Shown piece by piece: positions 1 through 32,000 of a stretch of 32,000 bases of DNA. The DNA is from Ferroglobus placidus DSM 10642 (GTDB lineage: Archaea; Halobacteriota; Archaeoglobi; Archaeoglobales; Archaeoglobaceae): NCBI RefSeq assembly GCF_000025505.1, contig NC_013849.1, positions 540,001 through 572,000 on the forward strand, read 5' to 3'. Position numbers and translations under genes: made by a program. Position 1 is the first letter of the stretch; every line of letters starts with the position of its first letter. The notes beneath the pieces were generated by a model. The model ran no database searches. It saw only the letters and a program-made list of their open reading frames with translations, and had not been told where the DNA came from.

Positions 1-61
1 TCTTACTACATCTTCTGCAAACTCTTGTAGCAACTCTTTTTTTGCAAATCTGACAGATCAT
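1..61 (-). CDS. Partial CDS (5' end only, continues past window start): small zinc-ribbon-like protein
   Basis: The reverse-strand ATG at 61-59 overlaps the thi4 stop codon (ATGA, 61-58). It translates to [20 protein letters not shown]..., which has two CxxC pairs. The ORF runs off the window edge. Confidence 0.35.
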
Positions 62-831
62 TTTTTGAGATCGAACATGATCTGCTCAGCCACCTTCCTT
101 CCGCTCAGAAGCATCCCTCCGAAAATCGGTCCCATTCTCGGTAAGCCGTAGACTGCTGAAACAGCCATTCCCGCCACGTACAAACCATCCACGACTTTTC
201 CCGTTTTTTCGACAACGAGCTTCTCAGAAAGCTCGCTGTAAGCTGATTTCTCTCCAGCCACGTATATCTCAAGCTCCGGGATTTTTCTCGCAGCGACGCT
301 CACAACTTCGGCATCGTGTCCAGTGGCATCGACAACAGCCTTGCTCTCTATCATGAGCGGATCAACGTGAAGTCCGGCTATTTGCACCGCACTCCACTGG
401 ACGAGAACTCCGGAAATTCTTAACGGCTCTGGGCGGTAGATTACGTCATCTACGGTAACTCCTAAAATTACTTTCGCTCCGCTGTCTATAGCTCCAGCAG
501 AAAGCTTCGCAAGCATTTCAGCAGCGTCTATCACGTAAAGTCCATCTTCGACTTCCCTCGTTTTTATCCCGAACTCCTCTGCTATTTCCTTAGCTTCTTT
601 CTCAACAACTATTTTGTGGAAGAGCATTCCTCCTCCGCCTATGCCTCCACCAAAGCTCAGCCTCCTTTCGAAGACGACGACGTCGAAGCCGAAGTCTGCT
701 AAGTAATGAGCGGCAGTCAGTCCTGCGGGTCCGGCGCCGACTACGACTACGTCGGTCTCGCTTATCTCCTCCCACTCCTTCGCAGCCTCTCTTACGATCA
801 CTCTCGTTATGTTTTTCTCGCTGAAGGGCAT
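58..831 (-). CDS. thi4: Thiazole synthase Thi4 (archaeal type, no cysteine in the whole protein)
   Basis: The protein is 257 aa. It has a dinucleotide-binding [14 protein letters not shown] motif, a GGGIGGGGM glycine run, and the [10 protein letters not shown] and GMAV...[14 protein letters not shown] motifs typical of Thi4/THI4. Confidence 0.9.
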
Positions 832-840
832 GTTGGGATT

Positions 841-1434
841 TTAGGAGATGAAGTATAAAACACTATTCGTTACGAAGTAAACTCCGAAAATTGCGAAAAT
901 CGAAGCGGAAAAAATTTCGAGCTTCCTTTTCAGTCCAGCGTATTTGCTCAAGCGATGCGAAGCAAAAGAAACAAATCCGAGCCAACCGAAGTCGGCTGAT
1001 TCGTGAACGAGAACGAAAAGAACCAATCCGATCGACCCGAACTCGTAGGAGAGCGATATCAAAGAGAAACCTACCGTTAGCCACCACATTATGAAGTAAG
1101 GATTAAGGGCGGTGAGAATTATCCCGGTCATCGTACCCCTAACCTTTCTCTCGCTATCAGTTTTGCTCTTAAACTCTTCGTAGGAGAGGTATAACAGGAA
1201 AAGTCCTCCTACTAGAGCGATAACTGCTTTTAAGTTCTCCGTTACGTGGAAACCTGCGAAATAGAGGGAAATTATTAGAGGTATTTCCACGATCGCGTGC
1301 CCAGCCGAGATTTTAAATCCAGAAAACGGATTCTTCAATCCCTCTGATAGCGTTGCGGCAAACAGCGGACCGGGAGAGAGAACGCCGCTCAAGGATATCG
1401 TGAATACCATCGCCAAGTATAGGGGAAAATCCAT
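841..1434 (-). CDS. LysE/RhtB-family exporter-like membrane protein
   Basis: The protein is 197 aa with about 6 hydrophobic segments and an N-terminal LSPGPLFA motif typical of the LysE family. It lies 9 nt upstream of thi4 on the same strand. Confidence 0.7.
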   Translation of the reverse strand: MDFPLYLAMVFTISLSGVLSPGPLFAATLSEGLKNPFSGFKISAGHAIVEIPLIISLYFAGFHVTENLKAVIALVGGLFLLYLSYEEFKSKTDSERKVRGTMTGIILTALNPYFIMWWLTVGFSLISLSYEFGSIGLVLFVLVHESADFGWLGFVSFASHRLSKYAGLKRKLEIFSASIFAIFGVYFVTNSVLYFIS

Positions 1435-1484
1435 GAAATGTTGGGAAAGCTAAAACTTTAAAATCGTTTTCTTAACAATTCTTC

Positions 1485-1691
1485 ATGGACAGTCTGTTTA
1501 AAAAGAAGCTGGACAGACTTGTGGAAATAATTGAGGAGGACGACTTGCCATTCAAATCGAAGGATTTCAAGCTCGGCTTGCTTTACGGCTACTACTGGGC
1601 GTTCATAGAGCTATTCTTCTCGAGAAAGCCAAACGAGGAGGAGAAGAGGGATTTTGTGAAGTACATCGAAAATCTGAAGTTTAAAGCCTGA
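1485..1691 (+). CDS. Hypothetical small protein (68 aa)
   Basis: An ATG ORF in an otherwise unoccupied gap, convergent with hef. I recognise no family. Confidence 0.3.
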   Translation: MDSLFKKKLDRLVEIIEEDDLPFKSKDFKLGLLYGYYWAFIELFFSRKPNEEEKRDFVKYIENLKFKA

Positions 1692-1694
1692 TTT

Positions 1695-3980
1695 CTAATT
1701 TTTAGCTTCGTCGAAGCTGTTAATTTGGTCACTTTCCTCTTCGATAAAGATTTTGTCAGCCTCGTCGTACTTTGTCGACATGAGCTTTCTTATTCTTTCC
1801 GCCGTTTTTCTTCCCACGTTTTTTACTTTCATCAACTCTTCGACGCTCGCCGTCGCTATTCTCTCTATCGTCTGAAATTCTTTGAGCAGATTCTTCGCTA
1901 TAACCGGTCCTACGTTTGAGATCGCTGAAACTATGTACTCCATCTCGTCTTTGAGCGTTCTCTTGCTCTTCCCGGAATGTAAAGCTACCGGTCTTTCCCT
2001 GTACTCTTGCTCCCTCCTCGCTATCGTCAAAAGAAGCTCGGCAGTATCGCTTTCATTTGCCGAAAACAAAATTGGAACTCCTATGTCAACGGCTATAGCT
2101 GATAAAGCTCCTCTCACCGCGTTGGGATTCACGTTTCTCTTCGTGTATAGACCATTGCCCTCTATTATCAGCAGCGCTTTGGGATAGGCTTTTTTCAAAT
2201 TGATAAGATTTCCGAAGAGGTCTCTCTCCTTGTTTATCAGGCTTTCAAGGAAATCTTCTACGGTTTTTCTTTCAACAGCAACTCTGTCGCTAAGAACGTA
2301 GTCGCCAACGTCGAGTTTTTCAACTTTAACCTTGGCTCCGAGCTCTATCAACTTTTTCACTACACCGCTCTTCATTTCTCTGGAGTCGACGTAGATTAGT
2401 GGAGAGGCTATGAAGTCGAGGAGAGTTTTCGTCTCAGCCTTTTCCAACCTTTCTTTTTCAATTTCCTTTTCGAGCTCGTACTTTATGCGGTAAACGGTGT
2501 CGTACATGAGTTTCTCCTTTCTAAGACTTGCGTAGTAGTAAGCTTCGTCCCTCGTTCCTTTCGTTATAAGTACGACTATTCTCCCCTCTCTCCCTCTGCC
2601 GGTTCTTCCTTTTCGCTGTATCGCTCTTATCTCTGAAGGAACGGCTTCGTAGAAAACGACAAGATCTGTCTCCGGAATGTCCAGCCCTTCCTCTCCGACG
2701 CTCGTGGCTATTAGAACTTTCACATCTCCTCTCCTGAACATCTCAAGAACTCTCAGCTGCTCTTTTTGACTCATTCCAGCATCTTCCTCCCTTTTAGCCT
2801 GCCCTATGAACTTCGAAGCCGGAAACTTCTGGGAGACGATTTTCAGGAGCTTTTCCGCCGTGTCTCTGAAATTCGTGAAAACTATAACTCTCGAATCCGG
2901 ATTTTTCTCGAATTGCTCCTCGAGGATTTCCATGAGCTTGTTAACTTTCGGATGTTCGTCTTTTATTTTTGCTATTCTTACAATTCCTTCTCTGAAAACC
3001 GGATCTTCGAGTAGGTTCTTAGCTGCTTTACTTCCTCTGCTCCTCCCCTCTTTCAGCAACCTCTTCAAGTATTTTTTCGCCGCCTCGACACCCTGAGTTT
3101 CTATCAGCTCCACCGCATGGTAAACTTTCAGCACTTCGGCAAGAATTGAAGAAGCTTCGTAGTAAACCTGATCTCCGCTTTCGACAGCTTGAGCCTGAAC
3201 GAGCTCTTGTAAAGTTAGAAGCTCTTTTTTCGAAGAAAAATCCACGTCGAAGCCGAGTCTTTCGAGCCTCTTCAACCTGATTTCTATAACTTTTTCGAAA
3301 GCTTCTTTCGCCTTTTCGAGCTCTTCCGGCATGTCGACTTTTACCCACTCGATTTTCTTCTCCGCTATGTACTTCCTAACATCGGGATCGTACTCAGTTC
3401 GTATCTCTATGTTTTCTATGAAGAGATTCTTCACAACCTCTTTTATCCTCTCCGGGTCGCTTCCGGGGGAAGCTGTAATCGCGAGTATCAGCGGATTTTT
3501 ACTTTCTTCAACAAACCTTCTGGCTATGAAAACGTAGGAGTAATTTCCAACAGCCCTGTGAGCTTCATCGAATACCGCAAGCACGAAATCGCTGAGGGTG
3601 AGCCTTCCAGATATTATGTCGTTTTCGATAACTTGCGGAGTCGAAACGATTACTCTCGCTTTCTCGTACATTCTTTGTCTCTTCTCCGGAGGAATTTCTC
3701 CCGTGAAAGAGACGATCTCTTCTTCGTTTATGTTGAGGGTTCTTTTCAGAAAGAAAGCGTGCTGCTCGACGAGGGGTTTTGTTGGAGCTAAAAAGAGCAC
3801 TTTCCCGTCAAGTTTGTGGAGCCTCGAAGCTATAACGAGCAAAGCCACTACGGTTTTTCCCAAACCGGTAGGTAAAACTACGAGGGTGTTCTTTAACAAA
3901 GCTGATGCTGCTAAAGCTAACTGATAGCTTCTTCTTTCCACCGCTCTCGGCTTTACGAGGGGGTGCGAAACGAACTCCAT
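1695..3980 (-). CDS. hef: Hef: SF2 helicase fused to an ERCC4/XPF-type nuclease and a C-terminal HhH2
   Basis: The protein is 761 aa. It has Walker A PTGLGKT, a DEAH box (VFDEAHRA), TASPG, helicase motif VI QRKGRTGR, the ERCC4 signature GDYVLSDRVAVERKTVEDF, and a C-terminal helix-hairpin-helix pair (VGPVIAKNLL...VKNVGRKTAERI). Confidence 0.9.
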   Translation of the reverse strand: MEFVSHPLVKPRAVERRSYQLALAASALLKNTLVVLPTGLGKTVVALLVIASRLHKLDGKVLFLAPTKPLVEQHAFFLKRTLNINEEEIVSFTGEIPPEKRQRMYEKARVIVSTPQVIENDIISGRLTLSDFVLAVFDEAHRAVGNYSYVFIARRFVEESKNPLILAITASPGSDPERIKEVVKNLFIENIEIRTEYDPDVRKYIAEKKIEWVKVDMPEELEKAKEAFEKVIEIRLKRLERLGFDVDFSSKKELLTLQELVQAQAVESGDQVYYEASSILAEVLKVYHAVELIETQGVEAAKKYLKRLLKEGRSRGSKAAKNLLEDPVFREGIVRIAKIKDEHPKVNKLMEILEEQFEKNPDSRVIVFTNFRDTAEKLLKIVSQKFPASKFIGQAKREEDAGMSQKEQLRVLEMFRRGDVKVLIATSVGEEGLDIPETDLVVFYEAVPSEIRAIQRKGRTGRGREGRIVVLITKGTRDEAYYYASLRKEKLMYDTVYRIKYELEKEIEKERLEKAETKTLLDFIASPLIYVDSREMKSGVVKKLIELGAKVKVEKLDVGDYVLSDRVAVERKTVEDFLESLINKERDLFGNLINLKKAYPKALLIIEGNGLYTKRNVNPNAVRGALSAIAVDIGVPILFSANESDTAELLLTIARREQEYRERPVALHSGKSKRTLKDEMEYIVSAISNVGPVIAKNLLKEFQTIERIATASVEELMKVKNVGRKTAERIRKLMSTKYDEADKIFIEEESDQINSFDEAKN

Positions 3981-4019
3981 CTAAGCATCAAATTTTCTTT
4001 AGCTTAAAAAAACGTGTCG

Positions 4020-4841
4020 CTAAAGTTCGACGTCGTAGAGCTTTTCGATGTTTTCCTTGCAAATCTTGTTCACGAAATCCTCATCGTAACCGAGTTTGAG
4101 CAGCTCTTTGATTTTCCTCGGCACGGTTCTTGGACCTAAAACAGCTCCTGGTCTACTTCTGTCGTCTATGTAGTCAGATTCGACGACGAATCTATCTCCA
4201 AGCTCCGCCGCTTTTTTTACGTTGTCTCCCATAGCTATTACCGAGGGGAAGATGCCTATCTCCTCGAATTCTTTTACTGCCGGAGGTGCGAAGTGTCTGA
4301 TCACCTTCTCCCTCTTCAATCCAACTTTTTTCGCCATTTCCGCAACTTCCATCATCCCCTCTTTCGTGTAGCTTTCCATGTGAAGCTGAACTGCACAGCC
4401 GACATCTTTTGCTACTTCGAAAGCGAAAGTCATGACTTCGTTGCTACTCTTCCAGACGTAATCGCTCACCTCGTAGTGCGGTCTTCCGGACTTTATAGCC
4501 ACAGCCTTCCCTTCCTCAACGAACTTTCCGGCTATTTCCAACGCTTCTTTCATGATTTCGACGGCTCTATCTACTCCCCACTTTTGAGAGAGTATCGTTA
4601 TCTCAGCAGGATGAACGGCTAAAACAGCGTAAGCTTTCACGATCTCGTTAGCCTTCTCCACAAGTTTTACGTGCTCCTCGAAAATCTGAACAAAGTCTTT
4701 TCCCGAAGAAGGTAAAATTCCGTAGTGAGAGCTGAGCAACGAAACGAGAAAAACGTGCGTTCCTCCAGCTTTTTTAAACTCCTTCAAAGCCTTCAGCCTG
4801 AGGTGGTTGTAGAGGTGCATGTGGTTGTCCGTTATCACCAT
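4020..4841 (-). CDS. TatD-family metal-dependent hydrolase
   Basis: The protein is 273 aa with an N-terminal DNHMHL (HxH metal site), downstream His/Glu/Asp ligand candidates (VHPAE, LHMES, ESDY), and TIM-barrel amidohydrolase-like spacing. Confidence 0.72.
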   Translation of the reverse strand: MVITDNHMHLYNHLRLKALKEFKKAGGTHVFLVSLLSSHYGILPSSGKDFVQIFEEHVKLVEKANEIVKAYAVLAVHPAEITILSQKWGVDRAVEIMKEALEIAGKFVEEGKAVAIKSGRPHYEVSDYVWKSSNEVMTFAFEVAKDVGCAVQLHMESYTKEGMMEVAEMAKKVGLKREKVIRHFAPPAVKEFEEIGIFPSVIAMGDNVKKAAELGDRFVVESDYIDDRSRPGAVLGPRTVPRKIKELLKLGYDEDFVNKICKENIEKLYDVEL

Positions 4842-5125
4842 GCTCGAAAATGAAGTTGGGCTGTATTTATACTCGACTAATTTCTAATTTGATGCGATTA
4901 CCCTTTGGCTATGCTAAGCGAAAGAAAAAAATTTTGCAGAGACTTCGGAAAAGCATACTTTTGCAAGTAAGCGTTGATATGTTATTCAGATTGGGTAACC
5001 GATTAAACAGATTTCCGATCCAGATTAGATTGGTTACAAAAGAAAATTTTATTTTTATTAGTTTATTTAATAAAATTAGCTTTTATAATTTGTATTTTCT
5101 CATCATTATCATCATAATACGAAAA

Positions 5126-5140
5126 TTTTAAGTATTTAAA
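5126..5140 (+). promoter_or_regulatory. Candidate TATA box for the 809-aa gene
   Basis: The sequence ttttaagtatttaaa ends a 299-bp AT-rich intergenic region. Its spacing of ~25 nt to the second in-frame ATG (5159) would give a leaderless mRNA starting MLAGRVLLSLLALLILVGTALG. Confidence 0.3.
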
Positions 5141-7570
5141 ATGTCAAAACGGTATATTATGCTGGCAGGGAGAGTATTGCTCTCCCTACTAGCACTATTG
5201 ATATTAGTGGGCACAGCCTTAGGAGAAGAGCCAACAAAGAACAACGTTTCAATCAACACGACACCAGATCTCTGGTTGAGCAATGGAATTATAGGCATAG
5301 ACTTTCATTCGTGGGGATCAGACAATTTTCAGTATCCTTTGGGTTCGAACAACCTGTGGTATGGGGGAGGAATAAGATTTGCAATAAGATATGATGGGGT
5401 GTTTAAGTGGAGCCATAATGGCTGGCTACCATCAGCTCCAGCGCTTTCAGTTGTAGAATCCATGCATCTTGTAGATGATACGCCTGAAAAGAAGGTTGCA
5501 GTTGGAGTTGTTGCCGATGCTAATATAGAAATTAAAACAGAAGTTACGCTTCTCAAAGATAAAAAATGGGTTGCGGTGATTTACACGATTAAAAACAAAG
5601 CGAATCAGTCGCTTTCTGTTAAGTTCTACCAAGGGGCAGACTTTGATGTCTATCATATGTCATTTTGGAACGATGCCGGAAAATATGATCCAGAGCTAAA
5701 CCTTCTATATCAGTGGGATACCAGAGGCCATCCATACGTTGGAATCGCATCACCGCTGAAGCCCACGAAGTACGACGTAACCTATTGGTGGAGTATGTGG
5801 AACAGGATAAGAAGTGACTCGCTGGCGAACGGCACGAGCTATAGCGGAGATGTTGGTGTTGCATTTGAGTGGGACCTCGGAACACTTCATCCCGGAGAGG
5901 AGAGGGTTATTCCGGTGATAATAGCAGCTGGCTCGAGTTTGGAAGAACTCAAAAGTGAGGTCGCGGAAGGGTTGAACTTCTTGGCTCCCAAACCGTATAT
6001 CGAATGGGTTAAAGTAGTTCCGGAAACTCCTGAAATGCTCGAAGAGTATACTATTCTCGCAAGCGTTAGGAATCCGAGCGATAAGCCAGTAACTGTGACG
6101 TTGTGGTGCAACGAAACTGGATTGCTCGTTGAATACGACGACCAGCTTTTGATTCCTCCAGCCAATAAGAGTCAGACCTTGACGATTCCACCTCACAGCA
6201 ATGTAACTTTCAGCTTCAAGTACAAGCACTACTGGAGGTGGTTGAAGCCTTTTGAAATTATTACGGGAAGTGATATAAATACTGTGAAAGAAATTCTGAA
6301 ATTAGTACCAAACGAGAAAATACCAGAAATTATCCGTTCATCGCTAAAAATTTGGGAGATAGTTGAATATGCCACACTTACAGGAGCAAAACCAACAATA
6401 ACCTATCACTATAACTTGCGATCAAACGAAGTATTGAATTCACAAAACATAAGCACCAGAGTAGTAGTTCCATTAGTAAAAATCGATTCCCTTATATATT
6501 CTATAGGAATCGGAGTAATAAGTGGAACATTTACAGGAGTTGGGTTATCAGGAATTTTCGCACCAGAACCAACAACAACGGCCATCGGAGGAATTCTTTT
6601 AATTGGTGAAGGTCTCACATCTTTACTTGTTAAAGAGGGAATTAAAATAGCAACCGATCCAGACTCAGACTACACACAACCAGTTGTCCTCGAACCGATA
6701 ACAATCCCTGAACTCGATGAATATCCTGACAACCCCGTCAAAGATATGGTTAAACAGTACACTTTACTCGCATCCGAAGCGAAAGCTTTCAGCGAAGCGT
6801 GGGCTAAATACCTTGGAGCTAAAATGGTGAAGGACACGGAATGGGAGAGAAGACAGCTCGTATCAGCTTACTACTACCTGAATCTTTTAGTGAACGATTA
6901 CGCTGTTTTAAAAGAAAAAGCTGAAGTGGCAATAGATTACCTGCAATCGATGGGGTTGAATATAACTGAAGAAGATGTAAGTTACGTAAAGAAAAACATA
7001 ACAGAGAACGGATTACCAGAGATAGAGGTGGAACTACTGAAAAAATTCGGATTAAGCAACGAAGAAATCAACGCAGCCAAGGATATAGTTTTAATGCTAC
7101 CGAACGAAACAATCATCAACTACAATGAAACAATTTTAGGAGGGATGGAAGTTCAGCAAACTGTCCTGGGCTGGATTGCAAATAACTTAACGACAGAGAT
7201 AAACGAAGTTGGATTTGTAAACGCAACCGTAGATGTAGACCCAGACACGATAAATCTGAAGTCAAAAGGCAAATGGATAACAGCGTACATCGAAATACCG
7301 GGCTATGATGTAAGCAAGATAAACATCTCTACAGTTTACCTGAACGGAATAATACCAGCTATAAACGATCCAAAGTACGGATTTGTGAGAAACCCTGAGA
7401 TCAAGGATAGAGATGGAAATGGCTATCCAGAGCTGATGGTCAAATTCGACAGGCAAGAAGTCAAGAGGGTGCTGAGGGGAGGAAACGTTACACTGTTCGT
7501 GATTGGAGAGATTGATGACAAGTTCTTTGTCGGAAATGGTGAGATAAGGGTCATGCTGGGGTGTTGCTGA
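5141..7570 (+). CDS. Large secreted, probably N-glycosylated surface protein carrying copy 1 of the C-terminal repeat module
   Basis: The protein is 809 aa, or 803 aa from ATG 5159. It has an N-terminal signal-like helix ending TALG/EEP and more than 15 N-x-S/T sequons. A Gly-rich hydrophobic stretch sits mid-protein, followed by a helical region and then the C-terminal module VNATVDVDPDTINLKSKGKWITAYIEIPGYDVSKINISTVYLNG...DRDGNGYPELMVKFD...NVTLFVIGEID. Confidence 0.8.
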   Translation: MSKRYIMLAGRVLLSLLALLILVGTALGEEPTKNNVSINTTPDLWLSNGIIGIDFHSWGSDNFQYPLGSNNLWYGGGIRFAIRYDGVFKWSHNGWLPSAPALSVVESMHLVDDTPEKKVAVGVVADANIEIKTEVTLLKDKKWVAVIYTIKNKANQSLSVKFYQGADFDVYHMSFWNDAGKYDPELNLLYQWDTRGHPYVGIASPLKPTKYDVTYWWSMWNRIRSDSLANGTSYSGDVGVAFEWDLGTLHPGEERVIPVIIAAGSSLEELKSEVAEGLNFLAPKPYIEWVKVVPETPEMLEEYTILASVRNPSDKPVTVTLWCNETGLLVEYDDQLLIPPANKSQTLTIPPHSNVTFSFKYKHYWRWLKPFEIITGSDINTVKEILKLVPNEKIPEIIRSSLKIWEIVEYATLTGAKPTITYHYNLRSNEVLNSQNISTRVVVPLVKIDSLIYSIGIGVISGTFTGVGLSGIFAPEPTTTAIGGILLIGEGLTSLLVKEGIKIATDPDSDYTQPVVLEPITIPELDEYPDNPVKDMVKQYTLLASEAKAFSEAWAKYLGAKMVKDTEWERRQLVSAYYYLNLLVNDYAVLKEKAEVAIDYLQSMGLNITEEDVSYVKKNITENGLPEIEVELLKKFGLSNEEINAAKDIVLMLPNETIINYNETILGGMEVQQTVLGWIANNLTTEINEVGFVNATVDVDPDTINLKSKGKWITAYIEIPGYDVSKINISTVYLNGIIPAINDPKYGFVRNPEIKDRDGNGYPELMVKFDRQEVKRVLRGGNVTLFVIGEIDDKFFVGNGEIRVMLGCC
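7220..7432 (+). repeat. 213-bp perfect direct repeat, copy A (inside the 809-aa gene)
   Basis: I compared it base by base with 8221-8433 and found 213/213 identical. Mismatches occur immediately on both sides. Confidence 0.95.
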
Positions 7571-7851
7571 TGAAGACCTTTTTTATTTTTATCGCAACAG
7601 TAGTAGCTCTGATATTTATGGTCTACAGCCTCGGTAGTTTTATAGATACCCTATTACGAAATCCTGAATCTCTTTCTCTATCTTCTTTCGCAACCACGAT
7701 TTTCTGGATTGCTGTTTGGGCATATATGAATAAATATTTACTCGAATATAGAGGGATTAAAGTAAAAACTAGAATATTTTTATTGGGTATATTATTAGTT
7801 CTAGCGACGTTTATAGGAGCTCAAATAGTAATATCTATCTTTGCAAGTTGA
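7570..7851 (+). CDS. Small 3-TM membrane protein, translationally coupled to the 809-aa gene
   Basis: The ATG at 7570 overlaps the upstream stop (TGATG). A GGGGTG SD-like element lies 7 nt upstream. An alternative GTG start is at 7561. There are three hydrophobic helices. Confidence 0.6.
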   Translation: MKTFFIFIATVVALIFMVYSLGSFIDTLLRNPESLSLSSFATTIFWIAVWAYMNKYLLEYRGIKVKTRIFLLGILLVLATFIGAQIVISIFAS

Positions 7852-7974
7852 AGTAGTGGTACCTCGCTATGTAGGTTACGGAAGGAGATAATAATATCAT
7901 ATAACAAAAAATTTATTATAAAGTAGTATAATCTATTACAGCACATAATACTCGTCTTAACAGAATTTGTAACG

Positions 7975-8565
7975 ATGAACGAGATCGTTATAGAAGTTGT
8001 TAATATACCTAAATTTCTTGATGAGTTTATCAATTACGCGAGGAAATTGGGTTACAGCGACGAAGATATCGCCAACTTCACGAACATGCTCATCGCCGTG
8101 AACGACTCGCTCGTAATCAACTACGATAAAACGATCCCGAGTCTGTTCAACCACACAAACTATTTCGTCAACCAAGTGGTGGAGACGTTAAATAGAGATA
8201 CATCTAAGTTCATTACTGTGAACGCAACCGTAGATGTAGACCCAGACACGATAAATCTGAAGTCAAAAGGCAAATGGATAACAGCGTACATCGAAATACC
8301 GGGCTATGATGTAAGCAAGATAAACATCTCTACAGTTTACCTGAACGGAATAATACCAGCTATAAACGATCCAAAGTACGGATTTGTGAGAAACCCTGAG
8401 ATCAAGGATAGAGATGGAAATGGCTATCCAGAGATGACGGTTAAGTTTGATAAAAGTAAATTAAAGAAGATACTCAGGCACGGAAATGTCACACTCTTCG
8501 TCATAGGTGAAGTGGATGGCATATACTTCATTGGGGATGATGTGGTTAGAGTATTGCAGGGGTAA
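7975..8565 (+). CDS. Module copy 2: 196-aa paralog of the C-terminal ~200 aa of the 809-aa protein, with no signal peptide
   Basis: The N-terminal part aligns weakly with residues ~620-690 of the 809-aa protein (LGYSDEDI..INYDKTI vs FGLSNEEI..INYNETI). The C-terminal module includes the 213-bp identical block. Confidence 0.65.
   Translation: MNEIVIEVVNIPKFLDEFINYARKLGYSDEDIANFTNMLIAVNDSLVINYDKTIPSLFNHTNYFVNQVVETLNRDTSKFITVNATVDVDPDTINLKSKGKWITAYIEIPGYDVSKINISTVYLNGIIPAINDPKYGFVRNPEIKDRDGNGYPEMTVKFDKSKLKKILRHGNVTLFVIGEVDGIYFIGDDVVRVLQG
8221..8433 (+). repeat. 213-bp perfect direct repeat, copy B
   Basis: Identical to 7220-7432, offset by exactly 1,001 bp. Confidence 0.95.
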
Positions 8566-8570
8566 TTGCT

Positions 8571-9149
8571 ATGACTGATAGAGAAAAATTCGTGCTTTTA
8601 CAATTCTTTCAATTTTTAATAGTGTGTGCTTTAGCACTGGTGTATGCAGTGACGCATCCCTACGAGTACAGAATTGTCTGGACAGTACCATTAATGACAT
8701 CCATTCTTTCGATTATGGTTCGTATAATTCTTCAAGAATATGTATTTGAACTTCGCGATGAGCGTGGGAGACCGACATCAAGCTGGAACAAATGGCTTTG
8801 GGAGACTGGAACTAAGTACAAGTACTATAAAGTTAGAGATTTTCCAAGCTGGTTTATGCCTTTGCACATAGCAGGATTCATGTTTTTAAGCGCTTTTTAC
8901 TGTTTAGCTATTCCAACTATCATAACTGGCAAATTCATATTCCTCGAGCCAGAATATGCCCATCTTTCAATACCAATTGTAATCTACTACCACTTTGTAA
9001 CAGATTTTGAAGGCTGGAAGAGGTTGTTAAAAGATTATAAAACATTTTACTGCCACATCGCCTATACCACAGCTGGTGCAGTATTCTGGTACCTTTTGAT
9101 GGCAATAGGAGTTTTTCCTAAGCCTTTCGATCTTATGCAACAGTATTAA
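8571..9149 (+). CDS. Multi-TM membrane protein (192 aa), partner of module copy 2
   Basis: It starts 5 nt after the copy-2 stop and has 4-5 hydrophobic helices. It is a paralog of 9551-10135, sharing the motif EYAHLSIPIVIYYHFVTDFEGWKR. Confidence 0.75.
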   Translation: MTDREKFVLLQFFQFLIVCALALVYAVTHPYEYRIVWTVPLMTSILSIMVRIILQEYVFELRDERGRPTSSWNKWLWETGTKYKYYKVRDFPSWFMPLHIAGFMFLSAFYCLAIPTIITGKFIFLEPEYAHLSIPIVIYYHFVTDFEGWKRLLKDYKTFYCHIAYTTAGAVFWYLLMAIGVFPKPFDLMQQY

Positions 9150-9189
9150 AAGCTGAAACTATTGAAAGAGATTTAGAGGTGAAAGAAAA

Positions 9190-9554
9190 TTGGGTATCCA
9201 CGAGCTCGTCACAGTGAACGCAAGCGTAGATATAGACCCAGACACGATAAATCTGAAGTCAAAAGGCAAATGGATAACAGCTTGGATAGAAATACCGAGT
9301 TACGACGTTAGTAAGATAAACATCTCCTCAGTTTACTTAAATGGTATTGTTCAAGCAGAAAACAATCCCAAATATGGATTTGTCAGGCATCCAAAGATCG
9401 AGGACATAGATGGAGATGGCTATCCAAGCTTATGGTCAAGTTCGATAGACAGAAGGTCAAGAAGGCGTTAAGAGAAGGAAAAGTTACAATGTTCGTTATC
9501 GGAAAGATCGATGGTAAATACTTTGTTGGCAAAGATTTGGTGAGGATAATATGA
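9190..9554 (+). pseudogene. Module copy 3: stand-alone module ORF interrupted by a 1-nt deletion
   Basis: A TTG start at 9190 is preceded by the SD GAGGTGA (9176-9182). The reading frame breaks after GYP at ~9427, where -AGCTTATGG replaces the GAGCTGATGG of copies 1 and 2. The +1 frame continues LMVKFDRQKVKKALREGKVTMFVIGKIDGKYFVGKDLVRII and ends at 9554. Confidence 0.7.
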
Positions 9555-10135
9555 GAAGTCAGCAGGAGGTAGTCCTCTATACCCAATTACTTCAATTCTT
9601 TTTTATACTAATCCTTAGTGTTATATTTGGATTCGGATTGCCTTACGAAGCCCGCTTCGTTTGGTTATATCCTTTTGCAACCTCAGGGTTATCGTGTGCA
9701 GCGCGAGTGCTTATCGAACAGACTAAGTACGATCTGGTTGATAAGGAAGGGAGGAAACTTTCCAAGTGGAGAACGAGCGTCTACGAACAGTGGTCAAAAG
9801 GTTACAGAGGTGTAAAGGTAAGAAATCTGCCAGACTGGTTTCTGCCAATTCACATTGCTTTCTTTACAATCATGAGCGTAGCCTATGTGCTGATAGCGTC
9901 ATTTATCGCTGGTGAATTTGTATTTTTCAAAGCAGAATATGCACATCTGTCAATTCCTATCGTCATTTTCTACCACTTCGTAATCGACTTCGAAGGCTGG
10001 AAGAGGATAATCACAAATCCAAAGGCTTTATACTACAGCTTCGCTTACTCAACTGCAGGCGTAATTTTCTGGTTTGTGATGATGCAAATCGGTGTTTTCC
10101 CGAGCTTCAAGGAGTTGTTCGCAGTAACTAAATGA
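9551..10135 (+). CDS. Multi-TM membrane protein (194 aa), partner of module copy 3
   Basis: The ATG at 9551 overlaps the restored stop of copy 3 (ATATGA). A GGTGAGG SD lies 5 nt upstream. It is a paralog of 8571-9149. Confidence 0.75.
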   Translation: MRSQQEVVLYTQLLQFFFILILSVIFGFGLPYEARFVWLYPFATSGLSCAARVLIEQTKYDLVDKEGRKLSKWRTSVYEQWSKGYRGVKVRNLPDWFLPIHIAFFTIMSVAYVLIASFIAGEFVFFKAEYAHLSIPIVIFYHFVIDFEGWKRIITNPKALYYSFAYSTAGVIFWFVMMQIGVFPSFKELFAVTK

Positions 10136-10144
10136 GAATTTTGA

Positions 10145-10387
10145 CAGAAGTTCAATGAAGATTCTAACGACGTAAGTGAAATAAATGTCCTTGCAACTTC
10201 TTTAATGATGTTTGTCAAACCTCCAGAGATTAAGGATAGGGATGGAAACAGTTATCCAGAATTGATGGTAAAGTTCGACAAGCAGGAGGTAAAAAAGATA
10301 CTTAAAGAAGGTAACGTTACGCTGTTCGTTATCGGAAAGATTGATGGTAAGTTCTTCGTAGGGGAAGATGGGGTTGGAGTGAAATAG
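10145..10387 (+). pseudogene. Module copy 4: truncated relic with an internal deletion
   Basis: The in-frame translation is ...NDVSEINVLATSLMMFVKPPEIKDRDGNSYPELMVKFDKQEVKKILKEGNVTLFVIGKIDGKFFVGEDGVGVK. It lacks the N-terminal half of the module and the NGIIPAINDPKYGF segment. No partner gene follows. Confidence 0.5.
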
Positions 10388-10493
10388 GTGGGAGGGCTTT
10401 ATGTATATCTCAAAAAGTGTTCTGAAATTCGTTTCGAGATTGTAGAATCAAACAGCGGAACAAATTTTAAGCAAAGAGTTGTTGAGTGAGCCA

Positions 10494-11171
10494 ATGATCG
10501 GCACAATCGTAAACGCCACTATGGTTCTCTTAGCAAGTCTATTCGGCTACGCTATCGGGAGGAAAATAAAAGAGGACGTCAGAGACAGAATTATGAAGGT
10601 TCTCGGACTTACGATAATCTTCATCGGGTTGAAGATGGCGTTCGAGACGAAAAATCCGGTTTTGATAATTGCGAGCGTCGTTATAGGAACGGTTATCGGA
10701 GAGATGCTTAAAATAGAAGATGGACTGGAGTCTTTTGCGGCAAAAATCGAGAGAAAGTTTTCGGGGTTCACTTTCGCTGAAGGATTCGTCACAGCCACGA
10801 TACTCTTTTGCGTCGGACCAATGGCTGTTGTCGGGTCGATAAGGGAAGGACTAACCGGAGACGCTTCTATTATTCTCGCAAAAACCATGCTCGACATGGT
10901 TTCAGCTTTATTTCTATCGGCAATTTTCGGACTTGGGGTAGCTTTATCTTCCCTTTCAATTCTCGCTTATCAGGGAACGATAACGATATTCGCTGGAAGC
11001 GTGGCGAGCTACATGACGGAAGAGATAATCGCTGAAGTTACGGCTTCCGGAGGAATAATCGTAATGGCTATCGGCTTCAACGTCGTTGGGTTGAGCAGAT
11101 TCAAAGCTGCCAACATGCTCCCAGCTTTAATAGTAGCTCCGCTGGGGGTGCTGATTTATTCCGCACTATGA
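10494..11171 (+). CDS. DUF554-family (YdfK/YqgA-like) membrane protein
   Basis: The N-terminus MIGTIVNATMVLLASLFGYAIG...LGLTIIFIGLKMA is characteristic of DUF554, and the protein has about 6 TM segments. An upstream TTG at 10479 is an alternative start. Confidence 0.78.
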   Translation: MIGTIVNATMVLLASLFGYAIGRKIKEDVRDRIMKVLGLTIIFIGLKMAFETKNPVLIIASVVIGTVIGEMLKIEDGLESFAAKIERKFSGFTFAEGFVTATILFCVGPMAVVGSIREGLTGDASIILAKTMLDMVSALFLSAIFGLGVALSSLSILAYQGTITIFAGSVASYMTEEIIAEVTASGGIIVMAIGFNVVGLSRFKAANMLPALIVAPLGVLIYSAL

Positions 11172-11187
11172 AGATCACATTGAAAGA

Positions 11188-11685
11188 GTGAAAAAGCTTG
11201 CGACTTTCATAGCAAAAAGAGAGGGGGCGAATGTTAAAATTGTTGAGAAGGCTGCTGAGCTCCACGACATAGCGAGGAATGAGGAAAATCACGCCTTAAA
11301 AAGTGCTGAAATCGCAAGAAGAATTCTTGAGAAGGAGGGGTACGAAAAAGAATTTATCGAAGCTGTTTGCCACTGCATAGAAGCCCACTCGTTCTCCTCT
11401 GGAGTAGAGCCTAAAACTCTGGAAGCGAAGGTTTTGAGCGACGCGGACAAGCTTGACGCGATCGGAGCTATAGGGGTCGCGAGGGCTTTTATGTTTGCCG
11501 GAGAAAGAGGGAGGAGCATTGAAGAGACTTTAAAGCATTTTGAGGAGAAATTGCTAAAACTGAAGGATTTTCTCTACACGAAAACCGCTAAAGAGCTCGC
11601 AGAAGAAAGGCACGAATTTTTGCTACAGTTTTACAAGCAAATACTGAAAGAGCTTAGTGAAGTCCAAAACGTATTTAAAGCATGA
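11188..11685 (+). CDS. HD-domain metal-dependent phosphohydrolase
   Basis: The motifs AAELHDIAR (HD), CIEAHS and LSDADKLDAIGAIGVARAF are present. The only canonical start is the GTG at 11188 (see findings). Confidence 0.8.
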   Translation: MKKLATFIAKREGANVKIVEKAAELHDIARNEENHALKSAEIARRILEKEGYEKEFIEAVCHCIEAHSFSSGVEPKTLEAKVLSDADKLDAIGAIGVARAFMFAGERGRSIEETLKHFEEKLLKLKDFLYTKTAKELAEERHEFLLQFYKQILKELSEVQNVFKA

Positions 11686-11706
11686 AACTCTACTCAATTT
11701 ATAAGA

Positions 11707-13563
11707 ATGAGAGAGGACATTAAAGAGCTTCTCGGTGGTTTGGAATTCGAAACGACGGCGGAAATAGAGGTACCTGAAAAGCTAATCGATCAAGTTATCG
11801 GTCAGGATCACGCTGTCGAGGCTATAAAAAAGGCAGCAATTCAGAGAAGGCACGTTCTCCTTATAGGCTCTCCTGGAACCGGAAAATCGATGTTAGCCAA
11901 AGCTATGGCTGAGCTATTGCCGAAGGAAGAGTTGGAAGACATTCTCGTTTTTCCAAATCCCGAAGACCCGAACCAGCCGAAGATAAGAACGGTTCCCGCG
12001 GGAAAGGGAAAGGAGATAGTGGAAGCGTATAAGCAGGAGGCTATGAAGAAAGCTCAGGCAAGAAACATGTTCCTCTTCATGCTCGTCTTCTTCATCATAG
12101 CCTACGCGACTCTGCAGAATCAAATGCTCTGGGGAATTATAGCTGCGATAATGCTCTTCATGCTCGCTCGCTACATGATTCCGAGAGAGGAGAGGAACGT
12201 TCCGAAGCTTCTCGTTAACAACGCCGGAAAAGAAACTGCTCCTTTCGAAGACGCTACCGGTGCTCACGCTGGAGCTTTATTCGGAGACGTTAGGCACGAT
12301 CCTTTCCAGAGTGGTGGACTTGAAACTCCGGCTCACGAGAGAGTTGAGGCTGGAGCCATCCACAGAGCTCACAAAGGTGTTCTCTACATAGACGAGATAA
12401 ACACCCTGACGATTGAATCCCAGCAAAAGCTCCTCACGGCAATGCAGGAAAAGAAGTTTCCGATAACGGGACAGAGCGAGAGAAGCAGTGGAGCGATGGT
12501 TAGGACTGAGCCGGTTCCCTGCGACTTCATTTTGGTAGCTGCGGGTAACTTAGATGCGCTCATGGGAATGCATCCGGCTTTGAGGAGCAGAATCAAGGGG
12601 TACGGATACGAAATTTACATGAACGACACAATGCCGGACACTCCGGAAAACAGGAGGAAGCTCGTAAGATTCGTTGCTCAGGAAGTGAAGAGGGACGGAA
12701 AGATTCCTCACTTCGACAAGTATGCGGTGGCTGAGATAATAAAAGAGGCTAAGAAGAGGGCTGGAAGAAGAGGGCACCTCACCCTGAGGCTGAGAGAGCT
12801 CGGAGGATTGGTTAGAACTGCCGGAGACATTGCTTTAAGCGAAGGGGCAAGCGTTGTTAGAGCTGAACACGTGTTGAGAGCTAAGAAGATTGCCAAGTCC
12901 ATTGAGGAGCAGCTTGCGGATAAGTACATAGAGAGGAGGAGGGACTACAAGCTGTTCGTAACGGAAGGAGCTGAGATTGGAAGGGTCAACGGACTGGCTG
13001 TGATTGGCGAGTCAGCCGGAATAGTTCTGCCGATTATAGCCGAAGTCACTCCGGCGTTGAGCAAAGAAGAAGGAAGAGTCATCGCAACTGGAAGGTTGCA
13101 GGAGATTGCTAAAGAGGCTGTCTGGAACGTTTCGGCGATAATCAAAAAGATTATGGGAAGGGACATCTCCAACTACGACGTTCACATTCAGTTCGTCGGA
13201 ACATACGAGGGAGTGGAAGGTGATTCGGCGAGCATAAGCATAGCCACAGCCGTCATCTCTGCCCTTGAGAAAATCCCAGTGCGGCAGGACATAGCGATGA
13301 CGGGAAGTTTGTCTGTGAAGGGAGAAGTTCTGCCAGTAGGAGGTGTAACGCAGAAAATCGAAGCGGCTATCCAAGCTGGACTGAAAAAGGTGATAATTCC
13401 GAAGGACAACCTCGACGATGTTTTGCTTGATGCCGAGCACGAAGGAAAGATAGAAATAATCCCGGTGACGAGGATAGAGGAAGTTCTCGAACACGCTTTA
13501 CTCGACTCGGAAGAAAAAGAAAAACTGCTCGAAAAGCTCTACGTTTCAGCGGAGGCTCTCTGA
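11707..13563 (+). CDS. lonB: Archaeal membrane-bound Lon protease (LonB)
   Basis: The protein is 618 aa with Walker A GSPGTGKS and Walker B VLYIDEI. Two TM helices are inserted in the AAA+ domain (MFLFMLVFFIIAY...IIAAIMLFMLARYMI). The protease domain has the Ser motif EGDSASIS and a downstream Lys (GGVTQKIEAA). Confidence 0.92.
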   Translation: MREDIKELLGGLEFETTAEIEVPEKLIDQVIGQDHAVEAIKKAAIQRRHVLLIGSPGTGKSMLAKAMAELLPKEELEDILVFPNPEDPNQPKIRTVPAGKGKEIVEAYKQEAMKKAQARNMFLFMLVFFIIAYATLQNQMLWGIIAAIMLFMLARYMIPREERNVPKLLVNNAGKETAPFEDATGAHAGALFGDVRHDPFQSGGLETPAHERVEAGAIHRAHKGVLYIDEINTLTIESQQKLLTAMQEKKFPITGQSERSSGAMVRTEPVPCDFILVAAGNLDALMGMHPALRSRIKGYGYEIYMNDTMPDTPENRRKLVRFVAQEVKRDGKIPHFDKYAVAEIIKEAKKRAGRRGHLTLRLRELGGLVRTAGDIALSEGASVVRAEHVLRAKKIAKSIEEQLADKYIERRRDYKLFVTEGAEIGRVNGLAVIGESAGIVLPIIAEVTPALSKEEGRVIATGRLQEIAKEAVWNVSAIIKKIMGRDISNYDVHIQFVGTYEGVEGDSASISIATAVISALEKIPVRQDIAMTGSLSVKGEVLPVGGVTQKIEAAIQAGLKKVIIPKDNLDDVLLDAEHEGKIEIIPVTRIEEVLEHALLDSEEKEKLLEKLYVSAEAL

Positions 13564-14307
13564 AAACTCTTTTAGAACTTTATTTAATTCCTTCCACTTC
13601 TCGAGCATCACCATGTGTCCGGAGTTGTTTATCACAGCCAGCTTAGCGTTCAGCTTGTCTCGGAGGTATTCCGAGTTCTCCACCGGCGTCATAACGTCGT
13701 CGCTTCCAACAGCAATAAGCACTTCGCAGTCAAACTTCAATCCAGCCTCGTAGTCTTGAGTGTAGTCGAATTTATCGCATATCTCGAAATCTTTTATCAC
13801 CACATCTTTCCTGCAGCCGATAATCATGTTTTTAACGAACTCTCTGTCCTTCCTTCCCTCGTAGCTTTTCGAAAACATCCAGCCGACGAGTTTTTCAACC
13901 GTTCCCTCGAAATCGTTTCTCAAACCTTCGAGGAGTTTTGGATTTACCTTGAGTTTAGCTCCTGTAGAAAGCAAAACGAGTCCTTTTAAATCAGCTCTTC
14001 TCGCTAAAGCCTGAGCTATAGCTCCTCCCATTGAATGTCCCACCACTATAAAGCTCCCGAGCTCTTCGATGACCTCTTTTACGACCTCAGCGTAGTCTTC
14101 TGCTGAGTTTACCTCGAAATCCTCGCTTTTACCGTGGTTTGGTAGATCTATCGCGTAACCTCCAAGCTCTCTAAGCTGTTTTTTCCACACTTCCGACGTG
14201 CAGCCGGCTCCGTGTATAAAAAAGAAATCTCCGTCTTTTTCGCTTCTCAGAAAAATTTTCTTTCCGTTTACCTCAATCTCCATGTTCGAAGAAAAAATTC
14301 GAAACAT
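13546..14307 (-). CDS. Alpha/beta-fold hydrolase
   Basis: The protein is 253 aa with an HG oxyanion motif (FIHGAG), a nucleophile elbow GHSMGG, and a C-terminal GSDD...SGHM acid/His arrangement. Confidence 0.75.
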   Translation of the reverse strand: MFRIFSSNMEIEVNGKKIFLRSEKDGDFFFIHGAGCTSEVWKKQLRELGGYAIDLPNHGKSEDFEVNSAEDYAEVVKEVIEELGSFIVVGHSMGGAIAQALARRADLKGLVLLSTGAKLKVNPKLLEGLRNDFEGTVEKLVGWMFSKSYEGRKDREFVKNMIIGCRKDVVIKDFEICDKFDYTQDYEAGLKFDCEVLIAVGSDDVMTPVENSEYLRDKLNAKLAVINNSGHMVMLEKWKELNKVLKEFSESLR

Positions 14308-14313
14308 ATAAGG

Positions 14314-15162
14314 TTACTCTTTTATCACAACGCTCTTAATGTGTTCAGGGATCTCTTCTTCCCCTTCGTAGCCTATTGCCTTATCTACGGCATGCCTCGT
14401 TATGTATCCGGCGACGTGCAGCAGGGTTTCGTTGTATTCTACGTCTTTTTCCATGCTTGCCGTGCAGGGATAGCTGTGGTGGGCTTCGGATACTCTATCC
14501 CATAGCTCTCTCATCGTCGAAAAGCTGAACTCCCTGAGTCTTATTCCAACGAACCAAGCGCATCCGCAGGGGTGACTTCTCAGAACTTCGACCTCCTCGA
14601 TTTTCTTGTAGCCGTCCTCTTCCTCTACTTCTATTCTGAATTTGGGATAGCCCATCGCCATTTCTTCGAAAAATCTTTTTATGATTGGCTGTTCATCCTC
14701 GTACAGAGAGCAAAACGGTTTAGGGGCTGCAAATTCTAACTTGAGGTCTTCGCACTTCTCTTTCAGCTGTCTGACGAGTCCTGGAGTTGCCCACCTCGGC
14801 TCTTCAATGGGGACTATCAGAGCTTTTATTCCGAACTCGCTGAGTTTTTCCGGCAAGGCAAGTAAAACGTCCGGGTGCATGTTTATAGCTACAGCTAAAT
14901 CGGCTTCTGGGAAGTTCTTCGGCAGAAAGTCTTCGGCGTTCTCTATAAAATCCGGCAGGTTCGTTGGGTCTATCATCGCGTAAGTCGCTAAGATGTTTTT
15001 GGAGAAGCTGTAAACTCCGTCTTTGCACTGAACGCAACTGTCAATTCCGCAAGCTCCGAAAGACGGGCAGGAGTTTCGGTAGTTCATGAGATTCGCCACG
15101 AACCTCTCTCCGAAGTTTCCGTGGTATAGGACTACCAATTTCAAATCCGATGAGAACTTCAT
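14314..15162 (-). CDS. Cys-rich protein, probably DUF166 family
   Basis: The protein is 282 aa. The motifs VVLYHGNFGERFVANL, CPSFGACGIDSCVQC, HPDVLLALPE and PKPFCSL match my memory of DUF166, but this is not verified. It lies 6 nt upstream of the hydrolase and 42 nt downstream of the NrfD-like gene. Confidence 0.45.
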   Translation of the reverse strand: MKFSSDLKLVVLYHGNFGERFVANLMNYRNSCPSFGACGIDSCVQCKDGVYSFSKNILATYAMIDPTNLPDFIENAEDFLPKNFPEADLAVAINMHPDVLLALPEKLSEFGIKALIVPIEEPRWATPGLVRQLKEKCEDLKLEFAAPKPFCSLYEDEQPIIKRFFEEMAMGYPKFRIEVEEEDGYKKIEEVEVLRSHPCGCAWFVGIRLREFSFSTMRELWDRVSEAHHSYPCTASMEKDVEYNETLLHVAGYITRHAVDKAIGYEGEEEIPEHIKSVVIKE

Positions 15163-15204
15163 GGAAGAAAAAAGGAGGGAGAATAAAAAGAGTTTTCTAA
15201 AAAA

Positions 15205-16389
15205 TCATAAAGCAACTTCTTCTTCCCAGGGTGGTAGCACTTTTACGAGAATGTAGAGGATTACGAACGGCACAGCCATTATAGCCATCGCTATAGAAGC
15301 GCTTTCTGGACCGAAAAACGGCATCACGTAGTGGCTGAAACCTCTGAAGGTTTTAGAAAGTATTTGTCCTCCGATGACCACGTTCCACCTCATTGCGAAA
15401 ACTCCTATCAAAGTTAGAAGAGACGCCAGCGTATATACCGGCACCCTTGCTGTCAGCGATTTGAAGCTTTTTGCCAGCACTATAAGGATCACTGGAACTA
15501 TTGCACCAAGCACCATTTGAACGACGACGAAGCTGAAGAATATCTTTTCGTTAATTAGCCTCACTATCGCTTTGAATCCCTCTTCTCTTGTGTAGAATAT
15601 GTGACCTATCTCCATGAACTCCAAGCCGAGGTCGAGGATGTAGGAGTAAAGTAAATAGCCGGCAAGCTTGTCAACGCATTTTTCATCTGGCTTGCTTCCT
15701 CGTAAGTAGCTACCAAAAACGTAGATGACAAGAACCAAGGCAATTCCGGAAACCATGGCTGAGAAGAGGAATATTATTGGCATTAGCGGTGAGCTCCACC
15801 AAGGATTAGCTTTCACGCTTCCGAAAATGAATCCTACGTAGCCGTGTAAGAAGGCTGCTGAAGGCAATCCTATGATCGTAATGACGTTCACGATCTTTTC
15901 ATCCCTTTTCATAGCTTTTTCACTGATATCGTAATCGCCGAGGGTTAAGATTTTGTATATAATTCTTCTCAGTCCTTTTTTGGTCTTAGCCCATTCGACT
16001 ATGTCTTTCCTGTAGTCGAAGTATATCTCTATCAGTAACACCACAAGCAGGTACCAAGCGTAGACGAAGCCGAACATTGCCATGGCTGAAGATGTATTCG
16101 GTGTGAACATGATTTCGAAAGCTCTTTCTGGATGTCCTAAGTGAGCTATTAGAGGAAGAGGTGCTGTGAGCAGGAAAGCGAGGGCTGTAAGGAGTGAAAG
16201 TCTGTAGGTTGGCTTCACTTCTTTCACGTTGAATATTCTTTCGAGCGAAGCTACTATGAAAGCTCCCGCAACAAGCCCGGTGATGTAAGGATATACCGCT
16301 ATGAGCACGCTCCAGTAGATTTCGACCTCGTTTGGGTAAATGAATCCCTCTACGAGCTTTAAAGCCTCTTGAAGAATCTCGCTCATCAC
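15205..16389 (-). CDS. NrfD/PsrC-family integral membrane quinone-interacting subunit
   Basis: The protein is 394 aa with ~9-10 TM helices. Its start overlaps the upstream FeS gene stop, with a strong SD (GGAGGTGAGGTGATG). Confidence 0.8.
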   Translation of the reverse strand: MMSEILQEALKLVEGFIYPNEVEIYWSVLIAVYPYITGLVAGAFIVASLERIFNVKEVKPTYRLSLLTALAFLLTAPLPLIAHLGHPERAFEIMFTPNTSSAMAMFGFVYAWYLLVVLLIEIYFDYRKDIVEWAKTKKGLRRIIYKILTLGDYDISEKAMKRDEKIVNVITIIGLPSAAFLHGYVGFIFGSVKANPWWSSPLMPIIFLFSAMVSGIALVLVIYVFGSYLRGSKPDEKCVDKLAGYLLYSYILDLGLEFMEIGHIFYTREEGFKAIVRLINEKIFFSFVVVQMVLGAIVPVILIVLAKSFKSLTARVPVYTLASLLTLIGVFAMRWNVVIGGQILSKTFRGFSHYVMPFFGPESASIAMAIMAVPFVILYILVKVLPPWEEEVAL

Positions 16390-17144
16390 CTCACCTCCGA
16401 ATCGATGCCTATGTAGAACACTCTCGGCTTCGTACCTTGTTCGGGCTTGAGAACGGTAACCGGATTTTCCTCTATCTGTTTTAGGATCCTTTCATCATCG
16501 GCTCTTCCGAATTTCCTCGCTTGAGTCGGACATGCCAATACGCATGCCGGAAGCAAACCCTTCGTTATTCTGTGGTAGCACCAAGTACATTTGTCAGCGG
16601 TCCCTCTTCTGCTCTCTCTCGGACCGTTGGCAGGATATAAATATCGGGCTCCGTAGGGGCAGGCTTGAATGCAGTATCTGCAGCCTAAGCAGTACTTTTC
16701 GTCAACCAAAATCACTCCGTCCGGAGTTTTGTAGGTTGCTCCAACTGGGCAAACCTGGACGCATGGAGGATCTTTGCACTGGTTGCAGAGCTTTGGAACG
16801 AAGTAGCTCTTTACAACTTCTTTCTCATCGTAGATTTCTGGGAAACCGTCGAAACCACCGTTTGGCGAGTCAACCTTAGGTTCTTCCTCTCCTTTCAACC
16901 ACACGTATCTTTCCACCCAAGTTCTGAAGTAGTACGGCTTCAAAGGAACGTCGTTTTCTATTTTGCAAGCTCTTACGCACCTTCCACAGCCTATGCACTT
17001 TCTTGTATCAACAACGAATATGTACCCCGGATGACTGCTTTTTTGCACGTTCTCTTCTTTCTCATTACTCAATTTCGCTAAGCTAACGCCAACCAAATTT
17101 GCTAAAACAGCTGAAGAGGCGAGAAGAAACTTTCTCCTCTTCAT
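16386..17144 (-). CDS. Tat-exported 4x[4Fe-4S] ferredoxin subunit (NrfC/PsrB/DmsB-like)
   Basis: A twin-arginine signal MKRRKFLLASSAVLA is present. There are four Cys clusters: CIGCGRCVRAC, CNQCKDPPCVQVCP, CLGCRYCIQACP and CTWC...ACVLACP. Confidence 0.85.
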   Translation of the reverse strand: MKRRKFLLASSAVLANLVGVSLAKLSNEKEENVQKSSHPGYIFVVDTRKCIGCGRCVRACKIENDVPLKPYYFRTWVERYVWLKGEEEPKVDSPNGGFDGFPEIYDEKEVVKSYFVPKLCNQCKDPPCVQVCPVGATYKTPDGVILVDEKYCLGCRYCIQACPYGARYLYPANGPRESRRGTADKCTWCYHRITKGLLPACVLACPTQARKFGRADDERILKQIEENPVTVLKPEQGTKPRVFYIGIDSEVR

Positions 17145-17145
17145 A

Positions 17146-17610
17146 TCACCTCACCGGGTCGTGGGGATCATGACATTTCGTGCAGTTCCAGTTCTCCCCC
17201 CTTCCGTGCTCGATCGTTATCTGAGGAAATTCTTTTGGCTTTGAGGAGCTTTTTGCATGGCAGCTCATACAGAACTCCGTTATGCTTGGATAAGCGTTGT
17301 AGCCGAGGATCTCATCTTTAGCTTCGTGCTCTTCCGGATTTTCTACATGAGCCTTAAGCAACCCATGACAGCTCATGCAGCTTATTCCTTTATGCCTTCC
17401 AACGCTCCACAAAACGTACTCGTTCACGTGGCAATTAAAGCACTCGAAATTTTCCCCTATCTTGGTTTGGATTTTTGTGATCTCTTTAATCGAATCTGCT
17501 CTGTAATGACCTAATTCACCGAAGCTCGGTGGGACAAAGACAGCTCTCGCGGCAAAGAATATCAAAACGCCGGCTATGTAAAGCAGAAGAATTCTCCACG
17601 TCACTTTCAT
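17146..17610 (-). CDS. Membrane-anchored tetrahaem c-type cytochrome
   Basis: The protein is 154 aa with an N-terminal TM helix and four CxxCH motifs (CFNCH, CMSCH, CMSCH, CTKCH). Confidence 0.85.
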   Translation of the reverse strand: MKVTWRILLLYIAGVLIFFAARAVFVPPSFGELGHYRADSIKEITKIQTKIGENFECFNCHVNEYVLWSVGRHKGISCMSCHGLLKAHVENPEEHEAKDEILGYNAYPSITEFCMSCHAKSSSKPKEFPQITIEHGRGENWNCTKCHDPHDPVR

Positions 17611-17641
17611 GGCTCCGCTCCCTCAAAAATAAAAAATTGAT

Positions 17642-19192
17642 TTACGATCGTCTCCTGGTCTTTCCTGCTATCGCAAGGGCTGCAAGCAAAGCTATCGATC
17701 CTGCTGTTAACTCCACAGCTTTGAAGTTCGTAGCAGCTTCGCTTACCTGACTTTCAGCTTTTTCAGCTCTAACTGCTTTCTCCTCCGCGCTCTCTTTCGG
17801 AACACTCACCTCACTGCCATCTTTCATTGTTGAAAGCTTTGGAGTTTCTCCTCTCAGCTTCTTCTGGGTTTCGTACCAGTCTATCATTCTTCCGAGTTTG
17901 TCCATGACTGTATCGACAGCACCCATCCAGTGTGTATAATCTGGACCCATCATCGAAGCACCCATTCTCCATCTTCTTCCCTCGTGATGCCAGATGTAGT
18001 ACCACATTATCTCTGGGAATTCGTCTATTGGATTGCTTGGATCAGCCAATCCCTCCTCGTAGATTTTATCGAGAAGAGCTTTTGCAAACTTGGCTGTTTT
18101 GTTGTAATCTTCGAGCACTTTTTCATAGCTCTCGAAGTACTGCTCAACCCATCTCGGGCTGTGACATGCCTGGCAGATCTTCTTCATTCTTTCTCTGTTC
18201 TGCTCAGCCAACTGCTTATCGGGAGTGTATCCCGTAACCTTGTTTGGATTGCTGCTCTGATATGTGTTAAATTTGCCTTGAATCTCCCATTTAAGCATCG
18301 CTCCAACATCATGCGTTTGCGGAACTATCACCTTTCCCGAAGAGTCCGCTATTCCACCCATGTGGCAAACGCTGCAAGTCGGGGCTGAGAAATCAACTCC
18401 CACCTTCCACGGTTTTGCCTCCCAGTTCCAGTTTTCTTCGTCAGCCATGTATCTCGCTCCGTGGTGACTGCTTTCGTAGATTTCAATTTGCGGATGGTCG
18501 TAACCGAGATGGCATTTACCGCAAGTTTCCGGCATTCTCGCTTCTTTTATGCTGAACTGGTGCTGTGTGTGGCAAGATGAACAGCTTCCCAAGCTGCCAT
18601 CTGGATTGACCCTTCCTATTCCCATGTTAGGCCAACCTTGCAGTTTCTCACCGTCATAGTAAACGTAACTTCCATGGCATTCCATGCATCCAAGCACTTG
18701 GTTCTCGTGGTTGATCTCATCGAGAAGCTCGGTTTTCGCAAATATTCCACTTTCCGGATAAAGAGGCGTTACCTTATCCCTTATGAACTCCCTCGGTGGA
18801 TTTTGCTTAGCCACTTCTAAATCGAGCGGATTAAGACCTTTCTCTACCATTGCCTTCCACCAAGGGAATAGCGGACCGTTGACGGCTGCGAAAGCGTGTT
18901 TGCTTTTTGAAAACGTTTCGTACTCGTACTTGTGGCATTCGGCACACTTTTTCGGGGAAACAACTGGAGACACTTTGTATCCATGATGCTCTAAGCCGAA
19001 CTCTCCTTCCTTAGCTTCGTGACAGACGCTGCAGGTAACTCCATATTTCCCGTGTTTGCTCTTTTCCCAGTCTTTGACTATGTTCGGCGTTTGTTTGTAG
19101 TGGCAGGCTATGCAGAGCTCTTCTGCAGCCGCTGGAAAGAGTAGAACTGCTGCAGCAAAAAACAGCACGGCAATTTTCCCGGAGACTTTCAT
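17642..19192 (-). CDS. Octahaem c-type cytochrome, hydroxylamine-oxidoreductase (HAO)-like family, with a C-terminal TM anchor
   Basis: There are eight CxxCH motifs (CIACH, CSVCH, CAECH, CMECH, CSSCH, CGKCH, CSVCH, CQACH). A Sec signal MKVSGKIAVLFFAAAVLLFPAAA is present, and HHEGRRWRMGASMMGPDYTHW looks HAO-like. The protein ends with a Glu/Lys/Ser-rich linker and the TM helix LTAGSIALLAALAIAGKTRRRS. The ATG at 19192 is the preferred start, with a TTG alternative at 19213. Confidence 0.85.
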   Translation of the reverse strand: MKVSGKIAVLFFAAAVLLFPAAAEELCIACHYKQTPNIVKDWEKSKHGKYGVTCSVCHEAKEGEFGLEHHGYKVSPVVSPKKCAECHKYEYETFSKSKHAFAAVNGPLFPWWKAMVEKGLNPLDLEVAKQNPPREFIRDKVTPLYPESGIFAKTELLDEINHENQVLGCMECHGSYVYYDGEKLQGWPNMGIGRVNPDGSLGSCSSCHTQHQFSIKEARMPETCGKCHLGYDHPQIEIYESSHHGARYMADEENWNWEAKPWKVGVDFSAPTCSVCHMGGIADSSGKVIVPQTHDVGAMLKWEIQGKFNTYQSSNPNKVTGYTPDKQLAEQNRERMKKICQACHSPRWVEQYFESYEKVLEDYNKTAKFAKALLDKIYEEGLADPSNPIDEFPEIMWYYIWHHEGRRWRMGASMMGPDYTHWMGAVDTVMDKLGRMIDWYETQKKLRGETPKLSTMKDGSEVSVPKESAEEKAVRAEKAESQVSEAATNFKAVELTAGSIALLAALAIAGKTRRRS

Positions 19193-19257
19193 GTTATATG
19201 TTGAAGCGAACAACGTATTTAAAATTTACGAAAAATTTCGGAAATAAAAAGTTTAAT

Positions 19258-19280
19258 ACGATATTTATCGAAAATATCGT
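19258..19280. promoter_or_regulatory. Perfect 9-bp inverted repeat with 5-nt spacer (ACGATATTT-atcga-AAATATCGT), candidate operator
   Basis: I read it directly from the sequence. It lies in the 145-bp divergent intergenic region between the cytochrome operon and the wHTH-PAS regulator gene. Confidence 0.35.
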
Positions 19281-19337
19281 GCCAGCTAACAAATAAGGGA
19301 AAAAAGTTATATTAACAATCATGACAAATTTTGTAGC

Positions 19338-19985
19338 GTGCTACCTTTAAAAGATAGGGAGTTAAAAGTGCTCGAAATCGTTAGAAAATTGGGGGAAGCA
19401 AGCGCCAAAGATGTCTGGAAAAATTTAAAAGAGGAGAACATCCCGTACACTACTGTTTCTTCGATTCTCAAGAAACTAAACAAGCTGGGGATCGTGGAAA
19501 AAAGAGCTGTGAAGTCGAGGGGGAGGAAGGGTGTTAAGTACATATACCGAATAGATAAAAATATAGCGAACAAATTCTTCGAGGCTTACAAAAGAATAAC
19601 TGGAAGAGAAGATTTCACAGATTTTGCTAAAATTATTGATAGGAAGTTAATCCACACTTCGTGGAATTCTGTAGCTTTTGTTGATAAAAACGGAAGGATT
19701 ATCTTTGCTTATGCCGGTGGAAAAGTTATAGGGGACGACTTAATCGGAGAGAGAATTGAAGACGTTCATCCTCCATTAACATCCAAATTCGTTAAGCAGA
19801 TCTTTATGGAGCTTGCGAGAGGTGAAAGAAGCGAATTTAGAAGGATAGTGGAAGTAGAAGGGGAGAAATTCGAAAAATTTTACAGGGCGGTGAGAGCTGG
19901 AGGAGAATTTCTTGGAGTCATCGTAATTACAAGAAAGCTGGAAGAATCGAAAGAAAAAATAAGTAGAGATATTATTCTACCTTAA
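19338..19985 (+). CDS. Transcription regulator: N-terminal winged-HTH (BlaI/TrmB-like) plus C-terminal PAS-like sensor domain
   Basis: The N-terminus reads RELKVLEIVRKLGEASAKDVWKNL...PYTTVSSILKKLNKLGIVEKR. The C-terminus has FVDKNGRIIFAY...IEDVHPP...FYRAVRAGGEFLGVIVITRKLE, a PAS-like pattern. The start is a GTG ~25 nt downstream of a gttatatta TATA-like element (19306-19314). Confidence 0.65.
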   Translation: MLPLKDRELKVLEIVRKLGEASAKDVWKNLKEENIPYTTVSSILKKLNKLGIVEKRAVKSRGRKGVKYIYRIDKNIANKFFEAYKRITGREDFTDFAKIIDRKLIHTSWNSVAFVDKNGRIIFAYAGGKVIGDDLIGERIEDVHPPLTSKFVKQIFMELARGERSEFRRIVEVEGEKFEKFYRAVRAGGEFLGVIVITRKLEESKEKISRDIILP

Positions 19986-21046
19986 GCCGCTTTTTCTATT
20001 ATCGTTATCGCCTCCATCGGGCAGTTTGCTTGGCAAACTCCGCAGGAGGTGCAGTTCTCCGGTTTAATATCACCTCTGTTAATCGAGAAAGCGTTATCCG
20101 AGGCGACTTTGCAGAGGGATTCGCATATTCCGCATGAGATGCACGCGTCGCTGATTCTGACTATGTGTTCTTTCTCCTTGTAGTACCTCCTCTCCGGCGG
20201 GAGGTGGATGTCCTCGTATTCTCCGACGACTTCCCTCTTAACCTCTATCGCATTTCCCGGACAGAATTTTTCGCACGCTCCGCAGAAGTTACACCTCTCG
20301 TTGAAAACGACCATCTTTCCTCCATCGTATCTGTACTCTATTGCATTGTTCGGACAAACTTCTCTGCAAACCTGACAGTCTCTGCCGAAGCAGTTCTCCT
20401 GCTTGTATATATGCATGCCCGTGAAAAGCTTGTTTTCTCTAATAGCTTCAAAACTGCAAACCTCTCTGCAAATTCCGCAAGTTGAGCAGGCTTCGCTAAT
20501 TTTTATTTCGCCGGTTATCGCGTAATCCCTCTGCATTTTACATGAATCGCAGTGTATCTCTATAACGTTCTTCGGACAGACGTATTCGCAAATTTCGCAG
20601 TATATGCACTTATCCTCGTTAATGGCTGGAGAACCTCTCTCTATTCTGACTGCATCGACCGGACAGAACATAACGCAGTTTCTGCATTCGATGCATCCTT
20701 CGCTTATCCTTATATATCCGTGCCTGATTTTATCCTTGTCAAAAATCTTCCTGACAGTTATCGCATCTCTCGGGCAGTTTGCTTGGCAAACTCCGCAGTA
20801 AACGCAACCTTCAATGTTGACCTTCGAGTAGTGGACTTTTTCGAGAAGTCTCGTGAACGGAGCGTCTATGTTTAAAGCTCCGTACTGACAGTAAACCGCA
20901 CAAATGCCACAGTTAACGCAAGTATCGTCGATAATTACGTTAAAATTACCATCAGCAGTTACGGTAATCGATCCTTTCGGGCAAACTCTCTCGCAAAGCC
21001 CGCACCCAACGCAGTTTTCGGCTTTAAACTCCACTTCGGTCGTCAT
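19982..21046 (-). CDS. Polyferredoxin (about ten [4Fe-4S] binding motifs)
   Basis: The protein is 354 aa. I counted ten CxxCxxCxxxC(P)-type motifs, one of them the variant CFGRDCQVCREVCP. Confidence 0.85.
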   Translation of the reverse strand: MTTEVEFKAENCVGCGLCERVCPKGSITVTADGNFNVIIDDTCVNCGICAVYCQYGALNIDAPFTRLLEKVHYSKVNIEGCVYCGVCQANCPRDAITVRKIFDKDKIRHGYIRISEGCIECRNCVMFCPVDAVRIERGSPAINEDKCIYCEICEYVCPKNVIEIHCDSCKMQRDYAITGEIKISEACSTCGICREVCSFEAIRENKLFTGMHIYKQENCFGRDCQVCREVCPNNAIEYRYDGGKMVVFNERCNFCGACEKFCPGNAIEVKREVVGEYEDIHLPPERRYYKEKEHIVRISDACISCGICESLCKVASDNAFSINRGDIKPENCTSCGVCQANCPMEAITIIEKAA

Positions 21047-21136
21047 TGGGTTTTGATAAAAAAATCATTGTATTTAACCGTTTTGCTAAGAGTGCATATA
21101 ATAACCTTTATGTCTGTTTGTATTGATAAGTATTAA

Positions 21137-22216
21137 TCACCTAAAACAGCTCCAGTACTTGGAATGTATGCTCCTAACTTCAGCCACCGTATCTCTTACT
21201 TTCTGACTTGCGTAGTCTCTTTTTCTCCATCTGAGCTCTGAAAGAATTTTAGCCGGCTCTCTTATGTTTGAAATGTCCATTCCGGCAAGAGCTGCGATAA
21301 TTCCGAGGTTCGTGTAAGGCAAAGCGCTTTCGACGCTGTAACCTCCCTCCAAAACTGCGACGAGCCTTCCTTTGCAGAGCTTTTCAGCGAGGTCGACTGC
21401 TCTTTTCATCATCTCAGCGTACCCTCTGGCAGTCAAAGCCAAACCAGTGAGGGGATCGGTGAAGTGGTTGTCCTGTCCGGCGGAGATTGCTATAAACTCT
21501 GGCTTAAATTCTTCAGCAACCGGTTCGATTACCTTTTCGAAAACGTAGAGGTAGCTTTCATCTGAAGTCCCGGGAGGAAGAGGAATGTTTATCGTGTAGC
21601 CCTCTCCTCTCCCTTTCCCAACTTCGTGAGGGTAGCCGGTGCCGGGATAGAGGGGCATTTGATGCGTTGAAATGAAGAGAACGCTATCGTCCTCGTAAAA
21701 AATTTCTTGAGTGCCATCTCCGTGATGGGCGTCCCAATCGAGTATCAAAATTCTCTTGAAACCCCTTCTCTTCAGCCACTCCACCATCACAGCCACGTTG
21801 TTTATGTAGCAAAAACCGGCTCCGGTGTAGGGTTTTGCGTGATGCCCCGGAGGGCGAACCATAGCGAAGGCGTTTCTAACCTTCCCTTCAACAACGTATT
21901 TTGCTGCCTTTATCGCTCCTCCGGCTGCGAGCATAGCAACTTCAAACAATCCTACTGGCACGTTCGTGTCGAAATCTATGAAGCCTCCGGTTTTACTCGC
22001 GGCTTTTAAGAATTCTATGTACTCCCTTGTGTGCACTCTTAAAACGTCCTCTTCCTTAGCTGGCTCCGGATTAATTAGCACGATTCTCTCGTCTTCGAAA
22101 ATTCCCTCTTCAGTAAGCTGATCTATCGTGTAAGCTAACCTCTCCCTTCTTTCCGGATGAGTCGGCGTTTGTTCGTGCTCCAGATATTTCTTATGGAAGA
22201 CTATTCCAGTCTTCAA
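21137..22216 (-). CDS. Histone-deacetylase-superfamily amidohydrolase (AcuC / acetylpolyamine aminohydrolase-like)
   Basis: The protein is 359 aa with the motifs RPPGHHA, GFCYINN, DWDAHHGDGTQ and LEGGY. Confidence 0.85.
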   Translation of the reverse strand: MKTGIVFHKKYLEHEQTPTHPERRERLAYTIDQLTEEGIFEDERIVLINPEPAKEEDVLRVHTREYIEFLKAASKTGGFIDFDTNVPVGLFEVAMLAAGGAIKAAKYVVEGKVRNAFAMVRPPGHHAKPYTGAGFCYINNVAVMVEWLKRRGFKRILILDWDAHHGDGTQEIFYEDDSVLFISTHQMPLYPGTGYPHEVGKGRGEGYTINIPLPPGTSDESYLYVFEKVIEPVAEEFKPEFIAISAGQDNHFTDPLTGLALTARGYAEMMKRAVDLAEKLCKGRLVAVLEGGYSVESALPYTNLGIIAALAGMDISNIREPAKILSELRWRKRDYASQKVRDTVAEVRSIHSKYWSCFR

Positions 22217-23697
22217 GTTAATTCCTCCCTTATCCCGGGTTCTATCTGGACTATAACGTCGGCTATTTTTCCCCTCCTTATCCCACCCTTTACTACAACG
22301 TAAGAGTTGAAGTAAAGAACTTTGACGTCCTTTTCTTCAACTTCCTCGCCGAAATCCTTGGCTATGGAAATGAGCTTGTCTATGGCGAGCTGAATTAACT
22401 CCTCATCCTCGGGGAATCCGTATATCTTGTCTTTGATGAATGTTGCCTCTCCGTCGTAAACGGCAATTTTGTTTTCGGTGTCGAATCTTGCGTAGAGAGT
22501 GTAGCTAAGCCTTGACACAGCCACTCCTACAGCGTTAGCAGATTCGCAATGCTCGGGAATAACGTATTTCACTCCAGCTTTTTTCGCTATGTCTTTTATC
22601 AAAAAAGGAGCGAGAAATCCCGTTCCGATTATTTTTTCCGCTTTGAGCTCCTTAATTTTCTCAGCAACTATGCTGACGAAATCTTCAACAGCTCTCTCGC
22701 AGCCATCCTTCTTTGCCTCTCTCGATTTTTTGTAGTCTCCTATTTCGTAGCCAAGACAGTTAAGCGCATCGGTTAGCGTGAAGGAGTCCCCTCCGAAAGC
22801 TATCGGCTGGGAAACTCTTACCGGCTTTACCGTCTCTTCAACGAGGCTGTCTCCTCCGAAGGGAATTGAATGAGATTCCACGCACCTCACGCAGCTTTTT
22901 AACCCTCCTATGATCGCCCTCTCGATTATCTTTGGCTTTCCATCTTTTAAGAAAACGAAATCTGTTGTAGTTCCTCCTATGTCGACCACAAGTGCGTCTT
23001 TCTCTCCTGTCAAGAAGTACGCTCCAAAGACAACGGCGGCGGGACTTGAGTTGTATAACTCGGAAGGGTTGTTCAAGGCTATCCGATACGGTATAATCCC
23101 CCCGTCCCCTTTATAAAAATAAATCTCGTCGTAACGAGTTCTGATAGCTCTAACCATCTCGTGAACTTTTTTCATGAGCTTCGCATTTATTATCGTGGTA
23201 TTTATTCTCAGCGGGTAATTCAAAACGGGTATGTGATGACTCAACGCTATCTCGTCTTCTTTGTAGTACTTTTTAGCTATCTCGTAGGCTTTTAACTCCA
23301 ATTCCGGATTTCTTATCGAGAACTTGCACGCTATGGCTAAGCAGTCAGCTTTGTTTTCTCTTAAAACTTCTTCTACTTCTTTTTCATCCAGATCTTCGAC
23401 AACATCTCCTCTATGGTTTACCGCCCCCCTTAGCTGCTTTCCGTACCTTTCGTAGTTCAATCCGCTACCGGGAAACAGTATAACCTGCGCCTTTATTTTA
23501 TCAAACTTGGAAACGACGAGGTTTAGTGGAACAGACGTGCTGATTATCAGCTTGATCTTCTTTTCCCCAACAAGTTCGGAAAGTTTTTTGAAAACCGCAT
23601 CGAAACCCAAATAATTTGGAATTTTAGCCGTCTTTATCTCCTCTCCAATAACCGCTATGTCCGTGTTCGTCCCGCCTACGTCGATGCCTACCCGCAT
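22213..23697 (-). CDS. ASKHA-fold hydantoinase/oxoprolinase-like protein
   Basis: The protein is 494 aa with two phosphate-binding motifs (MRVGIDVGGTNTD and VVDIGGTTTD). Its stop overlaps the HDAC-like start by 4 nt. Confidence 0.62.
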   Translation of the reverse strand: MRVGIDVGGTNTDIAVIGEEIKTAKIPNYLGFDAVFKKLSELVGEKKIKLIISTSVPLNLVVSKFDKIKAQVILFPGSGLNYERYGKQLRGAVNHRGDVVEDLDEKEVEEVLRENKADCLAIACKFSIRNPELELKAYEIAKKYYKEDEIALSHHIPVLNYPLRINTTIINAKLMKKVHEMVRAIRTRYDEIYFYKGDGGIIPYRIALNNPSELYNSSPAAVVFGAYFLTGEKDALVVDIGGTTTDFVFLKDGKPKIIERAIIGGLKSCVRCVESHSIPFGGDSLVEETVKPVRVSQPIAFGGDSFTLTDALNCLGYEIGDYKKSREAKKDGCERAVEDFVSIVAEKIKELKAEKIIGTGFLAPFLIKDIAKKAGVKYVIPEHCESANAVGVAVSRLSYTLYARFDTENKIAVYDGEATFIKDKIYGFPEDEELIQLAIDKLISIAKDFGEEVEEKDVKVLYFNSYVVVKGGIRRGKIADVIVQIEPGIREELT

Positions 23698-23703
23698 GCT
23701 CTC

Positions 23704-23982
23704 TTACTCTTTTTCCTTCTCGGCTCTTCTCTTAAACACGTCCTTGATTATTATTATGTCTCCGACCGACTTTACGAGCCTGTAAGGAATTAGAACTCCT
23801 CTGTACCTCGTGTTTATCAGAGCTTTGTTAACTTCGCTGACTGCGAGGCTTTTTATCTGCCTCCTCTCGACATCTATAACAACGTCATCCACTTTTCCAA
23901 CGTATCTGCCTTCGTCCGTGTACACTTTCATACCGAAGAGCGATGAGATCTCTCCTATCATTAATCTACTTGGAACGCTCAT
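23704..23982 (-). CDS. PRC-barrel domain protein
   Basis: The protein is 92 aa. The pattern GMKVYTDEGRYVGKVDDVVIDVERRQIKSLAV...IPYRLVKSVGDIIIIK is typical of a PRC barrel. Confidence 0.6.
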   Translation of the reverse strand: MSVPSRLMIGEISSLFGMKVYTDEGRYVGKVDDVVIDVERRQIKSLAVSEVNKALINTRYRGVLIPYRLVKSVGDIIIIKDVFKRRAEKEKE

Positions 23983-24077
23983 AATATTTAAAACATTTCC
24001 AAAAGTTGACTTTCAAACTCGTAAATTAATAAATGAGATAGAAATTAATTTATTTCACCTCCTCCACATATGGTTTA

Positions 24078-24812
24078 ATGTTCGAACTAATCGTAAGCTT
24101 GGCACTCGCAATAGTTGCTTTGTACAATTCGGTTATGTACCTCCAGCTTACGGATGAGGAAAAAAGTTTTTTGGAAAGTAGGTGGAAGGACTCTTTGGCA
24201 TTATCAATCTTCATAATCGTTGTACTCTCAGTCGTATCCGTTTTTGAAATTCTGAAGCTCTATCAAATACTGGCTTTCGGAACAGTTGGAAACTTTTTAA
24301 GCATTTATACGGCTGTGGCTGTAATGCTTCTAATTCCTTCGGCATTTTTACTCTACGACGTCCTGTCGATAAAGAATTCTTTCAGAAATTTTGCTCCGAA
24401 AATAGACCTTAAAGCCGTTCTGTTAATACAAGGTTTCGCGGTTTTCTGGCTTTATCTGAGTTTTATTGAGGAGAAGTACGCTCAAGTCGTATACTTATTT
24501 TCCCAGTCTCTGAAAGCAATATTCATCGTGTCGCTGATACTCATTTTCTACGTTTCTTTTCTCTTATATAGATACTTTAAGTTACTCAGAAGAGGTGACA
24601 TTATAGTTCAGATCGACATCTCTTCTTACTTGTTCCAGCTGAACGTTGCCATATCTCTCTTCGGTTTTTACATGCTCACGCAATCTACTTACTGCGGACA
24701 GGCGGTTTGCGCCATTTTAATCGCCTCTTTCGGAATTCTGCTGAACAACGCTTTATCGTCCCTCGGCAGAGCTTTGAAGCAGAACGTTGGCGGTTACGCC
24801 TTCGAAATATAA
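24078..24812 (+). CDS. Hypothetical polytopic membrane protein (244 aa)
   Basis: It has about 7 hydrophobic segments and no recognised family. Its 3' end overlaps the convergent ThyA-like gene by 19 nt. Confidence 0.5.
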   Translation: MFELIVSLALAIVALYNSVMYLQLTDEEKSFLESRWKDSLALSIFIIVVLSVVSVFEILKLYQILAFGTVGNFLSIYTAVAVMLLIPSAFLLYDVLSIKNSFRNFAPKIDLKAVLLIQGFAVFWLYLSFIEEKYAQVVYLFSQSLKAIFIVSLILIFYVSFLLYRYFKLLRRGDIIVQIDISSYLFQLNVAISLFGFYMLTQSTYCGQAVCAILIASFGILLNNALSSLGRALKQNVGGYAFEI

Positions 24813-26134
24813 GAGGGAGTTTCTGGTTCGAGGATTTCTTTAACGCTATCGAGGAACTCTTCGTAAATGTGGGCGTCAACTGAAAAGTGGTAGTACTTGT
24901 ACTCTCTTTCGTTTATAAGCTGAGATACGTAGTCCGTGAGGAGGGAGAAGGCGTACATGTTAGCGTGCATAGCTCCGTATATGTCGTTGGATCTCATGTA
25001 GAAAATCCCCATAAACTTTCTCGTTTTCAAAAACTGGTAACCTCTCAAACACGGTGGATCGTCGCTCGTCAAATCCCAAACCCTTGAAATTCCCACGTAG
25101 CAATCTCTCCTGTAAGGATTTTCCCTCAGCTTCTTTATGCATTCATACAGCTGATCGACTTTCTTCTCATCCCTCTCGCAGTACCTCGCTCTTTCAGCGT
25201 AAGTGTATTCTTCTCCTTCTTTTAAAATCTTCTCTTTCACAGGCTTATCGAGCTTAGCTGCGTAGATAACGTAGTTGTGCGCATAATCTATCGCATACTT
25301 TTTCGTGAAAGGGGCTTTGTCGTGAATCTTGTTCTCTCTCGTGTTTTTCACCTCAACGAAAAGTCTGTGAACGAACTTACTCCTTTTCTGCCCTTCAAAT
25401 AGCTCTCCCCACTCAGTTTCCTTTTCAAATCCGTTGTAATATATAACTTCGAGGGCTGAGTGCCAAGCGGTGGATTCGTAATCTTCTATTACGTGCACTC
25501 CAAGCTTGTGGAAGCCGTAGAAATCTTTGTAGCTGTGTTTTTCTACCCTATTAGTGTCTCTCTTGTATATATGAGGCGCTGCTACGAGAAGAGCTACGCT
25601 GCCGATTTCCATCTCAGCTTTTCTTGCTATCTCCTCAAGCACATGAAGGACGAAATCGAAGTTTGCGGAGAAGTAATTTAGAGCGTCTAAACTTCTCACG
25701 TATGCGGTAGCATGAAGAGAATCGAAATAGTAAAGAAAACTAATTTCCGTTACCGTAGGGGGAGTTTTGCAGAGGTGGTCTTCCGGTCTCCAAACTGGGA
25801 GAGAAACTCTCCTCGTGTAAGGCGTCTTTTTCAGCTTTTCAGCGGCAGTTTGGATTAAGTTCTCAACTCTGTCGAGATACGAGTCTTCGCAAGCTTTCCA
25901 TCCGAAGCTTTCGTCGAAGCTCTGCACGTACGTTGGTTTTTCGCATATCAAGAGCTCGGGCTCAATTCTTATCTCCTCGCCAAACCTCGATTCGATTTCT
26001 ACGCCTTCCCTCAGAATTTTCCCTATCAAACTCTTCTGAAGACTTTCAGGATTCGACTCGATTAACATCCTTTGAAAGGGAGTTTTGAAACGAGATAAAT
26101 GTTGCGCAGCGAAAGCCTTATTAAGCAGCTTCAA
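24794..26134 (-). CDS. Internally duplicated thymidylate-synthase (ThyA)-like protein
   Basis: The protein is 446 aa from TTG 26134, or 424 aa from ATG 26068. It contains two ThyA-like halves with a 234-aa period: RR (108-109 / 342-343), PPT127 vs PPC362, RSxD (147-150 / 381-384), N158 / N392, and HxY (188-190 / 422-424). The spacings match E. coli ThyA R126-R127, C146, R166-D169, N177 and H207-Y209. Confidence 0.75.
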   Translation of the reverse strand: MKLLNKAFAAQHLSRFKTPFQRMLIESNPESLQKSLIGKILREGVEIESRFGEEIRIEPELLICEKPTYVQSFDESFGWKACEDSYLDRVENLIQTAAEKLKKTPYTRRVSLPVWRPEDHLCKTPPTVTEISFLYYFDSLHATAYVRSLDALNYFSANFDFVLHVLEEIARKAEMEIGSVALLVAAPHIYKRDTNRVEKHSYKDFYGFHKLGVHVIEDYESTAWHSALEVIYYNGFEKETEWGELFEGQKRSKFVHRLFVEVKNTRENKIHDKAPFTKKYAIDYAHNYVIYAAKLDKPVKEKILKEGEEYTYAERARYCERDEKKVDQLYECIKKLRENPYRRDCYVGISRVWDLTSDDPPCLRGYQFLKTRKFMGIFYMRSNDIYGAMHANMYAFSLLTDYVSQLINEREYKYYHFSVDAHIYEEFLDSVKEILEPETPSYISKA

Positions 26135-26150
26135 AGGAATTAAATTAAAA

Positions 26151-26224
26151 GCGCCGGTGGTGTAGCCTGGCTAACACAGGGGCTTGCCGAGCCCCTGCCC
26201 CGGGTTCAAATCCCGGCCGGCGCA
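26151..26224 (+). tRNA. tRNA-Gly (anticodon GCC)
   Basis: I folded the cloverleaf by hand. The acceptor stem is GCGCCGG/CCGGCGC, the D stem GTGT/ACAC and the anticodon stem GGGGC/GCCCC. The anticodon loop is TT-GCC-GA. The T stem is CCGGG/CCCGG with loop TTCAAAT. The discriminator is A, and no CCA is encoded. Confidence 0.92.
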
Positions 26225-26225
26225 C

Positions 26226-26239
26226 TTTTTGCTATTTTT
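26226..26239 (+). terminator. Oligo-T archaeal terminator after the tRNA
   Basis: Two T5 runs (tttttgctattttt) follow directly after the tRNA 3' end. Confidence 0.4.
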
Positions 26240-26285
26240 GATCAAACTCAAATATTCTCGGAGTCCGTTGATTCTCTCGCAGTAA

Positions 26286-26422
26286 CTATTTCGAAATCTT
26301 TCCCAATCTTGTAAGAACGAAATTTCTTTCAAAGACCTCGTAGACTTCTTCTACGTCCACAGCATGTTTTTCTCGAATCTTAGCCAAAATTTCAGGCCTG
26401 ATCTTGATCAGATTTCTCCCAT
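26286..26422 (-). pseudogene. Degraded mini-ORF, possible toxin-gene remnant
   Basis: The reverse strand reads ATG GGA GAA ATC TGA. One frame over it reads ...LIKIRPEILAKIREKHAVDVEEVYEVFERNFVLTRLGKISK*. The length of 137 nt is not divisible by 3, which is consistent with a 1-nt indel after codon 4. Confidence 0.25.
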
Positions 26423-26547
26423 CTCAAATTTTTAAGAAGTTCTTCAAGGGTACGATGAAGAAATTGAAGCGATAATACGAGCGGGGAAAATACGGAAGCG
26501 TTGAGAAAGTTTTGAGAGAAGGGGATGTACTGTTAATTTGAACAAAC

Positions 26548-26555
26548 CTTTATAT
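26548..26555 (+). promoter_or_regulatory. TATA box for ftr (leaderless-type spacing)
   Basis: The sequence ctttatat is centred ~26 nt upstream of the ftr ATG (26577), with an A-rich BRE-like aacaaa just upstream. Confidence 0.4.
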
Positions 26556-26576
26556 TCTCTCTGACCACTTACAAAC

Positions 26577-27488
26577 ATGAAGCTGGAAATAAATGGAGTT
26601 CCGGTAGAAGACACCTACTGCGAGGCTTTTGACGGGATATATTCCCGTTTGTTGATTACAGCAAAGCACAGGTGGCTTTTGAAGAAAGCAGCTTACGGCT
26701 CCACAGCTTTACCTTCTACGGTTTTCGGCGAGTCTGAGGGAGGAGTTGAAAAGTTCGTCTCGCCGGAAGAAACCCCCGACGGAAGGCAGGGGGCGATAAT
26801 TCAGATATGGGTTCAGAAGACTAAGAACTTCAAAGACGTTTTGATGAGGGAGCTTGGAAAGAGAATAAGGCAGGGGATTCTTGTCGTTCCAACTACGAGG
26901 CTTTTCAACGCCACTCAGAGCGAGAACTACATAGACGCTGAAATAAACGTTGGAAGATGCGGTGACGGCTACGAGTGGGAGGAGGAGATGTGGGGAAGGA
27001 AGGTGATAAGAATCCCCATAATGTTCGGAGAGTTCATAATAGAACGATACCTCGGCTACGCTGAGGGAATAGCTGGAGGAAACGTGTGGTTCTTCTGCGA
27101 GAGCGAAGAGGCAGCGTTAGAAGCTGGAGAGGCTGCTGTTGAAGCTTTGAAAAACATGGAGGGAGTGATAACGTCTTTTGACATATGCTCCGCTGGAAGC
27201 AAACCCGAGACTAAATACCCTGAGATAGGTCCGACGACCAATCATTACTACTGCCCGACATTGAAAGGAAAAATTCCGGACTCAAAAGTTCCCGAGGGAG
27301 TGAAAAGCATTCCGGAGATAGTGATTAACGGAGTGAACATCGAAGCCGTGAAGAAAGCCATGTATGTTTGCCTCGAAGTGGCAAGCAAGGTTGACGGAGT
27401 CGTTAAGCTTTCAGCCGGAAACTACGGAGGGAAACTCGGACAGCACAAAATATACCTGAAAGATATTATAGAAGAGTATGGGGAGTAA
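26577..27488 (+). CDS. ftr: Formylmethanofuran:tetrahydromethanopterin N-formyltransferase
   Basis: The protein is 303 aa. The N-terminus [29 protein letters not shown] and the overall length and pattern are characteristic of Ftr. Confidence 0.9.
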
Positions 27489-27956
27489 TTAAAAGACGTA
27501 GAGGAGGTAGTAGACTGCTAAACCTGAAGCGAAAGACAGAATCCACGTTAGGATCGTTAGTTTTCCAACCTTGTGATGCTTTTTCTTTTCTTTCTCGATC
27601 ATCTTTCTTCCGTTCGTTTTCTCCGTGCTCCTAAATCCGTGGTATATCGTGTAAGCAGCAAGGATTAACACGACGATGGAGATTATTGAGTGGAATATTA
27701 CCGTTGGAAGGTAAACGTAAATTTTTACGAACTCCGAGCCGGTAAATTCAGTTCTCCCTTCAACAAGGGATTTTACCATATAGCTAACCATGAATGAGAC
27801 GTCGAGGATAAAGGCGGATAGCATGGTTTTGTAGTGGGGGGAAATTTTTCTCTTCCTCGCGAAGTAGTATCCGGAAAGGAAAGCGAAGGTTACGAAGAAT
27901 TCGAGAATTAAGCTTAAATCTGAGAAGAAACTCGCTCTCGTTCCGAAAATTCCCAT
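27489..27956 (-). CDS. DUF420-like 4-TM membrane protein
   Basis: The protein is 155 aa with four hydrophobic helices. The pattern ...ARKRKISPHYKTMLSAFILDVSFMVSYMV resembles DUF420, from memory only. Confidence 0.5.
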   Translation of the reverse strand: MGIFGTRASFFSDLSLILEFFVTFAFLSGYYFARKRKISPHYKTMLSAFILDVSFMVSYMVKSLVEGRTEFTGSEFVKIYVYLPTVIFHSIISIVVLILAAYTIYHGFRSTEKTNGRKMIEKEKKKHHKVGKLTILTWILSFASGLAVYYLLYVF

Positions 27957-28005
27957 GTTTTAAAGAACGGAGTAAGCTTCTTAAAGTTTACCGTCAACTT
28001 TTATC

Positions 28006-28494
28006 GTGTACGTTGAAGGGGACACGCTAATAGTTGACGAGAAAATTGTTGAGGGGAATTTGACTCACAAAGTAATTAGGTTCAATCTTCCTTGCAAAGT
28101 TAAGGGATTCGTTAAAGCTGAGAAAGTGGAGTGTGTGAACCTCGAAGTTTTCTCCTTCATTCAAGCGGAAGACGTGAGGGCTGCGAAACACATCTTTTCT
28201 TACAGCTACATAAAAGCCGGGGTAATCTCAGCCGGCGGATTCATCAAAGCGAGGGAGATATTCGCAAGAGAAGTCGAGGCGGAGTGGTATATTGAAGCTG
28301 AAAAAATAAGAGCTGGTAAAATAGAGGCTAGGAAGTCAATTCTTGCCAAATCCATAGAAGCTGAGAAGGTTATTGCCGGAACGACTGTAAAGGCTGAAGA
28401 GATAAAGTGCTCTTACCTAAAAGCTTGGGAGTTGGTGGCGAAAAAAGCTGAAGTTGAGCGAATGGACGTGAAAAAGCTAAAATATAAAGCTTAA
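28006..28494 (+). CDS. Repeat protein with ~10-11-residue periodicity (bactofilin-like beta-helix candidate)
   Basis: GTG start, 162 aa. About eight consecutive units end in (I/V)x(A): FIKAREIFA / REVEAEWYIEA / EKIRAGKIEA / RKSILAKSIEA / EKVIAGTTVKA / EEIKCSYLKA. Confidence 0.5.
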   Translation: MYVEGDTLIVDEKIVEGNLTHKVIRFNLPCKVKGFVKAEKVECVNLEVFSFIQAEDVRAAKHIFSYSYIKAGVISAGGFIKAREIFAREVEAEWYIEAEKIRAGKIEARKSILAKSIEAEKVIAGTTVKAEEIKCSYLKAWELVAKKAEVERMDVKKLKYKA

Positions 28495-29091
28495 GAGGTT
28501 GAGTATCAAATCCGAAATGCTCTGAATGATTCCTCTCTCCTCTTTTACTTCAACTTTCTCGATTTTTTCGGCTGAGACTTTCTTTTCTTCCGTCGGTGGA
28601 ATGTAGTCTTTTATCTTCTCTCCGTGGCAAGCTGTGCAAATTTCATCGAGAACTCTTGAGTGAACGGCGTGGGGATTGCTGCCGTGGCATTCCGTGCAGA
28701 GATTTGTTTCGGGTTTTGAAGCGACGTCTCCGTGGCAGGTCGAGCAGCTCAGCTTGTAGTGGGGATCGTGAACGTGAATTCCCAGATTTCTTTTATCGTA
28801 CTCGCTGCCCACGTGGCATTTAATGCAAACGTCGACTCCGTGTAATTCCTCAATCTGCCTCTGATCTCTGAGGTTTAATTTGGTGTTGTGGCACGGCGTG
28901 CAGGTGAGGAACTTCTCCAGATCTTTTCCAGTTAACGTGTTTATGTGGCAGGGCATGCAAATTTTCGCTTTGTGCCAGTCTGGCATGAGACCTCGATATT
29001 CTTCATACAACGCTACTGTTGGGTTCGTCAGAATGAAAAATAAACTCAATATCGAAAATGCCACAGTTAGTGTGCTTCTGCTCACAGACAA
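28477..29091 (-). CDS. Hexahaem c-type cytochrome with N-terminal signal/anchor
   Basis: The protein is 204 aa with six CxxCH motifs (CMPCH, CTPCH, CIKCH, CSTCH, CTECH, CTACH) and a hydrophobic N-terminus. The start is TTG. Confidence 0.85.
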   Translation of the reverse strand: MSVSRSTLTVAFSILSLFFILTNPTVALYEEYRGLMPDWHKAKICMPCHINTLTGKDLEKFLTCTPCHNTKLNLRDQRQIEELHGVDVCIKCHVGSEYDKRNLGIHVHDPHYKLSCSTCHGDVASKPETNLCTECHGSNPHAVHSRVLDEICTACHGEKIKDYIPPTEEKKVSAEKIEKVEVKEERGIIQSISDLILNLLSFIF

Positions 29092-29138
29092 TGATAATTT
29101 GGTAAAATATTTATTTCTTTTGTTTTGAATTTAGACTC

Positions 29139-30944
29139 GTGAATGTCAGAATCTTGCTTTCAATTTTGATAGCATGTTTCTTGTCGTTTCCAGCATCAGC
29201 AATTTCCGAAGTGAATGTAAAATTCGTTAGCTATGTAAAAGATTTTGGATTGTATGTTGAAGAAAAACCATTATACGGTAAAAACGATGAAGTGAAAGTG
29301 TACGTTGATGCTAAGGGTGTAAATCATTTTAGAGCGTATTCCGTAGATTTTGCGTTTGTTATCTACGATCCGGAAGGGTATCCGGTGTTGGGTGCTTTAG
29401 AGCATAAAGAAGGTACTGGCTGGGAAGACGAAGTTTATGCGGTATATACTTTTAAAATTCCAGAAAACTGGATAAACGGTAAATACAAGCTTGATGTTTA
29501 CGTTTTTGATGTCCTGAACACTACTGCTACTTACCAGGAATACAAATCCTTTGTAGATAGATTAATAGAGAAGGGCGAGGCAAGTATAAGTGTTAAAGAA
29601 AAATCGAGAAAGGATGTAGATTACGTCAAAAAAACTGTTTACTTTACGGTGGTTGATTATGTGCCTCCGAAAGTATATCTCTTCGATTCTCATTTAAAAG
29701 CCAAGGAGCTTCCTCCCGGGATGAACAACTCTCTGATCTTTACTGCTTTTAATTCGGGAGAAAAACCAGCTAAATTTTACGTCTGGCTTTACATCGATGG
29801 TAAGAAAGTCTCTAAGAAAAAGGTTGAAATTGGTGCCAAGAAGTACCTTAGAGTTGAATTTGAAATCCCTCAGCTTGAGGTCGGTAAGCATAGAATTGAG
29901 GTAGTGCCCGAATGGAATAATGTCGTTTATGCTAAGGGTTTGCCGATATATGTTCCCCCAATAGTTTTTGACAAACCCGTGCTTATATCTGAGATCGGTA
30001 AGGGGTTTATAGTTCTCTCGAAAAATAACTATGTTCTCGGAAGTGGGGGCGTTTCGAACGAAAAGCAGGGAAATCCAAGTTTTCCGACCGGTGAATACGA
30101 TATGAACAGAGATAATGCGGCTAAAATGATTACCAATATCTTAGCCTACACTTGGCAAAAGGTGAATGGAAAAGGAGATATCGACGTTGCACTCTACATA
30201 AAAAGCGACGATAGAGCTGAGAAAGTTTTGCCAGAGTTATTAGAGTACATTAGCAAGATCAGTGGTGCACCGATAAAATATAAAGGGGTAGTAAGTAAAG
30301 ACGAGCTTGAAGATGTTGATGTACTCTTTTACGTTTCTCCTCATCCCGATTTGAGTGATTTGGAAGAGTTTGTAAAAAAAGGTGGAATTCTCATCGTTGA
30401 TGTATCTACTTACTGGCTACAAATATCGTATCCCTATGACTTTAGAGAAGTCGAGGACTTGTATAGGAGCTTTTTCGATTTTAGCAGTTTAAACAAAACT
30501 GTTTTTATAAAATTAGTTACCGAACTCAAGCTACCCCCTGAGTTAAAGTATGAGAATTTAACGCTGAGCGATTTCCTCGTTAATGTTGGAGAAGAAGTAA
30601 AGATTTCGTTTGACGTGAAAAATGTAGGAGGACCCGGGAAAGTTCCGATTTCGGTTTTTGTGAACGATGAGGAGGTATACAACGAAACAGTGGAATTTTT
30701 CCCGAATGAGCAAAAGCACATAGAACTCACTTACGTTCCGCAGAAAGAGGGAGCATACAAAGTTACGGTTGACGGTATTTCGAAAGTCTTCTTTGCAAAA
30801 GAAATTAAGAAAGAAAACGTTACGGCAAAAGAGAAGGCAACTCCGAAACCTGAAATGAAAAGAAGGGAAAATGCAGCACTTGTAGTAGCACTGGTTGGAA
30901 TTTTAGCAGTTTTAATCGCAATAAGATTGTATTTGAGAAAATGA
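29139..30944 (+). CDS. Cell-surface protein with CARDB-like domains, signal peptide and C-terminal TM anchor
   Basis: GTG start. The signal peptide is MNVRILLSILIACFLSFPASA. Two CARDB-like segments are present, for example VGEEVKISFDVKNVGGPGKVPISVFVNDEEVYNETVEF...YKVTVDG. The C-terminal helix is AALVVALVGILAVLIAIRLYLRK. Confidence 0.75.
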   Translation: MNVRILLSILIACFLSFPASAISEVNVKFVSYVKDFGLYVEEKPLYGKNDEVKVYVDAKGVNHFRAYSVDFAFVIYDPEGYPVLGALEHKEGTGWEDEVYAVYTFKIPENWINGKYKLDVYVFDVLNTTATYQEYKSFVDRLIEKGEASISVKEKSRKDVDYVKKTVYFTVVDYVPPKVYLFDSHLKAKELPPGMNNSLIFTAFNSGEKPAKFYVWLYIDGKKVSKKKVEIGAKKYLRVEFEIPQLEVGKHRIEVVPEWNNVVYAKGLPIYVPPIVFDKPVLISEIGKGFIVLSKNNYVLGSGGVSNEKQGNPSFPTGEYDMNRDNAAKMITNILAYTWQKVNGKGDIDVALYIKSDDRAEKVLPELLEYISKISGAPIKYKGVVSKDELEDVDVLFYVSPHPDLSDLEEFVKKGGILIVDVSTYWLQISYPYDFREVEDLYRSFFDFSSLNKTVFIKLVTELKLPPELKYENLTLSDFLVNVGEEVKISFDVKNVGGPGKVPISVFVNDEEVYNETVEFFPNEQKHIELTYVPQKEGAYKVTVDGISKVFFAKEIKKENVTAKEKATPKPEMKRRENAALVVALVGILAVLIAIRLYLRK

Positions 30945-31188
30945 CGCTCTCCGATTACGAGATACTCGTCTTAAAAAAGTTAAAAAAGGGAAAAGTGTTG
31001 GGGAGATTGCTAAGGAGCTTGGTTTGCCTGAGCCGATAGTAAGAATAGCGATAGAGAGAGTAAAAAATAAAGAGCTGCCAAAAAAAAGAATAGAATTGAC
31101 GAAAAGTGCCATATTTTTACTTATCGATGCGATAATTCTTTATGTTTTATTGAAGATATTAATAGAGGTGGCAAAATGGTTCCTTTAA
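30941..31188 (+). pseudogene. Frameshifted small gene: LuxR/sigma-R4-like HTH fused to a C-terminal TM helix
   Basis: Frame 0 reads MTLSDYEILVLKKLKKGK and then stops at 31037. The -1 frame, entered at the A/G run ~30983-30994, reads KSVGEIAKELGLPEPIVRIAIERVKNKELPKKRIELTKSAIFLLIDAIILYVLLKILIEVAKWFL*. The ATG overlaps the upstream stop (ATGA). Confidence 0.5.
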
Positions 31189-31853
31189 TAGAGGTACTCG
31201 TAGCCATCCTTGGAGTTTCGTTAGTTCTCCTCTACAACTATAAGGAGGATTTGGTGCTGGTGTTAAGGTTTTCAAGAATCAGGAGTAAGGTAAAAGATGT
31301 TATCAGAGAAAAACCATCTGTGAGAAAAAAGATTGTTATTGCGGCGATTGAACTCTCTGTTTTTGTGTTCTTAATTTATCTTGTGTTGACAATGAAAATC
31401 TTTTGGACGGTCGTCGTGTCTAACAGCATGTATCCGACTTTCGAGAGAGGAGACATGGTCCTCGTTCAAACAATATTTGTCGAGCCTGAAAAGGGAGATA
31501 TCGTTATGTTCGTTAGAGAGGATGTGAATTTGCCAGTGACTCACAGGGTCTTAGATGTTAAGGATGGGCTCGTTTATACAGGAGGTGACGCGTCCGGTCC
31601 GGATTCGACGCCGGTACCTAAAGACAAGATCATTGGTGAAGTTGTGACGATTTTCGGAAAACCTGTAGTCGTTAAGGGTGTCGGAAACTATTTTATTTTA
31701 GATGCTAAAGAACTGAGAGACATCACGCCCTTTGGCGAGGAGTATCTCTTCTATAAGAGTTTGGTTGAAGTTTTTAGAACCTATGCTCTGGCAATAATTG
31801 TTATAGCGATTGCGGCTTATCTCTACTTGAGTTTTAGAGAAATTACTTTTTAA
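31176..31853 (+). CDS. Type I signal peptidase (archaeal/ER Sec11-SipW type)
   Basis: Box B is SNSMYPTFERGDMVLV (Ser nucleophile), followed by VTHRV (general-base His) and GGDAS. There are N-terminal and C-terminal TM helices. Confidence 0.8.
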   Translation: MVPLIEVLVAILGVSLVLLYNYKEDLVLVLRFSRIRSKVKDVIREKPSVRKKIVIAAIELSVFVFLIYLVLTMKIFWTVVVSNSMYPTFERGDMVLVQTIFVEPEKGDIVMFVREDVNLPVTHRVLDVKDGLVYTGGDASGPDSTPVPKDKIIGEVVTIFGKPVVVKGVGNYFILDAKELRDITPFGEEYLFYKSLVEVFRTYALAIIVIAIAAYLYLSFREITF

Positions 31854-32000
31854 TATTTTTTAAATTGGTTATCCCGTTTTTCAAAGATTCAGTTAGAGAG
31901 TTGTTCGCGTTTCCTCCTACAAGCTTCTTTGCCAGATTATAGTAGTAGTATGCGTAAAAGGCGGATGCTAAAAACATCACGCCCTGTGCAGCAGCAACTC
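31843..32000 (-). CDS. Partial CDS (3' end only): C-terminus of an unidentified protein
   Basis: The reverse-strand frame is open from the window edge to TAA at 31845-31843 and translates ...VAAAQGVMFLASAFYAYYYYNLAKKLVGGNANNSLTESLKNGITNLKNIKK*. It overlaps the signal peptidase 3' end by 11 nt. Confidence 0.3.
   Translation of the reverse strand, partial: VAAAQGVMFLASAFYAYYYYNLAKKLVGGNANNSLTESLKNGITNLKNIKK

Follow-up and report, generated by a model that had tools for sequence, protein, structure and literature searches.

A putative hypervariable surface-protein locus with recombining gene ends in the archaeon Ferroglobus placidus

Introduction

Why would an intact gene for a secreted protein be followed by several severed copies of its own 3' end, interleaved with genes for small membrane proteins? 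This question is raised by a locus of Ferroglobus placidus DSM 10642. Within the window, i.e. the whole stretch of 32,000 nt that was analysed (NC_013849.1, positions 540,001 to 572,000), four copies of a ~115-aa C-terminal module are found at 5141-10387, and three of them abut small membrane-protein genes. No papers were retrieved in a literature search for the locus tags Ferp_0633 to Ferp_0637.

In antigenic variation of the pilE/pilS type, one expressed gene is accompanied by silent partial copies. To our knowledge, very little is understood of how archaea recognise and fight one another, and VARTIG is among the few candidate systems. VARTIG is a hypervariable module of Thermococcales, described in a purely computational study, that resembles polymorphic-toxin loci and for which the authors found no counterpart elsewhere (Makarova, Wolf, Karamycheva, and Koonin 2021, PMC8416519). 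A toxin-immunity hypothesis was weighed by these authors, and a toxin domain was not identifiable (PMC8416519). Ferroglobus is absent from the text and tables of that paper, which also reports mosaic multi-Ig/PKD surface-protein loci of Methanosarcinales that recombine and whose C-terminal Ig domain is conserved or homogenised (PMC8416519).

Results

An ORF check returned every reading frame at the coordinates given in an earlier, sequence-only reading of the window. All features described here lie on the forward strand. The array opens with the intact gene (5141-7570) of an 809-aa secreted multidomain protein, which carries an N-terminal hydrophobic segment (signal peptide, residues 6-24). 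In a tblastn search of the window with this protein, the three further module copies were recovered far beyond chance, at 8041-8562 (E 3e-61), at 9196-9432 plus 9423-9551 in two frames (E 1e-42), and at 10169-10363 (E 1e-21, matching residues 723-798). The first of them lies in orphan 2 (Ferp_0635, 7975-8565), a 196-aa ORF that consists of a type 2 tip fragment and module copy 2. Orphan 3 (9190-9554) is a module-only copy, and the frameshift previously noticed in it was traced to a 1-nt deletion after 9426. Orphan 4 (10169-10387), rightly described before as a truncated relic, retains only the 3' half of the module by tblastn and alignment and has no partner gene.

Three membrane-protein genes are interleaved with these copies. 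The gene of partner family A at 7570-7851 (93 aa, or 96 aa from a GTG at 7561; 2-3 TM segments) follows the intact gene, whose stop TGA has one base in common with the ATG at 7570. Ferp_0636 (8571-9149; family B, 192 aa, ~4 TM segments) starts 5 nt after orphan 2, between the stop at 8565 and the ATG at 8571, and the gene of a second family B paralog (194 aa, 9551-10135) overlaps orphan 3 by the 4-nt ATGA at 9551-9554. The tight spacing of modules and partners reported earlier is borne out by these junctions of -1, +5, and -4 nt. The spacer between the family A gene and orphan 2 (7852-7974) is AT-rich. GC content drops across the array, and such arrays sit among different housekeeping genes from one genome to another.

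The AF2 layout of the 809-aa protein comprises the signal peptide, a beta-sandwich head, an Ig-like domain (residues 286-362), a variable middle, and the terminal Ig-like module. Comparison with the ortholog at a related locus, L087, divides the gene into three parts. Residues 1-368 (5141-6244) exhibit 77-93% amino-acid identity to the ortholog, residues 369-692 (6245-7216) just 10-50% and no DNA similarity, and the terminal module (copy 1, 7217-7567) again 87-97%. The conserved front ends at HYWRWLKP (residues 363-370, with HYWRW at 363), and directly past this motif identity falls from ~90% to ~25%. On the DNA level, an identity of ~86% to L087 extends up to position 6256, and the match resumes on orphan copy 2. 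The polymorphic core, here called the tip and present in the intact gene as the type 1 allele, comprises ~325 residues with a Gly-rich hydrophobic stretch and a bundle of long helices; in the AF2 model the helices span residues 492-690, and residues 363-494 are absent from the model. Homology links the type 1 and type 2 tips. Many distant relatives exist of the head and of the middle unit alike, those of the middle unit (~residues 280-633) being found within many large secreted proteins. The sequence-only reading had placed the conserved element at the C-terminus, and the module is indeed conserved; however, this is half the picture, because the N-terminal 368 residues are conserved too and the variable part lies between. 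By these comparisons the module is, in Archaeoglobales, the conserved 3' flank of a polymorphic gene.

For module copy 1 an Ig-like beta-sandwich is predicted (pLDDT ~90), and structure searches of the PDB and a viral library gave generic Ig matches only, in agreement with the Ig-like domain suggested before. The module, with 299 confirmed stretches in species-representative genomes, is a widespread Ig-like domain that ends many secreted proteins of archaea and bacteria. Its acidic loop is conserved as had been proposed (D123 invariant, D125 at least 90%), while the N-x-S/T sequons, also taken for conserved, are present among close relatives only and lost in distant members. The module alignments contain no conserved Cys column, and a C-terminal hydrophobic segment is found neither in the module copies nor in their relatives; the copies end in RVMLGCC, RVLQG, and VRII, the relatives in RVI. 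Module and partners had been left outside named families, and this was upheld: when all components as well as partner families A to E were scanned with Pfam, NCBIfam, and PADLOC, no curated family was assigned, the only matches being weak ones of family E to DUF5683/DUF6677. A well-conserved and widespread terminal Ig-like domain is without a Pfam model, and the same is true of the head and of the middle unit. None of the components matched a toxin, enzyme, adhesin, or defence domain in Pfam, NCBIfam, PADLOC, PDB, or fold searches. A viral origin was rejected, since the module was not found in the viral contigs searched. An N-truncated fragment of the module was found loose in an unrelated haloarchaeal MAG.

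Membrane proteins do follow copies 1-3, but these small multi-TM partners are not of one kind: the 192- and 194-aa proteins are paralogs (45% identical), and the 96-aa protein is unrelated to both. The partner genes of the Archaeoglobales loci fall into five unrelated families, A to E, which are combined differently in the window, L001, L006, L007, L008, and L087. Family A has a weak homolog in L001 (25% identity, E 5e-4), the 194-aa protein is 68% identical to a 199-aa protein of L001, and family B homologs come after module copies in L001 and L087. In three of four loci a type 2 tip comes with a partner of family B; type 1 tips precede an A partner in the window and C partners in both L006 and L007. 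Directly downstream of the tip-bearing genes compared there is always a small gene, and most undecayed module copies in Archaeoglobales loci have a membrane gene next to them, with junctions of -4 or -10 nt in L001, L006, and L087. The adjacency of module and membrane gene is present in related genomes of this order, whereas outside the first-found loci a small multi-TM gene follows only 4 of 83 module genes. By this survey of 83 genes, recruitment of a membrane partner by the module itself is rejected. One B-family homolog, without any module, adjoins an Mrr-like nuclease gene. Grouping of the module 3' half by partner family was not significant (0.65 vs 0.58 identity, p ~0.12).

Recombination inside the module is directly visible. 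Copies 1 and 2 share a gene-conversion tract of 213 nt with 100% identity (7220-7432 and 8221-8433) between flanks of 30-73%, which the first reading had missed. Between the window and L001, 100% nucleotide identity over 7933-8270 changes to ~75% from 8271 on, and this between-strain breakpoint falls inside the module and inside the second arm of the tract; L001 carries a different partner paralog downstream of its orphan 2 counterpart. L087 combines the same head with a type 2 tip and a B-type partner, the pair that occurs in the window as orphan 2 and the 192-aa gene, while L006 has a different head with a type 1 tip, then a C-type partner. Among about six related loci, all but one from metagenomes or MAGs, the partner genes seem to have been shuffled. 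A metagenome scan yielded one further Archaeoglobales-type locus only, identical with that of L008. Beside the L008/L090 remnant lies a possible integrated element, in which neither an intact tRNA nor a Pfam match was found.

The 196-aa ORF ends in the module, but its homology is not limited to these 115 aa: it aligns to residues 634-807 of the 809-aa protein (174 aa, 61% identity). A hydrophobic segment is absent and therefore also a signal peptide, as noted before. Start codon and reading frame are kept in at least three sources, and in L087 it is the intact gene whose 3' end is of this tip type. Judged from the alignments, the 196-aa ORF is a 5'-truncated alternative gene end, and by comparison with related loci the truncated copies altogether are displaced alternative 3' ends of the intact gene. 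These displaced ends and the recombination within the module both support the likeness to orphan cassettes that had been suspected. Part of the array is plainly decaying, as is seen from the frameshifted orphan 3, the stump left of orphan 4, and the broken module copies of L006. The dN/dS values of 0.07-0.11 for the orphans, 0.15-0.22 for the partners (0.19 for the 194-aa paralog), and 0.09 for the head, which may partly reflect past residence of the sequences within intact genes, point to purifying selection on orphans and partners.

Two mechanisms of programmed variation were considered and rejected. For a DGR, the repeat tract shows zero mismatches, the flanking ORFs scanned include no RT, and no RNA family was found. 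For a shufflon or another invertible segment, the copies are co-directional, and there are no meaningful inverted repeats and no recombinase in the flanks.

Discussion

On balance, and with some reserve, we favour the view that this is a hypervariable, recombining surface-protein locus, built like VARTIG and the orphan-cassette polymorphic-toxin loci. It would consist of one intact gene with a conserved front up to residue 368, a polymorphic middle of ~325 residues, and a conserved terminal Ig-like domain, while the three 5'-truncated pieces downstream, interleaved with membrane genes of two unrelated families, would be remnants of its alternative 3' ends. At the two conserved flanks and inside the most conserved 5' half of the module, where it is demonstrable, homologous recombination would swap tips and the partner genes that follow them, both within one genome and between genomes, and displaced ends would stay behind as orphans. 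The intact protein is presumably located on the cell surface. The abutting membrane genes are probably co-expressed with the intact gene, their products perhaps serving as anchor, receptor, or protective partner, and the variability may serve cell-cell recognition or conflict.

Copy 3 with its frameshift, copy 4 as a stump, the 196-aa ORF without signal peptide, the broken copies of L006, and the loose fragment in the haloarchaeal MAG would all agree with mere debris: an ancestral operon for a surface protein and a membrane protein was tandemly duplicated and now decays, the truncated copies are without function, and incidental gene conversion between repeats accounts for the identical tract. 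Simple duplication, however, leaves unexplained why the partners belong to five unrelated families and why one head carries different tips across genomes. In addition, the retained start codon and frame of the 196-aa ORF and a dN/dS of ~0.1 argue against roleless remains, and we regard this explanation as unlikely.

A conserved front with a variable end, a small membrane gene next to it, and orphan ends with their own partners are also features of a toxin-immunity system. The tip, with its Gly-rich hydrophobic hairpin and helical bundle, would then be a membrane-active toxin delivered to competitors, the membrane proteins the cognate immunity, and the orphans a reservoir as in Rhs/CDI. The predominance of B-family partners after type 2 tips (3/4 loci) is in line with this, and the authors of VARTIG weigh the same hypothesis (PMC8416519). 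However, Pfam, NCBIfam, PADLOC, PDB sequence, and fold searches found no toxin domain, the flanks contain no visible delivery apparatus, and the type 1 tip is accompanied by A or C partners depending on the locus. Moreover, the two tip types are homologous, and the distant relatives of the middle unit reside inside many large secreted proteins. Such a function appears quite improbable to us.

We consider it very unlikely that the 115-aa module and its membrane protein form a dedicated pair, co-expressed stoichiometrically and with the module docked on its partner, as first proposed from the close junctions (also seen in L001, L006, and L087) and compatible with the membrane gene after most undecayed copies in Archaeoglobales: elsewhere such a neighbour is rare (4/83), the partners stem from five unrelated families, the module 3' half does not group with them (p ~0.12), and a B-family homolog exists without a module beside the Mrr-like nuclease gene.

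The sequence-only reading knew of no described system with this arrangement, but VARTIG has the same layout (PMC8416519). Our comparison is drawn from its published description (arCOG07710/arCOG14200) and concerns the layout. In both cases, a signal-peptide protein with Ig-type domains comes first in a co-directed array (here the 809-aa ORF), smaller downstream ORFs match its C-terminal region (here the 196-aa ORF, residues 634-807, and copies 3-4, the module), and pseudogene fragments are present. The downstream genes encode mostly small membrane proteins, their order varies between related genomes, the 3' region bears evidence of recombination, and a toxin domain is identifiable in neither. 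The lineages differ, Thermococcales there and Archaeoglobales here, and two marks of VARTIG are absent from our locus, namely the C-terminal D[ND]NxxxG[GD] motif after a hydrophobic stretch and the pair of conserved cysteines of the most distal Ig domain. While this distal domain is the most variable one in VARTIG, it is here a conserved flank (87-97%) with the variable part (10-50%) upstream. Intra-locus gene conversion is seen in F. placidus, but was not detected in VARTIG.

With the Rhs/CdiA orphan-cassette toxin systems (Zhang et al. 2012, PMC3482391) the locus shares a conserved 5' part, a sharp switch after a short motif, a small gene directly downstream, and an array of 5'-truncated ends, each with a small gene. 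Unlike in polymorphic toxin systems, no toxin domain is recognisable (Pfam, NCBIfam, PADLOC, PDB sequences, folds), a trafficking domain or apparatus is absent, with only a Sec-type signal peptide and housekeeping flanks, and the variable parts are homologous alleles instead of unrelated domains. Furthermore, the gene closes with a second segment that is conserved (the Ig module), an upstream homology handle is missing from the orphans, and partners track the tip type only loosely. The pilE/pilS loci resemble our array in having one intact gene, promoterless 5'-truncated copies nearby, and a conversion tract that this gene shares with a partial copy; here, however, there are just three partial copies, two of them damaged, and pil loci have nothing that corresponds to the interleaved membrane-protein genes. 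In the Methanosarcinales loci, surface-protein genes recombine as well and the C-terminal Ig domain is kept or homogenised, but several full-length genes are present instead of one intact gene with truncated ends and small membrane genes.

The favoured interpretation as a recombining surface-protein locus can tentatively be extended. It is possible, although we hold it for doubtful, that Archaeoglobales possess a system of their own for self/non-self recognition or contact-dependent conflict, without sequence relationship to VARTIG, in which the tip and its co-translated partner are swapped as a cassette and the orphans form a usable reservoir. The exposed helical tip and the membrane partner would be exchanged at two fixed junctions, HYWRWLKP and the terminal Ig domain. 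If this is true, Ig-flanked cassette-switching loci would represent a recurrent archaeal strategy and not a Thermococcales oddity, and the locus would provide what could not be mapped in the VARTIG study, namely recombination junctions at the nucleotide level. A locus of the same logic in Archaeoglobales, though made of other proteins, suggests that one design has been used convergently or in very divergent forms: a variable tip between a conserved front and an Ig domain, with small membrane partners and orphan ends. Since its junctions are visible at single-nucleotide resolution, the locus allows concrete, testable predictions on how tips may be switched.

Array structure and alternative ends

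The sequence-only reading had described an intact 809-aa gene (5141-7570) followed by truncated copies of its C-terminal module (~115 aa), and all of its ORFs were recovered where it had placed them. The count of four modules was also borne out, since a tblastn search of the window with the 809-aa protein gave three further module matches, at 8041-8562 (copy 2, E 3e-61), 9196-9551 (copy 3, split between two frames by the loss of 1 nt after 9426; E 1e-42) and 10169-10363 (copy 4, E 1e-21). The proposed tight gene junctions are present as a 1-base overlap at 7570, a 5-nt spacer before 8571 and a 4-nt ATGA overlap at 9551-9554, and the 809-aa protein has the expected N-terminal hydrophobic signal-type segment, while the 196-aa ORF (7975-8565; Ferp_0635 of Ferroglobus placidus DSM 10642) contains no hydrophobic segment at all. 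This ORF does end in the module, but its homology is wider, covering 174 aa (residues 634-807 of the 809-aa protein). Likewise, membrane-protein genes follow copies 1-3, but they are not of one kind: the 192-aa (8571-9149, Ferp_0636) and 194-aa (9551-10135) partners are paralogs with 45% identity (family B), and the 96-aa partner (7570-7851, family A) is unrelated to them. GC content is 0.37-0.41 across the array compared to 0.44-0.50 in its flanks.

The metagenomic scaffold L087 carries an ortholog of the 809-aa gene that shares its signal peptide and head. Up to window position 6256 the DNA of L087 is ∼86% identical; the match is then lost, and is regained on orphan copy 2 (8015-8553, 80%). 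In the protein, identity is 77-93% over residues 1-368, only 10-50% over residues 369-692 (the polymorphic tip) and 87-97% over the module, with the switch lying directly after a conserved HYWRWLKP motif (residue 363). In L087 the type 2 end belongs to the full-length gene, which is broken by an assembly gap and a frameshift, and is followed with a 4-nt overlap by a 192-aa partner of family B. Therefore, the 196-aa ORF and Ferp_0636 represent an alternative end of the main gene that has lost its 5' part and been displaced, along with the partner belonging to it.

The spacer before this orphan (7852-7974) is rich in AT, and a TATA-box-like run (AAAAAATTTATTATAAAG) lies in it ∼55-65 nt ahead of the ATG. 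The final 42 nt of the spacer (7933-7974, as far as the L001 contig reaches) are identical in the related locus L001. From its sequence, the 196-aa orphan with its partner may have its own promoter.

Other Archaeoglobales loci combine the same parts differently. L006 has a different head with a type 1 tip and a family C partner, then a truncated type 2 copy, to which a second, divergent Ig-type segment is fused, and finally partners of families D and E. L007 consists of a truncated type 1 end with C and E partners, and L001 of a truncated type 2 end with B and A partners, a truncated module with an E partner, and a relic. The housekeeping genes bordering the arrays differ in each genome. The divergent C-terminal segment (...FVAFMELPEGKPNESSIK...TIRLI; by eye) is found at L006 8436-8777, there as an in-frame fusion behind a truncated ordinary module, and at L008 4650-4859, preceding family D membrane genes in both loci. 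In an Archaeoglobus MAG (L004 2363-3522), a 120-aa family B homolog has no module nearby, and it shares 1 nt at its start with the end of the preceding gene, which encodes ATP-cone, Mrr_cat and AF1548-like nuclease domains. A 689-aa ORF without a Pfam match adjoins a decayed array remnant (L008 2280-4349, L090 1826-3895), and its 3' end reads through a tRNA-like sequence (...GFEPTT...). ARAGORN found no intact tRNA at this site; the ORF may be an integrated element with a partial tRNA attachment site.

Recombination and selection

Copies 1 and 2 share a 213-nt tract of 100% identity (7220-7432 and 8221-8433), with 30-73% identity on both sides. Two minus-strand ORFs with the same N-terminal sequence (MYAVIHLPFDFRFIVSGSTSTVAFT; 7153-7290 and 8160-8291) are a by-product of this tract and were rejected as independent genes. 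Window positions 7933-8270 are 100% identical to L001, and identity falls to ∼75% from 8271 onward. This breakpoint lies within the codons of the most conserved stretch of the module (NLKSKGKWIT), and a different B-family paralog stands downstream of it. Since no inverted repeats, recombinase, reverse transcriptase or structured RNA were found at the window locus, ordinary homologous recombination is the simplest mechanism, and the conserved module would serve as its junction.

By the Nei-Gojobori method, dN/dS is 0.09 for the conserved head, 0.07-0.11 for the orphan ends and 0.15-0.22 for three partner families. These ratios indicate that the partners are real genes and that the orphans evolved as coding sequence, part of that history possibly inside intact genes. 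Decay is ongoing, as shown by the frameshifted copy 3, the stump of copy 4 and the broken L006 gene.

The module and the 809-aa protein

The module matched no Pfam or NCBIfam model, and its profile matched no PDB sequence. AlphaFold2, using a 15-sequence alignment, predicted a beta-sandwich with good confidence (pLDDT ∼90 over the module), for which Foldseek against PDB and a viral library found generic Ig-like domains only. The module is not a rarity: 299 stretches with 40-60% identity were confirmed by a profile-guided scan across species-representative genomes, in Hadarchaeota, Thermoplasmata, Bathyarchaeia, Asgard archaea, Halobacteria, Planctomycetota, Chloroflexota, Nitrospirota and others, and another 456 by a metagenome scan; none was found in the viral contigs scanned. 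In 58 of 83 cases it stands at the very C-terminus of the protein. The secreted N-terminal parts ahead of it vary widely and include, by eye from ORF translations, lectin-like domains, beta-helix repeats and peptidase-like regions; Pfam records add fusions with Glug and Kelch. In Hadarchaeota MAG157 at least seven separate module genes lie on different contigs (L010, L011, L014, L015, L018, L030, L035), thus secreted proteins of Hadarchaeota make heavy use of the module as their terminal unit. In a MAG labelled Halobacteria (L086 5188-8408), a gene with an N-terminal part lectin-like by eye ends in the module and is followed by an apparent AbrB/PIN toxin-antitoxin pair and an N-truncated module fragment without membrane partner; orphan module fragments therefore also occur outside Archaeoglobales.

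An exhaustive phmmer search (E up to 0.001) found 232 relatives of residues 1-633, and these separate a head (∼45-285) from a middle unit (∼280-633), each conserved on its own. Three metagenomic proteins (P0028, P0029, P0046) combine the middle unit and the terminal module with different heads, that of P0029 being a PKD domain; other middle-unit relatives carry PKD, NosD/beta-helix, Kelch or beta-propeller domains. Close head relatives end instead in a Cys-rich region containing HExxH. In one head relative, P0020, residues ∼290-370 (IDIKPGSDPNSINIDSKGVVPVAVL...DVDGDGDIDLLLHF) resemble by eye a distant module variant with the same acidic DxDxDG loop. The full-length AlphaFold2 model, confident in part only (mean pLDDT 58), predicts an N-terminal signal helix, a beta-sandwich head, an Ig-like domain (286-362), a bundle of long helices (492-690) and the C-terminal Ig module, and leaves a Gly-rich hydrophobic region (363-494) unmodelled; it had no significant match among PDB folds.

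Comparison with known systems

The suggestion that each module is dedicated to its membrane partner finds no support. A small multi-TM gene follows the module gene in only 4 of 83 cases, one of them L007, and multiple copies were present in only 7 of 84 loci, so that the adjacency is a trait of the Archaeoglobales loci, not of the module. Module 3' halves did not group significantly by the following partner family (0.65 vs 0.58 identity, permutation p ∼0.12, n = 8); covariation therefore does not support a specific module-partner interface.

The likeness to orphan-cassette arrays holds, and the structure is real and non-trivial. Rhs/CDI orphan arrays are alike in form, but the Ferroglobus locus lacks their toxin, trafficking domain and strict tip-partner covariation. 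The closest described system in organisation is VARTIG of Thermococcales, in which the first gene encodes a large Ig-domain protein with a signal peptide, smaller ORFs match the C-terminal ∼200 aa of this protein, pseudogene fragments are present, and the downstream genes encode mostly small membrane proteins, particular membrane clusters following particular Ig branches (PMC8416519). Each VARTIG locus is arranged differently, and its authors noted a likeness to polymorphic toxin systems, with no toxin domain (PMC8416519). This organisation is common to the Ferroglobus locus, which, however, lacks the DNNxxxGG C-terminal motif and the conserved cysteine pair; moreover, the distal Ig domain is hypervariable in VARTIG, while here it is the conserved flank. 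The authors looked for counterparts in other archaea by three approaches, without success, and Ferroglobus is absent from their text and tables (PMC8416519). One of these searches used Pfam Ig-clan profiles, which miss the present module, and this may be one reason why the locus escaped them. Our literature search for later work extending VARTIG found none.

In a second low-GC stretch of the window (0.37-0.39, 29139-31853), a gene for a 601-aa protein, which carries a CARDB Ig-type domain and has no sequence relation to the 809-aa protein, precedes an S24/S26 signal-peptidase-like gene; this stretch may be a further surface-protein island.

The best-supported account, to which we give somewhat better than even credence, is that of a recombining surface-protein locus of Archaeoglobales that resembles VARTIG and whose junctions are mapped. 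Its role may lie in recognition, in adhesion, or in toxin and immunity functions.

Follow-up and report, generated by a model that had tools for sequence, protein, structure and literature searches.

A perfect 213-nt repeat shared by tandem surface-protein paralogs of Ferroglobus placidus, a probable case of recent ectopic gene conversion

The gene array and its C-terminal module

The DNA analyzed here is a 32,000-nt stretch of the Ferroglobus placidus DSM 10642 genome (the window) that includes the genes Ferp_0634 to Ferp_0640. An Ig-like module is carried by four tandem copies, designated c1 to c4, which are interleaved with genes for small membrane proteins (Table 1). The c1 protein begins with a signal peptide and an N-terminal domain, continues with a segment that is hydrophobic by hydropathy (residues ~441 to 497) and a helical linker of type 1, and has the Ig-like module as its C-terminal part; it contains 16 N-glycosylation sequons. 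The N-terminal domain is common to other secreted proteins (homologs P0018 to P0020); a search with the whole 809-residue protein returned only three matches, all to this domain, and the exact c1 sequence is absent from the protein collection. No papers were found in a literature search on Ferp_0632 to Ferp_0637.

Table 1. Coordinates of genes and sequence features in the c1 to c4 array (window positions)
Feature	Position	Strand	Description
c1	5141..7570	+	Intact 809-aa secreted protein (ORF list)
Module copy 1	7217..7567	+	~115-aa Ig-like beta-sandwich with DRDGNGYPE loop (tblastn map, AlphaFold model of paralog)
Tract copy A	7220..7432	+	213 nt, 71 codons; identical to 8221-8433; independent contigs stop at 7249
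p96 (Ferp_0634)	7570..7851	+	2-TM membrane protein, 93 aa from ATG 7570
c2 (Ferp_0635)	7975..8565	+	196 aa; 5'-truncated type-2 paralog without signal peptide or TM segment
Tract copy B	8221..8433	+	Identical to 7220-7432
c2 tail	8434..8565	+	63% identical to c1 tail; outlier against every other copy (dN 0.23-0.48)
p192 (Ferp_0636)	8571..9149	+	Multi-TM membrane partner; 45% identical to p194
c3	9190..9554	+	Module-only copy, frameshifted by 1-nt deletion near 9427 (CCAGAGC to CCAAGC)
49-nt core	9233..9281	+	Identical to c1 7236-7284 and c2 8237-8285
p194 (Ferp_0639)	9551..10135	+	Membrane partner; 80% aa identity to L085 partner, 59% to L002 partner
c4	10169..10387	+	Module fragment, 3' two-thirds (annotated 60-aa ORF 10205-10387)

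The start of p96 overlaps the c1 stop codon by 1 nt (TGATG), and the c3 stop overlaps the start of p194 (ATGA). The partner genes had been described as unrelated, and a BLASTP comparison of p96 with p192 agrees with this (E = 2.1); p96 is also unrelated to the partners of the type-1 genes on the metagenomic contigs L001 and L004. c2 lacks ~29 internal residues that are present in the full-length type-2 gene on contig L002 and is preceded by an AT-rich, TATA-like stretch; a promoter and terminator scan relied on bacterial models and is uninformative for an archaeon. The frameshifted sequence of c3 is present again in a contig from SRR019237.

In an AlphaFold model of a paralog, the module has block-mean pLDDT values of 78 to 96. 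Neither the module nor the partner proteins matched Pfam or NCBIfam at E ≤ 0.1, and in nine homologs no Pfam model covered the module (E ≤ 0.001). A PDB sequence search with the module returned nothing meaningful, and the matches of a Foldseek search against the PDB were all to Ig-like folds of a generic kind (best E = 1.3e-3). Assignment to a named Ig-like, cohesin, PKD, or CARDB family was rejected because no curated profile or solved structure matches significantly. As a separate observation, which may be of wider use, the module is one member of a very large family of C-terminal domains that has no Pfam or NCBIfam model and sits on diverse secreted proteins of both archaea and bacteria.

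The 213-nt repeat and its edges

An earlier note had reported a perfect 213-bp direct repeat within c1 and c2. Base-by-base comparison and a repeat search reproduced it: tract copies A and B are identical at 213 of 213 positions, neither end of the exact match can be moved outward, and the offset remains constant at 1,001 nt on both sides of the tract. The tract corresponds to the first 71 codons of the C-terminal module. When the modules of c1 and c2 are compared in register over 344 nt, there are 48 mismatches, one at position 7219 and the other 47 beyond position 7432, within the 128 nt that lie 3' of the tract. Random re-placement of 48 mismatches produced a run of at least 213 identical positions in none of 200,000 trials, the longest run being 90.

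Flanks that diverge had also been claimed, and this is confirmed by an identity of 45% over the upstream 180 nt, which are not alignable as DNA, and of 63% over the downstream 128 nt. The upstream flank of c1 ends in ...GGATTTGTA, and the downstream flank of c2 starts with ATGACGGTT. The further claim of sharp boundaries stands in that both are abrupt, but the left one carries less meaning than had been assumed: DNA homology between c1 and c2 begins only at position 7216, at most 4 nt from the left edge of the tract, so that sharpness is to be expected there. The right edge alone is a true internal endpoint.

The reference assembly was built from 454 reads with a mean length of 292 nt together with short Illumina reads, and contigs from the latter were shredded into fake reads for the F. 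placidus assembly (PMC3236036). The length of the repeat is thus near that of the 454 reads, which raises the possibility that similar but distinct copies were homogenized by short-read consensus during assembly or polishing. However, given the background divergence between the copies, ~40 differences would have had to be erased, and the unique flanks of both copies lie within the reach of the reads. In addition, independent Logan contigs from SRR3923786 and ERR15087784 are 100% identical to positions 1 to 7249 and both stop exactly at position 7249. This position lies 30 nt inside the tract and is the branch point of a k = 31 graph for a repeat starting at 7220, so that the contigs stop just where a true, exact repeat edge would make them stop. 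The contig from SRR019237 (L087) likewise begins at position 9252, 30 nt short of where the 49-nt core ends. An exact look-up found no contigs on record with Ferp_0635, Ferp_0634, or Ferp_0636. In principle, polishing could have removed a few real differences from the tract, but we consider an artefact very improbable as the source of the identity.

The perfect identity and the abrupt left boundary would also be expected if a 213-nt piece had recently been duplicated and inserted. Against this, both flanks are homologous, with 63% nucleotide identity downstream and type-specific homology at the protein level upstream, and in an alignment of c1 to c4 with their relatives the flanks of c1 and c2 share register and reading frame, which argues for replacement rather than insertion. 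Moreover, the c2 orthologs on contigs L002, L001, and L084 already have the module at the same position. This indicates that a pre-existing segment was replaced, and a segmental duplication is therefore very unlikely.

Exchange among the module copies

A comparison of synonymous divergence in the module and its flanks had been suggested and was made here. c1 and c2 have no synonymous differences over the 71 codons of the tract (pS 0.00), whereas pS in the tract is 0.35 to 0.9 for other pairs of copies, and for nearly all of them 0.55 to 0.9, which is near saturation. By contrast, dN in the tract is only 0.04 to 0.13, as compared with 0.1 to 0.5 in the tail and ~0.85 in the linker between types; no other part of the module is as well conserved as the tract. 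The combination of saturated synonymous sites and low dN among the other copies implies that the similarity of modules in general reflects constraint on the protein, which does not account for the identity of c1 and c2. One might suppose instead that selection acts on the nucleotide sequence itself, through an embedded RNA or DNA element, and keeps the two copies identical, but nothing besides the identity speaks for this. Synonymous sites in this segment have reached saturation both between species and with respect to the other copies, Rfam identified just one tRNA, located elsewhere in the window, and an antisense ORF at 7262 to 7456 is one of many chance ORFs. We regard this explanation as extremely improbable.

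The relatives used for these comparisons are short metagenomic contigs, possibly chimeric, set against one genome of F. placidus. Among type-1 orthologs, pS is 0.33 to 0.42 upstream of the tract but 0.62 to 0.71 within it, which indicates replacement of the module after the species had separated. Neighbor-joining trees differ accordingly between segments. In the upstream region, the type-1 sequences of F. placidus c1, L004, and L001 c1 group together with 100% bootstrap support and within-genome pairs receive 0%, whereas in the tract c1 and c2 of F. placidus pair at 100%, the two L001 copies pair at 98.6%, and the type-1 ortholog grouping receives 0%. Downstream of the tract, the support for pairing F. 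placidus c1 with c2 is 13%.

Other copies also bear traces of exchange. c1 and c2 of L001 share a 3-nt deletion that is missing from all other copies. Along the tract, L004 (type 1) is at first the nearest outside relative and then gives way to L002 (type 2), and for positions 7265 to 7534 of the c1 module the nearest sequence is the type-2 gene of L002. c3 is a mosaic, 96 to 98% identical to c1 and c2 over its first ~65 nt, then 96 to 98% identical to L084, and then, in the tail, 93 to 98% identical to L085. The 49-nt identical core that had been reported as common to copy 3 and c1 was reproduced (7236 to 7284 and 9233 to 9281) and probably represents another conversion patch, shorter than the first. 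Contig L084, from a sister strain, is 98.7% identical to F. placidus at 7541 to 7851 and 95% at 7975 to 8094, with values of 95 to 100% overall in the sequence just before the tract, but 80% in the tract, and it departs from F. placidus at position 8106, which precedes the tract by 115 nt; at least one further replacement separates the two lineages. L084 is not a simple deletion product of c2 and c3, as it diverges from 8106 onward, has a tail unlike that of c3, and continues with an acyl-CoA dehydrogenase gene. Pseudogenes of the family occur among the relatives, one with an in-frame stop in L001 and one a frameshifted remnant in L089. A scan of JGI metagenomes with the type-1 tail detected only distant modules and the L089 remnant, and no c1 of a sister strain.

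We therefore favor, with a probability of roughly 0.8, the interpretation that the 213-nt identity results from a very recent ectopic gene conversion between c1 and c2, which are old and otherwise diverged tandem paralogs. Gene conversion or concerted evolution had been proposed earlier, and it is well supported by the absence of synonymous differences between c1 and c2, the change in topology between upstream region and tract, the within-genome pairing in L001, and the 80% identity of L084 in the tract. The accompanying view that it is confined to the module core holds only in part, since older exchanged patches also run through the tail. In the proposed course of events, a non-reciprocal homologous exchange would have copied the segment from one of the two genes into the other, presumably through the archaeal RadA pathway; as the left end coincides with the onset of homology, there was no room for it to extend in that direction. 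It would be the latest of several such exchanges in a four-copy array whose members are partly decayed and scrambled by recombination. The analysis demonstrates the identity, its excess over chance, the conflict between the trees, and the recurrence in a second lineage, and from these we infer the enzymology, timing, and polarity of the exchange.

The locus provides a clean, well-controlled case, from a hyperthermophilic archaeon, of ectopic gene conversion of very recent date. Exchange of this module core has recurred independently across related lineages, while the linker, tail, and partner genes remain type specific. It illustrates how quickly a non-essential family of surface proteins is reshuffled and eroded in the Archaeoglobales. 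The phenomenon itself is already known; the example is new, and no new mechanism is shown. Gene conversion limited to one domain has been described for the archaeal tandem paralogs mtrA-1 and mtrA-2 (Wang et al. 2015, PMC4632066). In both cases, one domain of tandem archaeal paralogs is homogenized in separate lineages while other parts, in mtrA the transmembrane domain, stay distinct. The mtrA genes encode a subunit of a core enzyme, whereas the F. placidus genes encode a module of surface proteins that is uncharacterized, and one of the F. placidus partners is truncated. Homogenization is also episodic here, with one perfect tract and older decayed patches, in contrast to the long-lasting concerted evolution of mtrA. 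Conversion is well known in tufA/tufB and in rRNA operons, and concerted evolution recurs among prokaryotic paralogs. These are highly expressed core genes homogenized over most of their length. The same applies to the cases of recurrent concerted evolution of Wang and Chen (2018, PMC6053082), whereas in F. placidus only ~200 nt of a fast-evolving and partly pseudogenized family are affected.

Deletion between the repeats and resemblance to variation systems

The earlier note had also predicted the outcome of a crossover between the repeats, and its arithmetic was correct: the coordinates give a loss of exactly 1,001 bp, including p96, and an 807-aa fusion protein ending in ...VRVLQG that is followed by the 192-aa gene. 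The 7432/8434 junction creates no new k-mer, so that assemblies are blind to such a deletion. The proposal that this constitutes a deletion switch is unsupported, as the scanned ORFs of the window include no recombinase or reverse transcriptase, the deletion is irreversible, and no variant junction came to light. A Pfam scan of 29 ORFs in the window identified no integrase, invertase, transposase, recombinase, or reverse transcriptase; it covered all ORFs longer than 200 aa except one of 204 aa (28477 to 29091), together with some of the smaller ones. A site-specific recombinase switch (invertase, shufflon, or excisable element) was rejected because no recombinase is present among the scanned ORFs. 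A diversity-generating retroelement was likewise rejected, as there is no reverse transcriptase among the scanned ORFs and, with zero mismatches between the repeats, no adenine bias. The likeness to the template and variable repeats of such elements consists in two direct repeats of ~100 to 200 nt, one of them at the 3' end of a gene with an Ig-like or lectin-like C-terminal domain, but the F. placidus repeats are identical and both lie inside homologous coding modules.

Neisseria pilE/pilS, Borrelia vlsE/vls, and Mycoplasma genitalium MgPa are systems of antigenic variation based on silent cassettes. As in these, a full-length surface-protein gene adjoins 5'-truncated partial copies, and exchange is segmental and non-reciprocal. 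This raises the possibility that the array is a selected variation system, in which cassettes donate C-terminal segments or a deletion swaps the tail and the membrane partner. Such a system would be in line with the intact c1 and its signal peptide next to a c2 without 5' end, a module-only c3, and a partial c4, with the recurrence of exchanges, and with the different structure of the locus in the near-identical strain L084. A natural gene in L002 even joins a body like that of F. placidus (86% nucleotide identity) to a type-2 tail and a p194-type partner of 192/194 aa. The junction in this gene, however, corresponds to about codon 372 in the 809-aa gene, a long way upstream of the tract, and the gene is not the predicted deletion product. 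Moreover, the segment that has moved is where the module is best conserved, not where it varies, intact partner genes lie between the F. placidus copies, dedicated machinery was not found in the window, the deletion cannot be reversed, and many members of the family in relatives are plain pseudogenes, which fits decay better than maintenance. F. placidus is also a free-living hyperthermophile without a host immune system to evade, although viruses could be a selective agent. We thus consider a selected variation system very unlikely, and the specific arrangement in which c1 is the expression site and the truncated copies are donors or deletion targets equally so. If it did exist, recombination through the conserved module core would change the C-terminal end and the coupled membrane partner, and this change might allow evasion of viruses that use the c1 protein as a receptor.

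With gene conversion as the preferred reading, the repeat pair is most plausibly a passive target of recombination through which a 1,001-bp pop-out could occur, and nothing points to a dedicated switch. Pop-out deletion between direct repeats is used to remove markers in the genetics of Thermococcus, Pyrococcus, and Haloferax, and in Euryarchaeota direct repeats of a few hundred base pairs or less suffice for spontaneous homologous deletion, which makes the 213-nt repeat a plausible substrate. Those constructs are engineered and under selection, whereas the repeat pair of F. placidus is a natural one. Efficient gene conversion has been reported in polyploid Haloferax (PMC11276520). The 1-kb segment that such a deletion would remove is likely to be unstable in culture.

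Repeat boundaries and the module array

The 213-nt direct repeat is real, and the explanation that best fits the sequence comparisons is a very recent ectopic gene-conversion tract within a tandem family of surface-protein modules that is decaying and has been scrambled by recombination. As the earlier note had claimed, positions 7220-7432 and 8221-8433 are identical at 213 of 213 sites; one more base at either end breaks the match. The tract forms the first 71 codons of a C-terminal module present in four copies (c1 to c4; see the table). When the c1 and c2 modules were compared in register over 344 nt, 48 mismatches were found, 1 at 7219 and 47 all past 7432; scattering 48 mismatches at random 200,000 times gave no identical run longer than 90. 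The flanks diverge as the note had described, with 45% identity measured in the upstream 180 nt and 63% in the downstream 128 nt, and the 49-nt core common to copy 3 (7236-7284 and 9233-9281) was likewise recovered. Alignable DNA homology between the two gene types, type 1 and type 2, starts at 7216, so the left end of the tract (7220) is no more than the point where homology begins. At the right end (7432/7433), 63% homology continues beyond the tract, which makes this a true endpoint within the homologous region.

Logan contigs from other read sets (SRR3923786 and ERR15087784) match the window from 1 to 7249 at 100% identity and end exactly at 7249. This is 30 nt inside the tract, at the very point where an exact repeat starting at 7220 would force a k=31 assembly graph to branch. 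A contig from SRR019237 has its first base at 9252, takes in the last 30 nt of the 49-nt core, and shows the copy-3 frameshift region again. The reference assembly combined 454 reads (mean of 292 nt) with Illumina data (PMC3236036). These independent contigs and read data make it unlikely that the repeat arose as a wholesale assembly artefact.

Module copies (about 115 aa when complete), partner genes (p96, p192, and p194), and other loci
Feature	Position (strand)	Description
c1	5141-7570; module, 7217-7567	C-terminal module of an intact 809-aa protein; signal peptide, 16 N-glycosylation sequons
p96 (Ferp_0634)	ATG at 7570	Partner after c1; 93 aa from that start
c2 (Ferp_0635)	Module, 8218-8562	No signal peptide; 5'-truncated, internally deleted remnant (alignment to full-length homolog P0002)
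p192 (Ferp_0636)		Partner after c2
c3	Module, 9214-9554	Module only; 1-nt deletion near 9427
p194 (Ferp_0639)		Partner after c3
c4	10169-10387	3' fragment, about two-thirds of module
Region upstream of c1	4842-5140	AT-rich, intergenic, 300 nt; TATA-like motifs; imperfect inverted repeat (5034-5053/5069-5088); sole ORF spurious (93 aa)
Hef gene	1695-3980 (-)	Hef-type helicase/ERCC4 nuclease (recombination/repair enzyme)
Cytochrome cluster	15205-19213 (-)	NrfD-like membrane subunit, 4Fe-4S protein, cytochrome c3-like protein, 523-aa multihaem cytochrome
CARDB gene	29139-30944	601-aa CARDB-domain protein
Peptidase gene	31176-31853	S24/S26 signal-peptidase-like protein

The 196-aa ORF is Ferp_0635 of Ferroglobus placidus DSM 10642, and its neighbors are Ferp_0634, Ferp_0636, two copy-3 pieces, Ferp_0639, and a 60-aa copy-4 ORF. 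c1, c2, and c3 are each followed by a small membrane-protein gene, with stop and start codons overlapping or nearly abutting. p192 and p194 form a paralogous pair, with p96 related to neither, in agreement with the previous claim that the 96-aa and 192-aa partners are unrelated proteins. Copy 3 is split into two annotated ORFs by the deletion (CCAGAGC to CCAAGC, within 9419-9436), which is probably real, as it is not in a homopolymer and was seen again in the independent SRR019237 assembly. In the repaired frame, the stop overlaps the p194 start as ATGA.

The 809-aa ORF had no exact sequence in a 15-billion protein collection and no return in homology searches, while its small neighbors, Ferp_0634-0640, are all present in the collection; it may carry a pseudogene annotation, or none. 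Start-to-start spacing is nearly equal for copies 1-2 (1,001 nt) and copies 2-3 (996 nt) despite unrelated intervening sequence (p96 plus a linker versus p192), possibly due to chance.

Probable gene conversion among the paralogs, and comparison with relatives

Related loci were taken from metagenomes and MAGs (L001, L002/L003, L004, L084, L085, L086, and L089). L001 is a syntenic locus with TatD that harbors one type-1 and one type-2 copy (L001_c1 and L001_c2), L002/L003 harbor a full-length gene with a p194-like partner, L004 is an Archaeoglobales MAG, and L084 represents a near-identical sister strain. Over the 180 nt that precede the module, identity is 82-86% within type 1 (c1, L004, and L001_c1) and 78-84% within type 2 (c2, L002, L001_c2, and L084), versus 43-47% between types. 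These two deep types indicate that c1 and c2 are old paralogs, older than these lineages.

Synonymous sites in the tract are near saturation for almost all copy pairs (pS of 0.55-0.9) with dN of only 0.04-0.13, and the general similarity of the modules thus reflects constraint at the protein level. For c1 and c2, pS is 0 over the 71 tract codons. Neighbor-joining bootstrap support upstream was 100% for the type-1 orthologs and 0% for within-genome pairs; in the tract it was 100% for c1 with c2, 98.6% for the two L001 copies, and 0% for the type-1 orthologs, and downstream c1 with c2 received 13%. Both L001 copies have a 3-nt deletion that is in no other copy. Among the type-1 "orthologs," pS is 0.33-0.42 upstream versus 0.62-0.71 in the tract, indicating that the module has been replaced since the lineages split.

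Sliding windows showed that the first ~65 nt of c3 are 96-98% like c1/c2, the following part 96-98% like L084, and the tail 93-98% like L085. The c1 module from ~7265 to 7534 is nearest to the type-2 gene of L002 and not to its own orthologs, and the c2 tail has no good match anywhere. These patches point to older, nested exchanges.

Identity between L084 (REYS20-1, 1-1832) and the window is 98.7% over 7541-7851 and 95% over 7975-8094, and drops to 80% within the tract. Its identity, given as 98.7-100% up to 8105, falls abruptly to 73-80% from 8106. The L084 module has a core resembling copy 3 (96-98%) and a disrupted tail, and where F. placidus has p192 this contig has an acyl-CoA dehydrogenase gene. 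Either recombination at the strain level left a breakpoint here or the contig is a chimera; the structure, known from a single 1.8-kb contig, would be consistent with a recombination-prone locus.

Taken together, the pS values, the flip in tree topology, the L001 deletion, the ortholog divergence, the patches, and L084 uphold the gene conversion proposed previously, and support a recent conversion in the F. placidus lineage on top of recurrent exchange within the family. The repeat is a further example of an already known phenomenon: the closest precedent is mtrA-1/mtrA-2, tandem archaeal paralogs with domain-limited, recurrent gene conversion (PMC4632066), and more generally it resembles the recurrent concerted evolution reported in prokaryotes (PMC6053082).

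The proposed deletion switch

The earlier note also raised the possibility of a deletion switch. Its arithmetic holds: a single crossover would delete 7433-8433, taking out p96 and the 5' portion of c2, and the resulting 807-aa protein would end in the c2 tail, with p192 as the next gene. No other observation favors a programmed switch, to which we assign a low prior. Conservation within the module is highest in the tract, the deletion would be irreversible, and a Pfam scan of 29 window ORFs, covering all but one of those over 200 aa, showed no recombinase, transposase, or reverse transcriptase in the window, whose other genes include Hef, TatD, DUF554, HD protein, LonB, and the cytochrome/NrfD cluster, with one tRNA as the sole Rfam match. 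A DGR and a recombinase switch were excluded, as that scan showed no reverse transcriptase or recombinase.

In L002 (1524-4404), an N-terminal body 86% identical in nucleotides to the 809-aa gene is joined to a type-2 C-terminal half from ~codon 372, not at the tract, and then to the p194-like partner (ATGA overlap). One kind of body can thus work with either type of tail and partner, and whole C-terminal halves with their partners have been swapped between lineages. A further point against a switch is that the relatives are full of plain remnants: the type-1 homolog of L001 (6721-7434) has an in-frame TAG and a frameshift, and L089 (6001-6458) has a frameshifted type-1 remnant beside a 689-aa ORF that runs on into tRNA-like sequence, perhaps an integrated element. 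In several Archaeoglobales, erosion of the module-protein family seems to be under way. Judged from sequence, the c1-c4 architecture bears a superficial resemblance to cassette systems of the pilE/pilS type but departs from them in one feature, as the exchanged segment is conserved and not variable.

The module family and other loci

The AlphaFold model of the module is a beta-sandwich (block-mean pLDDT of 78-96), and Foldseek returned generic Ig-like folds only. The module had no Pfam, NCBIfam, or PDB sequence match, and no Pfam-A or NCBIfam model matched its family, which is very large: among 1.84 billion proteins, representative clusters number 4,437 at E<=1e-3, or 2,334 at 1e-10. Carriers are diverse secreted proteins of archaea and bacteria with PKD, NosD/beta-helix, CBM96, subtilase, or CarboxypepD_reg domains, and the module is usually found at their extreme C-terminus, <=15 aa from the stop codon in 53 of 81 GTDB loci. 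A sorting or anchoring domain not described before may be represented by this family. Only the Archaeoglobales subfamily has the coupled membrane partner.

Elsewhere in the window, the Hef gene lies two genes upstream of the array, a closeness that is probably coincidental. The cytochrome cluster may form a respiratory module in this archaeon, an Fe(III) reducer, and the CARDB and peptidase genes constitute another secreted-protein locus.
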